Shown here one piece after another: positions 1 through 38,566 of a DNA stretch of 38,566 nt. Positions within the stretch are counted from its first letter, which is position 1, and each line of letters opens with the position of its first letter. The notes under the pieces are model-generated. The model was not told the origin of the DNA, did no database searches, and saw only the letters and a list, made by a program, of their open reading frames with translations. Source of the stretch: Candidatus Parabeggiatoa sp. nov. 2 (lineage in GTDB: Bacteria; Pseudomonadota; Gammaproteobacteria; Beggiatoales; Beggiatoaceae); contig NBMI01000153.1 of the NCBI GenBank assembly GCA_002085445.1, positions 1-38,566 of the forward strand, written 5' to 3'. A program made the translations under genes and the position numbers.

Positions 1-25
1 GGGATAGTATCTGTTAGTCAAAGGT

Positions 26-209
26 TTTGAGGGCCATCAACTACTTTGGAAGCTTTCAAATTAACATAAGGCCCCCATGTCGGGCCTATTAAACCGTTAC
101 AAACTGCGCTGAAAGCGGAGAAATATTGGGCGACATAGGAGAGTTTGAGGGCCATCAACTACTTTGGAAGCTTTCAAATTAACATAAGGCCCCCATGTCG
201 GGCCTATTA
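26..209. repeat. Two direct copies (26..92 and 143..209) of a ~67-bp unit, each ending in a short hairpin (aggcccccatgtcgggcct)
   Basis: Near-identical string tttgagggccatcaactactttggaagctttcaaattaacataaggcccccatgtcgggcctattaaa occurs twice with a 117-bp period. Confidence 0.8.
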
Positions 210-353
210 AATACGTGCCAACCCCGAAGGGGTCTCCAGTGAATAGCCTTAAGAAAACGCAGTAACTCGCTACGCGAGATAATAGCCCCACGCGGAACCC
301 TCATCCTTATACATCAATTTTTAACTAATTGATTTTATAGCTATTAGCTTTTT

Positions 354-731
354 ATGACCAACCACCGTGCGGATACTCAAATCAATTACTTACAACTGTC
401 TCTGACACTTGTGTATAATAATGAGTGTTGGCGCGTGGGAACCAAGGCTCCACAACTAAACTTTGAGTGGGACGACGAGAAGGCGAAAGCAAATCTCAAA
501 AAACATGGTGTTAGTTTCGATGAAGCAACAACCGTTTTCATTGATCCCTTCTCAATGACGAATTATGATCCTGACCATTCAGTGGATGAACAACGGTATA
601 TTGACATCGGGAATTCTGATGACGGTCATGTGTTGGTAGTGGCTTATACTGAACGCGGCGCAAATATACGTCTTATTAGTTGCCGCAAGGCAACTCCTTC
701 GGAACGTAAGCTCTATGAAAAAAGTAAGTAA
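354..731 (+). CDS. brnT: BrnT-like toxin (DUF497/COG2929 family)
   Basis: Translation contains FEWDDEKAKANLKKHGVSFDEATTVF...DPDHSVDEQRYIDIG...GHVLVVAYTERGANIRLISCRKATPSERKLY, typical of BrnT toxins. The true start may be the in-frame GTG at 435, giving ~98 aa. Followed 19 bp downstream by a small antitoxin-like gene. Confidence 0.65.
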   Translation: MTNHRADTQINYLQLSLTLVYNNECWRVGTKAPQLNFEWDDEKAKANLKKHGVSFDEATTVFIDPFSMTNYDPDHSVDEQRYIDIGNSDDGHVLVVAYTERGANIRLISCRKATPSERKLYEKSK

Positions 732-750
732 TGATTAAAAGGAGAAATCT

Positions 751-1005
751 ATGCGTAGCGAATATGATTTTCCCGAAGGCGTGCGTGGCAAGCATCACAG
801 AGCTATGGAGGCTGGGTATACAATCACTATTCATAATGCGGATGGTACAAAGGTTACCAAAGAGGTGATGCCGAAAGAAGGCGTGGTTATTTTAGAGCCA
901 GATGTACGATCCTATTTTCAGGATTCTGAATCTGTTAACGCGATTTTACGTGCCTTGATTAAACTCATCCCGAGTGAAAAAAATCAGGTCATCATGCAAG
1001 GTTGA
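751..1005 (+). CDS. brnA: BrnA-like antitoxin (small DNA-binding partner of DUF497 toxins)
   Basis: N-terminal M-x-x-EYDF-x-x-G-x-RGK motif and C-terminal LEPDVRSYF...SESVNAILRALI; RBS aaaggag 6 nt upstream; in a toxin-first operon with 354..731. Confidence 0.6.
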   Translation: MRSEYDFPEGVRGKHHRAMEAGYTITIHNADGTKVTKEVMPKEGVVILEPDVRSYFQDSESVNAILRALIKLIPSEKNQVIMQG

Positions 1006-1018
1006 ATCAACGGGGGTT

Positions 1019-1090
1019 ATAATGATTAATGATTAATGATTAATGATTAATGATTAATGATTAATGATTAATGATTAATGATTAATGATT
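1019..1090. repeat. (TAATGAT)n microsatellite, ~10 copies; a second array of the same motif lies at 9506..9545
   Basis: Perfect heptamer tandem array read directly. Confidence 0.95.
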
Positions 1091-1140
1091 TAAATTCTTG
1101 TTTTTTATTATAATTTTAATAAGCGGAATAACATTTTGAT

Positions 1141-1260
1141 CAAGTTCTAGAACCCGTTGGAACCTCCTTTTCACCACCCCAGGACGGAACTTGGGGAAAG
1201 CAATAAGGCCTCAACCCCGTAGGGTGAATAGCCCTAGGTGGAACCTGGGCTGGTGAAAAT
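1141..1260. repeat. Dispersed repeat; a second copy lies at 9585..9660 (caagttYtagaacc...ggaacctccttttcaYcaccccagga)
   Basis: Long near-identical strings at both loci, each preceded by a (TAATGAT)n array and an AT-rich tract. Confidence 0.6.
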
Positions 1261-1358
1261 CAGGTGATTTTTTCCAAAAAACTGATCCAATTTTTATTCC
1301 GCATTTCAAAAATTTATATAAAAAAATAGTCACTTAAATAACCATATTTTCATTAACA

Positions 1359-1389
1359 ATTCACAATTCACAATTCACAATTCACAATT
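1359..1389. repeat. (TCACAAT)x4 tandem repeat
   Basis: Read directly. Confidence 0.9.
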
Positions 1390-1427
1390 TTCATCACCCC
1401 AGGTTCCACCTCAATGCCATTAAGTTA

Positions 1428-1497
1428 AGGGCTTTGCACGTGGGATTGCCCCTACAAACCGTCATGTCGTGTAGGGGCAATCCTTTATGGTTGCCCT
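1428..1497. repeat. Hairpin-containing dispersed element (gggctttgcacgtggg...attgcccctacaaaccgtcatgtcgtgtaggggcaat...); second, partly duplicated copy at 7826..7917
   Basis: 12-bp inverted repeat attgcccctaca/tgtaggggcaat; same ~70-bp string at both loci. Confidence 0.8.
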
Positions 1498-1561
1498 CAC
1501 CGAAAAGCGGTTCCGCGAATTCATTGTACTATTTATCTCTATTAGAGGAGGATAATAAATC

Positions 1562-4500
1562 ATGCCATTATTTGGTAAAGCCAAGAAAACTCAAGAAAAC
1601 GCGGCCGAGAAAAAGCCGAACGGCCGCGAAGCGGCCAAAGAAGCGAAGAAGAAAAAACCCGTGGGCAAACACGATGGCCGCATTGCGCTATTCGGATGCC
1701 GTGCCGCGGGTAAAACCGTCTATATTGGTTCACTTTTCCATGAATACCATGGCCGTGCGTCGGGCCTTGATGTCACTTTTCTGGGTGATCGAAGTGCCGT
1801 CTATCTGGCTGATCTGCAAAAGTCCATTCTGGCTTCCCCAAGAACTTGGCCGGCACCGACTGTGGTTGAAAATGAGGTGCGTTTAAAACTGGAGCTTGAG
1901 AGTGCCTTAGCCACCTCTTCACCAAAGGTTAATCTACAACTGTTTGATCCGCCCGGCGAGTGGTTAGCACTCGGTGGTGACGAACAAGCGGCCCCCGATA
2001 AACAAGGAGGCGCAAAAGCCATGCGCGACTTTGTGGCGGAGGCTGATGGAATATTTTTCTTTTTTGAGCCAGACAACTTTGCCTTCAAAGTGTTGCGCGG
2101 CAAAATCAAAAAGGCGCTCCCGGAGCTCCAGAAGTGGGAACAAGACGTTGATGAACGGCTAGGCCTTCTGGTAACCGCATTAAAAGAAAATGCGGATAAT
2201 CTTTTAGTACCATTGCAATCGGAAAACTTTCTGGTTCCGTTAGTGGAAAAAGACGATCAGGAGGAGATGGTTCGTGAGGTTGACGGGATTTTGAGTGGTG
2301 CTGAGGCAAATAGAGATTCACTGCTAAAAGGCCTGTTTCGGGACGCGGAGTTAAAGTATCTGCTCAGAAAGCATGAACTGAATGTCGAGCCAATCCTAGC
2401 GAATGCCCAAGAAATCAGCCAGACTCGCACACCCACTGGTAAAGCGGTTGATGTACTGTTTCGCATTATTGAGCTGATCCAAGAAAGTGCGGCTAGTGAA
2501 GACAAGGAGAGTGAGACCAAATTGTTGCAGAACATCGAGTCCTATTTTCGGATCGAAAGTAACAATCGCTTGATGGCCGCAGTGACGCGACTTCAGGAAA
2601 TCAGTAAGAAGGCCGAAGAAGACTCTACGGCCGAAAACCGTTCTATTGCCGTGATCATCGCTAAAGCTGATGAACTGGATGTGTTTCGCCAATCCCCCGA
2701 CCGGCCTTATGTGCTGATTCCGCCTCATTTGGAACACCTGAAATTCAAACAGGGCCCGGATCGATTGGATAACCTCCGAGATGCCTTGAAAAGCTATTGG
2801 GAAAAGCAAGATACCCGTTGGGGTTCTATTATTGATCAGCTCTTGACGGGGCCCTTCAAAAGCTTGTTTCTCAAGCTCATGAGCTTTCCTGGCGATTTTC
2901 AGATTTTCTTTGTCTCCGCCGTCGGGGAAGCTAAACGCGATAAGAACGGCTTTATGCAACCGCCCCAAGGTGAGGACGCGTTTAAGCCAGCGGGGGTTGA
3001 TAAACCGGTACTTTGGACGGCCCAGCAGATTTATAGTCATGCCATGATATATCGGGCGATTCGCCGCATGCTTCGCTGGGCCATTTTGCCCATTGTTCTG
3101 CTCTTGATCCCGGCGGCTCTATTTACCTATAATGCCTTATTTCAATCGGCGCTGGAGCGGGAAACTGATCCGACACTTCAAACGGCGGCCACTCAGTCCT
3201 ATAAGTGGTTAGTGAGTCTGCCTATGCCACCCAAGGCGGCTGTGACAACACGTATTGCGTTTTTGGATTTTAACCAAAAGTGGGCCGCGTACCAGCAACA
3301 AGTCGGTGATCTGTTTTCACGCCCAGATAAACGCCCGGATGAGGCACTTGAACAGGCACTGGCCCAATTAGAGCTTCTCATCCAAGGCAGCACCGGCCTC
3401 GTTCATACCGTGGCCCAACACCAAGATTCCTTGCGTACCGATGCGGCTCGCTTGGAGAATACGTTGCGCCAACCTGAGCGGCTGCGGTTGCACATTCTCT
3501 ACGCCAATTTCATGCTTAACTGGCTAAGAGACCATTTTGACAGCAGTTGGGCGGTTGACGATTCGGCGTTAGAGGCCCATCTGAAAACGCTTCGAGCATC
3601 AGTCGACAAGTTGCGCTACCAGTTAAAGGCCACCCCCAAGGAAGTCAGTTTATGGCCTACTTTGGAACAGGCGATAGCGCAATTGCAACTTCAGGAAATC
3701 GTCTTTCGCTTAACACCGATTCGTTCACAACTGGCCGAATTGGATAAGCAATACCGTCGCTCTCAAGGTTGGTTTTTACCCGAATGGAGTGCCGATGAAC
3801 CGACTGCTCCGAAAAACATCGAGGCCTTGCTGCAACAGGAAAAGGCGGTAAAGCACTTACATAACAAATTGGCGACGATAAAAGCGTTGTTTTCCGAGGT
3901 TAAGCCAAACCTACAACGCGTTTCTGCACTCAAGGAACGCCTGGTTAAACTCCAACAGTCTCAGGCCCAAACCCAAAAACAAGTTGAACAGTTGGCAGCA
4001 AGTATCCAGGTAGAATACACCCACCTTCTGGCGTGGCAAAAGTACAAGGAACTCCAGAACCGCTTAGAAGAACTCAATCTGACGGGTAGCCAAAATGAGA
4101 TAGCCTCTCTACTGACTCAAGCAGAGGAAGTGTACAAACTCGCCGCCGGCAAGATTGTTTCCGGTAACGTGATGAAAATCGCCCAAGGAAAAGCGCGTGC
4201 GCTCCAGAAAATGCAGCAAGCGATTTCTTCGGCGATTGTTGCCCTTAAGAACTACCAACAAAATGGGGTGCCGATGAAGTTTAGCTTTACTAACCCGCTT
4301 GCGATTACGTTGTCGGTGCCATTGGCCGATGGCCGGGAACAGACGCTGCCAAAAGGCCAGTCATTCCGTTGGTTGCCTACGCTGCCTTTACCAATGGTTT
4401 TAATTGCTAACGCCTCGGATATTGAACTGCCAGTTGCGCCACTGATGGTGCCGGGTGACTTTAAGAAAGATATACTCATCAAGGTAACCGGCCAAAACCA

Positions 4501-4588
4501 AACGCTCATTCTGCTGGATACTTGGATGAGCTATGCCGAAGCCTTGGAATCCGTCTTGGTGCCCTACGATGGGGCATGGATTCATTAG
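1562..4588 (+). CDS. Large P-loop NTPase (GTPase-like motifs) with a predicted membrane segment and a long C-terminal coiled coil; function unknown
   Basis: Strong RBS agaggagg. Lys-rich N-terminus. Walker A/G1 is GCRAAGKT, followed by a DPPGE (DxxG, G3-like) box, an AKAD (NKxD-like) box and SAVG. A hydrophobic helix AILPIVLLLIPAALFTY lies near aa 500. The remaining ~450 aa are heptad-rich, Q/L/E/K-rich sequence. Confidence 0.8.
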   Translation: MPLFGKAKKTQENAAEKKPNGREAAKEAKKKKPVGKHDGRIALFGCRAAGKTVYIGSLFHEYHGRASGLDVTFLGDRSAVYLADLQKSILASPRTWPAPTVVENEVRLKLELESALATSSPKVNLQLFDPPGEWLALGGDEQAAPDKQGGAKAMRDFVAEADGIFFFFEPDNFAFKVLRGKIKKALPELQKWEQDVDERLGLLVTALKENADNLLVPLQSENFLVPLVEKDDQEEMVREVDGILSGAEANRDSLLKGLFRDAELKYLLRKHELNVEPILANAQEISQTRTPTGKAVDVLFRIIELIQESAASEDKESETKLLQNIESYFRIESNNRLMAAVTRLQEISKKAEEDSTAENRSIAVIIAKADELDVFRQSPDRPYVLIPPHLEHLKFKQGPDRLDNLRDALKSYWEKQDTRWGSIIDQLLTGPFKSLFLKLMSFPGDFQIFFVSAVGEAKRDKNGFMQPPQGEDAFKPAGVDKPVLWTAQQIYSHAMIYRAIRRMLRWAILPIVLLLIPAALFTYNALFQSALERETDPTLQTAATQSYKWLVSLPMPPKAAVTTRIAFLDFNQKWAAYQQQVGDLFSRPDKRPDEALEQALAQLELLIQGSTGLVHTVAQHQDSLRTDAARLENTLRQPERLRLHILYANFMLNWLRDHFDSSWAVDDSALEAHLKTLRASVDKLRYQLKATPKEVSLWPTLEQAIAQLQLQEIVFRLTPIRSQLAELDKQYRRSQGWFLPEWSADEPTAPKNIEALLQQEKAVKHLHNKLATIKALFSEVKPNLQRVSALKERLVKLQQSQAQTQKQVEQLAASIQVEYTHLLAWQKYKELQNRLEELNLTGSQNEIASLLTQAEEVYKLAAGKIVSGNVMKIAQGKARALQKMQQAISSAIVALKNYQQNGVPMKFSFTNPLAITLSVPLADGREQTLPKGQSFRWLPTLPLPMVLIANASDIELPVAPLMVPGDFKKDILIKVTGQNQTLILLDTWMSYAEALESVLVPYDGAWIH

Positions 4589-4592
4589 CAGT

Positions 4593-4812
4593 GATCAGTG
4601 ATCAGAAGTCCAAACTTTAGTTTGGCCGGAGTCCAAACTTTAGTTTGGCAGTATTAAGTACAACGAATTACGCGGATAAACGAATTGAGATTGGGAGAGT
4701 TTGGCAGTCAGTATTAAGTACAACGAAACGCAGTGGCGGAACGCCTATTACGCGGATAAACGAATTGAGATTGGGAGAGTTTGGCAGGAGTCCAAACTTT
4801 AGTTTGACAGCG
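4593..4812. repeat. Composite repeat block: REP-like palindromes (GGAGTCCAAACTTTAGTTTGG) flanking two copies of the dispersed 'GTACAACGAATTACGCGGATAAACGAAT' element
   Basis: Hairpin tccaaactttagtttgga at 4631..4648 and 4790..4807; family-B units at 4651..4707 and 4711..4787. Confidence 0.85.
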
Positions 4813-5104
4813 CCAGAGGCTGTTTGGCAGTGCCAAGTTAAAACCTGTTACCCGTCAATAGAACATTGACAGAGTATTAGGATGGGTTTGGGGTAAAAAT
4901 CACCGAATAAAAATGGCCTCCATAAAATATGGCAAGCATGAAAATTGCCTTTTGCAACAAGACTTTATTTATCAATACGATATAATTGTTATGATTTTAT
5001 TGAGCGAATGAAGAGGTACAAAGCTGGTAATCAACATTTTAAGGGATGAGAAATCCGATTTTTTCCTAAAATCGGATTTCTTTTATTAATAAATAGGAGA
5101 AAAA

Positions 5105-7351
5105 ATGAGCATCAAGAAGCTTGAATTGTTTCTAGCCATATCGGGGGGCGTTGTGTATTGGCAAACCCCCGGGCTGAAGGGGCATAAAGGGTTGATAAAC
5201 TCTGTTGATGAGCCTATTCAGTATGGCCTTGATTTGAGAGATAACCGAGGCGTGTTTGCTACTTTTAACCATCTTATCAACGGTGAACACTATGTTTCGC
5301 TCACCTGCGGTGTGCTTGGGAAAGATGATAGAGGAAGGTCGGACGCGCCCTATCGGTTTTATGCCGTTTTGCCGTGGGCGATTTACCAAGAACTGGGGGC
5401 CGATGCTTTTGCGTTGGCTCGTTGGGCGTTTAGTAAGGAAGTACTGGGCCGAAGATATGGGAACACCAAAACGGAGGAAGAGGGCGAATTATTTTCGCCT
5501 CAGGTCTATAAATATTTTTCGCCTATCAAGGCGGATCCTCAGCCTGATCTGAGTTTCCTGAGAAGGCAGTTGCCTGATGAAGAGCGATTGGGGCAGTTTT
5601 TAGGGGCATTGATTGCGGGTGTGGCCCCACCACTGCGTTTTCGGGACGAGGGATATGCCGGCCAATGGTCTTCTTATGATCCTTGGAGTAACCGGATACC
5701 GACGAATGGAGAGCGCTTATTAGAAGAACTCTATTTGTGTCTGCCTTATGAAGTACGCTCATGGTGTAATATTTCAACGGCTTGGAAACGGTGTGATAGT
5801 GAGAAGTTTCCGTTTCAGTTGGCATTGGATGGTGAATCTTCGGAGAATGCCGCAGCAGCTTTAGCACGGGTCGTTGATGGCATGGCGGAAGTGGCCCAGC
5901 GCAAGGCCCAAACGGTGGTCAAACAGTATGTTACGCCGCTGTTTCAAGCCATCGCGAAGAATGACGATAAACGCATTAATCAGTTGCGCCGCACTTTTAC
6001 GCTCCAGTCGATCAGTTGGCCGTCTGCACCTAAAACCATCGCTCGCACTGGGGGGGGTGTTCGTGGTGAGTTTAAGCAAGCGCCTACCAGTGCGAGTGCT
6101 CAGAGTTGGATGGCTTTGGTAAAGCATCCGCTTGTGATTGGCGCGGTGGTTGTGGCGTTGGTTGGTGGCTTTGGAATGGGTGGAAGGTTGCTTTCTTCCA
6201 AAGATGGCTTGGAAGAGATAACGGCTCAATTAGAGAAGTTACAGAATGAGCGAAATAGTTTTGAAACTCAATTAACTGAGTTACAAGGTCAATTTCAGCC
6301 GGTTAAGCAAAAGAGGGATGAGTTACAAAAGGAGTTGGATGAGACAAAGGGTGAAATCGACTCTCTCACGGGGCAAATTGCCACTTTGGAAAAAGACAAG
6401 ACTTTGTTAACGCAAGAACTGGCTAGAATCAAGAGTGACAAAACTGGAAGCGACAACCTGAACAAAGCATACGGTGAAATTACTAGGTTGAAAACGGACT
6501 TAGGTAACTGCGAAAAGGAAAAGGGCAACTTGACTGAACAATGCAAAACGGACAAGGGCAACTTGGCTCAAAGCGTGGCAAAAAAGAGTCAAGAATATAA
6601 TGTCTTGGTTTCGGACTTAGACACATGCAATACGGCAAATGGCTACTTGGGTCAACAATTGGTTCAATGCGGAGGTGAAAAGGACAACTTGGCTCAAAGC
6701 GTGGAAAAAAAGAGTCAAGAATATAATGTCTTGGTTTCGGACTTAAACATATGCAATACGGACAAGGGCAAATTGGCTCAAGACGTGGCAAAAAAGAGTC
6801 AAGAATATAATGTCTTGGTTTCGGACTTAAACATATGCAATACGGACAAGGGCAAATTGGCTGAACAATGCCAAACGGACAAGGCTAATTTGACTCGACA
6901 ATGCCAAACGGACAGGGACATTAACCTTAAGGGCTGGAAGTTAATCGTCACTTCTGGCAGTGACTCTAAGAGAAATTCACTCTCTGGAAACATTCCGAGA
7001 AAAGGGTTCCTTATTCTAAGAAGGAATGTCTCTGAGACAGAACCGAGAGTTTCACTAGAACACAGGAAGGGCGCTACCTTTGATGGGATGTTATGGAATG
7101 AAGGGAAAAAGGGTAAAAATAAAGCGTCATTGATATTGAAGGACAGGAACAACGAGATCGTTGATCAAGTTGATCAATGGTATGCTGGTAAAAACGACGA
7201 CAAACGTACCATGGAACGAAAACGCCCTGATGTTGGTGGGAATGATCAAGAAAATTGGTGTACTGCTTCAGGGTATAATTACAATTGGCGTGATGATAAT
7301 TCTCCTTACGATACGGGTACACCCGGCAGTCGGAATACCTGTGCTGAGTAA
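5105..7351 (+). CDS. Membrane protein with an N-terminal cytoplasmic domain of unknown function, one TM helix, a coiled coil with in-frame 27-aa tandem repeats, and a C-terminal lamin-tail-like (LTD) domain
   Basis: RBS aataggag. TM helix LVIGAVVVALVGGFGMGG. Three 81-bp repeats at 6697..6860 encode LAQSVxKKSQEYNVLVSDLNICNTDKGK. The C-terminal segment KGWKLIVTSGSD...GFLILRRNVSE...GMLWNEGKK...ASLILKDRNNEIVDQVDQW matches the LTD fold pattern (GW-L, a conserved W-N-G pattern and a D-x-V-D pattern). Confidence 0.8.
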   Translation: MSIKKLELFLAISGGVVYWQTPGLKGHKGLINSVDEPIQYGLDLRDNRGVFATFNHLINGEHYVSLTCGVLGKDDRGRSDAPYRFYAVLPWAIYQELGADAFALARWAFSKEVLGRRYGNTKTEEEGELFSPQVYKYFSPIKADPQPDLSFLRRQLPDEERLGQFLGALIAGVAPPLRFRDEGYAGQWSSYDPWSNRIPTNGERLLEELYLCLPYEVRSWCNISTAWKRCDSEKFPFQLALDGESSENAAAALARVVDGMAEVAQRKAQTVVKQYVTPLFQAIAKNDDKRINQLRRTFTLQSISWPSAPKTIARTGGGVRGEFKQAPTSASAQSWMALVKHPLVIGAVVVALVGGFGMGGRLLSSKDGLEEITAQLEKLQNERNSFETQLTELQGQFQPVKQKRDELQKELDETKGEIDSLTGQIATLEKDKTLLTQELARIKSDKTGSDNLNKAYGEITRLKTDLGNCEKEKGNLTEQCKTDKGNLAQSVAKKSQEYNVLVSDLDTCNTANGYLGQQLVQCGGEKDNLAQSVEKKSQEYNVLVSDLNICNTDKGKLAQDVAKKSQEYNVLVSDLNICNTDKGKLAEQCQTDKANLTRQCQTDRDINLKGWKLIVTSGSDSKRNSLSGNIPRKGFLILRRNVSETEPRVSLEHRKGATFDGMLWNEGKKGKNKASLILKDRNNEIVDQVDQWYAGKNDDKRTMERKRPDVGGNDQENWCTASGYNYNWRDDNSPYDTGTPGSRNTCAE

Positions 7352-7364
7352 GTAATAACGATGA

Positions 7365-8137
7365 AGAGTACAACGCAACTTCGTTAAGGAACGCCCATAA
7401 CGAGATAGACGAATAAAACGACATTGCTCAATTCGTTTATCTTGCAATATGCTTGCGGAGCAAACCTGAATGGGTTCCTACGCAGAACGTCAATGCTAAG
7501 CCAGGGGCGTTGCCCTTGGCTATATTAATATCGCCCAAAGCCCAAACAAAGCCAGGGGCGATGCCCCTGGCTATATTAATCTCGCCCCGTTGGGGCTCAG
7601 TTCCAAGGGCGATGCCCCTGGCTATATTAATCTCGCCCTGTTGGGGCTAGAAAGGTAGCTGCGAAGTTTCGTTGTACTTTTCGTCATTCGTTTATCGGCC
7701 CGTAATTCCTACTATCATTCGTTTATCGGCCCGTAATTCGTTGTACTATCATTCGTTTATCCGCGTAATTCGTTGTACTAAGTACCGAAGCACATATTAT
7801 CAGGTATTTTGCAGGAATCAAAAGGGCTTTGCACGTGGGCTTGTAAGGGCTTTGCACGTGGGATTGCCCCTACGAACCGTCGTGTCATGTAGGGGCAATC
7901 CTTTATGGTTGCCCCTTTGGCCCACAATTTTGTACGGTCACAAATTGCGCGTTTGTCATTTCGGTTTCTTTGAACGGAAAAATCTTGATAAATCTTGATA
8001 AATCTTGATAAATTAAAGTTTGGACTTCTGCCAAACTCAAGTTTGAACGACTGCCAAACTAAAGTTTGGACTCCTGCCGACGACTGCCAAACTAAAGTTT
8101 GGACTCCAGATCAGTGATGAGTAAGTAATAACGATGA
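7365..8137. repeat. 773-bp intergenic block made only of repeat-family units: family B, ccaggggc hairpin triplet (7495..7650), family E hairpin element (7826..7917), (AAATCTTGAT)x3 (7978..8009) and REP-like palindromes (8011..8112)
   Basis: Every sub-unit recurs elsewhere in the window. The block is bounded by a 24/25-bp direct duplication (7341..7365 and 8114..8138). Confidence 0.8.
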
Positions 8138-9363
8138 AAAATAACCCTAACAATTGGTTTGAACTACTATTCGAGGTGAAACCATGGCAAGATGGCATGG
8201 CCCTTTCCGACCGTTCCTTACACGAACACGAAGCCCAACAAGTCATTTTAGCCCGTCTTTATGGCGCAGTTCGTTGGGGAAAAGACTGTTTTGGGCTGCA
8301 CCCAGCCGGAAAACTGATCTCAACATGCCAACAAGTTGATGACCAAACCTGGGAATACCAACTGACAGAAGCCATTGCCATCACAATCACCGGGCAAATC
8401 TTAGTGTGTGGGCCATGTCAACAGACACTCTCGTTGGCTGACAGGGGCCTATTGGTTGCGGTACCGATTGAACAAGAATCACTGCCAGCGGCCCTTTGGT
8501 ATCGAGCGGAAATAAAATTCTATCCAGAAGACGAAGCCAACGCACTTAGACAAGGCGTTCCGATAGCTCGTTGGCTAGGAGAAGAAGGCCTAGACGAAAA
8601 CTACCTTCCTCCCGCGATGAGCTTGGGTGCCCATCCCCATCTATGGCAACAAGCGACAGCGATAGCCGAGTGCATTGAACGGATATTGGAGCAAGTCACG
8701 GTACCTAATCCATGGTTGCTCAATGTTTGGGTTCCGTCTGGTGATGAAGAACGCCTTATGGCGATGCCCCCAATGGAATGGTTATGTCTCCATCTGCGTA
8801 GCCTTCGGGGATTAGCCTCACAAGACAAATTACGTCCCTTAATAAAACACCTTGAACATGTCCAGAAAAAACCGTTATCACTATTAAATCTAACCGAAGG
8901 CGTGAAAGACATAAAAACCGCTTGGGAAATAGTAGAAGCACGATTGCCCGAAGGAATAACCATCAAAACAGACAAAGGGCTTTTTAAATCAGTTAAACTA
9001 CCCATAGAAAGAGAACGTTGTTTGGACAAATCCCAATGTATTGTCATCACTATTCCACCGGAACTGAACAACACGCCCTTACTACTTGCCGTACCTACCA
9101 CACTTTACAAGAGTGAAGAACTTAATGATCCTAAAAAATGGGCAATCAACCTAAATAAACCGTCAGAAAGTGGCCGAGGCTATCACAACAACAGAAGGCT
9201 TAATTTCTTCCAAAAGACGGCCGTTAACAAGGAAGAAGCCTACTGGGTTTGTGAACTACCGCGTCCGCTCACGATAGTCAACCATTATGGCATACTCACA
9301 CTCCTTGCCAACGTAGATGATCTCAACGAACTAGTAGTCTGTCAGGAGTCCAAACGACGCTAA
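8134..9363 (+). CDS. Hypothetical protein, 409 aa, no recognisable domain
   Basis: Long ORF with sensible composition, flanked by REP-like elements and a strong downstream terminator hairpin. Confidence 0.6.
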   Translation: MKNNPNNWFELLFEVKPWQDGMALSDRSLHEHEAQQVILARLYGAVRWGKDCFGLHPAGKLISTCQQVDDQTWEYQLTEAIAITITGQILVCGPCQQTLSLADRGLLVAVPIEQESLPAALWYRAEIKFYPEDEANALRQGVPIARWLGEEGLDENYLPPAMSLGAHPHLWQQATAIAECIERILEQVTVPNPWLLNVWVPSGDEERLMAMPPMEWLCLHLRSLRGLASQDKLRPLIKHLEHVQKKPLSLLNLTEGVKDIKTAWEIVEARLPEGITIKTDKGLFKSVKLPIERERCLDKSQCIVITIPPELNNTPLLLAVPTTLYKSEELNDPKKWAINLNKPSESGRGYHNNRRLNFFQKTAVNKEEAYWVCELPRPLTIVNHYGILTLLANVDDLNELVVCQESKRR

Positions 9364-9405
9364 AGTTTCGCTCCGCGAAACTTTAGCGTCGTTTTTAGTT
9401 TGGCA
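9364..9405 (+). terminator. Rho-independent terminator-like hairpin
   Basis: cgacgctaaagtttcgc-tccgc-gaaactttagcgtcg (15-bp perfect stem) followed by tttttag, directly after the stop of 8134..9363. Confidence 0.7.
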
Positions 9406-9905
9406 GTATTAAGTACAACGAATTCCGCGGATAAACGAATTGATATTGGGAATTACAATCTGTTTGCGGAGCAAACCTGAATGGGTTCCTACGCAGAGCG
9501 TCAATAATTAATGATTAATGATTAATGATTAATGATTAATGAATTAAAGAATAGTTAACTTGTTGTTTTTAAAATAATAAAACTGAAGCGGAATAAAAAT
9601 TGGATCAAGTTTTAGAACCAAAGGAACCTCCTTTTCATCACCCCAGGAGGAGCGTGAAAATACCCATAGATTTTTTTTAACGTTTTTCATTTTGTGTGGG
9701 TATTTTATTTAGCCACAACTCCCTTAGTAGTGTTTGTAGTGTTTGTAGTGTTTGTAGTAGGCTTGTAATTGCCTTAACGAGATTAAGTTGCTAAAGCAAC
9801 TACTGCAAACAAGCAAGATTAAGTTGCTAAAGCAACTACTACAATCGTCATTCGTTTATCCGCGTAATTCGTTGTACTATTCATCATTCGTCTATCCGCG
9901 CTTCT
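9404..9905. repeat. Composite intergenic repeat block: family B units (9404..9455, 9845..9905), the tgcggagcaaacctgaatgggttcctacgcag repeat (also at 7445..7493), (TAATGAT)n, (TAGTGTTTG)x3 and two copies of gattaagttgctaaagcaactact
   Basis: Direct string matches to other loci in the window. Confidence 0.8.
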
Positions 9906-9969
9906 GTCATTGTACTACTTTAATCTTCATTTTTCATTTTTCATTACTATACCGATGAGGAGGACTCCG

Positions 9970-11592
9970 ATGCAAAACCTATTCAAGTCCTTGATTTTAT
10001 TGTTAACGCTAGCGATTTTGGTGAACGGTTGTAGTACGGAAAGTCCGCTTGTCAAAAGCGTCGCCTCACCTGGGCATGTTCCATCTTCGGGAGATGCAGA
10101 TGGATTTCTCATTGTGGACTGTCTCTTGCCTAGCCAAGTGCGTCAGTTGGAACCGGGTACCATTTCTCTTACGCAGCGCCGCCCCATTAAAACTTCTATC
10201 TCGGACTGTGAAATTCGTGGCGGCGAATATGTAGTTCAGGATCGTAGTGATTATGCCGCTGCCTTAAAAGTGTGGCTTGCCAAAGCCAAAGCTGGTGATC
10301 CCAAAGCCCAAACCTATGTCGGTGAAATTTATGAAAAGGGTTTGGGTGTTCCACCCGATTACGAAAAGGCTGCCCAATGGTATCAAAAAGCGGCCGCACA
10401 GGGATATGCCAGCGCCCAAATGGATTTAGGCTTTTTGTATGAAAGAGGCCTTGGAGTCAAACAGGATTCTGCGATGGCCGAAAAATGGTATCGTCAAGCT
10501 GCGGAATTAACCGAAGAGGCCGATATCGAGCTTGTTGCACCTACCCAGAGTAGCAACGAATGCGAAGAAGTCGCGCGTTTACGCCAAGAGCTAGAAGAAA
10601 CCAAACCGCTTGTTGCACCCGTCCAGAGTAGCAACGAATGCGAAGAAGTCGCGCGTTTACGCCAAGCGCTAGAACAAACCAAACAAAAAGTGGCCGAATT
10701 GCAAAATAAACTCCAAATGCATGAACGTGGCGCAAAACGGCGGCACTCCAAGAACAAGCGGCGAGAGACTGGCTCAAACAAGTTACCGTTGGGAACTTAC
10801 CACGCCTTGATCATTGGCAATAACCAGTACCAACATTTGTCGAAATTAAAAACGGCCGTCAATGATGCCAAGGTAGTCGATGAGTTGCTCAGAACACGTT
10901 ATGGCTATAAAACGACGGTGTTGCTGAATGCGAATCGCTATCAAATCCTTAATGCACTCAACCAATTACGCCAGCGCCTGACTGAAAAGGATAATCTGCT
11001 GATTTATTACGGTGGGCACGGTGAATTGGATGAAGTCAATCAGCGTGGGCACTGGTTGGCAGTGGATGCCGAACCGGACAGTACCGCAAATTGGATTTCC
11101 AATATAACCATCACAGACATACTTAACACGATGAGTAGCAAGCATATTTTAGTCGTATCGGACTCTTGCTATTCAGGGACAATGACGCGCTCGTCGCTGA
11201 CGCGCTTAGAAGCGGGGATGACACCAGAAAAACACCTTAAATGGATAAAGAAGATGTTAAAGAAACAGTCGCGCACCGCATTAACGTCTGGTGGTATCAA
11301 GCCGGTGTTAGACACCGGTGGTGGACAACATTCCATTTTTGCCAAAGCGTTTATAGACACTTTGGAAAATAATACTGAAATCATGGCCGCTTACAAGGTA
11401 TATCGACAAGTGGCGGCGTTGGTGAATGATGCGGCGGCGGCAACTCGTTTTGATCAGGTGCCAGAATATGCGCCAATCCGGTATGCTAAGCATGAAGCCG
11501 GAGAATTTTTCTTTGTGCCGAAGGGGGCATCCACCAAAATAGCTGTTTTGGGCACTGATGCTGGAGTCCAAACCTTTAGGTTTGGGCTTTAA
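9970..11592 (+). CDS. Lipoprotein with Sel1/TPR-like repeats, a duplicated 26-aa linker repeat and a C-terminal caspase-like (peptidase C14) domain
   Basis: Preferred start ATG 9970 after RBS gaggagg; the longer ORF from 9910 lacks an RBS. Signal peptide plus lipobox LLLTLAILVNGC. Three Sel1-like repeats. Caspase core ALIIGNNQY...NDA...LLIYYGGHGE (catalytic His-Gly) ...KHILVVSDSCYSG (catalytic Cys). A 78-bp in-frame duplication at 10530..10690. Confidence 0.85.
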   Translation: MQNLFKSLILLLTLAILVNGCSTESPLVKSVASPGHVPSSGDADGFLIVDCLLPSQVRQLEPGTISLTQRRPIKTSISDCEIRGGEYVVQDRSDYAAALKVWLAKAKAGDPKAQTYVGEIYEKGLGVPPDYEKAAQWYQKAAAQGYASAQMDLGFLYERGLGVKQDSAMAEKWYRQAAELTEEADIELVAPTQSSNECEEVARLRQELEETKPLVAPVQSSNECEEVARLRQALEQTKQKVAELQNKLQMHERGAKRRHSKNKRRETGSNKLPLGTYHALIIGNNQYQHLSKLKTAVNDAKVVDELLRTRYGYKTTVLLNANRYQILNALNQLRQRLTEKDNLLIYYGGHGELDEVNQRGHWLAVDAEPDSTANWISNITITDILNTMSSKHILVVSDSCYSGTMTRSSLTRLEAGMTPEKHLKWIKKMLKKQSRTALTSGGIKPVLDTGGGQHSIFAKAFIDTLENNTEIMAAYKVYRQVAALVNDAAAATRFDQVPEYAPIRYAKHEAGEFFFVPKGASTKIAVLGTDAGVQTFRFGL

Positions 11593-11655
11593 AAATCCTC
11601 TAAAAGTACTGATGCTGGAGTCCAAACCTTTAGGTTTGGATTCGCCAAAGCTAAA
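11557..11655. repeat. REP-like palindromic units (CTGGAGTCCAAACCTTTAGGTTTGG) x2 that overlap the 3' end of the caspase gene
   Basis: Hairpin ccaaacctttaggtttgg twice; same family as 4631, 8018, 21592 and 23755. Confidence 0.85.
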
Positions 11656-11799
11656 GCTTTGGAAGGAATGCGAGTGCTTGGATGAGCGAGCGGCCCCCGG
11701 CGCAAGTCTGGGGTTGACGATAGACAACCAAACGGTGAAATCATTGACTTTGACGCTAGGCGCTCAAGCGGACTATACAATGAGCTAATCATGGGGCAT

Positions 11800-12400
11800 A
11801 CTAATCATTCATGCCAACTTGGATTTTGTGCCTGTTCTCAGTTATCAGTGTTCACTGATCATTTTTTTTCAGTGTTCACTGATCAGTTTTCAGTTTTCAG
11901 TGATCTGTTCTCAGTGAAAAGTGTAAACTGATAACTGAAACATAACTCTGATAACTGATCAAGAAGTGTTACTCTGTGTACCTGAAGTGATCTCTGTGTA
12001 TTTGATAACTGATAAGAATCGACGAAAAAATCCAAAACACACCCCCAACCCCTCTATCGATGTGAGTCAAGCCGAAGTAAGTCCCTTTACGTCGGGGATT
12101 TAGGGGTGTGTTAAATCGTCGCTGATCCTAATTGATAACTGATCACTTATAACTGAAAAACTGAAAACTGATCACTGATTGTTGATCTCTGAAAACTGAT
12201 CTAGGACTTACGCATTGACAAACTTAAATTTTTGTATTCACGATTAATATCAATGAGTTATGAATATTCTACCCGTGGCTAAATTGATGAAAATTGCCCA
12301 AAAACCCTTGTATTTAAAAGGAATCATAAATATTTTAATCTGTCAATGCGTAAGTCCTATTCTCAGTGATAACTGATCAGTGATAACTGATCTGTGAATA
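11800..12400. repeat. Low-complexity and inverted-repeat region (GATAACTGA/CAGTGATCAG motifs; a 10-bp-stem hairpin at 12040..12120; 17-bp inverted repeats ggacttacgcattgaca at 12207 and 12336)
   Basis: Read directly; the gacttacgcattgaca motif recurs at 14213, 14608 and 14720. Confidence 0.7.
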
Positions 12401-12417
12401 AAAAAAAGGAGAATCTT

Positions 12418-12732
12418 GTGATTTTAACGACACTAGAAGGCGTTCCGGGTAAAACCATTGTGGAACATTACGGCCTGGCACAGGGCAGTACGATTCGAGC
12501 CAAACACATTGGCAAAGACATCATGGCGAGCTTAAAAAATCTTGTGGGTGGCGAACTGAAGGCATACACCGAATTGTTGCAAGAGTCTCGTCAAGAGGCC
12601 GTTGAGCGTATGGTTCAGCAAGCCGAAGAATTGGGGGCTAATGCGGTGGTTAATATCCGTTTTGCGACATCCTCGGTGGCTCAAGGGGCCGCGGAACTTT
12701 TTGCGTATGGTACAGCTGTTAAGGTGGAATAG
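12418..12732 (+). CDS. ybjQ: YbjQ/UPF0145 (DUF74) family protein
   Basis: ILTTLEGVPGKTIVEHYGLAQGSTIRAKHIGKDIMASLKNLVGGELKAYTELLQESRQEAVERMVQQAEELGANAVVNIRF is a canonical YbjQ fold sequence. The GTG start at 12418 sits behind RBS aaggag; the ORF track starts 24 nt earlier at 12394. Confidence 0.8.
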   Translation: MILTTLEGVPGKTIVEHYGLAQGSTIRAKHIGKDIMASLKNLVGGELKAYTELLQESRQEAVERMVQQAEELGANAVVNIRFATSSVAQGAAELFAYGTAVKVE

Positions 12733-12734
12733 CG

Positions 12735-13187
12735 ATGGATGGTTTGGAAATTCTCATTTTTCTGTTTTTGCTTATACTTGGTTATTTCTCAGGGACTTAC
12801 TTTGAGAAACGCCATTATAAAAGTATCCGAGAGCGAGAGCGTAAAACGCTGCATGTCCCCATGGTGACTTTCGGCGCTAAGCAGTCATTGCCAGAGGCGC
12901 AAGATGCCCAGTTGTTTGTTGGCAGTGTTGTCATTTCGGTTGACTACTTTAAAATGATTTCGGCCACGTTGCGAAATTTAGTCGGAGGCCGAGTCATGGT
13001 TTATGAAAGTCTGCTAGATCGAGGGCGTAGAGAGGCCCTGTTGCGGATGAAGGAGGAAGCGATGGCGTGGGGTGCTAATCAAATTATGAATGTGCGGTTG
13101 GAAACCGCCGCGATAGGGGGCCGCTCAGGTAATAACAGTGGCCCAGGTTCGGTTGAAGTGATTGCGTATGGCACGGGAATTCGTTAG
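12735..13187 (+). CDS. Membrane-anchored YbjQ-like (DUF74) protein
   Basis: N-terminal TM helix LEILIFLFLLILGYF, then a second DUF74-like domain (SATLRNLVGGRVMVYESLLDRGRREALLRMKEEAMAWGANQIMNVRLE). Start is 3 nt after the upstream stop. Confidence 0.75.
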   Translation: MDGLEILIFLFLLILGYFSGTYFEKRHYKSIRERERKTLHVPMVTFGAKQSLPEAQDAQLFVGSVVISVDYFKMISATLRNLVGGRVMVYESLLDRGRREALLRMKEEAMAWGANQIMNVRLETAAIGGRSGNNSGPGSVEVIAYGTGIR

Positions 13188-14075
13188 ATGTTCATAAGAT
13201 ATAAACAACCGAAAAAACCGCCTGAAGGAAACGTAATTAAGCACAGTCCACTGCTTAATTTTGCCTATTTGTTGGGCACGGTGGTAATCATCAGTGCAGT
13301 GATTTTCGTGGCGCTAGGATTTTTCGCGGATTGGCTGGCTGTCAGGATAAGTCCTGAAACAGAGCGCAAAATTGGTGATATGTTGTTCCACACCATTTCA
13401 GACGAAGAAATTGTGGACGACAAGCGTATCCAATATCTTGAGGAACTCTTGGAGTCCTTGCCTGAATCAGGAGAAACGACTCGTCTGCCCTTGACGATTC
13501 ATTTAATTAAGAGTGATGTCGTCAATGCCGCCATTATGGCGGGGGGACATGTTTTCATTCATACGGCGCTGCTGGAGGCGGTGGAATCGGAAAATGAACT
13601 GGCTTTTGTGCTGGCACATGAATTGGGGCATTTTCAAAACCATGATCCCACCAAAAGTTTAGGGCGTTCACTGGTTTTTCTTGTGGCTTCAATGGCACTC
13701 GGCATTGGCACATCGGAATCCGGGGGGGTGCCGGATATTGTTTTTCGGACTGGAGAACTGACCAGTCTGAGCTATAGTAGAAAGCAAGAAAGGGCGGCTG
13801 ATCTTTATGGTTTGTCTAGGGCCATTAACCGCTATGGACATGGAAGCCATAGCCTTGATTTCTTTAAGCGGCTTGAAGAGGAGGAACAGGAACAAGGGCG
13901 CTTGCTCAAAGTGTCTCAATATTTCTCAACTCATCCCCTGAGCAAGGATCGGATCGTCATCCTCAACAAGGCCGCGGCCGAAAAAGGATGGAAAATGGAA
14001 GGAGATGCCAAGCCTTTGCCAGAATGGTTGCATTGTCCAAATATGGAAGAATGCGAGCCGGACGCGGAGGAATAG
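13188..14075 (+). CDS. M48-family zinc metallopeptidase (HtpX-like), membrane-anchored
   Basis: HEXXH motif in FVLAHELGHFQNHD. N-terminal TM helix. The start overlaps the upstream stop (TAGATG). Confidence 0.8.
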   Translation: MFIRYKQPKKPPEGNVIKHSPLLNFAYLLGTVVIISAVIFVALGFFADWLAVRISPETERKIGDMLFHTISDEEIVDDKRIQYLEELLESLPESGETTRLPLTIHLIKSDVVNAAIMAGGHVFIHTALLEAVESENELAFVLAHELGHFQNHDPTKSLGRSLVFLVASMALGIGTSESGGVPDIVFRTGELTSLSYSRKQERAADLYGLSRAINRYGHGSHSLDFFKRLEEEEQEQGRLLKVSQYFSTHPLSKDRIVILNKAAAEKGWKMEGDAKPLPEWLHCPNMEECEPDAEE

Positions 14076-14077
14076 GA

Positions 14078-14123
14078 ATTGGTAATTGATAATTGGTAAT
14101 TGGTCATTGGTAATTGGTCATTG
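14078..14123. repeat. (TAATTGG)n-type heptamer array
   Basis: ggtaattgataattggtaattggtcattggtaattggtcattg. Confidence 0.85.
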
Positions 14124-14199
14124 CGAATAGACTAAGCACGTTTACAATTTGAAACTTATCTGCGGAAGCGGAAGTTACTTCGTAACGCGTGAATCAGTG

Positions 14200-14745
14200 G
14201 AGCGAAGCGATATCTATGACTTACGCATTGACAAAATAAATTAATTTAGTTTTCAGTTAGTTATGTCTCAAAGGCCGAGGCCTTTACTGCTTCAGTTATA
14301 CTGAAAGTACAACTTCTTTTAGGAATAAACGGATTTTTAGGATTTGAAATTTGAGTTGAAAATCTGCTATAGATTTTCAGATAATTATTTTTTAGTCCCC
14401 TTTAGGGGACTTTCGCTTTCAGTGTTGGCTGTTTTGAACTTATTTTTATGAAAATCTATAGCTTGCTAATTCAATAGTTATCCCATTTTCACCTTTTTCA
14501 AGTACGTTCCGTATATTTAAATAAAATCAATTGGTAGCAAAAACTTTTGCCTTGTGCGGGGTTTCAGACACCCCGCCGATCTATTTAATTGGTAATAGCG
14601 AATAGGTTAGGACTTACGCATTGAAAAAATAAATTTAGTGAGTATTCAATCAGTTACGTCTAAAAGGCCCAGGCCGTTATTTGTAAATTTTCAATAAAAT
14701 CAAGTGGTTAGTTTGCTGAGTGCGTAAGTCCTATAGGTTAAAAAA
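14200..14745. repeat. Intergenic block with gacttacgcattgaca-family units (14213, 14608; inverted partial at 14720) and an agtcccctttaggggact hairpin element (14385..14440)
   Basis: String matches. The hairpin element recurs inverted at 17790..17860 and in variant form at 20258..20320 and 23810..23860. Confidence 0.75.
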
Positions 14746-15082
14746 AAACTTGCCAATTCGGAACGAATCGTTTATCATCACGCGCCTTCACTGAGAAGGG
14801 ACATATTTTGGATATCCCCCCATTTTCCCCCCTTTTAGGGGAGGCAAGGAGATTTAGGGATTTCGTTCCCCCTTTGAAAAAAGCTAATCTGTACCCACAA
14901 CTCAGTATGTCATTGAAAATGATATTTTTTTTCAATGATGTGTCAGTGGTTAATAACTGACTATTGGAAATTAAGTGATTGAATTAATTAGCTTATGTAA
15001 TAATTAGCTTTTGTAATTATTAACAATTAATTATTAATTAAAAAGGGGGCTAGGGGGATTTTTTTTTTAAATCACATACCCC

Positions 15083-15110
15083 TTGACACGCTCATTCTAG
15101 TTGGTAAAAT
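15083..15110 (+). promoter_or_regulatory. Candidate sigma70 promoter for the tRNA operon (TTGACA-16 nt-TAAAAT) with an AT-rich UP-like tract upstream
   Basis: Consensus -35 at 15083..15088 and near-consensus -10 at 15105..15110, about 17 nt upstream of the first tRNA. Confidence 0.5.
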
Positions 15111-15126
15111 AGCATCCGTTCTTGAT

Positions 15127-15202
<76 letters not shown>

Positions 15203-15234
15203 AATTGAACTAAACTAATAGTTAATTGTTTTAT

Positions 15235-15310
<76 letters not shown>

Positions 15311-15329
15311 ATATTTTATTTTCCGATAC

Positions 15330-15404
15330 TGGCTGAGTGGCAGAGTGGTCATGCAGCGGTTTGCAAAACCGTGTACGTCGGTTCAATTCCGGCCTCAGCC
15401 TCCA
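15330..15404 (+). tRNA. tRNA-Cys(GCA)
   Basis: Acceptor ggctgag/ctcagcc; anticodon stem gcggt/accgt with loop ttGCAaa; T-arm gtcgg-ttcaatt-ccggc; CCA encoded. Confidence 0.88.
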
Positions 15405-15417
15405 ATTTAATCCTTAT

Positions 15418-15826
15418 GCCCGGGTGGCGAAATTTGGTAGACGCAAGGGACTTAAACTAATTTGAGCACCTAAGGCGAAATCTTTAGGTGAATGGAGTCT
15501 AATTCGGTGAAACCTGTCAAATGGCAACGCCGAGCTAAGCTCAATTCAGTAACAGGCTAGGGGTTCCCCTTTCCCTTTCCCTTTCCCCTTTCCCCTTTCC
15601 CATGGCCTTTTGCTGAGTTGAGAAAGTGTAGAGACCATACGGCTCCTGCCTTAGTAAATGCCTCTCTCCCCTGAAGGAAATTTTATAGGCAAAGACAGGG
15701 TCCAGACCACAAACACATCTATTAATTGATAAATGTCAATTGATAACGTGGCAGTGAAAGCTGTAGTTGGTAAGAAAATCCCTTGGTGGAGACACCGTAC
15801 CGGTTCGAGTCCGGTCCCGGGTACCA
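15418..15826 (+). tRNA. tRNA-Leu(UAA) split by a group I intron; exons 15418..15453 and 15775..15826
   Basis: 5' exon gcccgggtggcgaaatttggtagacgcaagggactt ends at U34. 3' exon aaaatcccttggtggagacaccgtaccggttcgagtccggtcccgggtacca restores the loop cttAAaa, a long variable arm, the T-arm and CCA. Confidence 0.85.
15454..15774 (+). ncRNA. Group I (IC3-like) self-splicing intron in the tRNA-Leu(UAA) anticodon loop
   Basis: Inserted between U34 and A35 and ends with G. Intron 5' end aaactaatttgagcacctaaggcgaaatctttaggtgaatgg, the P4/P5-like segment ggtgaaacctgtcaaatggcaacgccgagctaagctc and the P7-like segment gtagagaccatacgg closely parallel the cyanobacterial/plastid tRNA-Leu intron. Contains a (CCCTTT)n microsatellite at 15563..15601. 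Confidence 0.8.
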
Positions 15827-15902
15827 TTCATTTTCCCTCTTAATTATTTTCCTTCCTTAATTAAATGTGGGGACGGCAAACAAGAGTTGATAGATTATTC
15901 TA

Positions 15903-15999
15903 AATGTACACCGCACATTTTGGGCTAAATGCAGCCCCATTTTCTATCCTAAATGTACACCGCACATTTTGGGCTAAATGCAGCCCCATTTTCTATCAC
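15903..15999. repeat. 49-bp tandem duplication x2 that includes the exeA start codon and its first 15 codons
   Basis: ctaaatgtacaccgcacattttgggctaaatgcagccccattttctatc occurs twice in tandem; only the second copy is in frame with the gene body. Confidence 0.9.
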
Positions 16000-17554
16000 G
16001 CCTGATCCACATTACCTCTATTTAAGTGTACGCCACCGCGAGGCCTTGGCGCATTTGTTGTATGGTGTCAACGAAGGCCCCGGTTTTGTGTTGCTCACTG
16101 GCGAAGTCGGCACGGGTAAAACAACGCTGTGTCGTAGTCTGATTGAACAACTTCCTGATACGGTCGATGTCGCGTTGTTGCTCAACCCGCGACTGACGCC
16201 TGTGGAGTTGTTGGCGGCCTTGTTTGATGAGTTAAGAATTAGCTACGACTCACAATATACCCTCAAAGATTTTCTTGACACACTCAATAGCTATTTACTC
16301 ACGGCCCATGCCGTAGGTCGTCGCACGGTACTTATCATTGATGAGGCACAAAATCTCAGCGCCGATGTGCTAGAACAAGTACGGTTATTGACCAATCTGG
16401 AAACATCGAGCCACAAACTGTTGCAAATCATTTTGGTGGGTCAACCTGAGTTAAGTAGGTCACTGAAACGCAATAATCTTCGCCAGTTGGCACAGCGCAT
16501 TACGGCGCGTTATCACCTGTTGCCCTTGTCTGCAAAAGATACCCAAGCTTATATCAATCATCGTTTAGCGATAAGTGGTGCTAAAAACCCCTTGTTTACA
16601 GATGCTGCTATGCGTCTCGTCTATCGCTATTCCAAGGGTGTGCCTCGTTTGATTAATATCATTTGTGATCGCGCCTTGTTGGGCGGATATGTCAAGAATG
16701 AGGAACAGATAGATACCCATACCGTCCGTAAAGGGGTACAAGAGGTTCGTGGCGAGAATATCAAGCGGTATTCGCCACTCGGCTGGCTAACCGGTTTGCT
16801 GGCAACCGTTTTGCTCGTTGGTGCGTTGATGTGGTGGTGGTTTCCTCCCGGCGAAGTGCCGTTGTTTGAATCTTTGTTTGAAAATTCTGCCACACCGCCG
16901 CAGGCAGAGTTATCTTTGTCATCGCACGAAGACATCGCTCCTCCTACTGAGCCAGCCAGCCCTGCAGCCCAGCAAACACCGCCGCCGACACCCGATTTGT
17001 TGAGCCTGTTGGAAAAGACCAGTACGGAATTGGCCTTTGTCACGTTGTTTGGTTTCTGGGACTTGGACTATACCAGCTTGGCGGGGAATAAAGCCTGTCA
17101 ACGTGCCGCGACGCAAGGGTTAGCGTGTCTATTAAGAACCGGTACTTGGGACGAACTTCGCCGTTTCAATCGCCCGGCCGTGATTGAATTAGTGACCAAT
17201 GAGGGCAAACAATATCATTTGGTTGTAGCACGCTTGCAAGGCGACACAGCTAGCTTGGCGATTGGGGGAGAGAGGTTTGAGTTTTCCAGCAGCGAAATTA
17301 ATAGATATTGGCTAGGACAATTTTTACTGCTTTGGCAACCACCGATGTTGCCAGTCCCGGTGATGAGAGCTGGCATCAGCAATGAACGCAGCGAGCCCCA
17401 TTTGTTATCACCGCGTTTTGATCGTGTGTTGAGACGACGAGTCATCCTGTTTCAGCGCAAACAACGACTGGCTCCCGATGGCATTGTCGGGGAGCAAACG
17501 ATGTTGGCGTTACAAGCGTTGGCCGGAGGAGGGCCGGTACTAAATCCCCCCTAA
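15953..17554 (+). CDS. exeA: ExeA/GspA-like AAA ATPase with C-terminal peptidoglycan-binding domain
   Basis: N-terminus MYTAHFGLNAAPFSITPDPHYLYLSVRHREAL; Walker A GEVGTGKT; Walker B LIIDEAQ; TM helix near aa 280; C-terminal PG_binding_1-like LAPDGIVGEQTMLALQAL. Confidence 0.85.
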   Translation: MYTAHFGLNAAPFSITPDPHYLYLSVRHREALAHLLYGVNEGPGFVLLTGEVGTGKTTLCRSLIEQLPDTVDVALLLNPRLTPVELLAALFDELRISYDSQYTLKDFLDTLNSYLLTAHAVGRRTVLIIDEAQNLSADVLEQVRLLTNLETSSHKLLQIILVGQPELSRSLKRNNLRQLAQRITARYHLLPLSAKDTQAYINHRLAISGAKNPLFTDAAMRLVYRYSKGVPRLINIICDRALLGGYVKNEEQIDTHTVRKGVQEVRGENIKRYSPLGWLTGLLATVLLVGALMWWWFPPGEVPLFESLFENSATPPQAELSLSSHEDIAPPTEPASPAAQQTPPPTPDLLSLLEKTSTELAFVTLFGFWDLDYTSLAGNKACQRAATQGLACLLRTGTWDELRRFNRPAVIELVTNEGKQYHLVVARLQGDTASLAIGGERFEFSSSEINRYWLGQFLLLWQPPMLPVPVMRAGISNERSEPHLLSPRFDRVLRRRVILFQRKQRLAPDGIVGEQTMLALQALAGGGPVLNPP

Positions 17555-17779
17555 CCCCCCTTTTTAAAAGCTTACTTTTACCCACAAGTCTTGATAATTA
17601 ATAATTAATTATTAACAATTAATTATTAATTATTAGACATTATACCGATTTAATGTAACTCATTGATTTATTTAGAATCACTCGTTAAGTGATTGCAATA
17701 AAATCAATCACATATGTTAAATCGGTATAAACTCTATTAGCGATAACAGTCACCCTCGTGGGCATTCATTAACCCCTCG

Positions 17780-17985
17780 ACTAACACTAATTTCAAAACA
17801 GCCAACACTGAAAGCGAAAGTCCCCTAAAGGGGACTAAATAATTATCTGAATATCTATAGTAGTCTGTCAATGTCCTATTGACGGGTAACAGCAGTTTTA
17901 ACTTGGCACTGCCAAACTTTCTCTGGCACTGCCAAACGTTAGTTTGGACGACTGCCAAACTAACTCCTGCCAAACTTCTTTACAC
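17780..17985. repeat. Intergenic repeat block: inverted copy of the agtcccctaaaggggact element plus REP-like ctgccaaac units
   Basis: String and reverse-complement matches to 14385..14440 and to REP family units. Confidence 0.75.
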
Positions 17986-18064
17986 TTTTCACTGATTATT
18001 GATCACTGATTATCTAAGTCAAGGGCCTTCGTTCCTAGCTCCGCTGCGCGAAGTTTTGCAGTTA

Positions 18065-19801
18065 CTATTTTTTAGTTTTGTTTTTCGGTGGCGTTTGTTT
18101 GGATGCCAATTTCAATGGTATCCCCAAGTGTTCTGCAACCGCCTGCAATTTTGCCTTGTCGATAAGCCGTCTGAGCAAATCAAACTCGTTAGTCAAGTTG
18201 CGAACTTCTTGCTTTTGACGCAAGAATTCTATTTCCTGTTCTTGCTGGGCCATTTTCACCCGATGGTTGGCTTCTTCTATTTCCAGTTGCGCCTTGTTTT
18301 CTTGTTGTTGGCGCGATAGGCGGGCTTCTAACGCTTTAGCCTCAACCAAGTCGTCTTGCTCTTGAGTCAGTAATTTGAGCGCGGCGGCTTGTTTTTTGAG
18401 TGTTGTTTCCCGTTCCAGTTGCAACTGTTCTGCCTGCATTTTTGCCTCGTTCATGCGGCTTTCTTCGGCTATGGCATGTAACGTTTGTTCCGTTTGCAAG
18501 GTTTTTTGCTTGTTGTTGGTTTCATTGTCCAGTTTGGCTTGTTCTAGTTCCTTTGCCTGTTCCTGTTGCAATGTCGCTAACTGATTTTCGTATGCCAGAC
18601 GCGCCTGTTGGGCTTGGAGTCGTTGTTCCGATGTCTGCCTAGCGAGGGCAGTTTGTTCTTCCAGTTGAATCTTATGCTGGGCTGTTTCTTGTTCTTGTGC
18701 TTGAATTCGCAACTGTGAGGCTTGCTTGGCGAGGGTGGTTTGTTCTTCCAGTTGGAGTTTCGTGCGGAATGTTTCCTGTTCTTTGTTAAAACGGACGGCT
18801 TCTTCGGCTAATTTTAACTGGAAGGCTTCGGTTTGTTTGCTTTGCTTAACCTGCTCAATGGCCGCGTTGGTTTCCGCTTCACGGGTTTCTTTTAGGTGGC
18901 GACTTTGGAGTTCCTTGTTGTGAATTTCATTTAGCATGGTTAAGCGACTAATGCGGGCCGCTTGTTCTTGTTGATGACGAAAAGGGGCCTGTAAGTCTTG
19001 CCAAAGCTTTTGCGAGCTGACGTATGCTTCTCTAATCTGGACGGTGACAATTTTAATGCCCAAGCCTTCGTGGGTGACACTGTCTTCGTGATTACGACTT
19101 TCTGTCACGGCCTCAATGCGTTTGGTGAGTTCTTCGATAATGGGGGCTTTGTCGGTTAAAACCTCTTCCACACTCATGGTGGCAATTTTATCTTTGATAG
19201 CGGCTTCGGCTTGTTCACCCAGTTGGGCGTTGACTATGCCAAGGGGATCGCGGCTGTCTGAGAAATCCAATTTGCGGTAAGCAATTGAAAAGTCTGATAT
19301 TTGCCATTGTAAGTAGGCCAGCATATTGATGCCTTGTTTTTCTTGAGTAATGCACCTTGCTACGATACCAATGGTTTGCATGGCAGCAGGTACCACTAAG
19401 TAGGCATCGGTGTTGGGGTTGTAGCGAAAAGATTTTCCTAAGCCAATCGTCACCGGGGCACCGCGCCCTAAGCGCGTATGAACGACATACGCATTGGGAG
19501 GAATAAGAATCCGTTTCCAGCGCCAAAAGCCGGTTTCACGGATTTTTATCGGTTCTTTTTCCAGTTGTAGTTCTTCGGAGGTAACGAGGTTGCCTTGTGG
19601 TGGTTGGTTTGATGAAGTGGACGTTGGGGAGAGGTTTGCGTTAGAAACGGAAGAGTTGTTAGCTTCTTCTTCTGCTCCAATTCCTTCGTCACCAAATTCA
19701 AAAGAGAGTTCTTCGTCAGCACTTTTTTCCATCGCTTCCATCTTTACACGGGTATTGGCTTGACGATTAAATGCTTCGGCGGCTGAGATACGTTTTAACA
19801 T
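18065..19801 (-). CDS. Flotillin-like SPFH/Band-7 domain protein with a long Q/E/A-rich coiled-coil C-terminus
   Basis: SPFH core FWRWKRILIPPNAYVVHTRLGRGAPVTIGLGKSFRYNPNTDAYLVVPAAMQTIGIVARC; flotillin-type EA/Q-rich heptads; RBS aggaagg upstream on the minus strand. Confidence 0.8.
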   Translation of the reverse strand: MLKRISAAEAFNRQANTRVKMEAMEKSADEELSFEFGDEGIGAEEEANNSSVSNANLSPTSTSSNQPPQGNLVTSEELQLEKEPIKIRETGFWRWKRILIPPNAYVVHTRLGRGAPVTIGLGKSFRYNPNTDAYLVVPAAMQTIGIVARCITQEKQGINMLAYLQWQISDFSIAYRKLDFSDSRDPLGIVNAQLGEQAEAAIKDKIATMSVEEVLTDKAPIIEELTKRIEAVTESRNHEDSVTHEGLGIKIVTVQIREAYVSSQKLWQDLQAPFRHQQEQAARISRLTMLNEIHNKELQSRHLKETREAETNAAIEQVKQSKQTEAFQLKLAEEAVRFNKEQETFRTKLQLEEQTTLAKQASQLRIQAQEQETAQHKIQLEEQTALARQTSEQRLQAQQARLAYENQLATLQQEQAKELEQAKLDNETNNKQKTLQTEQTLHAIAEESRMNEAKMQAEQLQLERETTLKKQAAALKLLTQEQDDLVEAKALEARLSRQQQENKAQLEIEEANHRVKMAQQEQEIEFLRQKQEVRNLTNEFDLLRRLIDKAKLQAVAEHLGIPLKLASKQTPPKNKTKK

Positions 19802-19839
19802 AGCCAGATTTCCTTCCTAGTTGTATAAGGACTACATAA

Positions 19840-20460
19840 ATTGTTTATAATAAAAGATTACGCTTTTCAAAACGAATCGGCCTGTCGTTTTTATAAAAAT
19901 AACTACAAGGATTCGTTATAATAAGGGATTATCCTTGTTTATACAAAATCCGGTAATTATTTAAAGGATTACCCAATCCTTTCTTATCACGAATCGGCCT
20001 GTAGTTACAATAATAAACTACCCAATCCGCATCGATTAACGAATCGGCCTGTAGTTATAATAATAAATTCCCCAATCCGCATCGATTAACGAATCGGCCT
20101 GTCGTTTTTATAAAAATAACGACAGGGATTCGTTGCTTCTGAAGGTATTTTTCAATCAAGAATTCTCCATCCTTTCTTATAACGAATCCTTGTAGTTATA
20201 ATAAGAAATTCTCCCATCCGCATCGATTAACAAATCGGCCTGTAGTTACAATATAGATATTCAGATAATTAATTTAGTCTCCTTTAGGAGACTTGAGCTT
20301 TCAGACAATGTTGGCTGCGAAATACCCAATCCGCATCGATTAACGAATCTGCCTATAGTTACAATAAGAAATTACCCAATCCTTTCTTATAATGAATCGG
20401 CCTGTCGTTTTTAACAACAGCAATAACTACAAGGATTATTCATAATATCCTCCCAAGAGG
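19840..20460. repeat. About 620 bp of divergent intergenic space (flotillin <- -> hynS) built from iterated short units (acgaatcggcctgtagtt x6-7, ccaatccgcatcgattaac x4, ccaatcctttcttat x3) and the aactacaaggatt/aatccttgtagtt inverted-repeat element
   Basis: Direct counts of iterated strings; the same element family recurs at 25670..26040, 29940..29980 and 35145. Confidence 0.8.
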
Positions 20461-20496
20461 AAACCTGTCCTATTCTCAAACACACGGAGAAAAGAG

Positions 20497-21591
20497 ATGT
20501 CAAAACCTCAAAGCATCGCCGAAAGATTAAGCAACCAAGGCTTCAATCGGCGCGACTTTCTCAAATTCTGTGGCATTACCGCCACTGTCATGGGTTTACC
20601 ACCCGCCGTGATACCTCAAATTGCCAATGCTTTGGAAAAAACACCAAGACAATCAGTCATTTGGCTATCATTTCAAGAATGTACCGGCTGCACGGCATCC
20701 CTCACTCGCGCCCATGCCCCCACCCTAGAACGTCTGATTTTTGACCACATTTCCCTAGATATTCACCACACCTTGCAAGCCGCCTCAGGCGAAGCCGCCG
20801 AACAGATCCGCAAACAAGCCATGAAAGACAATCAAGGCAATTATTTACTCATTGTCGAAGGCTCAATTCCCATTGGCAACCCCGGCTATTCAACTATCGC
20901 TGGGATGAGCAACAAAGACATGCTGATGGAAGTTGCCAAGGACGCCAAAGCGATTATTGCTGTCGGCACTTGTGCCGCTTACGGTGGTATCCCACACGCC
21001 TACCCCAATCCTACGGGGGCAGTCTCTGTTGAAGAACTTATCACCAATAAGCCTATCGTCAATATTCCCGGCTGTCCACCAATTCCGGTTGCCATTGCCG
21101 GTGTCATCGCGCATACTGTCACCTTTGGCACATTGCCAGAACTGGATTCCTTAAAGCGTCCAGTCACGTTTTTTGGACAAAACATCCATGATCGTTGTTA
21201 CCGCCGCCCCTTTTATGACAAGGGATTATTCGCTGAAAGTTTTGATGATGAAGGGGCCAAGAAAGGGTGGTGTTTGTACAAATTAGGTTGTAAAGGCCCT
21301 GTGACTTCTAATACTTGTGCCACCGAAAAATGGAATGCCGGTGTCAGTTTCCCCATTGAATCTGGGCATGGTTGCTTAGGTTGCTCGGAACCCAACTTTT
21401 GGGATGCTGGCAGTTTTTATAAAGCACTCTCAGTGCCAACCGGCGATTTCGCCCAAACGGCCGGCTATGCCTTAGCGGCCGGCGCGGCGGTAGGTGTAGC
21501 GACTGGACTGCTAAACAAGAAGAAAAAAGGCGACGCCGCCAAAAACCATGAAACCGTGACAATTAACGATTTAGATAGAAAACAACAATAA
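20497..21591 (+). CDS. hynS: [NiFe] hydrogenase small subunit, Tat-exported, with C-terminal membrane anchor
   Basis: Twin-arginine signal NRRDFLKFCGITATVMGL; FeS-cluster Cys motifs (CTGC, GCPP, CxxC...); C-terminal hydrophobic anchor YALAAGAAVGVATGLL. Confidence 0.93.
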   Translation: MSKPQSIAERLSNQGFNRRDFLKFCGITATVMGLPPAVIPQIANALEKTPRQSVIWLSFQECTGCTASLTRAHAPTLERLIFDHISLDIHHTLQAASGEAAEQIRKQAMKDNQGNYLLIVEGSIPIGNPGYSTIAGMSNKDMLMEVAKDAKAIIAVGTCAAYGGIPHAYPNPTGAVSVEELITNKPIVNIPGCPPIPVAIAGVIAHTVTFGTLPELDSLKRPVTFFGQNIHDRCYRRPFYDKGLFAESFDDEGAKKGWCLYKLGCKGPVTSNTCATEKWNAGVSFPIESGHGCLGCSEPNFWDAGSFYKALSVPTGDFAQTAGYALAAGAAVGVATGLLNKKKKGDAAKNHETVTINDLDRKQQ

Positions 21592-21774
21592 ATTGTCCAA
21601 ACCTAAAGGTTTGGACTCCAAGCTTTGGACAACACAATCAATCAATTGTCCATTGGAGTCCAAAGCTTCAGCTTTGGACAACACAATAAATTGTCCAAAC
21701 CTAAAGGTTTGGACTCCAGCCAAGACATTGGAGTCCAAAGCTTCAGCTTTGGACAACTTAGAGAGGAATTCATG
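21592..21774. repeat. REP-like palindrome cluster (tandemly duplicated ~97-bp unit carrying ccaaacctttaggtttgg and ccaaagcttcagctttgg hairpins) between hynS and isp1
   Basis: Strings read directly; the duplication unit begins inside the hynS stop region (acaacaataaattgtccaaacc...). Confidence 0.85.
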
Positions 21775-22434
21775 ATGACTTCTATAGACTTTTTATCATG
21801 GGTGCGAGGGCCAGTTTTTATTATGGCGACAGCCATTTTCGTTTTTGGTATCAGCTTGCGTTTGCTCGAAATAGTGTCGTTACGCCGCAAACCCGATTAT
21901 TCAGCACCACGCGGCAGTCGTATGGTTGGCGGTATGCGTACCCTATTCAGCCGCTCTATGTATGATAAAAGCACCTTTCAACGTTCCGCATTTACCATTG
22001 TGGCCGGCTATATTTTTCATCTGGGCTTGTTTATCGTTACGTTCTTGTCTGTGCCACACATCCTTTTATTTCGAGAACTGTTTGGTTTCGACTGGTTTGG
22101 ATTACCGACAATCCTCATTGATGCGGTAACGGTAATAACCTTATTGGCTATGTTAGTCTTGTTAATTCATCGACTGAAAAACCCTGTCCGGCGATTTTTG
22201 TCCACCTTTGAAAATTATGTCGTTTGGACTGTAACCTTTTTACCCTTGCTGACGGGCTATATGGCCTATCATCATAGCGTGTTCCCCTATCCGCTGATGC
22301 TGGGTTTGCATATTCTCAGTGTGGAAATACTGATGGTTGTGTTTCCTTTTACTCAATTAATGCATACCTTCACTTTATTCATGGCGCGTTGGCATACCGG
22401 GGCTAACGCCGGTCACAGAGGAATTCAAGTATGA
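21775..22434 (+). CDS. isp1: Isp1, integral membrane cytochrome b-like subunit (NarI/DsrM-like) of an Isp-type hydrogenase
   Basis: Five predicted TM helices with conserved His. Start ATG 21775 after RBS gagagg is preferred over the track start at 21625, which runs through the REP cluster. Stop overlaps the isp2 start (ATGA). Confidence 0.85.
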   Translation: MTSIDFLSWVRGPVFIMATAIFVFGISLRLLEIVSLRRKPDYSAPRGSRMVGGMRTLFSRSMYDKSTFQRSAFTIVAGYIFHLGLFIVTFLSVPHILLFRELFGFDWFGLPTILIDAVTVITLLAMLVLLIHRLKNPVRRFLSTFENYVVWTVTFLPLLTGYMAYHHSVFPYPLMLGLHILSVEILMVVFPFTQLMHTFTLFMARWHTGANAGHRGIQV

Positions 22435-23738
22435 GTGCGGCTACTTTTGAGCGCGGCTATAAAGCCTTTAAAGAACAAATAGATGCGCCAATCGCGGCCT
22501 ATTTTAGCAGTTGTGTTAGTTGCGGTATGTGTGCCGAAGCCTGTTTGTTTTTCACCGAAACTGGTGATCCGAAATACACGCCCATCTATAAACTTGAACC
22601 CTTACGAAAAGTCTGGGAACAAGAATATACCTTATGGGGCCGACTGAAAGCGTTGTTAGGAATAAGTAAAAAGCTGACTGATGACGAGTTGGCCGAATGG
22701 CAAGAATTGATTTATGGCAGTTGCACTATGTGTGGGCGTTGCACAATGGTTTGTCCGGTGGGCAATGACTTGGTGTATATGATTCGCAAAGCGCGTGAAG
22801 GAATGGCCGCTGCCGGGCATGCACCGCCTGATATCATCGTGGGTACTCAACGCGCCATAACCATCGGCAGTGCGACGGGGGTAGGCTTGCCCACTTTGCA
22901 AGCGCAAATCAGACGCATCGAACGCGAAACGGGTATGAAGATTCCAATGGATGTGCAAGGCGTTGAATATATGGCGCTGCTCTCCTCAATGGAAATTATG
23001 AGCTTTCCAGAATATCTGGAAGCCCTCGCCAAGATTATGAAATACGCAGGCAAAACGTGGACGTTATCGTCTGAAGGCTTTGAAGCCACCAATGCCGGTG
23101 TCCAAATTGGTGTTTCTGAGATTGCTAAAGAATTGGTCATGCGTATTGTCAAGGCGGCGGAAAAACTCCAAGTGAAAACCGTTATCAGTCCTGAATGTGG
23201 CCACGCTTATGGCGCGATACGCTGGGAAGGGCCTAATTTAATAGGTCGCCCCTTTACTTTTCGAGTCCAACATATTCTGGAAGTGCTAGATGAATGGCGC
23301 GAGCAAGGCAAACTGAAAACGGAAGGTTTTGAAAAGGCGCGTCTGACTTTCCACGATCCTTGCCAATCAGTACGGCGTGGCGGTGTCATTGAGCAACCGC
23401 GTAACCTCTTGAAAATGGTGGCGAGTCACTTTGTAGAAATGGAAGATCATGGCAAAATGAATTGGTGTTGTACTGGTGGCGGTGGTGTCGGTGCGATAGA
23501 AGAAGCCCATGAACTTCGTACCAAAGCCTTTAATCGCAAGAAAACGCAGCTTGATGCACTTAAAGTGGACAAGCTAGTGACATCCTGTGCGAATTGTCGT
23601 CTTGTTTTGGAAGATGGGCTTGAAGCTTACGAAATGGAAATGCCCGTTATGGGTTTAACGGAAATGATTGCCGAACATTTAAAGGAGGAAGGTGAAATGG
23701 AAAAGGATAAAGGACTCTATAGATTTTCAGAAAATTAA
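22431..23738 (+). CDS. isp2: Isp2, HdrD-like iron-sulfur protein (two 4Fe-4S ferredoxin motifs plus CCG domain)
   Basis: CVSCGMCAEAC and CTMCGRCTMVCP ferredoxin motifs; CCG-type cysteines (DPCQSV...NWCCTGGGG...CANC). Confidence 0.9.
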   Translation: MSAATFERGYKAFKEQIDAPIAAYFSSCVSCGMCAEACLFFTETGDPKYTPIYKLEPLRKVWEQEYTLWGRLKALLGISKKLTDDELAEWQELIYGSCTMCGRCTMVCPVGNDLVYMIRKAREGMAAAGHAPPDIIVGTQRAITIGSATGVGLPTLQAQIRRIERETGMKIPMDVQGVEYMALLSSMEIMSFPEYLEALAKIMKYAGKTWTLSSEGFEATNAGVQIGVSEIAKELVMRIVKAAEKLQVKTVISPECGHAYGAIRWEGPNLIGRPFTFRVQHILEVLDEWREQGKLKTEGFEKARLTFHDPCQSVRRGGVIEQPRNLLKMVASHFVEMEDHGKMNWCCTGGGGVGAIEEAHELRTKAFNRKKTQLDALKVDKLVTSCANCRLVLEDGLEAYEMEMPVMGLTEMIAEHLKEEGEMEKDKGLYRFSEN

Positions 23739-23749
23739 TTTCTTTGGCA

Positions 23750-23860
23750 GCCAACAGCACAGGAGTCCAAACTTTAGTTTGGCAGTCGTCCAAACTTTAG
23801 GCATCGTTTAGCTAAAGCCTACTAATAGTGCCCTTTAGGGTACTTTAGCTTTAAGCCTTA
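23750..23860. repeat. REP-like palindromes (ggagtccaaactttagtttggcagtcgtccaaactttagg) and an agtgccctttagggtact hairpin unit between isp2 and hynL
   Basis: String matches to the REP family and to the hairpin family seen at 14385. Confidence 0.8.
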
Positions 23861-23944
23861 GAATTTATTCTAAAGCTTAACTTAATGGCATTGGGGTGTG
23901 TTTGGGTTTTCATCGTTCCTTACCAAAGTCGGAGAAACGAACTA

Positions 23945-25639
23945 ATGAGTCACCGTGTTGTTATAGATCCGATTACCCGCATTGAAGGCCATTTACGCAT
24001 CGAAGCGCAAATGGATAAGGCGGGAAAAACCATTCAATCAGCTTATTCATCAGGCACAATGGTGCGCGGTATTGAAATGATTTTACGAGGACGTGATCCG
24101 CGTGATGCGTGGGCTTTTGCTCAACGGATTTGTGGCGTGTGTACGCTAGTGCATGGTATCGCCTCAGTGCGAGCGGTAGAAGATGCACTCAGCTACACGC
24201 CACCGCCCAATGCCCAACTGATACGCAATTTAATGATAGCAGCCCAATATGTGCATGATCATGTGATGCACTTTTATCTTTTACATGCCTTAGATTGGGT
24301 GGATGTGGTTTCGGCTTTAAACGCTAATCCCAAGGAGACTTCTGAACTCGCCCAATCTCTTAGTCACTATCCCAAATCGTCGCCCGGCTATTTTGCCGAT
24401 ATGCAGCGAAAGTTGAAGCATTTTGCTCAAGAAGGACAACTGGGCATTTTTGCTCAAGGGTATTGGGGACATCCGGCCTACAAATTACCTCCTGAAGCTA
24501 ATTTAATAGCCGTCTCACACTATTTAGAAGCGTTAGCATGGCAACGCGAGGTTGCTAAATTACATACTATTTTGGGGGGTAAAAATCCTCATCCTAATTT
24601 CTTAGTTGGCGGTGTACCCTGTGCCATTGATTTGAATTCCGATTCGGCCCTCAATGCCAAAAGACTCGCGCAAGTGCAAGACATTATTACCTTAATGCGC
24701 GATTTTGTGGATCAAGTCTATGTGCCAGATACTCTTGCCATTGCTGGCTTTTATAAAGACTGGGCGAGACAAGGCGAAGGCCTAGGTAACTTTATGACTT
24801 ATGGCGATTTTCCTGAAATGGGTAGGGATGATCCGTCGAGCTTTTTGGTTCCTTCGGGTGTGATTTTAAATCGTGATTTGAACAACATTTATGATTTAGA
24901 CCTGAACGCCGCTGACCAAATTCAAGAATACGTTTCTCGCTCTTGGTACAACTACAGCAGCGGCAAAGATAAAGGCCTCCACCCCTACGACGGCGAAACG
25001 GAACTTTCTTACACCGGCCCAACACCGCCCTATAAACAGTTAGACACTGACAAAGAATACTCCTGGGTAAAATCGCCCCGTTGGAAAGGCCCCGATGGCA
25101 GCATTCATGCGGTAGAAGTTGGCCCGTTGGCGCGCGTGTTGATGTTGTATGCCAACGGCCATGAACAAACTCAGGATATGGTAGATTACACATTGAAAAC
25201 ACTGGAGCTGCCGATAGACGCGTTGTTTTCCACTTTAGGCCGCACCGCGGCCCGTACCTTGGAGACAAAACTCATCGCTGATGCCATGCCAATGTGGTAT
25301 GACAATCTGATTGCTAATATAAAGGCCGGTGACACCAAGACGTTTAACGAAGAACGGTGGGAACCTTCTACTTGGCCGAAACAAGCGAAAGGAGTTGGTT
25401 ATATGGAAGCACCGCGTGGTGCGTTAGCGCATTGGATTGTGATAGAAGACGGTAAAATTGCCAACTATCAAGCGGTTGCGCCGAGTACCTGGCATGCCGG
25501 GCCGCGTGATGCGAATGGACAAGCTGGCGCTTATGAGGCCGCATTGAAAGGCCATGTTCTGCACGATCCCAAACAACCGCTGGAGGTTTTACGCACCATT
25601 CACAGTTTTGCGCCTTGTCTTGCTTGTGCGGTGCATTGA
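23945..25639 (+). CDS. hynL: [NiFe] hydrogenase large subunit; ends exactly at the conserved C-terminal His
   Basis: Start ATG 23945 behind RBS ggagaaacg. N-terminal ITRIEGH and RICGVCTLVH (L1 motif); C-terminal DPCLACAVH followed immediately by TGA. Confidence 0.93.
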   Translation: MSHRVVIDPITRIEGHLRIEAQMDKAGKTIQSAYSSGTMVRGIEMILRGRDPRDAWAFAQRICGVCTLVHGIASVRAVEDALSYTPPPNAQLIRNLMIAAQYVHDHVMHFYLLHALDWVDVVSALNANPKETSELAQSLSHYPKSSPGYFADMQRKLKHFAQEGQLGIFAQGYWGHPAYKLPPEANLIAVSHYLEALAWQREVAKLHTILGGKNPHPNFLVGGVPCAIDLNSDSALNAKRLAQVQDIITLMRDFVDQVYVPDTLAIAGFYKDWARQGEGLGNFMTYGDFPEMGRDDPSSFLVPSGVILNRDLNNIYDLDLNAADQIQEYVSRSWYNYSSGKDKGLHPYDGETELSYTGPTPPYKQLDTDKEYSWVKSPRWKGPDGSIHAVEVGPLARVLMLYANGHEQTQDMVDYTLKTLELPIDALFSTLGRTAARTLETKLIADAMPMWYDNLIANIKAGDTKTFNEERWEPSTWPKQAKGVGYMEAPRGALAHWIVIEDGKIANYQAVAPSTWHAGPRDANGQAGAYEAALKGHVLHDPKQPLEVLRTIHSFAPCLACAVH

Positions 25640-26040
25640 TACATCATTCGTTTATCCGCGTAATTAGTTGTACTCAAGCGCAATTAGTTGTAGTATATAT
25701 CAATAACTACAAGGATTCGTTATAAAAATGTATTTTTCATCCTTGCTTATATTCAATCCTTGTAGTTAGTTAATTCGTTTATCCGCGTAATTAGTTGTAC
25801 TCAAGCGTAATTAGTTGTACTCAAGCGCAATTAGTTGTACTCAAGATTAATCCGCCATACTCAATATCAATAACTACAAGGATTCGTTATAAAAAGGGAT
25901 TTTTCATCCTTGCTTATATGAAATCCTTGTAGTTAGTTAATTCGTTTATCCGCGTAATTAGTTGTACTCAAGCGTAATTAGTTGTACTCAAGCGTAATTA
26001 CTTGTACTCAATATTAATCCGTTGTACTCGATATCAATAA
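25640..26040. repeat. ~140-bp complex unit x3 (family B attcgtttatccgcgtaattagttgtactcaagcg... plus the aactacaaggatt ... aatccttgtagtt 13-bp-stem hairpin element)
   Basis: Three successive near-identical units read directly, starting 4 nt after the hynL stop. Confidence 0.85.
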
Positions 26041-26260
26041 CTAGAAGGATTAGTTGCTTATGAAGGATTTTGTCATCGGAACAAAAAATAACACACCCTT
26101 GCTTCCCCTCTATCGAGGTGAATTACCTGCTTTATTCATATAGCCGCATTTCGATTTTCCCGCTCACTTTACCCCGAAGGGGTCAAAAAATAATTAAAAA
26201 TTAGTAATTATTTTAATTCTTCGGGGTTGGGGGCCGTTGATTGGTATTTATGGTAAGGAC

Positions 26261-29200
26261 TTATGCCTCCATTTGGTACACAGGATAAGGCATTTTAATA
26301 CCGGCCTCTTTAAAGCGATCCCAAATGCCAAACAATACCTTGGATTTTACCTGTGCAGAATTTGCCGACTGGCTATCGATGTAATAGTCAACACGGAAAT
26401 TGACTTTGAAATCCGCAAACCCCAACAAATAGATCCCAAAAGCCTGATCATTAAGGACTTCCGGCATTTCTTCTAACACCGCCTTGATAAGGTTTTCAGC
26501 CAAATGCGGGTCACTGTCATAACTGATACCAATGTCCAAATCGGTATGCAGTACGGTGCCTTCGCCATCGCCATCGTCTTCGCCTTCATCAGTCGTGCGA
26601 CAGCCAGCCCAATTAGTAAAGAGGCCAGAAATAAGCTTTGAATTGGGGACGACGACTTTTTTACTGTCCTCCGTTTCAAGCGTCAGAGAACGAATCCCAA
26701 TTTGTATGACTGTTCCACTGTACACGATACCTCCGCCTTGGGGACTCTCAATCTCCACAAAATCGCCAACTTGTAAGGGACGTTCTACTAACAACAAAAT
26801 GCCACTCACAAAATTATCCGCGATATTTTGCATACCAAAACCGATACCAACACCGACGGCACCGGCAAACACCGCCAAGGCAGTGGGATCTATCCCAAAG
26901 GTTTTCAAGGCAATCAATAGCCCAACCAATATCACTAGATACTGAATAAATACCGACAAACTATGCCGCATTCCCGTATCACTGATCTGTATAAAGAGCC
27001 AACGATAACTGACTCGGCGAAACCAACCACCCAACCAAAACACAAGCCAAACAAGCAGGAGCGACAGTAGCACCCCAAGCACCGTGATTTTGTTACCGTT
27101 TTCAAAGGTCATAAAAGAAAAGAAAAGTACCTTTTCTATATCTTCCTTGATAGCCACATCGGAATACCCACCTGTCAGCCCCAAGACTGCTAGCACTAAA
27201 GGAATCAAGTCTTCAGCCCAGAGTGAAGCAGACTGACTGTCGTCTTTTGACACCCAGTTTTTCCACAGCCCCACTAAATCATTTATAATTCCCCGCGCAA
27301 TCAACCAAGCGAACAACACCAACAGAAACAGGCTGAAATAGTGTGCCACTGTCCAACCCAGAGGAATGTAGCCCGTCATCCCTAATATCGAAACCACCAG
27401 AATAATGCTCGGCAATAATAAGCTGATAAGGTTAATCGCCAATAGCCAATAGCCTTTGGTATGAGTTGTTCGCATTAAGGTGAGTATAAGCAGACGCACA
27501 CGCATGAAGATGGGTATGATCAAAACCAACAACACCATGAACAAAGTGTCAACCAGATCGCGGGCCGTTAAAGAAAGCCCAACTTGCCCTTCAGACTCAT
27601 GATGGACCAATGCGGTGATAACGATCAATAGGCCTAAGACAATAATAGTCCAACGCACTTGCCGAGAGAGCTTGCTCATGTCTTGGGATTTGAACTCAGA
27701 AGCCGATAATAACAACCCAGACAAGTCAATAAGCAGTTTGCCACCTAACCAAGTCAATAACAGAATCAGGGCGACAAGGGTGCTTAAGTGATTCGGTTGT
27801 GTCAGCCAGATGAGCAGTAAAAACACACCCGTGACAGTAATGGTTACAGTATTCTTCTGCCACAGACGTAATCCTACCAGCAAGAGAGAGGGAAATCCCT
27901 CCATGCCCCCGCCGCCGAGGGAGGGGAGTTTTGGTGTGTTAAAAACAGAGGGGGAGGAACCTTTCCCCAAGTGTTTGAGCAAACTACCGCGTTTCTCTAC
28001 AGAATCCGAGGTTTTGAATATTCGCTTAGCCCAAGCACTTAGCCCAATCACTAAACTTAACCAAACCAGCATAACAAGGCCGATGATAAGCCAGCGTTGC
28101 TTGCTGGCTTGTTGAAAGGCTTGCCAAAAACCGCGCCCAGTGTGTTGTGAATGCTGTATGACAATACTCGGTATCGTGCCGATTTCTTTGAGTAAACTCC
28201 ACCATTCCACGGCACTGTTGGGCAAATCTCGCTGTCTCAACAGGGCCCGGTGCATGTTTTCTCTATAGACCTTTTCAAGCCGCTTGAGCAACTCGTCTCC
28301 TTTCTTCAGCAAAGGCCGCACTTGGTCTAATTCTTGCCGCAAGACGTTCTTGAGTTGTGTCAAGAGTTTTTGAGCTTGGGTATTCTTGCTCAACGCTTGA
28401 CCGCTCAATATTCCGCCCTGCTCTTTAACCACCTCCTGTTGTTTTTCCAAGGCCGCCATTTTATTTTCCAGCAGGGTTTGCAATGCTTGGAGATCTAATA
28501 TGAAGGTGTTGAGCTCGGTGATAACGGCTTTGGTATTGTCAAGTTTACTTTGAGAGATGTCCGTCGTTTCTTGTCGCTCCTCGGCCATTTTTTCCCACTG
28601 ACGGAATTGATCTCGGATATGCCGAATATTTAATTGACGCACAGCCCTTTGAGCAAATTCATTGGCCCCTTGAATCTCGACTCCCAGCAGATAACGTTGA
28701 GCAGAGTTTTTCTCCAAAGCGGGTATCAAGTCCAATTTATGGCGTAATTCAGCGGCCAGATCCAGATAACGCTGTTGCTCCTGTTGGATCTGCTTTTCTA
28801 ACTCTTGCTTTTGGCGGAGATGATACACCGCTTGCAATTTATCGTACCACTGTGTCGCAAGCGCTAACCGTTTCTTGGCTTGTTCAATGCGCTGTGTAAC
28901 AACATCAAGCTGTTGTTGTTCCAATTCCAGTGCCTTTTTTTGCAGTTTAATGTCATTCTCAAACACGGCAATTCTTTTCTCGTGCAAAGGCAATTGTTCT
29001 GGTTCAACCGGTGGCGTTTTGCGGATATTTTCCAGTTTTTCCTCTTGTTCCTTGAGGTGCTTGGTTTGATTGTCCAAATTGGTTTTGGCACTTTGGCGTT
29101 CTAAATCCAGATTTTTGACATCAACCTCCACCTTTTGCTTATCCAAGGCCGCTTTTTCAAACCGTTCTTTTAACATATCAACCGTCGATTCTGCGGTTTC

Positions 29201-29923
29201 CAGAGCGGCGATTTTATTGGGCAGATCGCTCTGCGCGGCCTGCAAAGTTTCTTTATGGCGAACCAGTGCCGCTTGGTTATCGGTTATTGCCTGTTCCCGT
29301 TCTTTAAGCATATGCGTTTGATGCAGCGTTTGCAATTGACTATGCCACTCTATAGCGACAAGCGTTTGCTTGATGGCCTGTTCAGTCTGCGTCTTAAGCA
29401 GTTCGAGATATTGTTGTCCAAGTTCAACGGCCGGTTTGTACAAGGCTACGTCCTTCTCAACCGCAGTTCTTTCCTTATTTTGAGCCACGGTTAGTTCAGC
29501 ACGCGGAAATTGGCTGAGTTTTTGTAACGTCGTTTGTAATTCCGTGAGACGTGCGGAATGTTTATCCAGACTGTCTTGAACATTTTTGCGTTCCACACGC
29601 AGTTCTTCGACTTTCTGGTTAGCAGTCTGCCGTTCCTTGGCCGCTTTTTCCAACATTTGTTGGGTGATCTTTTCAGTTTTTGCCAAACTGTCGATTCTCT
29701 TCTGGAGCGTTTGCTCTTCAGCTTGCAACGCTTTGCGAGCCTTTTTTAGCGCAGCTTGTGCTTTTGTTATCTGCGCTTTCCGCTCTTTAATCCATTGCGG
29801 TGTCACAGTGCTGGCGGCATCGGTGGTTTCAGGATTAGCCACCGATTGTTCTGCATGTGCCGGTAAGCCAACTATGCTTACGTACACAAATAAACAATAC
29901 ACCATAAATTTGAATAAAGACAT
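26261..29923 (-). CDS. mscK: MscK/KefA-like mechanosensitive channel (MscS family) with a large periplasmic coiled-coil N-domain
   Basis: Signal peptide; ~500-aa coiled coil; ~11 TM helices; C-terminal MscS core GVGIGFGMQNIADNFVSGILLLVERPLQVGDFVEI...GTVIQIGIRSLTLETEDSKKVVVPNSKLISG. Confidence 0.85.
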   Translation of the reverse strand: MSLFKFMVYCLFVYVSIVGLPAHAEQSVANPETTDAASTVTPQWIKERKAQITKAQAALKKARKALQAEEQTLQKRIDSLAKTEKITQQMLEKAAKERQTANQKVEELRVERKNVQDSLDKHSARLTELQTTLQKLSQFPRAELTVAQNKERTAVEKDVALYKPAVELGQQYLELLKTQTEQAIKQTLVAIEWHSQLQTLHQTHMLKEREQAITDNQAALVRHKETLQAAQSDLPNKIAALETAESTVDMLKERFEKAALDKQKVEVDVKNLDLERQSAKTNLDNQTKHLKEQEEKLENIRKTPPVEPEQLPLHEKRIAVFENDIKLQKKALELEQQQLDVVTQRIEQAKKRLALATQWYDKLQAVYHLRQKQELEKQIQQEQQRYLDLAAELRHKLDLIPALEKNSAQRYLLGVEIQGANEFAQRAVRQLNIRHIRDQFRQWEKMAEERQETTDISQSKLDNTKAVITELNTFILDLQALQTLLENKMAALEKQQEVVKEQGGILSGQALSKNTQAQKLLTQLKNVLRQELDQVRPLLKKGDELLKRLEKVYRENMHRALLRQRDLPNSAVEWWSLLKEIGTIPSIVIQHSQHTGRGFWQAFQQASKQRWLIIGLVMLVWLSLVIGLSAWAKRIFKTSDSVEKRGSLLKHLGKGSSPSVFNTPKLPSLGGGGMEGFPSLLLVGLRLWQKNTVTITVTGVFLLLIWLTQPNHLSTLVALILLLTWLGGKLLIDLSGLLLSASEFKSQDMSKLSRQVRWTIIVLGLLIVITALVHHESEGQVGLSLTARDLVDTLFMVLLVLIIPIFMRVRLLILTLMRTTHTKGYWLLAINLISLLLPSIILVVSILGMTGYIPLGWTVAHYFSLFLLVLFAWLIARGIINDLVGLWKNWVSKDDSQSASLWAEDLIPLVLAVLGLTGGYSDVAIKEDIEKVLFFSFMTFENGNKITVLGVLLSLLLVWLVFWLGGWFRRVSYRWLFIQISDTGMRHSLSVFIQYLVILVGLLIALKTFGIDPTALAVFAGAVGVGIGFGMQNIADNFVSGILLLVERPLQVGDFVEIESPQGGGIVYSGTVIQIGIRSLTLETEDSKKVVVPNSKLISGLFTNWAGCRTTDEGEDDGDGEGTVLHTDLDIGISYDSDPHLAENLIKAVLEEMPEVLNDQAFGIYLLGFADFKVNFRVDYYIDSQSANSAQVKSKVLFGIWDRFKEAGIKMPYPVYQMEA

Positions 29924-29934
29924 ATAGCCTCCAA

Positions 29935-30185
29935 ATAATAGACTTTAGACCGTTTTCATCCTTGCTTATATTCAATCCTTGTAGAGTACAACTAATTACG
30001 CGGATAAACGAATTAACGAGTGAAGTAAGTACAACTAATTACGCGGATAAACGAATTAACTAATGAAGTAAGTACAACTAATTACGCGGATAAACGAATT
30101 AACGAGTGAAGTACAACTAATTACGCGGATAAACGAATAAACAGGTGGATTGTGTCGCTCAATTCGTTTATTTCTCCATCAAAGT
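29935..30185. repeat. Tandem array of ~43-bp units (32-bp core gtacaactaattacgcggataaacgaattaac plus 7-11-bp linkers) x3.5, then a degenerate copy
   Basis: Read directly; the core is the family-B element. Confidence 0.85.
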
Positions 30186-30262
30186 ACTCGACTTTCTCCA
30201 TTCGTTGTACTACAGTTTAACATCTTTTCCACTCGCTACTTTATCACATTGGAGCCATTTTA

Positions 30263-30589
30263 ATGAGTACAATTCCTGTTATTGTTGACGAAGAAGCAGA
30301 AGCCAAACCAAAATCAGGCACACTGGGCGGTGGCAGACTTAGCCCTAAAAAAGGGGGGCGACTTAAACACATTGATACTGATGTGTTACGTGCTTCACTT
30401 GAGACACTTTCTACGCAGGTTGCTGAGATGTTACAGGATATTCAAAAAGAATTTGGCGGCTTCAAGCTCAAAGAAGTACAATTACAAGTTGAAGTGAATG
30501 CGGAAGGCGGTGTTGCGCTTATCGGTACGGCAAAAGCCGGCACTACTCGCGGCATTACCCTTACCTTTGCCACCGATTCAGATAAATAG
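30263..30589 (+). CDS. Small Trypco2-like (trypsin-co-occurring domain 2-like) protein, 108 aa
   Basis: C-terminal pattern FGGFKLKEVQLQVEVNAEGGVALIGTAKAGTTRGITLTF (alternating hydrophobic beta pattern with Gly-rich turn) resembles the Trypco2 domain of NTP-dependent conflict systems; RBS ggag. Confidence 0.55.
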   Translation: MSTIPVIVDEEAEAKPKSGTLGGGRLSPKKGGRLKHIDTDVLRASLETLSTQVAEMLQDIQKEFGGFKLKEVQLQVEVNAEGGVALIGTAKAGTTRGITLTFATDSDK

Positions 30590-31585
30590 CGCATCAAGCC
30601 GTCAATTCGTTATCCCTCAATTAGACTTGACACCGAACGAGGCAAAACTTTTTCGCTTAAAAAACGGATTCCGAGTTCACAATTTGCGCTTTTGTCATCT
30701 TATTGGGCGGTATACAGATTTCTCAAGTTCAAGTTCAAGTTCCCTCACTGAGTCGGGATCGTCTGGATCGTCCCCACTGACAAAAAAGCTTAAGGATGGC
30801 GATGCTCAGTATAAAACCTCCAAGGTTGATCTCGCTTGCGGAAGTTACTTCGTTTGATAAACCTCGGAGTTTGCCCGAATGAAATATGAAATATGAAATA
30901 TGAAAATTTGTAAATGACTAAATTGAACAATAATTCAATGACTTATTTCGCATGTTGGCTGTTTCACGAATTTAAAGTACGTTATGAGAAATGAAAAATG
31001 ACAAATTGTAAATAATGCGAATTAAGGGTTGAATTAATTATTATGAAATCAAGGATTTATAAAAACTTCTGATTGAGAAGTTATAGAAAAAATCTAACGC
31101 ACGCAAATGACGCTTGCATGCGCCGCGCATAATTTAGATATCTCTTGCGTCAAAGCGCGTCAAAGCGCGTTTATTTTATAGCCCATTCAATCGAGATGCT
31201 CTCGTTGTAATAAAACACCTACAAAAAGTCTGGCTAATGAGTTATTTCGCATGTTGGCCGTTTCACGATTTTAAAGTACGTTCCTTATGTAATATAACTC
31301 GTGGAGTTTCGCTCTCTCAGTGCAAGGCTTCAGCCTTGCACTTTACTTACAAACCAATGTACTATTGATAACTGATAACTAATATACTCAACATAGGCAT
31401 AACTTGGATTTCCTGGTAGATACACAGGCTATATTAATATCGCCCCGTTGGGGCTTTTCGTATTTTTGTTTCTCAAAAAGTCCTTTTCAGGCTAAAGTTT
31501 TTCTCCGAAAAACTTTATGAAAATTTGTTCCCTTCTTGGGTATAACTAATAATTTATCACAAATATTTGATAACTGATAACTGAC

Positions 31586-32074
31586 ATGCACCCACTCAGC
31601 GTTTTTATAGACGATCTCCGTCAAAAAGAAGACTGGTTTGTGCCCACGCTGCACGACTATCACCGTATTAATCTCGCATTACAAGCCGGGGGCGAATGGA
31701 AAATCACCCAATTGCGGGATATGTTAGCAGCCCTGTTAGTCAAAACGCCAGAGCAAGACATGATTTTTCAGCGGCGTTTTAAAGAATTTTTTTATCTGCA
31801 TGTTCCAGCGGAATTGAGTAAAGTGGATGTGCAACGTGCGCAGGATTTAGGCTCACCGTTTGAACAAACGAAAGTGCCCCTTGGACAACAAAATAATGAT
31901 CAACAAATATCCGAACCAAACCCTGTCAATGAGAATAAAAATTCATCAGGAACTGATGTCGGAGACTTAACGAGTCCAAGAGTCAAATGGTTTAAAAGAA
32001 AGTATGCCCTTTTAGGGCTAATAGGCATTACTTTTGGGTTTATTATTTGGTTAATCGTGTGGGTATTGACATGA
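31586..32074 (+). CDS. Hypothetical protein with C-terminal TM helix, 162 aa
   Basis: ORF with C-terminal helix ALLGLIGITFGFIIWLIVWVL; no recognisable domain; weak RBS. Confidence 0.4.
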   Translation: MHPLSVFIDDLRQKEDWFVPTLHDYHRINLALQAGGEWKITQLRDMLAALLVKTPEQDMIFQRRFKEFFYLHVPAELSKVDVQRAQDLGSPFEQTKVPLGQQNNDQQISEPNPVNENKNSSGTDVGDLTSPRVKWFKRKYALLGLIGITFGFIIWLIVWVLT

Positions 32075-32339
32075 ATACATTAGTTCTATCAACGAGCGCA
32101 TTCCCATTTTCCGGGTACTTTGTTAATAACGATGGCGATTATATTATCGATAAGGATTGATAAAAGTCAATTTTTCTGTTGAGTACTTGAGTACAACGAC
32201 ACAAGCGGGCCGATAAACGAATAATTAAAACGAGCTATTAGACATGAATGGTTCAATAAATGCTTCGGTTTTGTTCGCTTTTTGAGAAGAGGATTAATCG
32301 GTGGATTTTATTTAATTCTGATAAAGCAATATAGGCGTT

Positions 32340-32670
32340 CCAGAACGAAGTTTGGCGTTCCAGAACGAAGTTTCGTTGTACTAAATTCGTTAATCCGCGT
32401 AATTCGTTGTACTAAATTCGTTAATCCGCGTAATTCGTTGTACTAAATTCGTTAATCCACGTAATTCGTTGTACTTAATTCGTTAATCTGCGTAATTAGT
32501 TGTACTAAATTCGTTAATCCGCGTAATTCGTTGTACTAAATTCGTTAATCCACGTAATTCGTTGTACTCAATTCGTTTATCCGCGTAATTCGTTGTACTT
32601 AATTCGTTTAGGAGCAATATAGGCGTTCCATAACGAAGTTTGGCGTTCCATAACGAAGTTTTGTTGTACT
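32340..32670. repeat. 31-bp tandem array (ttcgttgtactaaattcgttaatccgcgtaa) x~7.5, flanked on both sides by a duplicated 23-bp doublet gcaatataggcgttccaKaacgaagttt
   Basis: Read directly; the array is 32384..32620. Confidence 0.9.
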
Positions 32671-32746
32671 TACTTAACCGTGAAAACGGAAATGCGCCCC
32701 TATCAACTCTTTACAAAATTATCTTGAGCCTCTAACGAGAGACAAC

Positions 32747-35017
32747 ATGGAAAACTTTTTATATATTGCTATTGCTATTGCTATCGCTATTGTTATCTCT
32801 ATTGCTAGAATTCGCTTGTTAGTTTTTATCAAATGGGCATGTGTGAAGCTACGACTATGCACACCTGAACAGGAAAATGTGGATCCGCCCCCACCCCCAC
32901 CTGATCAAACAATCGGCCCTAAGTGGAATAGTTCTAAGCCTCGTTTATTTTCATTAGGCAAAGTGGGGGGTAAGCCAAGTCCGCGTTTGTCGCCGCAGGT
33001 TTTGGATTCCTTAGCTCATTCAATGGGTTATTTTGACGATAGCCAAGGCCGTAAGCGGCTTGATATAAACAATACTATCAAAGCCAGTGTGCAAAAGGGC
33101 ATACCTGAATTGATTTATTATCCTGATAAACAACTACGCACCGTGCTGGTTTTAGAAGATGCGTTTGCTAAACCCTTACGCTGGAATCCCATTGCCAGCG
33201 AATTAGCCAAAGGACTCAAGCAACGCGGCATCTCTGTGTTGTATGGCAAATTTTACGGTTCACTCAACCAATTTAGTACACCGCAAAATCAACTTTACCA
33301 CTTGAAAGATTTAGAATGGGAAGCGCACTCTTATTTTCTTTTGATATTCAGTGATGGCAAAATATTAAATTACCATAGGGACAGTTCAACTTTAAAAGCA
33401 TTATCAAATTGGCCCAAAGTCGCTTGGATGGAACTACGCGAGCCTCGCTCATGGGATGAAAGTGCGGCCCTACCTAGCCACTTTGGTTTGCCTATTTACC
33501 CTGCGACTAGCGAGGGTTTATTACAAGTCATAGGCGGGTTTTTGAATGAAGACGAAACGCGGCCAGAGGATTTTAAACATCGGGCTATTAATGCCCGCGG
33601 AATACCACCACGATTAGGCCGTAATCTCAATACCTATGTAGAAGAATTATTAGGCGATGCGTTCCGTTGGGCGCAATGTTGTGCGCTGCTGCAACCGGTG
33701 AGTCTGGGATTGGCGGATGCGTTGCGCCGGAAGTTTTGCTCAAAATTACCAGCGGCGCGTATTGAACGGTTATTTATATTGCCCAATACCACTGAGACTG
33801 TTAATGGGTTATACTTTTCCAAACCCGTCTTAGCCGTTTTACGGGCTGCCTTTCAAAGACGCTTTAGTGAAAGCGAACAAGAACAAGTTCTAAGGTTTAT
33901 ATTAGAAAAACTCAAAGAAGTTGAACCAACAGATGAAGAAAGTCTGGCACATTTGGCATGGGAATGGCGTTGGCAACAAATTAAACTTGAACTTAATCCC
34001 GATGACGCTTTACAACAGCTTGAAGAACTAGCCGAAACGCCATTAGGGGATGCCATTCGGGCCGAATTACAAAACATTTCCCTACCACCTAAAAATGGCC
34101 TAATTACACCTAATCCTGAGCAGATTCCATTACGGCTTAGGCCTAAAACTGAAATCGCGTTGCAGCAGCTACAACATCTTACCGGACGTAATCTTCTCGA
34201 AGAATCAGAACAACCACTACCAGTAATCATTCTTCCCAAGAGGAGGTGGAAAACCTTCCGCGACAAACTGAAAGACGGCGGTAAGGGTCCAGAAATGGTG
34301 TGGATACCGGCCGGGCGGTTTCGTATGGGTGATATTCAGGGCGGTGGCCGTGATAATGAGCAACCCGTGCATGATATCTATGTAGGTAGCTTTGCGATGG
34401 GACGCTATCCGGTGACTTTTGCGGAGTATGACCGTTTTGCCAAAGCCACGGGTAGAGAAATACCCGATGATGAAGGTTGGGGGCGGGACAATCGCCCAGT
34501 GATTATTGTCTCTTGGTATGATGCAATCGCTTATACTGAATGGTTGACTCAACAAACTGGCAAACACTATCGCTTACCCACTGAAGCTGAGTGGGAATAT
34601 GCGGCACGAGCAAGAACGGAGACTAAGTATTGGTGGGGCGATGATATCGGCACTAATCGGGCTAATTGTTCGGGCAGTGGTAGTCGATTCAGTGGTAAAA
34701 AAACGGCTCCCGTGGGTTCTTTTAAACCTAATCCCTTTGGGTTATATGACACAGTGGGCAACGTTTGGGAATGGACGTGTTCAGAATATGAGGAAAAATA
34801 TCGTGGTAAGGAAACCGAATGCATAAGCAAAAATAATGCAAAAAATAATAAAAAGACTAAGCTCGTCTTTCGGGGCGGTAGCTTCCATAAGAATGAACGA
34901 CAGTGGAGAAAAATAGATTCTCGTTTGACGTACCGTGGCAAAACCGAGCCGTATAAGGTCTTCCAAAATTTAGGCTTTCGGATTGTTAGGGTATATACGG
35001 AGAAGACTGAAAACTAG
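32747..35017 (+). CDS. Membrane protein with poly-Pro linker, a central domain of unknown function and a C-terminal FGE-sulfatase (SUMF1/FGS) domain
   Basis: N-terminal TM helix (encoded partly by a (GCTATT)n repeat), then PPPPPPD. C-terminal EMVWIPAGRFRMGD...NEQPVHDIYVGSFAMGRYPVTFAEYDRF...VSWYDAIAYTEWL...RLPTEAEWEYAAR...GNVWEWTCSEY...RGGSF...RLTYRG matches the FGE-sulfatase fold signature. Confidence 0.8.
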   Translation: MENFLYIAIAIAIAIVISIARIRLLVFIKWACVKLRLCTPEQENVDPPPPPPDQTIGPKWNSSKPRLFSLGKVGGKPSPRLSPQVLDSLAHSMGYFDDSQGRKRLDINNTIKASVQKGIPELIYYPDKQLRTVLVLEDAFAKPLRWNPIASELAKGLKQRGISVLYGKFYGSLNQFSTPQNQLYHLKDLEWEAHSYFLLIFSDGKILNYHRDSSTLKALSNWPKVAWMELREPRSWDESAALPSHFGLPIYPATSEGLLQVIGGFLNEDETRPEDFKHRAINARGIPPRLGRNLNTYVEELLGDAFRWAQCCALLQPVSLGLADALRRKFCSKLPAARIERLFILPNTTETVNGLYFSKPVLAVLRAAFQRRFSESEQEQVLRFILEKLKEVEPTDEESLAHLAWEWRWQQIKLELNPDDALQQLEELAETPLGDAIRAELQNISLPPKNGLITPNPEQIPLRLRPKTEIALQQLQHLTGRNLLEESEQPLPVIILPKRRWKTFRDKLKDGGKGPEMVWIPAGRFRMGDIQGGGRDNEQPVHDIYVGSFAMGRYPVTFAEYDRFAKATGREIPDDEGWGRDNRPVIIVSWYDAIAYTEWLTQQTGKHYRLPTEAEWEYAARARTETKYWWGDDIGTNRANCSGSGSRFSGKKTAPVGSFKPNPFGLYDTVGNVWEWTCSEYEEKYRGKETECISKNNAKNNKKTKLVFRGGSFHKNERQWRKIDSRLTYRGKTEPYKVFQNLGFRIVRVYTEKTEN

Positions 35018-35297
35018 ACGTATACTGAACCTAAGTACAGAAAAAAAATTTACGCGTCATTGTAATTACTTTTTTTTATTGATTATATCAGTAATATACC
35101 TTATATAAAACTTATCAATCGATGATCAAGTTTTTAGTCTTCCAACCATAACTACAAGGATTGTATATAAGAAGGGATTTCTTATAACAAATTTCTGAGA
35201 AATTTTTAAGTAAGAAATCGAATCGATATGAGAGATATCAATTATCTCACCTAAGTCTAAATTTAGACTCTAAAAAATGAATGTCGAAAGTTTGGAG

Positions 35298-36123
35298 GTT
35301 TTCACTCGATGATCAAGTTTTTAGTCTGACAATGCACAAGGATTGTATATAATAAGGGATTTTAGAAACTAGCAGATAGGAAACTCAAATACTAAACCCT
35401 AAAAATCCGTTTATTCCCTTTCATCCTAAGTACTTTCAGTCTAAGTGCCATTAGACCCAAAACCCTCATTTTTCCCATCCCCTATCCCCACGAAGGTGAG
35501 GGGCCTTTTAACTACAACTGTGGGCCAGGTTTTGAAATGATAAGCCTTGGTTTTGTTAATGGCCCTCAATTGGCAAAGCCATTTATTAGATGGGCATAAA
35601 TTGGCAAAAGCATCGATCCGAAGTTCTTCGCTCAGTCTAACGCTTGATGGTTAAAATACAACTGTGGGCCAGGTTTTGAAATGATAAGCCTTGGTTTTGT
35701 TGATGGCCCTCAATTCAAAGGCCGTTTATTAGACATGCAGACGACCAACGCTTGGCCGAAATTGGCAAAGCCATCGATCCGAAGTTCTTCGCTTTCGCGT
35801 TGATTGTTACAGCAAACCGAGAGATTGATTACCACCGTTTAGTAAGTTCTTGCGGCTCAGGTATTTAACCTTTGGCAACTTGAATGAGGCCTTCTTGGTG
35901 ATGGCAACGTTGCCTTTTGCGTTTAAAGGTGGCTTTTGGCTAATCTTCTTGTTAGGCGAAAAACTTGATCATCGAATGAAATCAAATCTCCATTAATTAG
36001 CTATTCCCTTATCATTGCTGTATTTTAAAAAAGTTGACTGAGGTGATTTGATGCTCGTTTCGATAATCCCTTATTATATACAATCCTTGTGCATTGTCAG
36101 ACTAAAAACTTGATCATCGAGTC
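35298..36123. mobile_element. MITE-like non-autonomous element, ~826 bp, with perfect 57-bp terminal inverted repeats and no ORF
   Basis: 35298..35354 ctcgatgatcaagtttttagtctgacaatgcacaaggattgtatataataagggatt is the exact reverse complement of 36067..36123. Internal ~150-bp tandem duplication (35510..35620 / 35660..35800). A partial left-end copy lies at 35110..35175. Confidence 0.7.
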
Positions 36124-36127
36124 AAAT

Positions 36128-36180
36128 AGTTACGTCGGCAAAAGTTTCGCGGAGCGAAACTTTTGCCGACGTTGGATGTT
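36128..36180 (+). terminator. Strong hairpin (terminator-like) related to the 9364 hairpin
   Basis: cgtcggcaaaagtttcgc-ggag-cgaaacttttgccgacg, 18-bp stem, followed by ttggatgtttt. Confidence 0.5.
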
Positions 36181-36296
36181 TTCAAATTAAACACTAATGC
36201 AATTAGCCGGCCTTTTAAAAAAAATAGCCGGCCTTATTGAAAAATGACCATCACTTGTGATATAAAATTAAATTCTTTTTGTGATGAGGAAAAAAT

Positions 36297-38183
36297 ATGG
36301 CAAACACCGTTCGGTATTTTCTGGAAATTAAAAAAGATAACAAGGGTGCTTATCGGTGTTGGATTCATCAAGGCGAGCAGCATAATGCTTTTGGCGATTT
36401 AAAAAATTTGCGACTAAAACCAAACAGTCGCGTCGAGATTAAAGGTAAAAAAATAACCCTCAAAAGGTTAGTTGAAGAACTCATTACTTTTGATTACAAC
36501 GACGAAGAGCAGGCTAGGCTGAAATTGAAATTTGATGAACGCGAACAATCAGACATTGGGCAACATCTCTTTGATGAAACCTTTGGCAAACTGAAATCAT
36601 CTATTTATAACGAAATTTTAAGGTATGAACAAAAAGAGGTTCGCATTTTATGCACCGATGAACATATTGCTCGTTTGCCTTGGGTGTTACTCTCAGATCG
36701 TGGAGAATTCTTATCGGCTGCGGGTTGGTCTATAGCGCTTCAAACAGAGGCAACAACGGAAGCAGAGGTAGAATTGCCACCACATCCTAAAATGTTGATA
36801 ATCGCTCCCCAACCTGAAGACGTGGCAGACACCGAAGCAGATGTCCATGTCACAGAGTTGCGTGACTTATTATCATGGCCTGAAAGCGTAGAAACCTGTC
36901 TCCAAGTTGCGTCCACATGGGAAGAATTCAAAACCAAAGTGAAATCCTTAGAACCGGACATCGTATATTACTATGGCCATGGTGAAGGTGACATTAATAC
37001 CACTCACTTGCTGTTCGCAGACCAAACGCAGCAATGTTGCAAAATACCAGTTGCTGATTTTGCTCAGGTATTACGCAACCTACCGAAAAGGCCCTCACTG
37101 GCTTACATCAATTGTTGTCAAGGTGATACTGGGGGTTGGTTAGGCGTTGGGCGACAATTAGGGAAATTTATCCCCGCTGTTCTCACCAATAGCACGGTGG
37201 CATGGATTGATGCCGCACGCGCTCAAGCAAGCGCGTTCTGGCGTGGACTCTTGAAAGAAGGATTGACACCCCATGAATCCGTTTCTGGGATGCGTCGTCG
37301 CTTGGTTGATGACAATACGAGCTTTGGTGATGCACGTTGGATGACACCTGTGTTGCACTGCCATTATCACAACTGGAAAACCAATCTTCCTAGCCCGACT
37401 AATTGGCTTGAACGCGAGCCGTTATGGCGGCTAAAACTAGACCGTATCAAACAAGTCAGTGAAATATTTTACCAAATCAGTGAAATGATTGAAGTAAATC
37501 TACCTTCACTGGCCTATATTTGGTATGGTAAAACGGGACAAGGTGTAGAAATTTTCCATGAACGTTTGGAGTTGGAACTCAGCAAAAAGTTGGCTTACAA
37601 GGTAAAAACCATCAAACCCTCATGGCATAAAAACTTCGTAGAAACCATCAAACCCTCGTGGCCTGACGATTTTGCACATGTTCACCGCTCCTTTAACGAT
37701 ATGTATCGTGAATGCTTTAAAGTGAATGCTTTGGAAGACATTCCTTATTGTATTCAAAAGCATCCAAATGCTGGTACGATCCTATATGTTTGTCATCAGC
37801 AACCTATTTCACCTTCAGACATTAATGAAACGCGTCTGAAAAGATACCTAACCTGGTGGGACACTAAGATCATTCCCATTTTAAAGCAGGCTAATATCTA
37901 TGGCTTACTTGGTATTTCTTTTATAGTGGATGACACAGCCCAATTCAAAACTCAATTCTCGCAAGCACTTGACACGTTAACTTTATCCAATACCGTGTTC
38001 AGATTATTAGACGAATTGGGCGATGTGCTCCCAGAAGAAGTAGAACTTTTCTTAAAGTTTAATAAGATTCCGGTGCCTAATGATGACAAAAAAGACTTAT
38101 TAAACGACATTATGCGAGAAACTAACGGCCAGTATGAAAAGACGTTGGAACAACTCAAGGCGCTCGTCAATAATCTTGCTTAA
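36297..38183 (+). CDS. CHAT-domain (caspase-like) protease, 628 aa
   Basis: CHAT-type catalytic dyad contexts PDIVYYYGHGEGD (His) and LAYINCCQGDTGG (Cys); upstream LPWVLLSDRGEFLSAAGWSI; N- and C-terminal regions are unassigned. Confidence 0.8.
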   Translation: MANTVRYFLEIKKDNKGAYRCWIHQGEQHNAFGDLKNLRLKPNSRVEIKGKKITLKRLVEELITFDYNDEEQARLKLKFDEREQSDIGQHLFDETFGKLKSSIYNEILRYEQKEVRILCTDEHIARLPWVLLSDRGEFLSAAGWSIALQTEATTEAEVELPPHPKMLIIAPQPEDVADTEADVHVTELRDLLSWPESVETCLQVASTWEEFKTKVKSLEPDIVYYYGHGEGDINTTHLLFADQTQQCCKIPVADFAQVLRNLPKRPSLAYINCCQGDTGGWLGVGRQLGKFIPAVLTNSTVAWIDAARAQASAFWRGLLKEGLTPHESVSGMRRRLVDDNTSFGDARWMTPVLHCHYHNWKTNLPSPTNWLEREPLWRLKLDRIKQVSEIFYQISEMIEVNLPSLAYIWYGKTGQGVEIFHERLELELSKKLAYKVKTIKPSWHKNFVETIKPSWPDDFAHVHRSFNDMYRECFKVNALEDIPYCIQKHPNAGTILYVCHQQPISPSDINETRLKRYLTWWDTKIIPILKQANIYGLLGISFIVDDTAQFKTQFSQALDTLTLSNTVFRLLDELGDVLPEEVELFLKFNKIPVPNDDKKDLLNDIMRETNGQYEKTLEQLKALVNNLA

Positions 38184-38439
38184 AACCTATCCGAAAACCC
38201 TATCGGGCGAAACCAACTGTTAAAAAACTTATGCAGTCTATCGCTATGATAGGCTCAATACCAAACGGAGTCGTTTTTTGAAAAAACGCAGGTAATCTAT
38301 GGGTATATTATTTCCATGCTTCTCCCGTAGGATCAAAAGCGACTTAAAGTTTGTAGCATGCGCTTGCTGCGCCTAAGTTAGTATAGCGTTTCCCGATTGA
38401 ATGAAATACAAATCAATAACGTTCAACATAAGCGACTCC

Positions 38440-38510
38440 TCAACCCCGATAGGGGTTGAATTTGAATAGCCCCAGGTGAAACCTCAATGCCATTAAGTTA
38501 AGGAAAATGT
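38440..38510. repeat. Dispersed repeat (ccccgataggggttgaat...ccccaggtgaaacctcaatgccattaagttaagg), related copies at 1190..1250 and 1392..1425
   Basis: Shared strings cctcaatgccattaagttaagg and cccc-hairpin gaatagcc. Confidence 0.7.
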
Positions 38511-38566
38511 GTTATAGTTATTGCCTTTCAAACAGTAGGTAAAATCAATTTATGGAAAAACACACA

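Follow-up and report, generated by a model that had tools for sequence, protein, structure and literature searches.

The analysed window (38,566 nucleotides of 'Candidatus Parabeggiatoa sp. nov. 2', contig NBMI01000153.1) carries a gene for a 1008-aa protein, hereafter GTPase2, which is followed by two further genes of the same operon and preceded by a toxin-antitoxin pair. The features of these genes are listed below, with residue conservation counted over 54 sequences.

354-1005, + strand: BrnT toxin gene (354-731; PF04365, 2.7e-27) and putative antitoxin gene (751-1005)
1562-4588, + strand: whole GTPase2 gene, open reading frame for a 1008-aa predicted bitopic membrane GTPase
1673-3076, + strand: N-terminal region, predicted to be cytoplasmic (aa ~38-505): a Ras-like G domain carrying helical insertions, plus a long juxtamembrane helix
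1694-1717, + strand: G1/P-loop GCRAAGKT (aa 45-52); G45, G50 and K51 invariant
1946-1960, + strand: G3/Walker B DPPGE (aa 129-133); G132 invariant, D129 nearly invariant
2081-2626, + strand: helical insert specific to the clade (aa ~174-355), separating beta4 from beta5
2660-2671, + strand: G4 AKAD, a variant of [NT]KxD (aa 367-370); K368 and D370 invariant
2897-2926, + strand: G5 region FQIFFVSAVG (aa 446-455); Q447 invariant, F449, F450, S452 and G455 nearly invariant
3080-3148, + strand: single predicted transmembrane (TM) helix, N-in (aa ~507-529; Kyte-Doolittle peak 2.21)
3149-4264, + strand: helical rod, probably periplasmic (aa ~530-901), of differing length among orthologues
4268-4585, + strand: predicted C-terminal domain (aa ~903-1008), rich in beta strands (model residues 409-489) and including two short helices
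5105-7351, + strand: coiled-coil/LTD gene, next in the system, for a 748-aa bitopic protein
8134-9363, + strand: TssK-like gene, 409 aa (FCB TssK-like HMM, E 5.8e-7)

Identical copies of the 1008-aa protein occur in MAGs of 'Candidatus Parabeggiatoa sp. nov. 2', and its orthologues share ~70% identity. Word-indexed homologue searches reached 12-13 proteins, and an exhaustive profile search was used for the wider family; a metagenome scan returned 4 loci. GTPase2 displays the sequence hallmarks of the TRAFAC class (G1 GxxxxGK[ST], G3 DxxG and G4 [NT]KxD), and its DPPGE box aligns to the YcjX motif DYPGEWL. The glutamate after the Walker B glycine (DxxGE, as in PF19993) is present as E133; it is not universal across the clade, being replaced by G in four sequences (P0008-P0011) and by D or K in FCB members. 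In most relatives the G4 box reads TKAD, within the consensus (V)ITKAD.L.GF. The initial annotation had proposed a GTPase-like protein with its G boxes in order, and this was borne out, the key residues of G1, G3 and G4 being invariant or nearly so. We have also looked at the opposite case, a known ATPase family with misassigned 'G' boxes, and found instead an N-domain with a predicted Ras-like alpha/beta fold, whose structural neighbours are YcjX and the small Ras, Rab and Rag GTPases.

In Pfam, GTPase2 matched PF19993 (DO-GTPase2) with 38.7 bits as full protein and 41.3 bits as N-domain alone (cutoff 27), the match covering profile positions 3-158 of 226 and ending at the insert. This family was defined by Kaur, Burroughs, Iyer & Aravind 2020 (PMC7159879); thus, the protein does not represent an undescribed family, as had been suggested, while 'conflict-associated GTPase' is a fair description of PF19993. 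The N-domain alone also matched PF04317 (YcjX-like, DUF463; 30.3 bits vs a cutoff of 25), and the PDB sequence of YcjX matched GTPase2 over the same part (E-value 2e-4). PADLOC and NCBIfam returned nothing for GTPase2. Sequence comparison and structure prediction together show a putative bitopic inner-membrane GTPase of the YcjX/DO-GTPase2 lineage of TRAFAC GTPases; by the same predictions, GTPase2 is a genuine GTP-binding switch protein, of a family that is catalogued but uncharacterised.

One reading of the YcjX likeness would be that GTPase2 is a YcjX orthologue-like GTPase of an envelope or phage-shock-type stress response, fused by chance to a membrane tail. We consider this very unlikely. 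The Pfam match is confined to profile positions 2-120 of 443, and Foldseek, despite a probability of 1.0 against YcjX, gave a TM-score of only 0.25-0.29 (~0.27 to whole YcjX). Moreover, the deposited YcjX chains (PDB 6NZ4/6NZ5/6NZ6; PF04317) have ~450-485 residues and no counterpart of the TM helix and ~480-aa tail of GTPase2, and the gene context of YcjX is different. A membrane-remodelling role of the bacterial dynamin kind, to which the initial annotation had likened the layout, is extremely improbable. GTPase2 is, as bacterial dynamin-like proteins are, a large membrane-associated GTPase, with helical regions and a membrane segment, but the dynamin likeness was rejected on its structural neighbours, which are those named above, and on the missing dynamin-type G domain, stalk and paddle.

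The distance between G3 and G4 is 239 aa in GTPase2 vs 74 aa in its nearest relatives. The profile aligns to the FCB relatives in two separate stretches, positions ~140-330 being left out, the occupancy analysis placed a gap at aa 174-331, and the region is all-helical in the predicted model. The wide spacing is a clade-specific helical insert of ~165 aa. The TM helix is flanked by charges of +4 on its N-side and -2 on its C-side (N-in orientation), and most relatives have a TM helix at the equivalent place. The tail that follows is predicted to form spectrin-repeat-like helical bundles and then a ~100-aa beta domain, in which G902, F907, L917, W937 and P939 are conserved; because it lies beyond an N-in TM helix, it is probably periplasmic and not a cytoplasmic stalk. 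The C-termini of the FCB proteins show a similar motif pattern, but hhalign of the GTPase2 tail against the FCB tails gave only 35% probability. The large G3-G4 insertion, the single membrane segment and the long helical tail noted initially are all real.

We have examined the neighbourhood of the orthologues, as had been advised, and the main context was an envelope operon of several genes, three of whose families also occur in type VI secretion system (T6SS) clusters. GTPase2 is one gene, in the 3' part, of this conserved operon. Read in order, the operon encodes a 2TM protein, a protein of 472-516 aa, a paralogous GTPase with a tail anchor, two 'F6' proteins that are likewise tail-anchored, GTPase2, a bitopic coiled-coil(/LTD) protein and, often, one that is TssK-like. 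BrnTA, Uma2 and repeats split it in this organism, so that only its last three genes lie in the window. A compact version with overlapping genes (176-472-GTPase1-F6a-F6b-GTPase2-CC) is present at locus L075, with phmmer E-values of 1e-19 to 1e-141 against the Parabeggiatoa proteins; operon families are also found at L001, L006/L072 and L007, and protein P0007 is a natural fusion of an F6b-type protein and a GTPase. The paralogous GTPase (453 aa; PF19975 DO-GTPase1, 31.5 bits vs a cutoff of 27) adjoins the other genes in the compact L075 operon and is encoded here ~7 kb upstream, outside the window, on the longer contig L007. The F6 proteins have a single C-terminal TM helix, and the FCB F6 HMM matched the 286/298/289-aa operon proteins with E 1e-9 to 5e-8. 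A conserved eight-gene envelope operon, all of whose products are annotated as hypothetical, is thus defined in giant sulfur bacteria.

The 748-aa product of the gene downstream of GTPase2 has a ~330-aa cytoplasmic N-domain, a TM helix (aa 334-363) and a coiled coil rich in repeats, and it weakly matches the lamin-tail domain. It is 44% identical to g830 of L001, the LTD is precomputed for homologues, and such homologues follow GTPase2 at L004, L075 and L078; the protein shows repeat-number polymorphism. The profile of the TssK-like family matches solved TssK structures (5y0e at 6e-9), and the 409-aa ORF itself gave weak direct matches to PF05936 and TIGR03353. The TssK-like gene holds the same position at L001 and in Desulfamplus (L081), where the order GTPase2, one gene, TssK-like gene is seen again. 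Genes 3' of the operon core differ by lineage, being either the TssK-like gene or a helical protein and an FGE-sulfatase. The BrnTA pair that had been pointed out upstream is indeed present, as an incidental neighbour: here (L007) it separates the F6b gene from GTPase2, at L004 it is upstream of F6b, and at L001, L006 and L075 it is absent. For this variable position and frequent absence we have rejected it as a functional partner and judged it an inserted mobile module.

Profile comparisons show the TssK-like, F6 and GTPase families to be homologous to three consecutive genes that, at loci of ~40 FCB-group species, come after tssB-C-hcp-vgrG-tssE-F-G (FCB GTPase HMM vs GTPase2, E 1.3e-34). 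One such locus, L041, contains TssC (1e-70), Hcp, VgrG, gp25/TssE and TssG (4e-18), and among those of its ORFs that were scanned with Pfam and NCBIfam neither TssJLM nor TssNQOPR was recognised; NCBIfam has no model for the FCB GTPase, F6 or F7. The position of the FCB F6 and GTPase genes after tssK is what we take to be that of tssL-tssM in canonical tssK-tssL-tssM clusters, and TssL is tail-anchored, as the F6 proteins are. The F6 family profile had no match among solved structures, so the comparison of F6 with TssL is one of topology and gene position only. Near GTPase2 itself, no T6SS core, sheath or tube genes were found. In the literature searched, neither a GTPase associated with T6SS in FCB phyla nor a T6SS in Parabeggiatoa turned up, T6SS being reported for Ca. 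Thiomargarita magnifica only.

In overall plan GTPase2, as predicted, resembles TssM/IcmF: a P-loop NTPase on the cytoplasmic side precedes a TM helix and a large helical part in the periplasm, which ends in a small beta domain. The FCB relatives of GTPase2 stand two genes after a tssK-like gene in T6SS clusters, with a tail-anchored protein between. A (V)ITK.D..GF strand is common to the GTPase family and a TssM-like protein and is the only stretch that aligns; hhalign of the G domain against that protein gave 20% probability. PF14331 (IcmF-related_N) matched 24 of the 54 relatives weakly (best 9e-5), GTPase2 itself had no match to PF14331, PF06761, PF06744 or TIGR03348, and no TssM-type periplasmic fold was found in it. 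To our knowledge, two kinds of T6SS membrane complex have been described: TssJLM and, in Bacteroidota, TssNQOPR. The latter, which belongs to T6SS-iii (Bongiovanni et al. 2024, PMC10781749), sets a precedent for T6SSs of the FCB group that do without TssJLM and rely on different membrane proteins. It differs from the present case in that no GTPase or P-loop protein is described among TssN, Q, O, P and R (PMC10781749), and in its topologies, with one N-terminal TM helix each in TssQ, O and P and five TM helices in TssN. Because the relatives lie in T6SS clusters where, among the ORFs scanned at L041, the usual membrane anchor was not seen, GTPase2 could well be a GTP-controlled, envelope-spanning anchor analogous to TssM. 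This is the reading that we prefer, while holding it at a little under even confidence.

The Pfam assignments also suggest a different role, in which the DO-GTPase pair would be the switch of a GTPase-centric conflict system as conceived by Kaur et al. 2020, acting against invaders or through programmed death and gating variable effectors or sensors after envelope sensing; the gated components would be the caspase, FGE-sulfatase-domain proteins and perhaps the TssK-like protein as a phage-RBP-derived sensor. Both GTPases exceed their family cutoffs, and two paralogous GTPases per system, the Walker B DxxGE and frequent membrane anchoring with domains beyond the C-terminal TM helix, in membrane-proximal architectures, are features described for such systems (PMC7159879). 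The lineage-dependent genes 3' of the core, a Sel1-caspase gene two genes downstream in this species and the multicellular filamentous host would also fit. However, the defining partners were not detected in any neighbour: no GAP1 (N1/N2-M-C) Pfam family appeared in the neighbouring ORFs of the window, L001, L006, L007, L075 and L078 (E up to 0.1-1) or in precomputed Pfam lists, and no GASH-domain or FNIII-repeat component in Parabeggiatoa-type loci (Pfam, E up to 0.1-1). In other species no caspase is conserved beside the operon, for which we have rejected it as a core component, and the closest large set of relatives is found inside T6SS structural clusters, not beside effectors. In addition, GTPase2 lacks the N-terminal zinc ribbons of DO-GTPase systems, carries the helical insert in its G domain and has F6, TssK-like and CC/LTD proteins as partners. 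The text of Kaur et al. 2020 mentions no T6SS, IcmF, TssK or YcjX (PMC7159879). We regard a conflict role as fairly unlikely.

The rods of GTPase2 and of the CC/LTD protein might alternatively form a GTP-regulated periplasmic lattice independent of any injection machine, e.g., at cell-cell junctions, in sheath attachment or in gliding of the filament. The spectrin-repeat-like rod, its variable length among orthologues together with the repeat polymorphism of the CC/LTD protein, and the lack of contractile genes nearby are all compatible with such a scaffold. Yet it would leave the recurrent TssK-like and F6 partners and the T6SS synteny of the relatives unexplained, and nothing positive points to a lattice, making this quite improbable.

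As a TssM-analogous anchor, GTPase2 would bind and hydrolyse GTP through its cytoplasmic G domain, probably paired with the paralogous GTPase in a heterodimer and touching the cytoplasmic domains of F6. Its nucleotide state would control the docking of a TssK-like trimer on the cytoplasmic face, while the TM helix and rod would cross the periplasm and bring the terminal beta domain to the wall or an outer-membrane partner. In Parabeggiatoa the docked machine may be a contractile apparatus of T6SS type whose genes are elsewhere, or a different machine. More broadly, and only tentatively, GTPase2 and its ~730-aa FCB relatives might constitute an undescribed kind of T6SS membrane-complex subunit, with a single-pass YcjX/DO-type GTPase and a tail-anchored F6 replacing TssL-TssM in a T6SS variant of Ignavibacteriales, Zixiibacteriota, Krumholzibacteriota and GN15. 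Giant sulfur bacteria and Desulfamplus would then have a 'double GTPase' derivative, duplicated and bearing the insert, which would anchor a TssK-type baseplate protein to the envelope, possibly without a contractile sheath. If true, this would be a third T6SS membrane-complex solution, built on a bona fide GTPase, and would connect nucleotide switching with baseplate docking in a way open to direct testing, a connection that is not settled even in the case of TssM and its Walker A domain. The 'double GTPase' conflict families, which were defined computationally, and YcjX, a stress GTPase still unexplained, would likewise be tied to a concrete machine.

A 473-aa family encoded upstream was rejected as part of the system, being an independent two-gene module that occurs in unrelated contexts. 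Near it, at L072, lies a pair consisting of TssK and a TssM-like-NTPase-FGE-sulfatase.

The GTPase gene and the two genes following it, both conserved with it, lie in the window as listed below:

1562..4588, plus strand: GTPase gene, an ORF with an ATG start encoding 1008 aa
5105-7351, plus strand: 748-aa bitopic coiled-coil protein (CC/LTD) in which an N-domain of ~330 aa and a TM are combined with a repeat-rich coiled coil and a weak lamin-tail-domain match
8134-9363, plus strand: 409-aa TssK-like protein

The ORF limits and protein length are exactly those of the initial annotation. An identical protein, annotated as hypothetical, was found in "Candidatus Parabeggiatoa sp. nov. 2" MAGs, and related metagenomes contained orthologues with ~70% identity and remoter relatives with 25-42%. 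The four G boxes initially named were all there, in the right order:

aa 45-52: G1, GCRAAGKT
aa 129-133: G3, DPPGE
aa 367-370: G4, AKAD
aa 451-455: G5, VSAVG

Since they are conserved in an alignment of 54 relatives, these boxes are no chance matches. Invariant positions were G/G/K of the P-loop, the glycine of G3, K and D of G4, and Q447; D129, F449, F450, S452 and G455 were nearly so, and the Walker B glutamate was lost in some orthologues.

The AlphaFold model of aa 31-514, built on the 54-relative alignment, was confident (pLDDT 88.9, pTM 0.90). Its top Foldseek matches were the YcjX entries 6NZ4, 6NZ5 and 6NZ6 (E 6e-7 to 9e-6), with MglA and Rab proteins ranking below. YcjX was also the sole significant solved sequence relative of the N-domain profile (E 2e-4), the alignment taking in the P-loop, the "P.TWP..T...E" motif and D.PGEWL. 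The window protein matched PF19993 (DO-GTPase2) in Pfam with 38.7 bits vs. a cutoff of 27, and the isolated N-domain passed the YcjX-like PF04317 (30.3 vs. 25 bits) over the first quarter of that model only. Because the structure and profile matches are to YcjX and DO-GTPase2, the reservation that the G boxes might be misassigned in a known ATPase family falls away; Foldseek, profile and Pfam all indicate a GTPase. The family is not an undescribed one, as had been suggested, since DO-GTPases are already catalogued (PF19993; PMC7159879). Kaur et al. 2020 defined them as TRAFAC GTPases that carry a Walker B glutamate and are frequently paired with a paralogue and frequently membrane-proximal (PMC7159879). 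The window protein is a Pfam-recognised DO-GTPase2/YcjX-like GTPase, but its architecture and operon are undescribed. The dynamin relationship initially considered was rejected, as nothing in Pfam or among the structural neighbours supports it.

When 1.84 billion cluster representatives were searched exhaustively with a profile, 466 matched at E up to 1e-3 and just 11 below 1e-30. About 45 of the better matches were ~730-aa FCB-group relatives, aligning at profile positions ~9-140 and ~330-465. These two stretches are contiguous in the ~730-aa proteins, so the middle is absent from them, and residues 174-331 of the window protein were unoccupied in at least 70% of these relatives. From G3(D) to G4(K), the window protein spans 239 aa and its paralogue 218 aa, compared with 148 aa for a Parabeggiatoa protein of 702 aa and 74 aa for the ~730-aa relatives. 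Based on these differences in spacing and occupancy, the unusual distance is real and due to an all-helical, clade-specific insert between beta4 and beta5, which measures ~165 aa vs. the ~230 aa first claimed. The whole clade also has a further helical elaboration, located between G4 and G5. When one genome per species was scanned, the insert-bearing form was seen only in Parabeggiatoa, and the ~730-aa form in ~55 MAGs, mainly of Zixiibacteriota, Krumholzibacteriota, Ignavibacteriales and GN15.

The single hydrophobic helix noted after the G domain was confirmed at aa ~502-529, following a long amphipathic helix, and nearly all relatives have a TM at the equivalent place. Its flanking charges (N-side +4, C-side -2) predict an N-in orientation, and therefore the tail beyond it should be periplasmic. 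The description of this tail as a heptad-repeat coiled coil was only partly right, because the rod is variable, with orthologue indels of ~100 to 350 residues, and ends in a beta domain. In the orthologue alignment, this terminal domain and the G domain are conserved while the rod length varies.

The 748- and 409-aa proteins were 44% and 65% identical to the products of the two genes after P0002, an orthologue of the GTPase on a 5.6-Mb contig. L007, a longer contig from this species, extends upstream of the window. Its genes encode, in order, a 516-aa protein, a 191-aa 2TM protein, a paralogous GTPase of 453 aa, a 286-aa protein, two Uma2 proteins, a 303-aa protein, BrnT, the BrnA-like product and finally the GTPase of the window (GTPase2). 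The paralogue matches PF19975 (DO-GTPase1, 31.5 vs. 27 bits) and has a C-terminal TM. The homologous locus L075, whose relative is 42% identical to GTPase2, is a compact operon of overlapping genes: a 176-aa 2TM protein, a 472-aa protein, the tail-anchored GTPase1 (452 aa), F6a (289 aa), F6b (285 aa), GTPase2 (882 aa) and a coiled-coil protein. Each one matched its Parabeggiatoa counterpart (phmmer E 1e-19 to 1e-141). Between F6a and F6b the similarity is weak (E 1e-5 to 7e-7), and each has one TM close to its C-terminus. In P0007, a natural fusion places an F6b-type protein at the GTPase N-terminus, which argues for physical contact between the two.

The genes 3' of the core differ, being TssK-like in this species, L001 and Desulfamplus, and a helical protein plus a TM-FGE-sulfatase protein in L078. 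Such variable genes, the Pfam family and the paralogue pair would fit a conflict switch of the type described by Kaur et al., as would the nearby Sel1-caspase gene and the multicellular host, and we give this rival explanation substantial weight. However, its defining partner components GAP1, GASH and FNIII were looked for among the neighbours by Pfam scans and not found, and Kaur et al. 2020 discusses no T6SS, TssK, IcmF or YcjX (PMC7159879).

About 40 loci of the FCB relatives keep the gene order TssB-like, TssC (PF17541, 1e-70), Hcp, VgrG, gp25/TssE, TssF, TssG (4e-18), TssK-like (TIGR03353, 5e-15), F6 (308 aa, tail-anchored), GTPase and a 176-aa protein, with lipoproteins of CsgG/LpoB type on the opposite strand. 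The FCB GTPase HMM matched the window protein (E 1.3e-34), the F6 HMM the 286-, 298- and 289-aa proteins (1e-9 to 5e-8) and the TssK-like HMM the window 409-aa ORF (5.8e-7). The joint TssK-like family profile found solved TssK (5Y0E at 6e-9, also 6N38, 5MWN and 5M30). In many canonical clusters, genes for a tail-anchored protein and then an NTPase-TM-periplasmic protein come after tssK, in the order tssK-tssL-tssM. Homology to TssM was not established: IcmF-related_N matches were weak (24 of the 54 family members), and hhalign against a TssM-like protein gave 20% probability, with the G4 strand "ITK.D..GF" alone aligned. Genes for TssJLM or TssNQOPR were not recognised with Pfam and NCBIfam among the ORFs scanned in one FCB locus (L041), and no description of the T6SS association of the GTPase relatives was found in the searchable literature or NCBIfam. 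The Bacteroidota membrane complex TssNQOPR has no GTPase (PMC10781749).

As the most economical reading, by analogy to TssL-TssM, we propose that the GTPase/F6 pair may anchor a TssK-type baseplate protein to the membrane. Our confidence is moderate, because neither the window nor any Parabeggiatoa-type locus, out to 10 kb, contains a sheath, tube, spike or TssE/F/G gene. In this model, the G domain on the cytoplasmic side would switch between its GTP and GDP states, in double-GTPase operons probably as a heterodimer with the tail-anchored paralogue; loss of the Walker B glutamate in some orthologues would fit asymmetric dimers. Conformational changes in the helical insert and the juxtamembrane helix would gate the docking of the TssK-like trimer, and the rod with its final beta domain would cross the periplasm, alongside the CC/LTD rod, to a partner in the wall or outer membrane. 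A periplasmic scaffold of purely structural function is a possible alternative that leaves the TssK and F6 partners unexplained.

Conserved on the opposite strand of the FCB loci (e.g., L041:12790-19780, minus strand) are genes for an LRR protein, a 373-aa protein that is hydrophobic in an N-terminal segment, a pair of TPR/CsgG/LpoB-like lipoproteins and a PEGA-domain Ser/Thr kinase, all candidate outer-membrane and regulatory parts of this T6SS variant. A second "TssK plus membrane NTPase" pair occurs in the same island at L072:3810-8998 (contig Ga0187366_1116625), upstream of the P0004 orthologue. Its first gene encodes a genuine TssK homologue of 414 aa (PF05936). The product of the next gene, 1086 aa long, combines a TssM-like cytoplasmic region (TIGR03348 at 2.7e-15, PF14331) with a C-terminal FGE-sulfatase domain that replaces the TssM periplasmic domain.

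The BrnTA module noted beside the GTPase gene is indeed adjacent, but incidentally so. It lies between the 303-aa gene and the GTPase in this species (L007), upstream of the 375-aa equivalent of the 303-aa gene in Parabeggiatoa sp. nov. 1 (L004), and is absent from L001, L006 and L075; from these shifts and absences we infer an inserted mobile module. The repeat-filled intergenic regions are likewise insertions that split an operon, since the same junctions in the related genome L001 measure 58 nt and -4 nt. Short palindromic MITE-like units, e.g., GGAGTCCAAACTTTAGTTTGGCAG and ATTCGTTTATCCGCGTAATTCGTTGTACTA, fill these regions:

window 4589-5104
window 7352-8133
window 9364-9909
window 11554-11639

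A 71-nt unit is repeated with 96% identity (1426-1496 and 7844-7914). A perfect (TAATGAT)x10 array lies at 1020-1090, between the BrnA-like ORF and the GTPase gene, with a shorter copy at 9503-9548, after the TssK-like gene. Similar heptanucleotide arrays are known from large sulfur bacteria and cyanobacteria. The CC/LTD gene carries 84- and 126-nt coding tandem repeats (6495-6914), and its product, 748 aa here, has 769 and 797 aa on other contigs with a 100% identical GTPase, reflecting repeat-number polymorphism of a probably periplasmic rod.

The 560-aa protein encoded at 9910-11592 carries Sel1 repeats and a caspase domain besides a hydrophobic segment at its N-terminus; it matched Peptidase_C14 at 6.7e-24 and, below cutoff, NCBIfam "caspase, EACC1-associated type". 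Its gene has a 78-nt x2 coding repeat at 10530-10684. Conservation of this Sel1-caspase downstream of the system is limited to this species. A 31-nt x7.6 tandem array (32372-32608) precedes the gene (32747-35017) for a 756-aa protein with an FGE-sulfatase domain (1e-56) at its C-terminus; no reverse transcriptase was seen in the window. FGE-sulfatase domains recur around the GTPase systems of L072, L073 and L078. The 578-aa ORF at 18065-19801 (minus strand) had no Pfam match at E 0.01; by eye, an SPFH/flotillin-like N-terminal part precedes a long Q/E/A-rich coiled coil, and the AT skew of the region is extreme (-0.45). The remaining genes look ordinary (12735-14075, 15953-17554, 20497-25639 and 26261-29923), and comprise YbjQ-like and M48 peptidase genes, a gene for one protein with AAA_22, GspA C39-like and peptidoglycan-binding parts, a cluster for the small and large subunits of a [NiFe] hydrogenase, and the gene for an MscS-family channel of 1220 aa.

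Follow-up and report, generated by a model that had tools for sequence, protein, structure and literature searches.

A probable lipid-anchored Sel1–caspase protein with an apparently old linker duplication in Candidatus Parabeggiatoa

We analysed a 38,566-nt contig of Candidatus Parabeggiatoa sp. nov. 2 (the window), in which a forward-strand gene at 9970..11592 encodes a predicted 540-aa lipoprotein precursor with Sel1 repeats, a coiled coil and a caspase domain. As a whole, this protein is best explained, with moderate confidence, as a lipid-anchored C14 cysteine endopeptidase that would work outside the cytoplasm in an envelope-protein role and that carries an old duplication in its linker. 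The combination of Sel1 repeats and a caspase domain is common and already catalogued, and the family, whose members NCBI names 'caspase family protein', is uncharacterised; our literature search found no experimental study of any member.

The Sel1–caspase gene is intact

A Shine–Dalgarno sequence, AGGAGG, read from the sequence at 9958..9963 (+), lies 6 nt 5′ of the ATG at 9970. NCBI places the start of the same gene in frame, 15 nt further upstream (P0001, 545 aa); the position of AGGAGG favours the 540-aa start over the annotated one, and the mature protein is identical under either choice. The 540-aa protein is 100% identical to NCBI proteins from metagenome-assembled genomes of Ca. Parabeggiatoa or Beggiatoa sp. 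The structured domains, with dN/dS of 0.09–0.27, are under purifying selection, and the open reading frame is real and intact. Pfam matches to Sel1 and Peptidase_C14, together with both dyad motifs, uphold the original prediction that Sel1 repeats are fused to an intact C14 domain.

A conserved putative lipoprotein signal

The protein begins with a putative signal peptide (aa 1–20) that ends in a lipobox-like LVNG followed by Cys21 (9970..10032, +; Cys21 codon 10030–10032). Its sequence, MQNLFKSLILLLTLAILVNG up to the junction with C21, has Lys6 in the n-region, a hydrophobic stretch (SLILLLTLAILV) with a 12-residue hydrophobic core and Gly immediately before Cys21; residues 2–20 are helical in the AF2 model, and Ser follows the cysteine at position +2. 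Lipobox position −2 is Asn, which strict published patterns ([LVI][ASTVI][GAS]C) exclude. Asn occupies this position in 5 of the 101 lipobox-bearing homologues, and relatives have VSGC (sister proteins), LSAC or IFAC. A signal peptide and lipobox cysteine stand at the same place in about 100 of 120 homologues, the remainder being mostly N-terminally truncated or equipped with a type I signal, and Cys21 is nearly invariant (kept in at least 90% of both homologue alignments, A1 and A2).

By these sequence features the protein is very probably exported and would be tethered in the cell envelope by a lipid anchor. This agrees with the exported lipoprotein first proposed, for which the lipobox cysteine in about 100 of 120 homologues and the kinase fusions described below, which put the clade outside the cytoplasm, both speak. 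Sec would export the precursor, and signal peptidase II would then cut it in front of Cys21, the residue to be lipidated. Because Ser stands at +2 and Asp is found there in none of the 101 lipobox-bearing homologues, the default destination would be the outer membrane; the rules behind this choice of membrane, and behind any choice between a periplasmic and a surface orientation, were established in E. coli.

A family-specific N-terminal domain precedes the Sel1 repeats

Residues ~41–90 (10090..10239, +) form a family-specific beta domain with the motif IVDCLLP...RRPIKT...DCEIRGGEY, in which columns D50, C51, L53, P54, C80, R83, G85 and Y87 are invariant among 90 sequences, and Cys51 and Cys80 form a probable disulfide. 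The domain is modelled at pLDDT ~80. It matched no Pfam family, and a separate 63-aa AF2 model (pLDDT 72) gave no Foldseek match in the PDB with E <4. A profile of the domain matches at the N-terminus of 1,101 clusters (50% identity). All full-length members that we checked carry Sel1 repeats, and 7 of 10 have a C14 match, the other three looking cut short; the profile finds essentially only the Sel1–caspase architecture.

Two Sel1 repeats and a capping helix follow at aa ~95–180 (10252..10509, +; Pfam PF08238, 79.2 bits, cut-off 30.7). The AF2 model shows five helices here with pLDDT >90, and the region matches Sel1 proteins in the PDB with E down to 2.6e-55. Together, the beta domain with its predicted disulfide and the two repeats, which follow the lipid anchor, would probably serve to dock a partner protein.

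The caspase domain has an intact catalytic dyad

The Peptidase C14 domain, of the caspase–haemoglobinase fold, spans aa 276–515 (10795..11514, +). Its PF00656 match scores 85.6 bits (cut-off 21.4; E 5e-24) over aa 278–500, corresponding to profile positions 3–223 of 233. The predicted catalytic residues are His350 in YYGGHGE (codon 11017–11019) and Cys400 in DSCYSG (codon 11167–11169). GHG is kept in 120/120 homologues and DSCY also in 119; both catalytic residues are invariant in 90 sequences and in a 16-sequence set. Asp299 and Ser399 are likewise invariant in the 90 sequences, which come from across phyla, and Asp398 is kept in at least 90%. Omega for the domain is 0.09–0.21. The AF2 model (pLDDT 80.6 for the whole protein) has pLDDT mostly 86–98 in the caspase region, with values of ~67–77 in three 10-residue blocks. 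Foldseek matched the modelled caspase domain to MALT1, AtMC9, Yca1, TbMCA2 and GSU0716 with probability 1.00 and E of 2e-11 to 1e-7; the model folds as a caspase or paracaspase.

When aligned to MALT1, the YYGGHG segment containing His350 pairs with YYAGHG and Asp299 pairs with the Asp of PLVD. The phmmer and profile alignments to MALT1 end before the cysteine and pair Cys400 with no residue of a solved caspase, and a 133-aa query around the dyad returned only noise against solved structures. The family profile scored wild-type AtMC4 at 33.4 bits and its C139A mutant at 28.1 bits (same range, a drop of 5.3), and wild-type Yca1 at 31.4 bits and C276A at 28.5 (a drop of 2.9, with a shortened alignment). 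Because the Cys-to-Ala mutants score lower, the known catalytic cysteine appears to fall on the only invariant Cys column of the profile. The alignment to C14 peptidases proposed with the original prediction thus holds directly for His350, through MALT1, and by way of this score drop for Cys400.

The acidic S1 residues of MALT1 we take to be Asp365 and Asp462, and the D398-S-C400 spacing to be the same as that of MALT1 D462-M-C464. Asp299 and Asp398 are candidates for the equivalent acidic S1 residues. Given the intact dyad and these acidic residues, the domain would be expected from the alignment to cut after Arg or Lys, as metacaspases and paracaspases do. With the dyad invariant in 90 sequences, the catalytic competence suggested earlier is likewise what sequence and model predict.

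The linker is length-polymorphic and its duplication is probably old

A helical, Pro-punctuated linker connects the Sel1 repeats to the caspase domain (aa ~186–270; 10525..10779, +). It is modelled with helices at 191–211 and 224–257, at low to medium confidence, and evolves fast: dN/dS is 1.3–2.4 against the two tandem paralogues at locus L010, a value that rests on 20–30 substitutions only. The spacer between Sel1 repeats and caspase domain measures 48 to 511 aa in the family, a large orthologous one in which the window protein is among the short-linker members.

The linker contains two 78-bp units, unit 1 at 10530..10607 (+; LVAPTQSSNECEEVARLRQELEETKP, Cys198 codon 10561–10563) and unit 2 at 10608..10685 (+; LVAPVQSSNECEEVARLRQALEQTKQ, Cys224 codon 10639–10641), which form an in-frame tandem repeat of 26 codons per unit at 10530–10685 (TRF period 78, 2.0 copies, score 275). 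The duplication had been described as perfect, and it is indeed in frame and in tandem, but the units differ at 6 of 78 nt (10542, 10543, 10544, 10589, 10597 and 10607). They are 92% identical over the full 78 nt, and a second repeat comparison gave 5 differences in 77 (94%). The count of only 3 nt differences given earlier was too low, 4 nt differing even within the 22-aa core to which it referred. At the protein level 4 of 26 residues differ (T/V, E/A, E/Q and P/Q), with one synonymous change only. An assembly artefact is unlikely: six sites distinguish the units, and contigs of several independent samples share this two-unit allele.

Alleles with one unit (P0002 from L009, P0264, P0270 and P0272) and with two (P0001, P0265–P0268 and P0271) both occur within the two closest clusters, those of P0001 and P0002, defined at 90% identity or more; the closest relative, L009, whose gene is 98.3% identical, has one. 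The linker is thus length-polymorphic among close relatives. The suggestion of a length-variable linker maintained by recombination stands as far as this polymorphism goes. No three-unit allele was found among 14 full-length close relatives (a fifteenth is a 165-aa fragment), and with two units only, and only one- and two-unit alleles, the repeat does not qualify as a contingency (phase- or length-variable) locus, in which many short, nearly identical units would change in number at high frequency.

A very recent duplication, the other possibility raised at the outset, does not fit the paralogues: the two L010 genes, which match the window gene at 94% of nucleotides, each contain a pair of units that have already diverged, and the unit-specific CCT (unit 1) and CCC (unit 2) are common to them and the window gene. 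The central 44 nt of the two window units are identical and both units contain a derived TGC (Cys) codon; the centre of both units looks homogenised by gene conversion. The repeat would have begun long ago as the in-frame duplication of a single linker helix; gene conversion would since have homogenised it in part, and unequal recombination would occasionally reduce it to one unit.

We consider it improbable that the window lineage instead descends from a one-unit ancestor with the Cys codon and duplicated the unit anew in recent times. Such an event would account for the TGC codon, which is absent from one-unit alleles and from the L010 units, for the identical central 44 nt and for the single unit of L009. 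However, 6 differences in 78 nt amount to several times the 1.7% gene-wide divergence from L009. Moreover, CCTACC in window unit 1 matches unit 1 of both L010 paralogues (CCTACC), CCCGTC in window unit 2 matches their unit 2 (CCCGCC or CCCACC), and the tail of unit 2 (GAACAAACCAAACAA) matches unit 2 elsewhere. The differences also cluster at the unit edges, as a central conversion tract predicts.

An autotransporter relic and conserved envelope neighbours

Upstream, at the stop codon of a 409-aa gene, there is a perfect hairpin of 20 bp with a T-rich tail behind it (TTTTTAGTTT; 9352..9394, +); this terminator-like element would separate that gene from the caspase gene, and a 606-bp repeat-filled spacer intervenes between the upstream genes and the caspase gene. 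At the 3′ end, a dispersed palindromic REP-like element is present in two exact 32-nt copies, 54 bp apart (11554..11639, +; RNA fold −47.7 kcal/mol, z = −6.0), with further copies at 21597–21752. The first copy encodes the last ~13 residues of the protein, the stop codon comes directly after it, and alleles with one copy have a different C-terminal tail that is 13 aa longer.

Just downstream, tblastn revealed the relic of an autotransporter beta-barrel gene, a pseudogene fragment of ~140 bp with an in-frame stop (11689..11830, +) that is 49% identical over 85 aa (E 7e-16) to Calx-beta/autotransporter proteins of L003 and L005. The corresponding relic in L009 is longer (74% over 80 aa, E 4e-31) and has the same internal stop; 101 bp present in L009 and L092 are missing from the window. 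No intact autotransporter beta-domain gene lies within 3 kb of the caspase gene, and the 38-kb window contains none of the family's usual partners, with no kinase or hydrolase homologue in it; other samples of the species show the same picture. Downstream YbjQ-YbjQ-M48 genes were considered as functional partners and rejected; they are syntenic only within Beggiatoaceae and absent from the other family loci, which makes the arrangement local synteny.

The family comprises about 1,100 clusters at 50% identity in many phyla, including Gammaproteobacteria, Acidobacteriota, Nitrospirota, Desulfobacterota and Bacteroidota, mostly in chemolithotrophs and methanotrophs that live freely in sediments and the sea. 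We counted neighbours in 48 loci elsewhere that offer at least 3 kb on both sides. An autotransporter beta-barrel gene adjoins the caspase gene in 34 of these 48, a lipoprotein hydrolase gene is a neighbour in 21 and a single-pass Ser/Thr kinase gene in 15, and 11 loci have all three; the neighbouring surface proteins carry Calx-beta or Ig passengers. Two proteins (L039:12479–14416 and L091:11558–13543) fuse a kinase, one TM helix and the caspase domain, a predicted topology that places the clade outside the cytoplasm, across the membrane from the kinase.

A proposed role in the cell envelope

Because of the autotransporter, hydrolase and kinase neighbours and the kinase fusions, processing or regulation of envelope proteins appears to be the most likely role. 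The protease might mature or release autotransporter passengers, provide proteolytic input to a transmembrane kinase, or both, with the helical linker and its two 26-residue units probably acting as a spacer and/or an oligomerisation element. Partner roles drawn from gene neighbourhoods leave the direction of cleavage, that is, who cleaves whom, as a proposal. In the window the adjacent autotransporter has decayed while the protease is under purifying selection, which suggests that it acts on something encoded elsewhere.

The protein might instead be a surface or released protease serving nutrition or attack on cells or hosts, its domain shed by cleavage of the linker and the autotransporter being a separate surface factor. 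Gingipains and fragipain are exported clan-CD cysteine peptidases with Arg/Lys specificity, the linker (KRRHSKNKRR, aa ~256–265) and the loop after Cys400 are rich in Arg and Lys, and the genes next to family members encode surface proteins whose passengers are of Calx-beta or Ig type. We nonetheless regard this role as unlikely: nearby we recognised no component for the export of surface lipoproteins, association and fusion with membrane kinases point to periplasmic signalling, and the family lives mostly in free-living chemolithotrophs and methanotrophs of sediment and sea.

A cytoplasmic cell-death executioner is unlikely, and its specific form, a cell-death or anti-phage caspase allied with conflict-like upstream genes, its hydrophobic N-terminus a mere membrane tether, is very improbable. 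The upstream genes do match BrnT_toxin and DO-GTPase2 and include a long coiled-coil protein, in an order shared with other samples of the species; the best NCBIfam caspase model is 'caspase, EACC1-associated type', and PADLOC reports a generic 'caspase' match. However, the EACC1-type model (NF047832) scores 68.2 bits against a cut-off of 140, the EACC1 partner was not recognised nearby, the PADLOC match covers only positions 4–130 of a 453-position model and, coiled-coil noise aside, PADLOC matched none of the upstream genes to a defence system. The 20-bp hairpin and the 606-bp spacer set these genes apart from the caspase gene, and it is envelope proteins, not these genes, that are conserved alongside the family. 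The conserved lipobox cysteine, the conserved Cys pair, which fits an oxidising compartment, and the fusions, in which kinase and caspase domain are placed on opposite sides of the membrane, also oppose a cytoplasmic location. Neither PADLOC nor NCBIfam assigned the protein to a defence system.

A non-proteolytic scaffold (pseudo-enzyme) that serves an outer-membrane barrel purely as a Sel1-type adaptor, in the way AlgK serves AlgE, would suit the neighbouring beta-barrel genes and the weak AlgK matches (NCBIfam 29.8 bits, far under the 700-bit cut-off; PDB E 5.6e-4), and pseudo-orthocaspases are known (PMC6426788), but these are defined by dyad replacement whereas here the dyad is intact, and the invariance of His350, Cys400, Asp299 and Ser399 and near-invariance of Asp398 in 90 sequences across phyla, with omega of 0.09–0.21, leave this reading little credence.

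Discussion

Sel1 repeats occur in 6% (40/671) of prokaryotic metacaspases, and a metagenomic 'Sel1 x 3 | metacaspase' arrangement has been listed (Asplund-Samuelsson et al. 2012, PMC3501461; 2016, PMC4933709). The window protein shares with these catalogued metacaspases and orthocaspases a bacterial C14 domain that has a His–Cys dyad and is preceded by Sel1 repeats; the surveys do not mention a lipoprotein signal, an N-terminal Cys-pair domain, a variable coiled-coil spacer or the autotransporter, kinase and hydrolase neighbourhood. The literature that we found on bacterial metacaspases with Sel1 repeats, autotransporters or the periplasm consists of surveys, none of which describes this module. 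The original prediction had overlooked both the catalogued architecture and the decayed autotransporter gene just downstream.

The fold and dyad motifs are those of MALT1, Yca1, AtMC4, AtMC9, TbMCA2 and GSU0716 (PDB 3bij). With MALT1 and the metacaspases the protein also shares the Asp two residues before the catalytic cysteine and the Asp365 equivalent, both predicting Arg or Lys at P1. It differs from MALT1, the metacaspases and GSU0716 in sequence (15–22% identity) and in its predicted export and lipid anchor, those proteins being cytosolic, and it has no death domain, Ig domain, prodomain or recognisable Ca-binding p10 motif.

Three envelope systems offer partial parallels. The lipidated surface proteases NalP of Neisseria and SphB1 of Bordetella mature autotransporter or two-partner-secretion passengers; a lipid-anchored envelope protease coupled to type V secreted proteins would explain the autotransporter neighbourhood, although NalP and SphB1 are subtilisin-like serine proteases and themselves autotransporters, unlike a predicted C14 cysteine peptidase on a separate lipoprotein. 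In the AlgK–AlgE pair a Sel1-like lipoprotein gene, to which there are weak sequence matches, also stands beside an outer-membrane beta-barrel gene, but AlgK functions in polysaccharide export and lacks any enzyme domain, whereas in the present family the lipoprotein bears a protease and the neighbouring barrel is an autotransporter beta-domain (PF03797). In the ExoR–ExoS/ChvI system of Rhizobiales a periplasmic Sel1 protein, itself under proteolytic control, binds a sensor kinase, and ExoR-like Sel1 proteins with Peptidase_C14 have been noted in other orders (PMC4550343). The likeness would lie in the cooperation of a periplasmic Sel1 protein with the portion of a membrane kinase that faces the periplasm; however, ExoS is a histidine kinase and the family's neighbours are Hanks-type Ser/Thr kinases, and ExoR is a substrate of proteolysis, not a protease.

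Bacterial caspase homologues are usually seen as cytoplasmic effectors of death or defence. This clade, of which the Parabeggiatoa gene is a clear example, appears built for the envelope instead, its hallmarks being a conserved lipoprotein signal, a conserved predicted disulfide domain and conserved envelope neighbours. More tentatively, and with less than even confidence, the family could represent an unrecognised extracytoplasmic caspase pathway of Gram-negative bacteria, made up of an outer-membrane-anchored Sel1–caspase, a dedicated autotransporter barrel, a lipoprotein hydrolase and a single-pass, eukaryote-like Ser/Thr kinase. If so, the caspase would either mature the autotransporter or serve as a proteolytic switch through which envelope events are signalled to the cytoplasm, and the Parabeggiatoa gene would be a stripped-down survivor, re-targeted after loss of its autotransporter. 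Cultivable relatives with family members (Methylotuvimicrobium, Marinobacter, Zhongshania and Nitrosococcus) make these hypotheses testable; Methylotuvimicrobium, Marinobacter sp. ATCH36 and Zhongshania possess the complete module. The result for the window itself is more ordinary: the family member is intact, its partner gene has decayed, and its linker varies in length as a reflection of the repeat-rich genome of giant sulfur bacteria, which is prone to recombination.

Gene and domain architecture

The window sequence and a contig of the MAG Candidatus Parabeggiatoa sp. nov. 2 are identical, and its caspase-domain protein has also been deposited under 'Beggiatoa sp. 4572_84'. The ORF call on the forward strand ends at 11592, with candidate starts at TTG 9910 (mechanical ORF), ATG 9955 (NCBI) and ATG 9970; an AGGAGG at 9958–9963 stands at proper spacing ahead of ATG 9970, from whose equivalent Met the proteins of relatives are called, and the mature protein is unchanged whichever start applies. 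The GC content is 48% for the gene versus 44% for the window. Because a perfect 20-bp terminator-like hairpin (9352–9394) closes the upstream 409-aa gene and the 606 bp between it and the caspase gene hold dispersed repeats, the caspase gene looks like its own transcription unit. The strong hairpin divides it from an upstream block resembling a conflict system (354–731, 1562–4588, 5105–7351, 7672–7998 and 8134–9363), which comprises a BrnT toxin, a 1008-aa DO-GTPase2 protein, a 748-aa coiled-coil protein and two family-less proteins, in an order repeated in other samples (L092).

The fusion of Sel1 repeats to a C14 domain, proposed in the original prediction, was confirmed by Pfam: the Sel1 repeats, two in number, score 79.2 bits, and aa 278–500 match Peptidase_C14 at 85.6 bits (E 5e-24). 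The predicted motifs YYGGHGE and DSCYSG are present, with codons 11017–11019 for His350 and 11167–11169 for Cys400. Modelled by AlphaFold from 90 homologues (mean pLDDT 80.6), the protein comprises an N-terminal helix corresponding to the signal peptide (aa 2–20), a disordered stretch (aa 22–40), a small beta domain (aa ~41–90), five Sel1-type helices (aa 95–177, pLDDT >90), two long linker helices of low to medium confidence interrupted by Pro-containing hinges (aa 191–211 and 224–257) and a caspase-fold domain (aa 276–515, pLDDT mostly 86–98).

Catalytic domain

In Foldseek searches of the PDB the matches (E 2e-11 to 1e-7, probability 1.00) were to the MALT1 paracaspase, to metacaspases from plants, yeast and trypanosomes, and to Geobacter GSU0716. 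Neither His350 nor Cys400 varies across 90 full-length homologues or within a domain alignment of 16 sequences. In phmmer alignments YYGGH350G pairs with MALT1 YYAGHG, and Cys400 is unpaired because these alignments end before the Cys. As an internal control for Cys400, wild-type and Cys-to-Ala mutant metacaspases were scored against the family profile, in which the single invariant Cys column is Cys400: AtMC4 fell from 33.4 bits to 28.1 bits (C139A) over the same range, and Yca1 from 31.4 bits to 28.5 bits (C276A) with a shortened alignment. Asp299 pairs with the Asp in PLVD of MALT1, which by residue count we take to be the S1 residue Asp365, and Asp398-Ser-Cys400 resembles MALT1 Asp462-Met-Cys464. 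With Asp299 and Asp398 as equivalents of the MALT1 acidic residues, the window caspase would be predicted to cut after Arg or Lys. The dN/dS ratio is 0.09–0.21 for the caspase domain and 0.12–0.27 for the N-terminal domain plus Sel1 repeats; for the linker it is 1.3–2.4 against the closest paralogues, on few substitutions. These data show that the C14 peptidase domain is intact and under selection, and peptidase activity is predicted from the sequence.

Predicted export signal and topology

Export was judged by conservation across homologues. In approximately 100 of 120 homologues the N-terminus is hydrophobic and runs into a lipobox-like motif with Cys; the remainder are mostly truncated proteins or ones carrying an ordinary signal peptide. 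Conservation of this Cys supports the lipoprotein claim of the original prediction. In the window motif, LVNG|C, position −2 is Asn, a residue that strict lipobox patterns do not admit there. In the nearest paralogues the motif reads VSGC, and five family members also show Asn at −2, such as LLNSC in Nitrosococcus. Sequence comparison thus shows that a lipoprotein-type N-terminus is conserved in the family. In E. coli the +2 residue governs lipoprotein sorting; by that rule, as none of the family lipoboxes checked has Asp at +2, the window protein would be anchored in the outer membrane.

Right behind the anchor lies a highly conserved domain of 50 residues (IVDCLLPxQVRxLG...RRPIKT...DCEIRGGEY), for which we found no Pfam family and no fold match (Foldseek against the PDB). 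Its two Cys are invariant in 90 homologues, as expected of a putative disulfide in an oxidising compartment. Searching with a profile of the domain gave 1,101 clusters (50% identity), and the match invariably falls close to the N-terminus; all full-length matches checked carry Sel1 repeats, and 7 of 10 also carry C14, the other three looking shortened.

Two proteins from one Ca. Multivoradales genome fuse a Hanks-type kinase, one hydrophobic helix (aa 351–373 and 364–392) and a caspase domain (L039 12479–14416, reverse strand; L091 11558–13543, forward strand). Their caspase domains belong to the same clade as the window gene (41–50% identity). Since a kinase domain requires cytoplasmic ATP, the fused caspase domain must lie on the opposite side of the membrane. 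The L039 fusion adjoins a Sel1-caspase, a lipoprotein hydrolase and a 1710-aa autotransporter.

Family and genomic neighbourhood

Of the 8,000 candidates scored in a word-indexed search, 3,997 were relatives at E <= 1e-5; of those listed, 117 of 120 have both Sel1 and C14, most being 650–940 aa long. Species-representative genomes hold at least 595 confirmed family stretches, and those listed include Gammaproteobacteria, Acidobacteriota, Nitrospirota, Desulfobacterota, Methylomirabilota, Bacteroidota, Myxococcota and others. The Sel1-to-caspase spacer spans 48–511 aa (median 387); long members carry a 300–450-aa coiled-coil region and an additional beta domain ahead of the caspase, and the Beggiatoaceae proteins are the shortest.

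To survey neighbours, ORFs from 92 sequences (91 loci plus the window) were clustered annotation-free and the largest non-caspase clusters were then named by Pfam. These were autotransporter beta-domain proteins, an approximately 280-aa alpha/beta-hydrolase-like protein (lipobox in 30 of 36) and Ser/Thr kinases whose single membrane helix, at aa ~350–390 (~455–488 in one longer kinase), precedes a TPR-like or PKD+DUF4384 periplasmic part. For 48 loci the sequence extends 3 kb or more to either side; in these, an autotransporter lay within 3 kb in 34, mostly immediately downstream on the same strand, the lipoprotein hydrolase in 21, a kinase in 15 and all three together in 11. Further contexts include DUF4384, OmpA and DUF2807 genes and additional caspases. 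An envelope neighbourhood is thus conserved across the family, and the reading as a cytoplasmic cell-death or defence caspase is poorly supported. In Thiomargarita (L012 2027–3802 and L013 3639–5657, both reverse strand) a second caspase fused to DUF4384 lies divergently upstream of the Sel1-caspase, and in Nitrosococcus and Methylotuvimicrobium (L001, L002) a DUF2807-OmpA-DUF4384 cluster with a CHAT or C14 protein lies downstream.

The window contains no intact autotransporter, hydrolase or kinase partner. In L003, another Beggiatoaceae locus, the caspase gene is separated from YbjQ by four Calx-beta/autotransporter genes; tblastn with these autotransporters revealed a beta-barrel relic with an in-frame stop directly past the caspase stop codon (~11689–11830, forward strand; 49% over 85 aa, E 7e-16). 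L009, the closest relative, retains a longer relic (2407–2646; 74% over 80 aa) with the same in-frame stop, a further 101 bp being deleted in the window, and other samples of the species have equal gene order and no autotransporter. The decayed partner gene was therefore lost before the strains diverged, and, judged by substitution rates, the putative protease is kept under purifying selection despite this loss. At 12394–14075 a pair of YbjQ-family genes is tightly clustered with an M48 metallopeptidase gene; this cluster is syntenic with the caspase gene in all Beggiatoaceae contigs examined and not in other phyla.

The linker repeat

TRF recovered the predicted tandem repeat (period 78, 2.0 copies, score 275, 10530–10684), which, at 26 codons per unit, is in frame; one unit corresponds to one hinge plus one helix in the AlphaFold model. 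The units had been described as perfect, or 3 nt apart, but differ at six positions (10542–10544, 10589, 10597 and 10607), giving four amino-acid differences in 26 and one synonymous change. Nor is the very recent duplication that had been proposed supported: two diverged units are already present in both genes of L010, a close relative in which the whole caspase gene is tandemly duplicated (4878–6446 and 7174–8790; P0004 and P0003, 95% identical; single copy in the window), and they diverge more within each gene than the window units do. The window and both L010 genes share CCTACC in unit 1; in unit 2, whose tail is common to them, the window reads CCCGTC where L010 reads CCCGCC or CCCACC. 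These unit-specific bases place the duplication before the 6% divergence of these genes. The central 44 nt of the window units are identical, and both carry TGC (Cys198, Cys224) at a codon that is AGC or CGC in all other units; a gene-conversion tract would best explain the shared centre and TGC.

Unit alleles were compared in 14 full-length sequences within 90% clusters, none of which has three units. In two-unit alleles both units invariably encode Cys; the one-unit alleles all encode Ser, with Glu or Ala at the variable position, and start like unit 1 and end like unit 2, the hybrid expected from unequal recombination. One- and two-unit alleles both occur among close relatives, in agreement with the length-variable linker also envisaged; the duplication is old and polymorphic. 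A Cys198–Cys224 disulfide is speculation.

The 3′ end and other window features

The last 13 codons lie within a 32-nt palindromic (REP-like) element, GAGTCCAAACCTTTAGGTTTGG (22–32 nt), present in two copies 54 bp apart (11554–11585 and 11608–11639) that form a very stable RNA structure. Single-copy strains read through into a different C-terminal tail, 13 aa longer; as the conserved part ends around FFFVP (aa 517), the variable tail is probably irrelevant. The same dispersed element occurs between the hydrogenase genes, at 21597–21752 (copies at 21597–21618 and 21695–21716; diverged copies at 21656 and 21731).

The window has more than 30 copies of a repeat of approximately 29 nt, AGTACAACGAATTCCGCGGATAAACGAAT, facing either way and often grouped into short intergenic arrays (4657–4776, 7681–7785, 9412–9440/9850–9878, 25644–25968, 29985–30138 and 32384–32599); an inverted pair flanks 409 nt upstream of the caspase gene. 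Heptamer arrays (AATGATT; TAACTGA/TCAGTTT types) fill spacers on either side of that gene (9503–9547, 11838–11938, 12125–12200 and 12359–12397). Two tRNA-Gly(GCC) and a tRNA-Cys (15127–15404) precede a group I intron (Rfam RF00028, 58.6 bits, 15444–15724) that appears to split a tRNA-Leu(UAA)-like gene (15419–15790) at the anticodon, the split tRNA being uncalled by ARAGORN. A 756-aa protein (32747–35017) has an FGE-sulfatase domain, often fused to bacterial caspases and kinases, confined to its last 240 residues, the first 500 having no family assignment; the ORFs at 18065–19801 (reverse strand) and 36297–38183 (578 and 628 aa) have no family match.

Discussion

We propose that the Sel1 repeats may dock the protein onto a partner, and that its envelope role could be autotransporter processing and/or kinase signalling. 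We liken the Sel1-caspase and autotransporter to AlgK–AlgE, a Sel1-like lipoprotein with a barrel, and the putative protease to NalP and SphB1, lipidated proteases that mature type V passengers. A further analogue is ExoR–ExoS, which combines a periplasmic Sel1 protein, proteolysis and a membrane kinase (compare PMC4550343).

The Sel1-plus-metacaspase architecture already appears in surveys from 2012 (PMC3501461) and 2016 (PMC4933709), and family members carry an NCBI family name, so the window gene belongs to a known, uncharacterised kind. Our literature search found no paper on the family's lipoprotein nature, its N-terminal domain or the autotransporter, kinase and hydrolase module, and these are the part worth following up.

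Follow-up and report, generated by a model that had tools for sequence, protein, structure and literature searches.

How did a group I intron come to split the tRNA-Leu(UAA) gene of a giant sulfur bacterium, and is it likely to be a working ribozyme? The locus lies at positions 15418-15826 of a 38,566-nt stretch of DNA from Candidatus Parabeggiatoa sp. nov. 2 (GCA_002085445.1 NBMI01000153.1:1-38566), all of which was analysed and is called the window here. The first-pass annotation had described a cyanobacterial-type intron in a proteobacterial tRNA operon, and had concluded that either lateral transfer or an unexpectedly broad ancestral distribution was implied. Our comparisons favour a different history: the insert would be a functional, self-splicing IC3 intron in a presumably working tRNA-Leu(UAA) gene, vertically inherited in a Beggiatoaceae-related clade and not derived from cyanobacteria. 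We assign this reading, which rests on sequence comparison, a probability of about 0.88.

Exact matches of the window's M48 peptidase and NiFe hydrogenase small subunit to NCBI proteins of Candidatus Parabeggiatoa sp. nov. 2 and of Beggiatoa sp. 4572_84 identify the host as a giant sulfur bacterium of the Beggiatoaceae (Ca. Parabeggiatoa / Beggiatoa sp. 4572_84), and thus as a gammaproteobacterium. The neighbouring genes, which encode a metacaspase/Sel1 protein, a DO-GTPase, the hydrogenase small subunit, two ORFs (one of which carries Fe-S and CCG domains) and the hydrogenase large subunit, do not oppose this placement. At NCBI, Beggiatoaceae are filed under the family Thiotrichaceae.

The interrupted gene and its tRNA cluster

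The cluster and its candidate signals are as follows.

15083-15110, + strand: sigma-70-like promoter, TTGACA, 16-nt spacer and TAAAAT with an extended-10 TG (11/12 consensus positions; a consensus match only)
15127-15202, + strand: tRNA-Gly(GCC), copy 1 (ARAGORN; Rfam tRNA, 63.9 bits)
15235-15310, + strand: tRNA-Gly(GCC), copy 2, a tandem duplicate with a 108-nt period (ARAGORN, Rfam)
15331-15404, + strand: tRNA-Cys(GCA) (ARAGORN, Rfam)
15418-15453, + strand: tRNA-Leu(UAA) exon 1, 36 nt, with U34 as its last nucleotide and as the -1 U before the 5' splice site (ARAGORN with intron search)
15454-15774, + strand: group I (IC3) intron, 321 nt, ending in G (Rfam and ARAGORN -i)
15775-15826, + strand: tRNA-Leu(UAA) exon 2, 52 nt, from A35 onward, with long variable arm, T arm and encoded CCA
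15922-15995, + strand: two terminator-like hairpins, GGGCUAAAUGCAGCCC plus a T-rich tail, within a 49-nt tandem repeat (consensus matches only)

Run with default settings, ARAGORN missed the tRNA-Leu and returned only Gly, Gly and Cys from the cluster. With its intron search (-i) it reported a split gene with an intron at (37,321), that is, after gene position 36. In silico excision of the 321 nt yielded an 88-nt tRNA-Leu(taa) that folds as a normal cloverleaf, has a long variable arm and encodes its CCA, confirming that the exons rebuild a canonical tRNA-Leu(UAA). An Rfam search of the whole window with Intron_gpI (RF00028) bore out the proposal of a group I intron: the match, at 15444-15724, scored 58.6 bits against a gathering score of 50 (E = 1.6e-12) and was full-length, covering model positions 1-253 of 253. 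The intron starts with AAA and exon 2 with AAAA, and the 34/35 register alone gives both U-1 and a terminal G; the omega-G is G15774, directly before A35. The coordinates given earlier for a 321-nt insert between U34 and A35 ending in G were thus exact, with the register fixed by U-1 and omega-G. Moreover, the locus is real and no assembly artefact, since the 409-nt gene recurs with 99.8-100% identity in at least five independent metagenome assemblies or MAGs.

The promoter-like site stands 17 nt upstream of the first tRNA-Gly; together with the terminator-like sites it suggests a single Gly-Gly-Cys-Leu transcription unit. The number of tRNA-Gly copies is one or two depending on the assembly. 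At least part of this apparent copy-number polymorphism is an assembly artefact: one assembly (L006) has 100 Ns at the site.

The gene order was correctly recognised as the gammaproteobacterial glyW-cysT-leuZ arrangement. In an annotated E. coli chromosome, pgsA, tRNA-Gly, tRNA-Cys and tRNA-Leu follow in this order, and the Gly-Cys-Leu run, on one strand, matches that of the window. The tRNA-Leu of the E. coli cluster is 76-77% identical to the spliced tRNA of the window, and the protein genes that flank the cluster differ between the two. Among the genome matches listed (see below), Gly(GCC)-Cys(GCA)-Leu(intron) recurs in Stutzerimonas, Salinisphaera, two Betaproteobacteria and the loci L160, L202 and L143.

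Intron anatomy and predicted splicing

Helices were assigned by homology to the structural alignment of bacterial tRNA introns in Williams 2020 (10.1101/2020.01.27.920355), and sub-domains were folded with RNAfold. Core pairing was assessed for 24 pairs of P3, P4, P6, P7 and P8 over 95 introns; each pair is formed in 92-95 of the 95, with abundant covariation. All helices from P1 to P9 could be placed, and the window intron forms 23 of the 24 core pairs.

15451-15466, + strand: P1, CUU/AAA with the splice site between them, internal guide UUUGAG, loop CUAA
15467-15490, + strand: P2, a 9-bp hairpin with the GAAA-containing loop CGAAAU (GAAA at 15477-15480; RNAfold)
15494-15499, + strand: P3 5' strand, GGAGUC, pairing with 15641-15646 (6/6 pairs)
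15504-15509, + strand: P4 5' strand (6/6 pairs), followed by J4/5
15513-15524, + strand: P5/L5, followed by J5/4
15528-15533, + strand: P4 3' strand
15534-15627, + strand: P6 domain, consisting of P6 (GCU/AGU), a 10-bp P6a, P6b (AGGCUAGGGG/CCCAUGGCCU) and a 35-nt all-pyrimidine loop (15564-15598)
15633-15637, + strand: P7 5' strand, GACCA, with G15633 paired to C15702
15641-15646, + strand: P3 3' strand, GGCUCC
15647-15691, + strand: P8, UGCCU/AGGCA, with a 35-nt extension; four innermost pairs formed
15698-15702, + strand: P7 3' strand, GGGUC
15706-15774, + strand: P9 domain, consisting of P9 (ACCA/UGGU), an AT-rich P9a hairpin (15715-15750), a P9b hairpin (15751-15764) and the terminal AAG

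RNAfold of 15451-15490 gave ((((((....)))))) for P1, six base pairs in the layout of the published seeds, and the 5' splice site is marked by a U.G wobble between U34 (15453) and G15464. All six P3 columns are paired in 95/95 introns, with covariation. P5/L5 is minimal, with only 12 nt and no P5abc extension. The P6 domain folds as one long hairpin (-31.4 kcal/mol, RNAfold) whose loop repeats (CCCUUU)n with a period of 6 in 5.5 copies (TRF). A GAAA tetraloop (15756-15759) caps P9b; it and the GAAA of P2 may correspond to the peripheral tetraloops (L2, L9) that in IC3 tRNA introns dock into helical receptors. The P9 domain has the architecture of the seed Ncf2.Leu.3Ug and of our genome-scan matches. 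We looked for the P6, P8 and P9a inserts as repeats or MITEs and found no further copies in the window or the related loci.

The 85 core positions compared below are colinear, without indels, with 14 published IC3 seeds, at 55-70/85 identity. A database cited in Williams 2020 (10.1101/2020.01.27.920355) places the classical tRNA introns in IC3, and the same paper lists Leu.3Ug (34/35) among four classical tRNA intron sites, all of them IC3. Judged by its core, the window intron is a subgroup IC3 group I intron. It shares the site, the U-1/omega-G boundaries and the IC3 core with the Leu.3Ug class (Williams 2020) and with the 34/35 introns of Pseudomonadota (PMC13011429), and its P9/P9b 3' architecture with the seed Ncf2.Leu.3Ug. 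The window intron is longer than is typical of the class (321 vs 193-267 nt) because of its P6b extension with the pyrimidine-repeat loop and its extended P8 and P9a. For the (CCCUUU)n loop, the P6b repeat motifs described in lichen-symbiotic Nostoc (PMC4476775) offer a loose parallel.

The intron also differs from the Leu.3Ug class in an A.G at the closing pair of P7. This mismatch, A15637.G15698, is the sole broken core pair; the other 94 of the 95 sequences pair there, and it is fixed in all assemblies. By position, the guanosine-binding pair is G15633-C15702, where all 95 introns have G-C. Lying four pairs away from it, the mismatch would be expected to have a modest effect at most. In addition, J3/4, J7/3 and J8/7 carry several substitutions that are rare among the compared introns, and these, together with the A.G, may mean a reduced or conditional splicing activity.

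From this anatomy, expression of the gene can be predicted. The promoter-like site at 15083-15110 probably drives transcription of the Gly-Gly-Cys-Leu cluster, and the intron RNA would fold into the P1-P9 ribozyme. Free guanosine, held at G15633-C15702 in P7, would attack the phosphodiester bond 3' of U34 that the P1 wobble marks. The terminal G15774 would next occupy the guanosine site and the exons would be joined, ligation producing the anticodon loop CUUAAAA of the 88-nt tRNA-Leu. The data show the structure of the gene, its ribozyme core, how that core is conserved, where the intron falls in the trees and which host carries it; the transcription unit, actual splicing and the essentiality of this gene are inferred.

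Orthologous relatives and conservation of the core

Two metagenome-assembled genomes, one from Thiotrichaceae (L202) and one from Gammaproteobacteria (L143), carry an intron at the orthologous locus. In both, as in the window, Gly-Cys-Leu is followed by a gene for a GspA-like AAA ATPase, whose nucleotide sequence is about 74% identical to that of the window. Exon 1 is identical in the three, P2 is 100% identical and the spliced tRNA is 97% identical. The ribozyme core is identical to that of L202 at 162 of 170 positions (95.3%). P6a/b, P8 and P9a of the two relatives are, by contrast, unrelated in sequence to those of the window and still fold into hairpins, and the P8 extension is 35 nt in the window vs 157-160 nt in the relatives. 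In neighbour-joining trees of 85 positions, the three introns form a clade with bootstrap values of 99/100 and 60/60. Because the core is 95.3% conserved next to a gene of only about 74% identity, and because peripheral loops have been swapped, the pattern indicates purifying selection on what would be a working ribozyme, and vertical descent in the clade.

The same comparison bears on whether the intron might be a decaying relic that no longer splices, leaving the gene a pseudogene and UUA/UUG to be decoded by another tRNA-Leu copy. The P7 mismatch, unique among the 95 introns, and the rare substitutions in J3/4, J7/3 and J8/7 would fit such decay, as would the branch of the window, which is the longest among the seeds compared. 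We nevertheless consider decay very improbable. Conservation is concentrated in the core and the loops are free to vary; the P7 G-C, the U.G wobble, the omega-G, both GAAA loops and the full cloverleaf are intact; and the sequence is fixed in five assemblies. Moreover, the annotated tRNA sets of related genera lacked tRNA-Leu-TAA until interrupted copies were found (PMC4853749).

That report (Flood 2016, PMC4853749) concerned Ca. Maribeggiatoa BOGUAY and Ca. Thiomargarita nelsonii, strain Ca. Thiomargarita nelsonii Bud S10, and described the interruption as a putative group I intron whose type was left undetermined. The interrupted tRNA-Leu-TAA of BOGUAY is credited there to MacGregor 2013a, as cited in PMC4853749. 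The BOGUAY and Bud S10 genes share with the window the family, the tRNA and the missed annotation; homology of their introns to the window intron is presumed from family membership and from L202 and L143. tRNA introns go unmentioned in PMC5728499 and PMC4679880.

Cyanobacterial introns and same-site introns of other phyla

To assess affinity, we compared 85 core positions that are structurally homologous (P3; J3/4-P4-J4/5; P5'-J5/4-P4'-P6; J6/7-P7-J7/3-P3'-P8; P8'-J8/7-P7'). Global alignment of the whole intron with 24 transcribed seeds had been non-discriminating, since cheap gaps brought every identity to 70-84%, and core blocks were used instead. Trees were built by neighbour joining on p-distances over the 85 positions, with bootstrap values of 5-60% at nodes deeper than the Beggiatoaceae clade.

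Two panels of genes served for comparison. Scanning metagenomes for the cyanobacterial P9 signature gave a cyanobacterial-type panel of 75 clean introns with 31 distinct cores. The other came from a genome scan for tRNA-Leu(UAA) exon 2 combined with the non-cyanobacterial P7'/P9/P9b architecture, which matched at least 120 species representatives. Both panels were selected by pattern and hence hold a narrower diversity; what validates their members is the tRNA context, the core blocks and the covariation, not Rfam. Identities to the window core were as follows.

L202 and L143: 80/85
Other Gammaproteobacteria/Acidobacteriota: 72/85 at best, among the matches listed
Seed Eba21.Leu.2Ug: 70/85
Seed Azoarcus Ile2 (Aol6.Ile2.5Ug): 69/85
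Seed Sel1 (cyanobacterial Leu): 59/85
Seed Ncf2 (other Leu.3Ug): 58/85
31 distinct cyanobacterial-type cores: 57-61/85, mean 59.5

The cyanobacterial-type cores are no closer to the window core than alpha- or betaproteobacterial introns are. In the trees, the cyanobacterial cluster was monophyletic in 59/60 bootstraps, and the window clade was sister to the cyanobacterial introns in 0/60 bootstraps, and in 0/100 with Sel1. The cyanobacterial signatures CUCAGGGAAA...GGCAAUCCUGAGCC, GUGCAGAGAC and P9 AUUCUC/GAGAAU are all missing from the window intron, whose counterparts are UUCGGUGAAA / GGCAACGCCGAGCU / GUGUAGAGAC and P9 ACCA/UGGU. The spliced tRNA of the window has a mean identity of 82% to gammaproteobacterial tRNAs vs 66% to the cyanobacterial-type set. 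By these measures, neither the intron nor the tRNA of the window is cyanobacterial.

These results undo the earlier description of the intron as cyanobacterial-type. The likeness in the 5' end, P4/P5 and P7 on which it drew is present; it is not specific to cyanobacteria, since it is common to all IC3 tRNA introns. The cyanobacterial/plastid intron (Sel1.Leu.3Ug; Anabaena/Nostoc PCC 7120) does share the tRNA, the 34/35 site and the subgroup with the window intron, and differs in its P4/P6/P7 covariants, its P9 helix, its separate cluster and its exons, which are 66% identical. Azoarcus provides a closer core: its tRNA-Ile(CAU) IC3 intron, second among the published seeds, shares the P4 variant UCGG(C/U)G / CGCCGA and GGCAACGCCGAGC. 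Yet it occupies another tRNA at site 36/37, measures about 205 nt, has a minimal periphery and is unlike the window intron in the P9 region.

Lateral transfer of a cyanobacterial-type tRNA-Leu intron into the proteobacterial operon, with or without its tRNA gene, is therefore extremely improbable in our judgement, although the shared site and subgroup invite the idea and gene exchange between Beggiatoaceae and Cyanobacteria has been reported (MacGregor 2013c, as cited in PMC4853749). A transferred copy is hard to reconcile with core identities of 57-61/85 as against 80/85 in L202/L143 and up to 72/85 in other Gammaproteobacteria/Acidobacteriota among the matches listed, with the separate cyanobacterial cluster and the missing signatures, or with a tRNA body that is 97% identical to L202/L143.

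The genome-scan matches listed comprise 38 from Acidobacteriota, 27 from Alphaproteobacteria, 24 from Gammaproteobacteria, 8 from Betaproteobacteria, 7 from Bacteroidota, 6 from unclassified Proteobacteria, 3 from Planctomycetota, 2 from Chloroflexota and 1 from a cyanobacterium, and include Stutzerimonas, Salinisphaera, Xanthomonas, Rhodanobacter, Bordetella, Bradyrhizobium and Acidobacteriota. Among them are 79 clean U-1/omega-G tRNA-Leu(taa) calls, with introns mostly of 193-267 nt. tRNA-Leu(UAA) genes split at 34/35 also occur in eight viral contigs. A broad P4-P6 motif gave at least 120 matches on viral contigs and was too general for a genome scan; the cyanobacterial-type pattern gave 0 matches in viral contigs. 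The window intron would be one of this large set of tRNA-Leu(UAA) introns that share the site across several phyla, and would not descend from the cyanobacterial/plastid lineage. A deep-subsurface gammaproteobacterium is reported (Vepritskiy et al. 2002, J Bacteriol) to have its tRNA-Leu(UAA) split at this site by a group I intron that was judged nearer to Azoarcus and Agrobacterium introns than to cyanobacterial ones.

The suggestion of an unexpectedly broad distribution therefore holds in part. The distribution is broad, with at least 120 species; it is not unexpected, having already been published (Williams 2020; PMC13011429; PMC4853749). Williams 2020 (10.1101/2020.01.27.920355) counted 72 Leu.3Cg introns, every one in Proteobacteria, and the tRNA introns of Pseudomonadota and Cyanobacteriota are mainly found at 33/34, 34/35 and 36/37 (mSystems 2026, PMC13011429).

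Another possible history is that the Beggiatoaceae copy arrived recently from a phage or from a bacterium other than a cyanobacterium, by homing or reverse splicing. Among the matches listed, the cores closest to those of the clade do come from other phyla (Pyrinomonadaceae/Blastocatellia, Acidobacteriota; 70-72/85), the deep tree is at odds with taxonomy, and the split viral genes would be in keeping with such an arrival. Recent arrival is nonetheless very unlikely. The intron has no endonuclease ORF, its largest ORFs encoding 20-30 aa, and at 321 nt it falls below the >500 nt of endonuclease-bearing tRNA introns (PMC13011429). It occupies an orthologous locus in three species whose flanking gene has about 74% nucleotide identity, with peripheral divergence of a similar order, and two or more additional genera of Beggiatoaceae are reported to have interrupted copies (PMC4853749). 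Additionally, its GC content of 44.5% equals that of the window (44.1%).

Descent could reach further back than the clade. A single ancient intron at this site, passed on vertically since before Proteobacteria, Acidobacteriota, Bacteroidota and Cyanobacteria split and surviving in the Beggiatoaceae as one of its branches, is compatible with the orthologous locus in three diverged species, the lack of an endonuclease and the low support of the deep branches. We regard so deep an origin as unlikely, and prefer vertical inheritance of a functional IC3 intron within the Beggiatoaceae-related clade. In a lesser variant of this unlikely view, which concerns regulation, splicing, and hence the supply of tRNA-Leu(UAA), might be conditional owing to the P7 A.G and the polypyrimidine loop of 35 nt.

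As a discovery, the locus carries little weight: tRNA-Leu(UAA) introns at 34/35 are classical, documented in Proteobacteria and already noted in Beggiatoaceae. Its value lies mainly in annotation, since default tRNA finders overlook the split tRNA-Leu(UAA). On the strand opposite the intron-split gene, annotation pipelines place an ORF of 58 aa that is spurious. The Rfam Intron_gpI model is insensitive to such bacterial tRNA introns: 0/15 related loci were found at the gathering threshold, and at E <= 0.01 the scores among these 15 were 46.5 bits (L143), 45.1 bits (L237) and 38.4 bits (L185), the other loci being filtered out. Beggiatoaceae genomes consequently seem to be without tRNA-Leu(UAA).

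Taken together, our analysis adds to what is known of the Beggiatoaceae intron its assignment to IC3, its apparently vertical descent, in which the core has been strongly conserved and the P6, P8 and P9a peripheries have been replaced freely, and its position outside the cyanobacterial lineage despite the reported gene exchange between Beggiatoa and cyanobacteria.

Core and peripheral loops of the intron

Helix P7 (15633-15637 / 15698-15702) of the tRNA-Leu(UAA) intron is closed by A15637.G15698, the sole non-standard pair at this column among 95 IC3 tRNA introns. This pair is fixed in 5/5 assemblies compared for intron identity, and the same position is A-U in the sister introns carried at the orthologous locus by a Thiotrichaceae MAG (L202) and a Gammaproteobacteria MAG (L143). 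Family-rare substitutions also occur in junctions J3/4 (T15500) and J8/7 of the window intron.

Two peripheral elements were delineated in the window intron and its sisters:

Window 15564-15598: P6b loop, 35 nt, all pyrimidine, a (CCCUUU)5.5 microsatellite
L202 6592-6748 and L143 2070-2229: P8 insertion of the sister introns, 157-160 nt, AT-rich, with a long hairpin fold

The length of the microsatellite loop is constant among the five assemblies, and the loop is absent from the L202 and L143 introns. C-run/T-run motifs resembling it lie at window 14815-14836 and 15830-15863. For the P8 insertion, other copies in the same two loci were limited to partial matches of 17-27 nt, and no MITE link was demonstrated; an intron-MITE association has been described in Thiomargarita by Flood et al. 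2016 (PMC4853749).

Assembly variation and repeats around the tRNA cluster

A single substitution, C to A in the exon 2 T arm of L004 (equivalent to window 15811), is the sole difference in the 409-nt gene among the five assemblies. Comparison of the window with assemblies L001, L003, L004 and L006 revealed that tRNA-Gly(GCC) (window 15127-15310) is present in one or two copies, depending on the assembly. Because a scaffold gap of 100 N falls within the first tRNA-Gly copy of L006, part of this copy-number difference probably arose when the 108-nt tandem duplicate was collapsed in assembly.

Two repeats and a row of hydrogenase genes were mapped in the window:

15896-15997: tandem repeat, 49 nt, 2.1 copies, 98% identical, overlapping the start region of a GspA-like ORF
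14367-14461, 17792-17860 (inverted) and 20252-20304: dispersed intergenic repeat, about 95 nt, copies 85-94% identical
20497-25639: consecutively, a NiFe hydrogenase small-subunit gene, an unassigned 269-aa ORF, a gene for an Fe-S/CCG-domain protein, and a NiFe hydrogenase large-subunit gene

Each copy of the 49-nt repeat contains a terminator-like hairpin (consensus match). The repeat is present in one copy in L001 and L002, and both sister loci, L202 and L143, retain a version with 89% identity across 45 nt. The dispersed repeat could be a mobile or regulatory element of small size. The hydrogenase gene row has a putative hynS-isp1-isp2-hynL-like layout.

IC3-type motifs and split tRNA genes in viral contigs and bacteria, and intron annotation

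The IC3-type P4-P6 motif GAAACC...GGCAAYSCYGAGCYAAGC was detected in more than 120 IMG/VR viral contigs. Among the matches listed, intron-split tRNA calls contain 30 of 122 motif matches, and the viral split tRNAs comprise Leu-taa (8), Arg-tct (5), Tyr, Phe, Met and others. In the bacterial genome scan, exon 1 ends in CTC (C rather than U at -1, the Leu.3Cg type) at 6 of 86 loci among the matches listed. In the core tree, the published Leu.3Cg seed Bba346 is surrounded by a group made up of beta- and gammaproteobacterial loci.

Public gene calls for L001-L006 include an antisense 58-aa hypothetical ORF (window 15651-15827, minus strand) over the intron 3' part and exon 2, evidently a spurious call that arises because the split tRNA-Leu goes unrecognised. 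At its gathering score, Rfam Intron_gpI reported none of 15 bacterial tRNA-Leu introns sampled from the genome-scan loci, and 3 of the 15 reached 38-47 bits at a relaxed threshold. These misses are a systematic annotation blind spot, in agreement with Williams 2020 (bioRxiv 10.1101/2020.01.27.920355).

Follow-up and report, generated by a model that had tools for sequence, protein, structure and literature searches.

The window (i.e., the whole stretch of 38,566 nucleotides that was analysed) carries on its + strand four consecutive genes which, judged by their order and homologies, form a hynS-isp1-isp2-hynL operon; this encodes a periplasmic uptake [NiFe]-hydrogenase of the Isp type (group 1e), and its source is a marine bacterium of the Beggiatoaceae similar to Thioploca. 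The first of them, hynS (20497..21591, + strand), encodes the small subunit, in which the Tat signal (RRDFLKF) near the N-terminus, the cysteines of the Fe-S clusters and a hydrophobic anchor at the C-terminus are all present; its product matches Pfam PF01058 and PF14720, as well as HydA of A. vinosum (3MYR_A; E=2.5e-136, 458 bits), with the Cys motifs conserved. It is followed by isp1 (21772..22434, + strand), for a membrane cytochrome-b-like subunit of 220 aa whose start (MMTSIDFLSW) agrees with the gene calls of the related loci L001 and L004, by isp2 (22431..23738, + strand), for an HdrD/DsrK-like Fe-S protein with a CCG domain (Pfam Fer4_8 and CCG), and by hynL (23945..25639, + strand), for a large subunit of 564 aa (plus the stop codon) without a C-terminal extension. 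An upstream in-frame ATG at 23885 would add to HynL 20 residues that are present in no homologue. HynL is a [NiFe]-hydrogenase large subunit according to Pfam (PF00374, E=1.9e-232) and contains the N-terminal metal-binding motif RxCGxCxxxH in the form RICGVCTLVH. The best match in the PDB is HydSL of A. vinosum (3MYR; E=4e-288 and 960 bits for the large subunit, 3MYR_B), after which the group 1d enzymes rank with 620-724 bits. The order small subunit-isp1-isp2-large subunit is kept in the window and in the loci L001, L004, L006, L008 and L012.

The intergenic regions of this operon vary in length and content. The hynS-isp1 spacer (21595..21757) is filled with repeats (GTCCAAACC-TTTA-GGTTTGGAC hairpins and a 35-bp tandem unit), and its counterparts in L006 and L008, two relatives whose large subunit does have the extension, measure 0-196 nt. 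Short repeats also occupy the isp2-hynL spacer (23739..23944), with a length of 206 nt in the window, 780 nt in L004, 1746 nt in L001 and 85 nt in L006; across the clade of truncated HynL proteins delimited below, only its last ~54 nt (including a GGAGA ribosome-binding site) are conserved. On the other side, hynL converges with a gene for a mechanosensitive channel of the MscS family (26261..29923, - strand), which lies outside the hydrogenase system and marks its downstream boundary. The window and L004 have this mscS-like gene downstream of hynL, whereas L001 has TIR-domain genes there instead. Between the two convergent genes, a GC-clamped inverted repeat (ACCCCGAAGGGG...CTTCGGGGT; 26171..26227), conserved in L004, is a candidate for a bidirectional terminator.

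Group 1 large subunits are, as a hallmark of the group, synthesised with a C-terminal extension that is removed by an endopeptidase of the HyaD/HybD family, and this is not what HynL presents. The protein ends in ...HSFAPCLACAVH, and the TGA stop comes directly afterwards (25634..25639, + strand, with CAT for His564 at 25634-25636 and TGA at 25637-25639). This His is the residue at which cleavage normally occurs and it is also the last one of the mature HydL chain of A. vinosum (3MYR_B). The sequence-only reading of the window had claimed precisely this, that HynL terminates at the processing-site His, and was right in it; the end that it quoted (...DPCLACAVH) was nonetheless wrong in one residue, since codon 25610-25612 is GCG (Ala). 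As four further protein sequences, all distinct and drawn from independent assemblies (NCBI, ENA, JGI and Logan), have the same end, an assembly or sequencing artefact as the source of the stop is ruled out. The possibility that a frameshift hides a normal extension, envisaged with the claim itself, is rejected as well: no frame of the window or of the clade loci encodes a peptide resembling the extension (the search took in the three frames over the 90 nt that follow the His, for the window, L001, L004 and L010, and the six frames of the whole loci), and the same pattern search matches only in the extension-bearing L006 and L008. Selenocysteine insertion or read-through at the TGA was also considered and rejected, because the in-frame sequence beyond it is not conserved (YIIRLSA, YLIRSHR or YINNYKDSL, each up to the following stop), and so was a SECIS-like element common to the clade, given that the RNA downstream of the TGA differs between lineages.

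The absence of the extension is not only genuine, but also exceptional. The other close homologues (77-85% identity) have the DPC motif and an extension of ~15 aa in 115/115 cases, with the Asp, Gly and Glu positions of the latter conserved in at least 97% of them, and among the matches listed from species-representative genomes DPC is present in 79/79 and an extension of exactly 15 aa in 75/79. The idea that Isp-type orthologues might generally end at the His too is therefore contradicted by all 115 orthologous proteins. Among the homologues compared, the loss is confined to a tight clade, with a mutual identity of at least 94.5% and no more than 85% to anything else, and this clade comprises three lineages: that of the window (together with P0001), L004/L010 and L001-L003. 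When the truncated clade was sought in the contigs of species-representative genomes, only extension-bearing relatives appeared among the matches listed, the best of them from Ca. Thiomargarita nelsonii (85%). The replacement of Asp by Ala in the DPC motif accompanies the truncation in every member of the clade. Regarding the protease, neither an endopeptidase nor a hyp gene is found in the window, and no endopeptidase gene is found in any Beggiatoaceae locus examined, while it stands at the head of the operon in 54/58 of the other related loci. The extension-bearing Beggiatoaceae likewise have no endopeptidase gene at the operon head, and a homology search for a Thioploca endopeptidase with HynD of Thiothrix caldifontis gave no named Thioploca match among the 120 listed of 4689, which were either Thiothrix-like or unnamed.

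How was the extension lost? Immediately after the stop there is a non-repeat stub, TAC(A/C)TC(A) (25640..25645 in the window), and the whole junction CAT-TGA-TAC(A/C)TCA is common to the three truncated lineages, beyond which they have differing repeats and differing downstream genes. A shared junction that continues into different repeats and genes indicates that the truncation is ancestral, so the loss of the extension is assigned, on these alignments, to a single origin in the common ancestor of the clade. It is also a recent loss by the measure of synonymous divergence, with a dS of ~0.2 within the clade versus at least 0.84 to the nearest relatives. In the window, the stub gives way to a modular repeat array (25646..26060) made of 20-bp units (GCGTAATTAGTTGTACTCAA) and a TAACTACAAGGAT...ATCCTTGTAGTTA hairpin, which form a 167-bp super-unit present 2.1 times. 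A dispersed repeat starting 4 nt after the stop had been reported in the sequence-only reading; it does follow nearly at once, but its core (ATTCGTTTATCCGCGTAATTAGTTGTACT) starts at ~25644-25646, that is, 5-7 nt after the stop. That the repeat is dispersed is clear from the 19-mer CGTAATTAGTTGTACTCAA, with 21 occurrences (allowing up to 3 mismatches) at 6 separate places of the window, against 0.01 expected by chance.

This proximity had led to the proposal that the insertion of the repeat into the 3' end of hynL removed the extension, and the same family does appear soon after the end of other genes of the window (at 4654, after an ORF end at 4588, and at 9409, after 9363); in addition, rearrangements are concentrated in the 3' flank of hynL, a hot spot with downstream neighbours that differ between the lineages examined. 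Nevertheless, L001-L003 have the identical stop and stub (~9 nt in common after the stop) followed by another repeat family (GGAGTCATCGATAAATCTTGGACG...) and by other downstream genes, and no copy of the window's repeat exists in their 1.3-kb flank; even in L004, the array starts with the hairpin module, unlike the first module of the window. Furthermore, the copy number of the array differs among the window, L004 and L010, and its length is unequal between hynL alleles that are 99.8% identical. Since the length varies between such alleles and the L001 repeat is a different one, the present arrays are younger than the truncation, and an older insertion that was later replaced is conceivable but not demonstrable. 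Insertion of the adjacent repeat as the cause of the loss is thus improbable, and a small deletion joining CAT to an out-of-frame TGA fits equally weakly. Such a deletion, of 5 nt, fusing CAT to the out-of-frame TGA within the Ser-Asp codons (AG-TGA-T in L008), was tried in particular, and only 5/10 of the following bases match, so it is not demonstrable either. More generally, the ORF boundaries are respected, in the sense that 54 nt before the start and ~9 nt after the stop are conserved and everything else in the two spacers is subject to turnover. The repeats next to the stop codon are later, fast-changing intergenic fillers that end at the ORF boundary, and not demonstrably the cause of the truncation.

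Between the window and L001, hynL shows 63 synonymous and 31 non-synonymous codon differences (dN 0.028, dS 0.196, ratio 0.14), with a bootstrap 95% interval for dN/dS of 0.085-0.22 and a maximum of 0.25 over 300 replicates. Within the truncated clade, dN/dS is 0.14-0.16 for hynL, 0.15-0.17 for hynS and 0.11-0.16 for isp2. Tajima relative-rate tests against extension-bearing sister lineages give mostly p>0.05, with no overall acceleration; the exceptions are P0004, nominally faster with one outgroup, and the clade as a whole being slower than P0016. No internal stop or frameshift occurs in hynL in any independent allele. A possible decayed allele, P0118 (contig L091), was rejected as such, for it is 100% identical to the window except for gaps of 28-107 nt, and given that these gaps also break isp2, and that the neighbouring mscS-like gene is called in pieces, it is an assembly artefact from the same strain. 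By all these measures, hynL is neither a pseudogene nor an artefact. The gene has been under purifying selection since the truncation, which shows that the protein is used, although not necessarily as a hydrogenase.

These data also bear on the idea of a recent inactivation, according to which the loss of the extension would block cofactor insertion, the Asp-to-Ala exchange would be an early sign of decay and the ORF would remain intact simply for lack of time. The lack of an endopeptidase or hyp gene in the window, the repeats that are filling the operon spacers (in L001 as much as 1.7 kb separates isp2 from hynL) and the Ni-free state of E. coli Hyd-2 and R. eutropha SH after engineered removal of their extensions would be in line with it. 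However, the truncation is older than the split of the three lineages (dS ~0.2) and hynL still shows a dN/dS of 0.14, with 0.22 as the upper bound, in parallel with an equal constraint on hynS and isp2. Independent alleles contain neither stops nor frameshifts, the only "broken" copy being the L091/P0118 artefact, and the Ala codon varies synonymously (GCG/GCT), as expected for a maintained residue, all of which makes a recent inactivation very unlikely.

The residue encoded by that codon deserves attention on its own. The C-terminal motif of HynL is APCLACAVH, with both Cys and the His kept. Where DPCxxCxxH has the canopy Asp, HynL has Ala556 (25610..25612, + strand; GCG in the window, GCG or GCT across the clade), and this site corresponds to D574 in E. 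coli Hyd-1, D544 in Hyd-2 and D529 in HycE. The replacement lies inside the motif quoted in the sequence-only reading, which overlooked it, and it is arguably the more unusual feature of the two. The canopy Asp is present in 115/115 homologues and, among the matches listed, in 79/79 genomes, and in the literature searched no natural enzyme with Ala at this position was found described. Exchanges of D574 in E. coli Hyd-1 have reportedly been the subject of work by Brooke and colleagues in 2017. The canopy carboxylate (D574 in Hyd-1, D544 in Hyd-2), located two residues ahead of the first C-terminal Cys ligand, hydrogen-bonds the pendant Arg; this Asp is described as strictly conserved in [NiFe]-hydrogenases as well as in complex I, the latter being impaired when a non-protonatable residue takes its place (PMC9474812).

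Ala556 is not the only deviation. Codon 112 (24278..24280, + strand) is CTT (Leu) instead of the fourth His of the HxHxxHxxHxH motif, which is invariant in the 115 other homologues and polymorphic in the clade: Leu in the window, Gln in L004/L010 and His in L001, which has Gln at the fifth His. Within the active-site segments, the clade-specific changes at invariant columns are V512A and N517H, just before P520-R521, and D556A, and altogether the clade accumulates 8-10 substitutions at otherwise invariant columns, the highest number in the set (median 3, next-highest 6). The catalytic residues, in turn, are kept: the four Cys, the pendant Arg521, the N-terminal Glu and His564. Among representatives of 50%-identity clusters, a residue other than Asp at the DPC position occurs in 3/7 extension-less versus 1/43 extension-bearing large subunits (Fisher p=0.007; p=0.036 without the Cys-less P0130), in a survey that is small, whose members are not independent and whose sequences are unannotated metagenomic predictions. 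The NCBIfam models were too general to assign the extension-less representatives to subgroups.

Could HynL then be maintained, but no longer as an efficient H2 oxidiser? It might turn over slowly or carry little flux, with its bias or affinity altered; it might bind H2 as a module akin to a sensor; or it might serve chiefly as a structural component for the export and assembly of HynS/Isp1/Isp2, devoted to other electron transfer (e.g., sulfur-linked chemistry). Of the two carboxylates holding the pendant Arg, Asp556Ala eliminates one, V512A and N517H join it at invariant columns of the active-site segments, and the replacement of the fourth or fifth His, otherwise invariant, has taken different routes in sister lineages (Leu, Gln, Gln), although the exchanges H110A and H112A in HynL of T. 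roseopersicina had only mild effects, being nearly neutral (PMC3325256). The excess of non-Asp residues among the extension-less representatives points the same way within the limits of that survey, and P0130 illustrates that a group-1-like homologue can persist after a complete loss of its metal site. On the other hand, HynL retains the four metal-binding Cys, the Arg, the Glu and the terminal His, its evolution shows no overall acceleration, and HynS, unlike the small subunits of cytoplasmic sensors, preserves the Tat signal, all the cluster ligands and the anchor. The loss of efficient H2 oxidation is a possible, though rather unlikely, explanation.

The reading that we favour is that of a selectively maintained, "pre-processed" and canopy-modified Isp-type (group 1e) hydrogenase, which probably matures without endoproteolysis, like the engineered MBH of R. 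eutropha. Of the two outcomes put forward in the sequence-only reading, an enzyme born pre-processed or one with impaired maturation, the first is preferred because of the purifying selection (dN/dS 0.14-0.16), the lack of rate acceleration and the intact set of metal ligands. The ancestor of this narrow clade lost the 15-codon maturation peptide of HynL, so that its translated form corresponds to the form that others reach after endoproteolysis, and Ala has replaced the canopy Asp of the DPC motif in this clade as well. The Hyp machinery would load Fe(CN)2CO and Ni into an already "pre-cleaved" apoprotein, the C-terminal His would close the site with no protease checkpoint, and the HynSL dimer would be exported by Tat through the signal peptide of HynS to deliver electrons to Isp1/Isp2. 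Maturation would thereby follow the course known from the engineered MBH(proc) of R. eutropha and from sensor and Ech-type enzymes, which lack the extension by nature. The loss of the Asp that hydrogen-bonds the pendant Arg probably alters, and most likely lowers, the turnover or the catalytic bias. The 8-10 changes at invariant columns weigh against the favoured reading, and so does the Ala, which could mean a strongly attenuated catalyst, given that the Asp at this position is described as strictly conserved.

A more speculative extension, which we put forward only tentatively, is that a functional link exists between the two losses, that of the maturation peptide and that of the canopy Asp: the clade might have evolved a protease-independent closure of the active site, in which the Asp-to-Ala exchange (with the Asn-to-His and Val-to-Ala changes beside the Arg) either makes up for the absent checkpoint or adjusts catalysis. 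If so, the weak association between extension-less subunits and non-Asp residues would reflect a general rule tying the DPC Asp to extension- and protease-dependent maturation.

To our knowledge, all the earlier evidence in group 1 on the need for the extension comes from engineered truncations. A natural one in a standard periplasmic uptake enzyme, kept under selection, therefore lets the need for the maturation tail be tested in nature, and the extension-bearing relatives, 85% identical, offer a ready comparison pair for mutagenesis in the established Hyn system of T. roseopersicina. The Asp-to-Ala exchange, for its part, affects a residue implicated in proton handling together with the pendant arginine, and if the enzyme is active it would limit how essential that residue is. 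The case also bears on another question: do Thioploca-like filaments really use H2, something that is usually inferred from the presence of the genes alone?

The closest known system is HynSL/HydSL of T. roseopersicina and A. vinosum (3MYR; group 1e), with which the window shares the gene order, the Pfam domains, an end-to-end alignment of HynL, the Tat-exported small subunit, the four Ni-Fe Cys, the pendant Arg and the C-terminal His. In contrast to them, HynL of the window has no extension (a conserved one of 15 aa in the relatives), carries Ala for the DPC Asp as well as the Asn-to-His and Val-to-Ala changes adjoining the Pro-Arg canopy loop, misses one His of HxHxxHxxHxH and belongs to an operon with no endopeptidase gene at its head. 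The canopy variants of E. coli Hyd-1/Hyd-2 (D574/D544, D118/D103, R509/R479) include the position of Ala556 (D574/D544), but they are site-directed and, unlike HynL of the window, were made in enzymes that keep their extension.

Extension-less enzymes do exist in nature, namely the H2 sensors (2b/2d), the CO-dehydrogenase-linked enzymes (4c), Ech (4e) and group 4g, all matured by Hyp proteins without a protease (PMC7294309). Their large subunits, like HynL of the window, have nothing beyond the last motif, whose His or Arg is their final residue, but these groups diverged anciently and have other partners, and the sensors are cytoplasmic, have no Tat signal and signal to a histidine kinase, whereas HynL is 85% identical to ordinary group 1e proteins, with the same operon and export signal. 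The likeness to sensor hydrogenases drawn in the sequence-only reading hence holds as an analogy and not beyond it, as HynS keeps the Tat signal and the membrane anchor and the operon is hynS-isp1-isp2-hynL. From the traits of group 2b sensors, the window has the missing extension, and not the cytoplasmic location, the absent Tat signal or the kinase link; among its ORFs scanned there was no Pfam match to a histidine-kinase or response-regulator domain.

As a whole, E. coli Hyd-2 and R. eutropha SH cannot do without the extension, the R. eutropha MBH can, and sensors and Ech have none. When genetically pre-cleaved, the large subunits of Hyd-2 and SH were Ni-free (PMC7294309), so tolerance to the truncation is not general, an observation that also speaks against the favoured reading. 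The pre-cleaved large subunit of the R. eutropha MBH, by contrast, received NiFe(CN)2CO, was exported and reached wild-type specific activity with a lower yield (Hartmann et al. 2020, PMC7294309). This MBH(proc) is a close parallel to HynL of the window, both being group 1 membrane-associated uptake enzymes translated just up to the cleavage-site His. MBH(proc), however, is a laboratory construct of an O2-tolerant group 1d enzyme, with its canopy Asp intact and a lower membrane yield, while the truncation in the window is natural, fixed in a clade of group 1e and joined to the replacement of that Asp by Ala.

The hydrogenase genes form a four-gene operon on the + strand, ordered hynS-isp1-isp2-hynL according to translations and Pfam: hynS (20497-21591, +) encodes a Tat-signal small subunit (PF01058 and PF14720), isp1 (21772-22434, +) is the second gene, isp2 (22431-23738, +) encodes an HdrD-like Fe-S/CCG protein and hynL (23945-25639, +) the nickel-dependent hydrogenase large subunit (PF00374, E=1.9e-232). 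Among solved structures, 3MYR, the Isp-type hydrogenase of Allochromatium vinosum, comes closest (large subunit, E=4e-288; small subunit, 2.5e-136), and HynS retains its Tat motif and cluster ligands. The longest ORF of hynL runs from 23885, but all homologues begin at the Met of 23945 (MSHRVVIDPITRIEGH...), 9 nt 5' of which there is a GGAGA ribosome-binding site. At the other end, CAT (His, 25634-25636) is followed by TGA (25637-25639), and since this His is the last residue of the mature A. vinosum chain in the 3MYR alignment, the stop lies exactly at the normal cleavage site, as the sequence-only reading had it. That reading was mistaken about the motif, given as DPCLACAVH: codon 25610-25612 is GCG (Ala), hence APCLACAVH. 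It had also placed a repeat 4 nt past the stop; a repeat does adjoin it, at a measured distance of 5-7 nt, where the core ATTCGTTTATCCGCGTAATTAGTTGTACT begins, and the array, made of 20-bp units and a hairpin module (a 167-bp super-unit x 2.1), extends to about 26055. The 19-mer core is present in 21 copies at six places of the window, all of them intergenic, against 0.01 expected by chance.

HynL of the truncated clade breaks two rules otherwise kept by the family, namely the C-terminal extension and the canopy Asp. Among the matches listed from a collection of 5.8 billion proteins searched with HynL, four are full-length proteins of exactly 564 aa with 95-100% identity to the query; each has APC and terminates at the His, as does the fragment P0118. 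Every one of the remaining 115 full-length matches listed (77-85% identity) has the Asp together with a 15-aa extension resembling LSDASGEEMLKVKVC, in which three positions, an Asp, a Gly and a Glu, show at least 97% conservation each; in one of these proteins (P0110), Gly replaces the second Cys. They span Thiothrix, Thiomargarita-like, other 'Thioploca sp.', Albibeggiatoa and others, so that in the orthologue comparison proposed earlier, Beggiatoaceae relatives included, the missing extension of the window gene stands out as exceptional, and no remnant of one is encoded anywhere in the loci of the clade. In a scan covering a single genome for each species, at least 80 loci matched HynL at 73-85% identity; among the matches listed, the Asp is present in 79 of 79 species-representative loci with a recognisable motif, the extension is exactly 15 aa long in 75, and the nearest named organism, Ca. 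Thiomargarita nelsonii (85% identity), has it. Naturally extension-less [NiFe]-hydrogenases are those of groups 2b, 2d, 4c, 4e and 4g, group 1 not being listed (Hartmann et al. 2020, PMC7294309). As for the Asp of the DPC motif, it is the 'canopy' aspartate above the Ni-Fe site, equivalent to D574 of E. coli Hyd-1 (Cys ligands C576 and C579), D544 of Hyd-2 and D529 of HycE; it forms a hydrogen bond with the pendant arginine over that site, and its conservation in [NiFe]-hydrogenases and complex I has been called strict (PMC9474812).

Could the stop be an assembly artefact? The same end is found in truncated alleles from independent assemblies (NCBI GCA_029935755.1, ENA ERZ27227324, Logan SRR21545380 and three JGI metagenomes), which rules this out. 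The alleles belong to three lineages, that of the window and protein P0001, that of loci L004 and L010 (98% amino-acid identity to the window) and that of loci L001-L003 (94.5%), and the truncation has a single origin across them. CAT TGA TAC(A/C)TCA is common to all three, and the sequence diverges afterwards: the stub is followed by the 20-bp-unit module in the window, by a hairpin module of the same repeat family in L004 and L010, and in L001 by a repeat of unrelated sequence (GGAGTCATCGATAAATCTTGGACG...), with TIR-domain genes beyond it where the window has an MscS-like gene. Array length also differs between L004 and L010 (710 vs 803 nt), whose hynL alleles are 99.8% identical. Because stop and stub are shared and the repeats and array lengths differ, the truncation is older than the arrays now adjoining it, and the earlier proposal that the adjacent repeat had deleted the extension is not supported. 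Another candidate origin, a 5-nt deletion fusing CAT to the out-of-frame TGA of Ser-Asp codons, found no support on comparison. P0118 might be taken for a broken hynL allele, but it lies on L091 (JGI 3300005265, contig Ga0073580_122646), a contig from the same strain as the window with 100% identity outside five missing segments of 28-107 nt; four of these fragment isp2 as well as hynL, and the mscS-like neighbour is likewise called in pieces. P0118 is therefore an assembly artefact, and an example of the misleading partial proteins that this contig puts into the databases.

Repeats are also found within the operon and elsewhere in the window. Short dispersed repeats, including a GGAGTCCAAA...TTTGGAC hairpin family, fill the intra-operon spacers (window 21595-21757 and 23739-23890; L004 3545-4324; L001 8255-10000). 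Between isp2 and hynL there are 85 nt in L006 (an extension-bearing Beggiatoaceae locus) and, within the clade, 206 nt (window), 780 nt (L004) and 1746 nt (L001); around the hynL ORF of the clade, some 54 nt 5' of the start and about 9 nt 3' of the stop are conserved, and the remaining spacer sequence turns over. Upstream, at 15127-15800, two tRNA-Gly(GCC) genes and one tRNA-Cys(GCA) gene form a cluster, after which comes a tRNA-Leu(UAA)-like gene (5' exon GCCCGGGTGGCGAAATTTGGTAGACGCAAGGGACTTAA), which a group I intron (Rfam RF00028, 15444-15724, 58.6 bits) splits at the anticodon and for which ARAGORN gave no call. A tRNA-Leu gene interrupted in this way is typical of cyanobacteria and plastids. 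A CCCTTT/TTCCCCT microsatellite lies inside the intron (15564-15601). Intergenic heptamer direct repeats occur at 1020-1090, 1352-1389, 9503-9547, 12129-12201, 14077-14123 and 17594-17635, with the units TAATGAT, ATTCACA, AATGATT, TAACTGA, AATTGGT and ATAATTA. TAACTGA arrays have been reported from marine Beggiatoaceae (MacGregor 2015, PMC4679880), and those of the window fit the 'Thioploca sp.' label of P0001.

Selection was measured within the clade, hence after truncation. Between the window and L001, hynL shows 63 synonymous and 31 non-synonymous codon differences, that is, a dN of 0.028, a dS of 0.196 and a dN/dS of 0.14 (bootstrap 95% interval 0.085-0.22; largest value among 300 replicates, 0.25), compared with 0.15-0.17 for hynS and 0.11-0.14 for isp2; the gene has been under strong purifying selection since truncation. 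When the clade was compared with extension-bearing sister lineages by Tajima relative-rate tests, amino-acid change was not consistently accelerated; P0004 was nominally faster with one outgroup, and the clade was slower than P0016. The loss of extension and Asp could suggest a pseudogene, a reading rejected on the dN/dS, the lack of consistent acceleration and the intact metal ligands. HynL of the clade keeps its four Cys ligands, the pendant Arg (R521), the N-terminal Glu and the C-terminal His. At columns otherwise at least 99% conserved, the clade carries 8-10 substitutions (set median 3, next-highest lineage 6), seven of them common to all members: V7I, V161A, H332R, V512A, N517H, I548V and D556A, the last being the canopy Asp, and V512A and N517H lying just N-terminal of the canopy Pro520-Arg521. 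The fourth His of HxHxxHxxHxH (codon 112, 24278-24280), invariant in the 115 relatives, takes three forms within a clade of at least 94.5% identity (Leu in the window, Gln in P0001, L004 and L010, His in L001), and the fifth (codon 114) is Gln in L001 (CAT->CAG). These changes are compatible with an active enzyme, because in T. roseopersicina HynL H110A kept 71-95% of activity and H112A 66-82% (PMC3325256). Within a well-known enzyme family, HynL of the clade is a variant of recent origin that selection has maintained.

Extension loss and a non-Asp canopy residue may also go together more widely. Among the 50%-identity cluster representatives best matching HynL with a readable C-terminus, a small sample of unannotated metagenomic predictions, seven end at the His, and three of these have a non-Asp residue (Gly in P0197, Asn in P0240, Ala in P0130), against one of 43 with the extension (Fisher's exact test ignoring kinship, p=0.007; p=0.036 without P0130), an association to be taken as a lead and not as a result. 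P0197 reads GPC and P0240 NLC for DPC. P0130 (567 aa, group-1-like, 46% identity) retains none of the four Ni-Fe cysteines (...HSFAPSSSDASH) and lacks the RxCGxC motif; P0152 (566 aa, group-1-like) ends at the His without an extension and keeps DPC.

With regard to the endopeptidase, 58 related loci (surveyed among L012-L090) extend far enough upstream to be compared, and 54 of them have a HyaD/HybD-family gene at the head of the operon, 5' of hynS (for example, L012 5578-6108); in 52 of the 54 it lies 3.7-5.7 kb before hynL. In L012, from Thiothrix caldifontis, the order is hynD, 141-aa ORF, hynS, isp1, isp2, 146-aa ORF, hynL; both small ORFs (6105-6530 and 9550-9990) are absent in Beggiatoaceae operons. 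No such endopeptidase gene is present in the window, where the region before hynS (18065-20496) holds a minus-strand ORF without Pfam match (18065-19801) and a repeat-filled spacer. This is not specific to the clade: the operon head lacks the gene in L006, L008 and L014 too, Beggiatoaceae loci that bear the extension. Since none of the Beggiatoaceae loci fetched has it at that position, with or without the extension, the gene has moved or been lost in the family.

HynL as predicted from its gene is demonstrably encoded at 'processed' length, lacks the canopy Asp and is kept by selection in an otherwise complete Isp-type operon. In its probable maturation, the Hyp proteins would load the cofactor into a pre-cleaved apoprotein, whose C-terminal His would close the active site with no proteolytic checkpoint, and Tat would export the HynSL dimer. 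The Asp->Ala change, which may be compensatory, adaptive or simply tolerated, probably alters turnover. Among known systems, pre-cleaved constructs of E. coli Hyd-2 and of the R. eutropha SH remain Ni-free, whereas the R. eutropha MBH large subunit, genetically pre-cleaved, gets NiFe(CN)2CO and allows growth on H2, with wild-type specific activity and a lower membrane yield (PMC7294309), and the MBH thus offers an experimental precedent for the route proposed for the clade.

What the first reader, a model, noticed from the sequence alone, without database searches (positions are those of the whole stretch)
30263..38183. Loosely organised same-strand cluster of conflict-system-like genes: Trypco2-like - TM protein - TM+FGS sensor - CHAT caspase, with no NTPase partner in view
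Four plus-strand genes in 8 kb encode (i) a 108-aa Trypco2-like protein, (ii) a small C-terminally anchored protein, (iii) a TM protein with a poly-Pro stalk and a C-terminal FGE-sulfatase (FGS) domain, and (iv) a CHAT caspase-like protease with an intact His/Cys dyad. FGS 'sensor', Trypco2 and CHAT 'effector' domains are recurring partners in NTP-dependent conflict and programmed-cell-death-like systems of multicellular bacteria. Those systems are normally built around a STAND NTPase or GTPase, and none is encoded here. The genes are separated by 0.5-1.3 kb spacers packed with tandem arrays and a MITE. Either this is a non-canonical membrane-associated arrangement (sensor in the envelope, protease in the cytoplasm), or the original operon was broken up by repeat invasion. 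Both readings deserve a look.
Basis: partly seen in the sequence, partly recalled or inferred. Interest (0 to 1): 0.75.

Follow-up and report, generated by a model that had tools for sequence, protein, structure and literature searches.

The report
Caspase–Pepco defence operon, IS-interrupted
The four genes form a known type of bacterial suicide and immunity operon whose ATPase gene was not missing by design but was cut off by a mobile element, so the locus is a battered copy of a known system.

Summary
All four ORFs exist as described, but two calls need correcting. g1 is Pfam Pepco, not Trypco2. g4 is CHAT fused to an inactive STAND (iSTAND) module. g2 and g3 are two halves of one vWA-component gene: CoxE-like N-domain and TM1, then TM2, vWA, vWA-L and a non-catalytic FGS domain.

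This is the iSTAND-type MoxR–vWA ternary conflict system of Kaur et al. 2020, with a Pepco pro-toxin.

- Among 49 species-representative loci, a MoxR gene directly follows the CHAT–iSTAND gene in 39 of 42 informative cases.
- Pepco sits directly upstream of the vWA gene in 11 of 25 loci.
- A sister-taxon locus reads g2 | g3 – g4 – MoxR.

The window holds no MoxR because it ends 83 nt inside a multicopy IS4-family element. Contigs carrying this organism's MoxR begin with the other end of that IS, and the same 9-bp sequence flanks both ends. That MoxR carries a Q178* stop in six assemblies.

The "NTPase-free non-canonical system" reading is refuted. The "operon broken up by mobile DNA" reading is supported. 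This is a new, partly decayed member of a known kind, of modest interest.

The parts
29985..30152 (.). 43-nt tandem array (3.8 copies) of the genome-wide dispersed repeat AATTACGCGGATAAACGAATT. It is inverted relative to the array at 32372-32608.
   Evidence: 19 copies of the 21-mer across the whole window, 0 expected
30263..30589 (+). g1: Pepco (peptidase co-occurring) small protein, the predicted beta-barrel pro-toxin and substrate of the CHAT protease
   Evidence: Pfam PF24393 E 2.1e-17. Pepco lies directly upstream of the vWA-component gene in 11 of 25 homologous loci. Function is taken from PMC12642450.
31586..32074 (+). g2: N-terminal piece of the vWA component, a CoxE-type helical N-domain plus linker plus TM1, ending in a stop right after the TM
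   Evidence: aa 21-84 align to aa 21-84 of the single 1107-aa protein of L007 (47%, E 8e-14). The own 'ndom' HMM hits the N-termini of fused homologues. The same split, with a TM-stop, occurs in sister locus L016.
32075..32746 (.). 672-nt non-coding gap that splits the vWA-component gene in the loop between TM1 and TM2. It holds a 31-nt x7.6 array (32372-32608) bracketed by 63-nt direct repeats.
   Evidence: Fused homologues have an approximately 60-aa P/T-rich loop here.
32747..35017 (+). g3: TM2, Pro-rich linker, vWA-like domain (MIDAS position reads LEDAFA), helical vWA-L, then a non-catalytic FGS (FGE-sulfatase / C-type-lectin fold) domain
35036..36184 (.). About 1.15 kb of DNA absent from the sister locus (whose g3-g4 spacer is 166 nt). 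It is a MITE-like element with 75-nt inverted repeats (35300-35374 / 36052-36126), followed by a 19-bp-stem terminator-like hairpin at 36132-36172.
   Evidence: Assemblies of the same organism differ by a 153-nt indel at 35959.
36297..38183 (+). g4: small N-terminal beta domain, a CHAT caspase-like protease (H228, C273/C274), and an iSTAND module (P-loop position reads GKTGQGVE, with no Walker A Lys-Ser/Thr)
38475..38483 (.). GGTGAAACC, a possible target-site duplication. The same 9-mer directly follows the IS right end on the MoxR contigs.
38484..38566 (+). Left end of a multicopy IS4-family insertion sequence (transposase ATG at 38552). The window and all assemblies break here.
   Evidence: 11 metagenome contigs carry the junction; DDE_Tnp_1 E 6e-16

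Best explanation
What it is. The cluster is one copy of the iSTAND-type MoxR-vWA 'ternary' conflict system of multicellular bacteria, equipped with a Pepco pro-toxin. Its canonical gene order is Pepco, then the vWA component (N-domain, TM hairpin, vWA, vWA-L, FGS), then CHAT-iSTAND, then MoxR.

Proposed working (inferred from the families, not shown here).
1. The membrane-tethered vWA protein and the MoxR AAA+ ATPase act as a chaperone/co-chaperone switch.
2. The non-catalytic FGS lectin-fold domain and/or the iSTAND module bind an invader-derived ligand.
3. The iSTAND module oligomerises and brings the CHAT protease domains together.
4. The activated protease cleaves the pre-assembled Pepco beta-barrel, which then permeabilises the membrane. 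This kills the infected cell of the filament.

State of this copy. The system is damaged by mobile DNA.
- The vWA gene is split into g2 and g3. The split is old, shared with a sister taxon, and probably tolerated.
- A MITE-like element with a terminator-like hairpin separates g3 from g4.
- An IS4-family element separates g4 from MoxR.
- MoxR carries a Q178* stop in most assemblies.
The copy is therefore probably impaired or inactive.
For: Domain identities.
- Pepco E 2e-17 and FGS E 1e-56.
- iSTAND Pfam hits in 13 of 27 relatives, and the Walker A lysine is missing family-wide.
- g2 plus g3 are colinear with single fused proteins.

Linkage.
- MoxR is directly downstream in 39 of 42 loci, with a median gap of 17 nt.
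- Among the 25 loci with at least 6 kb on both sides, vWA is present in 24, FGS in 14 and Pepco in 13. Pepco is immediately upstream of the vWA gene in 11 of them.
- Sister locus L016 reads g2 | g3 -166 nt- g4 -279 nt- MoxR.

The missing MoxR.
- The window ends 83 nt into an IS whose transposase is DDE_Tnp_1.
- A MoxR fragment is annotated in the same MAG: DRR08_33325, against g4 = DRR08_33565.
- Its contigs in four assemblies begin with the IS right end.
- Both IS flanks carry the identical 9-mer GGTGAAACC.
- Those contigs hold no other iSTAND or vWA gene within 10 kb downstream.
- Q178* is present in six assemblies and absent from L018.

Selection. dN/dS against L016 is 0.44 for g3 and 0.43 for g4, with CHAT at 0.21.

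Literature. System definition comes from PMC7159879 and PMC8195603. Pepco as a protease-activated pore comes from PMC12642450.
Against: - No contig physically joins g4 to MoxR. The IS has at least 11 copies and prefers a REP-like palindrome, so the 9-bp match could be coincidental: one other copy (L023) has the same left-flank 9-mer.
- One assembly (L081) places the same MoxR behind an NRPS/PKS gene.
- Synonymous divergence of this MoxR from L016's MoxR is dS 0.59. That is about three times the value for g3 and g4 (0.19-0.23), which is unexplained if all are simple orthologues.
- The MIDAS DxSxS motif is not kept in the vWA-like domain, and the g3 model has only moderate confidence (pLDDT 70.8).
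- The Pepco proteins of this subfamily lack the roughly 20-aa C-terminal tail that is cleaved in the only characterised Pepco, so the cleavage step cannot be transferred directly.
- No expression or activity data exist.
Confidence: 0.8

Rival explanations
1. This would be a non-canonical, NTPase-independent membrane system in which an envelope FGS sensor signals to a cytoplasmic CHAT protease and Pepco without any MoxR, STAND or GTPase switch.
For: No active NTPase gene lies in the 38.6-kb window. The only candidate MoxR has a premature stop in most assemblies, yet g1-g4 remain intact in all but one assembly (L001 shows a 58-nt frameshifting deletion in g3) and evolve under dN/dS of about 0.4.
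Against: - 39 of 42 homologous loci have MoxR directly downstream, and so does the sister locus.
- The window ends in an IS.
- g4 carries an iSTAND module.
- g3 has no TM between vWA and FGS, so the FGS domain is predicted to be cytoplasmic.
Confidence: 0.05
2. The locus is a dead relic. After the IS and MITE insertions and the MoxR nonsense mutation, the four ORFs are unexpressed or functionless remnants on their way to loss.
For: - IS right after g4.
- About 1.15 kb of extra, MITE-like DNA with a strong terminator-like hairpin in front of g4.
- Split vWA gene.
- MoxR Q178* in six assemblies.
- One assembly (L001) has a 58-nt frameshifting deletion in g3.
- iSTAND dN/dS is 0.62.
Against: - g1-g4 are intact and identical in at least eight independent assemblies.
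- The catalytic dyad is kept, and CHAT dN/dS is 0.21.
- The g2/g3 split is shared with a taxon about 12% diverged in DNA. Both copies of g2 keep a TM-stop end despite a divergent linker, which argues that the split is functional.
- An intact MoxR allele exists (L018).
Confidence: 0.3
3. The genes are neighbours by chance, or belong to different systems. For example, Pepco might serve another protease, and the FGS protein might be a sulfatase-maturing enzyme.
For: The spacers are long (0.7-1.3 kb) and promoter-like sites are not enriched.
Against: The same order, Pepco - vWA(FGS) - CHAT-iSTAND - MoxR, recurs across Desulfobacterota, Thiothrix, Thiosymbion, Acidobacteriota, Planctomycetota, Verrucomicrobia and others. 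The FGS domain lacks both catalytic cysteines and scores far below every NCBIfam enzyme cutoff.
Confidence: 0.02

Closest known systems
iSTAND-type MoxR-vWA ternary conflict system (Kaur, Burroughs, Iyer & Aravind, eLife 2020, PMC7159879; 2021, PMC8195603)
   Same: - A third component made of an N-terminal caspase-like peptidase plus an inactive STAND module.
- A vWA component with a CoxE-type helical N-domain, TM segments, a vWA-L linker and a C-terminal FGS domain. FGS is the commonest effector of these systems (about 22%).
- A MoxR gene adjacent in relatives.
- Occurrence in filamentous or multicellular bacteria.
   Different: - The vWA component is split into two ORFs in the loop of its TM hairpin.
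- MoxR is separated from the operon by an IS and carries Q178* in most assemblies.
- A Pepco gene is part of the conserved order. Kaur 2020 paired Trypco1/2 with trypsin and alpha/beta-hydrolase with caspase, not with iSTAND caspases, in the passages read.
Pepco-protease modules (Evans et al., bioRxiv 2025, PMC12642450): SsPepco-SsAvs4
   Same: A small Pepco protein encoded next to a sensor-coupled protease. The preprint lists FGE-type sensors and cysteine proteases among Pepco partners.
   Different: - The characterised case uses a trypsin-like Avs4 and cleavage after Ile97, which removes a roughly 20-aa C-terminal tail.
- g1 and its 18 relatives in CHAT-iSTAND loci end 0-6 residues after the last strand.
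- They instead share a conserved N-terminal 'MSTIPV...TLG' extension.
CHAT proteases of type III-E CRISPR (Csx29/TPR-CHAT) and SAVED-CHAT (PDB 8tl0)
   Different: The regulatory module here is an inactive STAND plus MoxR-vWA, not TPR/gRAMP or SAVED/cyclic oligonucleotide.
NorQ-NorD, RavA-ViaA and Midasin-MIDAS (MoxR-class AAA+ with a vWA partner)
   Same: The g3 core model is closest to these MoxR-partnered vWA/MIDAS domains.
   Different: Those are metal-insertion or ribosome-assembly chaperones with an intact MIDAS. Here the MIDAS position reads LEDAFA, and the protein carries TM and FGS modules.

Membership tests
iSTAND-type MoxR-vWA ternary system | Third component with an iSTAND (inactive STAND NTPase) core and an N-terminal signalling or peptidase domain | tested here: met
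iSTAND-type MoxR-vWA ternary system | The STAND module is catalytically inactive (Walker A Lys and Walker B acidic residues lost) | tested here: met
   The family consensus is YGxxGQGVExF with no K[ST]. The strand at the Walker B position reads LVYxRHxP. Motif positions were read by eye against the known GxxGxGK[ST] and hhhhD[DE] patterns.
iSTAND-type MoxR-vWA ternary system | vWA component with a CoxE-type helical N-domain, optional TM, vWA, vWA-L and a variable C-terminal effector | tested here: met
iSTAND-type MoxR-vWA ternary system | Adjacent MoxR-class AAA+ ATPase gene | tested here: inconclusive
   Absent from the window. Present directly downstream in 39 of 42 relatives and in sister locus L016. 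The candidate in the same MAG lies on contigs that start with the right end of the IS that ends the window, with a matching 9-bp flank. There is no physical join, and most assemblies carry Q178*.
iSTAND-type MoxR-vWA ternary system | Preferential occurrence in bacteria with a multicellular or filamentous habit | tested here: met
   The host is Candidatus Parabeggiatoa. Relatives occur in Electrothrix, Thiothrix, Magnetoglobus/Magnetomorum, Chloroflexaceae, Caldilineaceae and Desulfococcaceae HSG. No statistical test was run here.
Pepco (PF24393) | Match to the family model above the curated cutoff | tested here: met
   64.1 bits against a cutoff of 27, covering model positions 3-110 of 112
Pepco (PF24393) | Encoded next to a protease-bearing defence gene | tested here: met
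   13 of 25 well-flanked CHAT-iSTAND loci carry Pepco, and 11 have it immediately upstream of the vWA gene of the same operon.
Pepco (PF24393) | Cleavable C-terminal autoinhibitory tail (about 2 kDa, after a conserved Ile), as in SsPepco | tested here: not met
   g1 has 6 residues after the last strand, and relatives have 0-6. The SsPepco description comes from PMC12642450.
CHAT / caspase-like peptidases (PF12770, clan CD) | His-Cys catalytic dyad in the caspase-hemoglobinase fold | tested here: met
Trypco2 | Match to a Trypco2 family model | tested here: not met
   hmmscan against Pfam-A at E<=1 lists only Pepco and, below cutoff, Trypco1.
Formylglycine-generating enzyme (catalytic FGE/SUMF1) | Pair of catalytic cysteines after the RGGS motif | tested here: not met
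   g3 reads RGGSFHKNERQWRK where Streptomyces FGE 6muj reads RGGSYLCHDSYCNRY. All NCBIfam enzyme models score far below cutoff.
DGR-diversified FGS sensor | Template repeat matching the 3' variable region, and a reverse transcriptase nearby | tested here: not met
   The last 800 nt of g3 have no second copy in the window, even at word size 7. No RT appears among the window ORFs. The rest of the genome was not searched.

The most novel reading that the evidence does not exclude
In the CHAT-iSTAND branch, Pepco may be licensed differently from the one characterised case. These Pepcos have no C-terminal tail but share a conserved N-terminal 'MSTIPV...G-TLG' extension, so the caspase-like protease may activate the pore by N-terminal processing. 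In addition, the vWA component can work as two separately encoded membrane proteins: a tail-anchored N-domain plus a TM-vWA-FGS protein. This natural split is conserved in two Parabeggiatoa-like taxa.
Probability: 0.3. Interest if true: 0.5.

Novelty: new member of a known kind. Interest (0 to 1): 0.3.

Why it matters
**Annotation.** The result resolves an apparent anomaly, a conflict system with no NTPase, as an artefact of a contig ending in an IS. It also assigns four 'hypothetical' Parabeggiatoa genes to a defined system.

**Comparative by-product.** Across distant phyla, Pepco forms a fixed four-gene module with the vWA-FGS, CHAT-iSTAND and MoxR genes. This gives the computationally predicted iSTAND systems a concrete and testable effector step: the CHAT protease cleaves Pepco, which forms a membrane pore.

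**Evolution.** The locus shows how IS elements, MITEs and nonsense alleles erode such costly suicide systems in a repeat-rich giant sulfur bacterium. Intact and null MoxR alleles coexist in nature.

Tried and rejected
- **PADLOC models.** The only hit was a weak 'Cyclase' match to g4 (E 0.005). It was disregarded.
- **MoxR pseudogene in the spacers.** tblastn with four MoxR proteins found only the P-loop of the unrelated GspA-like ATPase at 16088. Rejected.
- **The 5 codons at the window end (MEKHT) as the MoxR start.** Rejected. L003 extends them to MEKHTLDDENDK, which is the N-terminus of a 448-aa DDE transposase.
- **DGR targeting of the FGS domain.** No TR/VR pair and no RT in the window.
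- **L018 as a direct continuation of the window.** There is no sequence overlap, only shared dispersed repeats. The link comes instead from contigs L079-L084.
- **Promoter scan.** Not above the shuffled expectation (26 against 21±5), so nothing was concluded about transcription units.
- **Nicastro et al. 2023**, the paper that named Pepco, is not held in the library.
- **Parabeggiatoa in the genome-contig scan.** Not among the hits, so it gave no extra contig for this organism.


Full report
**Observation**

- g1 30263-30589 (108 aa)
- g2 31586-32074 (162 aa)
- g3 32747-35017 (756 aa)
- g4 36297-38183 (628 aa)

The spacers measure 996, 672 and 1279 nt. They contain a 43-nt array upstream of g1 and a 31-nt x7.6 array between g2 and g3. 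Between g3 and g4 lies a MITE-like element with 75-nt inverted repeats.

The core 21-mer of the arrays, AATTACGCGGATWAACGAATT, occurs 19 times in intergenic DNA all over the window, against 0 expected. Repeat-packed spacers are therefore a property of this genome, not of this cluster. An identical protein names the organism as Candidatus Parabeggiatoa sp. nov. 2.

**Domain identities**

*g1.* It is Pfam Pepco (PF24393, E 2e-17). Trypco1 is sub-threshold and no Trypco2 model matches.

*g3.* It has a C-terminal FGE-sulfatase/FGS domain (E 1e-56). That domain lacks both catalytic cysteines of real FGEs: RGGSFHKNERQW against RGGSYLCHDSYCNRY. It also falls far below every NCBIfam enzyme cutoff, so it is a binding module and not an enzyme.

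*g4, protease half.* It does not itself reach Pfam CHAT.
- In an alignment of 27 relatives, YYYGH228G and NC273C274 are invariant.
- 8 of 27 relatives hit CHAT and 13 of 27 hit iSTAND.
- The family profile finds the CHAT protease 8tl0.

**g2 and g3 are one split gene**

- g2 aa 21-84 align to aa 21-84 of a single 1107-aa protein next to the g4 homologue of Desulfococcaceae HSG8 (47%, E 8e-14).
- g3 aa 54-504 align to aa 230-664 of that same protein (44%).
- Fused homologues have this order: helical N-domain, TM1, P/T-rich loop, TM2, core, FGS or another effector.
- g2 stops right after TM1 and g3 starts with TM2, so the 672-nt repeat-bearing gap lies in the hairpin loop.

Positive residues follow the single TM of g3, and there is no further TM before FGS. 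By homology and the positive-inside rule, vWA and FGS are cytoplasmic. This is an inference.

**What system this is**

Kaur et al. (PMC7159879; PMC8195603) defined the iSTAND-type MoxR-vWA ternary system. Its parts are:
- a MoxR ATPase;
- a vWA protein with a CoxE-like helical N-domain, frequent TM segments, a vWA-L linker and a variable C-terminal effector, most often FGS;
- an iSTAND protein with an N-terminal caspase-like, trypsin, TIR or EAD domain.

Every part in the window fits this description.

**Neighbourhood test**

I fetched 49 species-representative loci encoding g4 relatives and scanned their ORFs with HMMs built here.
- Of 42 loci with at least 1.1 kb downstream, 39 have a MoxR gene directly downstream on the same strand, with a median gap of 17 nt.
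- Of 25 loci with at least 6 kb on both sides, 24 have the vWA component, 14 have FGS and 13 have Pepco.
- In 11 of those 25, Pepco is immediately upstream of the vWA gene.

The canonical order is Pepco, vWA(FGS), CHAT-iSTAND, MoxR. Electrothrix and some Thiothrix loci carry the cyclic permutation iSTAND, MoxR, Pepco, vWA. Precomputed Pfam annotation of five further loci agrees.

**Sister locus**

L016 has about 88% DNA identity to the window; g3 is 83% and g4 77% identical at the amino-acid level. It reads g2-like (ending in TM-stop) -990 nt- g3-like -166 nt- g4-like -279 nt- MoxR. Three conclusions follow.
- The g2/g3 split predates the divergence of the two taxa. Both keep a C-terminal TM on g2 despite a divergent linker, which argues that the split is tolerated or functional.
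- About 1.15 kb (35036-36184) of the window's g3-g4 spacer has no counterpart in L016. It includes a 19-bp-stem terminator-like hairpin at 36132-36172.
- MoxR is expected right after g4.

**Why MoxR is not in view**

tblastn finds no MoxR anywhere in the window. All assemblies of this locus end within about 400 nt after g4. The last 15 nt (ATGGAAAAACACACA) start a 448-aa DDE_Tnp_1 transposase. Eleven metagenome contigs carry the junction sequence. Comparing their flanks places the IS left end at window 38484.

The MoxR closest to L016's (83% aa) belongs to a cluster that includes DRR08_33325 of Candidatus Parabeggiatoa sp. nov. 2. This is the same MAG that holds g4 as DRR08_33565. Evidence that this MoxR is the missing partner:
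- Its contigs in four assemblies begin with the last 90-140 nt of the same IS, in the same orientation. About 1.37 kb of repeat-rich DNA and then MoxR follow.
- The 9-mer GGTGAAACC lies immediately before the IS in the window and immediately after it on those contigs. This is as expected for a target-site duplication.
- Those contigs hold no iSTAND or vWA gene downstream, so this MoxR is otherwise an orphan.
- Two samples (ERZ27227322 and 3300010330) contain both the g3 contig and this MoxR contig.

I take this as good but circumstantial evidence that a single IS sits between g4 and MoxR. Three caveats apply:
- The IS is multicopy and targets a REP-like palindrome, and one other copy has the same left 9-mer.
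- One assembly (L081) joins MoxR to an NRPS/PKS context.
- The MoxR-to-L016 synonymous distance (dS 0.59) is about three times that of g3 and g4.

**State of the system**

In six independent assemblies the MoxR gene has a C-to-T change at nt 532. This gives Q178* (TAA) in an otherwise open frame. One assembly (L018) has the intact allele.

g1-g4 are intact and identical in at least eight assemblies. One assembly (L001) shows a 58-nt frameshifting deletion in g3.

dN/dS against L016:

| Gene or region | dN/dS |
|---|---|
| g3 | 0.44 |
| g4 (whole) | 0.43 |
| g4, CHAT | 0.21 |
| g4, iSTAND | 0.62 |

This is moderate constraint, typical of immune genes, and there are no internal stops. The copy in this population is therefore probably impaired: the ATPase switch is lost and the operon is interrupted three times. 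It has not yet eroded.

**Mechanism (inferred)**

I follow Kaur et al. for the switch and sensor logic and Evans et al. (PMC12642450) for Pepco.
1. MoxR and vWA act as an ATP-driven threshold switch at the membrane.
2. The FGS domain and/or the iSTAND module bind an invader molecule.
3. iSTAND oligomerisation activates the CHAT protease.
4. CHAT cleaves the pre-formed Pepco beta-barrel, which then permeabilises the membrane and kills the infected cell of the filament.

Only the domain identities and the gene linkage are shown here.

One difference from the characterised case stands out. The 19 Pepcos in CHAT-iSTAND loci end 0-6 residues after the last strand, so they lack the roughly 20-aa C-terminal tail removed in SsPepco. 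They share a conserved N-terminal MSTIPV...G-TLG extension. The cleavage site may therefore be N-terminal.

**Novelty and verdict**

The system type has been known since 2020, and Pepco-protease pairing since 2023-2025. No DGR signature is present.

Particular to this locus:
- the conserved split of the vWA component;
- the degree of mobile-element damage;
- the coexistence of null and intact MoxR alleles.

The fixed four-gene module with Pepco in CHAT-iSTAND systems is a useful comparative observation, but it is an extension of published work. The finding is a new, damaged member of a known kind, with interest about 0.3.

Noticed in passing
window 1562-11592: A second conflict-type cluster lies on the plus strand. 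It holds a 1008-aa DO-GTPase2 protein (PF19993, E 1e-9), a 748-aa coiled-coil protein, a 409-aa protein with no family, and a 560-aa Sel1-repeat plus Peptidase_C14 caspase. It looks like a GTPase-centric system of the Kaur 2020 type.
   Followed up: no
window 15127-15724: tRNA-Gly(GCC) x2 and tRNA-Cys(GCA) are followed at 15444-15724 by a full-length Rfam group I intron match (58.6 bits). ARAGORN calls no tRNA there, so this may be an intron-bearing tRNA gene that the tRNA finder missed.
   Followed up: partly
L079-L084 (MoxR contigs), e.g. L079 1518-2456; intact allele L018 1137-2075: The MoxR gene of this Parabeggiatoa carries a single C-to-T change giving Q178* (TAA) in six independent assemblies and in both NCBI MAG annotations. 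It is intact in L018 and in three other cluster members. This is a natural null/intact polymorphism.
   Followed up: yes
window 38484-38566; full copy L021 about 5043-6868: A roughly 1.8-kb IS4-family element (448-aa DDE transposase; terminal repeat TCAATGCCATTAAGTTAAG) is present in at least 11 metagenome contigs. Most copies sit inside a REP-like palindrome CCCCAGGTnnnACCTGGGG, which suggests target preference.
   Followed up: partly
window 29985-30152 and 32372-32608: Two arrays built on the same core repeat lie in inverted orientation and bracket g1 and g2. Recombination between them could invert the Pepco/g2 segment. No inverted variant was seen in the assemblies examined.
   Followed up: no
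window 34124-34181 (against L001 7834/7835); 35959; 31236-31241: Assemblies of the same organism differ by indels. One is a 58-nt deletion inside g3 in L001, which frameshifts it into 473 + 240 aa. L002-L004 have an extra 153 nt in the g3-g4 spacer. L002 and L003 have an extra 182 nt, and L001 an extra 104 nt, in the g1-g2 spacer. These are either real population variation or assembly collapse at repeats.
   Followed up: partly
Pepco ORFs in L008, L031, L033, L038, L040, L043, L050, L055, L058, L061, L063, L067-L072 and window 30263-30589: Pepco proteins linked to CHAT-iSTAND systems have no C-terminal tail beyond the last strand but share a conserved N-terminal MSTIPV...G-TLG segment. The characterised SsPepco, by contrast, is activated by C-terminal cleavage.
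   Followed up: partly
MoxR of L018 against L016 (939 nt): Synonymous divergence is dS 0.59, about three times that of g3 and g4 between the same two lineages (0.19-0.23). This hints at recombination, module exchange or paralogy of the MoxR gene.
   Followed up: no
L079 4085-8617 (minus strand): A 1510-aa TPR-CHAT protein is encoded just downstream of the MoxR gene. It is another caspase-like conflict protein in the same neighbourhood.
   Followed up: no
L007 12439-12894: In Desulfococcaceae HSG8 an IS200-type Y1 transposase gene lies in the 1.9-kb gap between the CHAT-iSTAND and MoxR genes, the same junction that the IS4-family element occupies in this window.
   Followed up: no
window 354-731; 20497-25639; 26261-29923: The rest of the window holds a BrnT toxin gene, an Isp-type NiFe hydrogenase cluster (small subunit, membrane protein, HdrD-like Fe-S protein, large subunit), and a 1220-aa MscK-like mechanosensitive channel on the minus strand, divergent from g1.
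   Followed up: no

Follow-up and report, generated by a model that had tools for sequence, protein, structure and literature searches.

The window, a 38,566-nt stretch of contig NBMI01000153.1 from Candidatus Parabeggiatoa sp. nov. 2, has near its right end an intergenic gap of 1279 bp (1.28 kb), with an FGE-sulfatase-domain gene to the left and a gene for a 628-aa protein, of no assigned function, to the right (Table 1). The gap holds a long inverted repeat: a repeat search of the window gave arms of 75 nt that are 95% complementary (35300-35374 and 36052-36126), and sequence reading and a script found a run of perfect complementarity of 58 nt (35304-35361 versus 36065-36122). The element proper is the 817 bp from 35305 to 36121, within which fall 57 nt of the perfect run (arms 35305-35361 and 36065-36121). 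An earlier note on this DNA had described the feature as a MITE at 35298-36123 with exact 57-bp reverse-complement ends: the exact ends were recovered by reading and script alike and the inverted repeat stands, with outer limits that had been drawn a few bases too wide. The partial third left-end copy that it placed upstream is also present (35118-35180, 187 bp upstream), and to the three end copies that it had seen must be added a fourth, on the minus strand at 35959-35976, that it overlooked. The outer motif TCGATGATCAAGTTTTT has four copies in the window, all confined to the gap; the four end copies are here called L1, L2, R1 and R2, and three-digit names such as L007 or L035 denote other loci or contigs.

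Table 1. Features in and around the intergenic gap (window coordinates)
Feature	Position	Strand	Description or basis
FGE-sulfatase-domain gene	32747-35017		left neighbour of gap
Truncated MITE "A"	35118-35289	+	terminus ATCGATGATCAAGTTTTT at 35118-35135, subterminal ACTACAAGGATT module, interior; right end missing
TCGATGATCAAGTTTTT copy L1	35119	+	motif search
"L2", left arm, solo a-type MITE end	35305-35374	+	terminal 18-mer CTCGATGATCAAGTTTTT at 35305-35322
TCGATGATCAAGTTTTT copy L2	35306	+	motif search
Fragment of a different short interspersed repeat, CTAGCAGATA...AAAATCCGTTTATTCC	35371-35417	+	sequence matches
Imperfect two-copy tandem duplication	35507-35800	+	copies approximately 35507-35650 and 35651-35800
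34-codon CusA/CzcA-like stretch	35856-35957	+	weak match to RND pump transmembrane residues 893-926
TCGATGATCAAGTTTTT copy R1	35954-35975	-	motif search
"R1", b-type MITE end	35959-35976	-	terminus TTCGATGATCAAGTTTTT, motif search; right flank TGAAA
"Y", interior of MITE "B"	35977-36051	-	contiguous with R2; aligns with intact MITE L097
"R2", right arm, a-type end of MITE "B"	36052-36121	-	terminal 18-mer at 36104-36121
TCGATGATCAAGTTTTT copy R2	36099-36120	-	motif search
628-aa gene	36297-38183		right neighbour of gap

The genes of 30263-38183 encode a Pepco-domain protein (30263-30589), the FGE-sulfatase-domain protein (756 aa) and the 628-aa protein, which has only faint iSTAND similarity. 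The nearest non-identical homologue of the last is only 59% identical, and homologues at or below that identity have a scattered distribution among Desulfobacterota, cable bacteria and other groups, in some cases as fusions to TIR or CHAT domains; these neighbours look like a conflict or defence system. Elsewhere in the window, at 15418-15838, a split tRNA-Leu(UAA) gene encloses an Rfam group I intron match (15444-15724) and has two tRNA-Gly genes and one tRNA-Cys gene as neighbours; excising approximately 15453-15775 lets ARAGORN call a tRNA-Leu(taa). The intron position is the classic one of cyanobacteria and plastids, here in a gammaproteobacterial giant sulfur bacterium.

Read from left to right, the gap is a mosaic of parts of different elements. 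MITE A, with left flank TATCA at L1, aligns at approximately 93% identity with the left-hand ~175 bp of L035 3726-3965, a two-ended element of 240 bp, and the homology ends at about 35289, where that element runs on into its b-type right end. L2 is flanked on the left by TTTCA (35300-35304), and its likeness to canonical a-ends stops at about 35374; the interspersed-repeat piece there matches window 14369-14322 (83%) and L097 4794-4840 (87%). The ~150-bp interior tandem duplication of the earlier note is real, if imperfect, and was not called by Tandem Repeats Finder: its better blocks are 95% (35507-35571 versus 35651-35715) and 90% identical (35593-35632 versus 35754-35793), and overall identity is ~79% across 145 nt with gaps, for a unit of about 145-160 bp. 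Nothing similar to this duplication was found elsewhere among the loci compared. R1, read in the longer allele described below (154 bp restored), continues as ...TTTTTTCGTGCGCCCAAAC, the b-type signature. Y can be aligned to interior sequence of L097 2620-2884, an intact MITE of 265 bp with the target duplication TAATA, and also to L148, L099, L030, L077 and L124; Y and R2 together (35977-36121) align with the right ~150 bp of the same intact MITE, and the R1 terminus abuts the exact start of this homology. R2 has the right flank TCAAA (36122-36126). Ten nt to the right of R2, positions 36132-36172 form a perfect palindrome of 41 nt, with a stem of 19 bp and a loop of 3 nt, and a T-rich tail comes next; this is a separate interspersed repeat, found as well in L077, L125, L097, L103, L064, L035 and L086.

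The 817-bp unit has terminal inverted repeats (57-58 nt, perfect) and the small size without a transposase gene expected of a MITE. The longest interior ORF is of 48 aa, so that the interior can, as the earlier note had it, be called free of ORFs in the window; in the commoner allele elsewhere, 154 bp longer, the minus strand has an ORF of 110 aa, for which Pfam, NCBIfam, PDB and a 5.8-billion-protein search returned no homologue. A coding interior was rejected, all plausible conceptual translations being without a significant homologue in the same four resources. The CusA/CzcA-like stretch scored E=0.003 against CusA in PDB, E=0.0013 against NCBIfam TIGR00914 and E=0.31 against Pfam ACR_tran; it may be the relic of an RND pump gene, but the 5.8-billion-protein search gave no significant match to it, so the evidence is weak. 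A structured RNA was likewise considered, and Rfam returned nothing relevant at the locus at either gathering or E-value thresholds.

The arms of the inverted repeat are genuine ends belonging to an IS/MITE family of IS701-like kind. When one genome per species was scanned for the outer motif with ACAAGGATT directly after it, 19 loci were found, all in five Beggiatoaceae MAGs, each of which holds several copies of the family (three to five loci per MAG). Many of the matches are inverted pairs 170-310 bp apart; with the element boundary set at CTCGATG.../...CATCGAG, identical 5-bp direct repeats flank eight of 11 inverted pairs, and two-ended Beggiatoaceae copies of 172-274 bp have perfect 5-bp duplications. 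Intact Beggiatoaceae members are 170-310 bp long and have one a-type end, reading ...TTTTT(A/C)GTCTGACAA..., and one b-type end, reading ...TTTT(T/C)TCGT(G/T)...CCCAAAC...; beside each end is a lineage-specific module, ACTACAAGGATT-N4-TATAA-N2-AGGGATT.

A second scan, of metagenomes for the 18-mer CTCGATGATCAAGTTTTT, returned at least 120 loci, and among the matches listed the 18-mer adjoins a transposase ORF of 468-498 aa in 23 of 120. This ORF scores 30.9-43.9 bits against Pfam DDE_5, above the gathering cut-off of 27; its best NCBIfam matches are IS701 models, at 60-84 bits versus cut-offs of 150-170, and the transposase is therefore a distinct branch. Complete transposase-bearing elements are 1.55-1.75 kb long and are bounded by the 18-mer, inverted at both ends (L061, L091, L114, L135, L137 and L152, in the last of which the transposase ORF extends into the right end); full-length L135 and L137 are flanked by the perfect 5-bp duplications TTTAA and TTAAA, respectively. 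Among the matches listed, 28 of 51 unique short pairs (74-340 bp) also have a perfect 5-bp duplication, and the consensus of the duplicated target is TNNNA (T at position 1 in 29/30, A at position 5 in 28/30). The transposases are mutually only 45-62% identical and the host G+C ranges over 0.33-0.67, yet the 18-bp terminus is invariant. The chance, which the earlier note had named as fatal to its own reading, that the terminal repeat is single-copy and without a related transposon therefore fails: the 18-mer occurs in five Beggiatoaceae genomes and bounds transposase-bearing IS.

No transposase of the family was found in ~170 kb of Beggiatoaceae loci, and cluster and context look-ups placed no copy of it on a demonstrably Beggiatoaceae contig. 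For L152, recovered from a Guaymas sample in which Parabeggiatoa contigs are also present, the closest named relatives are Deltaproteobacteria MAGs. An enzyme of the family presumably acts, or has acted, in Parabeggiatoa.

Two further observations concern the ends. The invariant terminus CTCGATGATCAAG (e.g., 35305-35322) holds a GATC site (TGATCA); in IS10 and IS50, Dam methylation at GATC sites in the ends regulates transposition. At several loci (L017 1787-1825, L019 1987-2025, L022, L031 and others) perfect ~40-bp palindromes, for example TTCGAGGTTCAAGTTTTT-N5-AAAAACTTGAACCTCGAA, are inserted in the MITE inner module, each arm matching the IS terminus CTCGATGATCAAGTTTTT at 15/18 positions. 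The palindromes may be minimal MITEs of a sister IS.

IS701-family DDE_5 transposases go by the name "SRSO17 transposase" in COG and IMG, and the target duplication of the family is typically 4 bp, or 5 bp in some sub-groups. Like IS701-family IS, the elements described here encode one DDE_5 transposase, in an ORF of ~470-500 aa, between short inverted repeats at their termini, and duplicate a short AT-rich target, in this case 5 bp at TNNNA; they differ in scoring far under the NCBIfam cut-off and in keeping a constant terminus across transposases only 45-62% identical. Within the same host family, Beggiatoaceae, the MITEs of Candidatus Thiomargarita nelsonii are abundant, small, bounded by inverted repeats and intergenic or even within introns (Flood et al., 2016; PMC4853749); no parent IS was identified for them, and one ends in the 5-bp direct repeat TATAG (PMC4853749). 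For the present MITEs, unlike these, a parent IS family can be proposed. The supplementary text of PMC4853749 contains neither their terminal motif nor their inner module, and the family motifs are absent from the text of PMC4679880. IS701-like DDE_5 elements and Beggiatoaceae MITEs are already known kinds, and the present family is new, or at least here newly delineated.

Both arms also contain promoter-like sequence. CTGACA-N16-TATAAT, facing inward, is found in L2 at 35326-35353 and in R2 at 36100-36073, in each case with 11/12 matches to sigma-70-like hexamers, and the full-length ISs have a TTGACA-like hexamer at the same distance from both termini; from its position, the hexamer may be part of the transposase-binding end or of a transposase promoter. 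Correia elements of Neisseria are also MITEs with promoter-like hexamers in their inverted repeats (PMC4853749), and the present arms are like them in this respect but unrelated in sequence and with their promoter-like sites facing inward. The TNNNA duplication is also a different one: Correia elements duplicate TA.

The core of the inverted repeat does recur in the hairpin elements of the window, as the earlier note had observed: ACAAGGATTGTATATAA has 11 matches in the window at no more than three mismatches, versus 0.11 expected. What the hairpin elements have in common with the MITEs is only the inner module, ACTACAAGGATT-N4-TATAA-N2-A(A/G)GGAT; the IS terminus is in none of them, at up to three mismatches, so that they are not mobilisable through those termini, and the idea that they are MITE remnants finds no support in that form. 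The module follows a terminus in one of its 10 copies in the window, in 31 of 66 in the Beggiatoaceae sample, which was itself selected for such pairs, and, in the unbiased metagenome scan, after only 20 of 130 unique exact termini among the matches listed. All but one of these 20 (the exception is L151) are from the contig series that dominates the Guaymas-type matches. The module is thus a lineage-specific repeat that joined the local MITEs, or the reverse.

A more far-reaching idea, which we consider unlikely, is that the inner module of the a-end (ACAAGGATTGTATATAAT), with the upstream CTGACA, is a working portable promoter, spread among Beggiatoaceae genomes by the MITE family and, independently of it, as hairpin elements. 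If so, a unit bracketed by two a-ends would yield convergent transcripts across its interior, and could also be a mobilisable composite with captured host DNA. Hairpin modules at 20429 and at 29966-29982 (minus strand) point to a hydrogenase small-subunit gene and a MscS-like gene, respectively, from 40-50 nt upstream. Dense arrays of short tandem and interspersed repeats occupy 19840-20450, 25640-26040 and 29960-30140, around hydrogenase and MscS-like genes, with units of ~50 bp containing CGAATCGGCCTGTAGTTA and of 21 bp containing GCGTAATTAGTTGTACTCAAG.

The same locus is present in many Guaymas-type metagenome assemblies, and those that span the gap all agree in how the four ends are ordered and oriented; at least eight assemblies, made independently with different assemblers, share the structure with 99.7-100% identity over the whole gap. 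Most other assemblies carry 154 bp more at window 35959/35960 (L002 8842-8995), which makes the window a deletion allele; one assembly (L001) has 51 bp more than the window and so falls 103 bp short of the long allele. Three length alleles thus segregate, the full one and those shorter by 103 bp (L001) and by 154 bp (the window), and both deletions have a common left boundary, after ...CTTGTTAGGCG. In the undeleted allele there is one more interspersed motif, AGCGCAATTTGTGCCGGTG..., which is also in L053, L107 and L124.

The close alleles all carry four ends, haplotype L007 excepted. This has one copy of the duplication unit, the segment of 154 bp, R1, Y and R2, with the 628-aa gene downstream; to the left of the equivalent of 35664 (L007 1-466) the DNA is unrelated and ends in a gltX-like gene, and L1, L2 and the FGE-sulfatase gene are all absent. 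Its identity to the window is 96% over 35664-35959 and 100% from 35959 onward, a step that points to recombination between strains. L007 need not be an older state: it may have been rearranged later, or its contig may be chimeric.

Is the 817-bp unit an element in its own right? The flanks, which the earlier note had proposed to check for a target duplication, read TTTCA and TCAAA, so that the unit lacks the family-typical 5-bp duplication, and no pairing of the flanks of the four ends (TATCA, TTTCA, TGAAA, TCAAA) yields one. The lack of a duplication is in itself weak evidence, since 45% of the sampled short pairs also have no perfect one. The architecture of the ends is a second difference: L2 and R2 are both a-type, the sole b-type end at the locus being R1, whereas the family pairs one a-end with one b-end. 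A third is that the two arms are too much alike. Duplication-flanked members have a perfect inverted-repeat run of 2-19 nt, versus 57-58 nt in the 817-bp unit, and an ungapped end-to-end identity over 75 nt of 0.37-0.61, versus 0.92. L2 and R2 share an a-subtype, AGTCTGACAATGCACAAGGATTGTATATAATAAGGGATT, that recurs unchanged at six further loci (L048, L077, L097, L107, L131 and L148), the flanks differing each time, and the perfect 57-bp identity of the arms is due to L2 and R2 being two copies of one recently amplified end subtype. Nor is the whole unit multicopy among the matches listed, where the remaining interior is absent from 139 other terminus-carrying loci; a second copy of the whole unit could exist beyond the at least 120 listed metagenome loci.

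These observations are best accommodated if the 1.28-kb gap is a graveyard or mosaic of pieces of the non-autonomous MITE family and of other short Beggiatoaceae repeats, which we regard as probable. The family derives from, and is presumably moved by, an IS701-like DDE_5 transposase, which would recognise termini of ~18-30 bp (CTCGATGATCAAGTTTTT...TTGACA-like) and insert by a 5-bp staggered cut at TNNNA sites; the short elements with one a-end and one b-end would be moved by it in trans. At this locus at least three insertions would have occurred and later been truncated or rearranged by deletion or recombination, leaving the left end and interior of MITE A (35118-35289), the solo a-type end L2, and MITE B, that is, Y and R2 (interior and a-type end), abutted by the b-type terminus R1. 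L2 and R2 are, by chance, inverted copies of the same a-end subtype and so form the perfect 57-bp inverted repeat, with ~680 bp of unrelated non-coding DNA between them; deletion alleles are presumably still segregating. The L2-R2 unit would then be a by-product and not a mobile entity. We infer in the same way the order of these events and that the unit itself never moved. One detail tells against this reading: TTTCA, to the left of L2, and TGAAA, to the right of R1, are reverse complements of each other, and of the stepwise histories considered (nested insertion, inversion between copies, intramolecular transposition) none fits the four flanks.

The alternative that comes nearest to this mosaic is a composite transposon of "Pack-MITE" type, in which two separately inserted, inverted a-ends bracket host DNA and can be mobilised jointly, as two IS copies can. 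Many DDE transposases accept two identical ends, as in IS10 and IS50, and by analogy the same might hold here; both termini are intact and inverted, and the interior, which does not belong to the family, may include the relic of a gene. L2 and R2 each retain an intact terminal 18-mer in the right orientation, so that mobilisation of the unit is still conceivable in principle. The likeness to compound transposons is that two inverted copies of one transposon end bracket unrelated DNA, but the brackets are solo ends of ~70 bp rather than complete IS, and nothing suggests that the unit ever moved, with neither a duplication nor another copy among the matches listed; moreover, all inspected duplication-flanked members are of a/b type and none is a/a. 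A composite is thus unlikely.

Less probable again, and by a good way improbable, is the reading of the earlier note, a single intact MITE, unusually large at 817 bp, that recently transposed here as a unit. The mobility of the end family is genuine, and a perfect 57-bp inverted repeat with terminal 18-mers intact and rightly oriented and no long ORF within is what might be expected of it, but the 5-bp duplication is absent, both ends are a-type, unlike those of all intact relatives, and the unit is three to four times the usual size. Within it lie an additional b-type terminus and parts of two other elements, no second copy is found among the matches listed, and its left arm is missing in haplotype L007. 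With its parts coming from different elements, 35298-36123 is not to be described as one recently moved MITE.

An invertible DNA switch, in which a recombinase would flip the segment and so reorient promoter-like sequences relative to the 628-aa gene, is suggested by the long inverted repeats directly upstream of that gene and the near-consensus sigma-70-like hexamers in both arms, but hardly deserves credence: the arms are demonstrably transposon ends, and because both promoter-like sites face inward, inversion would aim neither at the gene. An inverton would also be expected to occur in both orientations and near an invertase; all spanning assemblies have a single orientation, and the neighbouring genes include no invertase or recombinase. 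An assembly artefact, with repeat copies wrongly joined, is brought to mind by the many contigs that end inside the region, as is usual at repeats, and can be given equally little weight, the identical structure in at least eight independent assemblies (JGI, ENA and NCBI, with MEGAHIT- and SPAdes-style names; 99.7-100% identity) excluding it and showing no sign of inversion.

Recurrent ORFs beside the ends were looked for in the Beggiatoaceae loci, and none was found. For scans of other genomes the locus offers a caution: a long perfect inverted repeat may be two independent copies of a recently amplified transposon end, and does not by itself prove that one mobile unit is present. It also explains why assemblies of giant sulfur bacteria break in such intergenic regions. 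For annotation, a Beggiatoaceae MITE family can now be tied to a candidate parent IS701-like IS, an 18-bp terminus and a 5-bp TNNNA duplication, and the locus itself is ordinary genome clutter of a giant sulfur bacterium rather than a freshly moved element.
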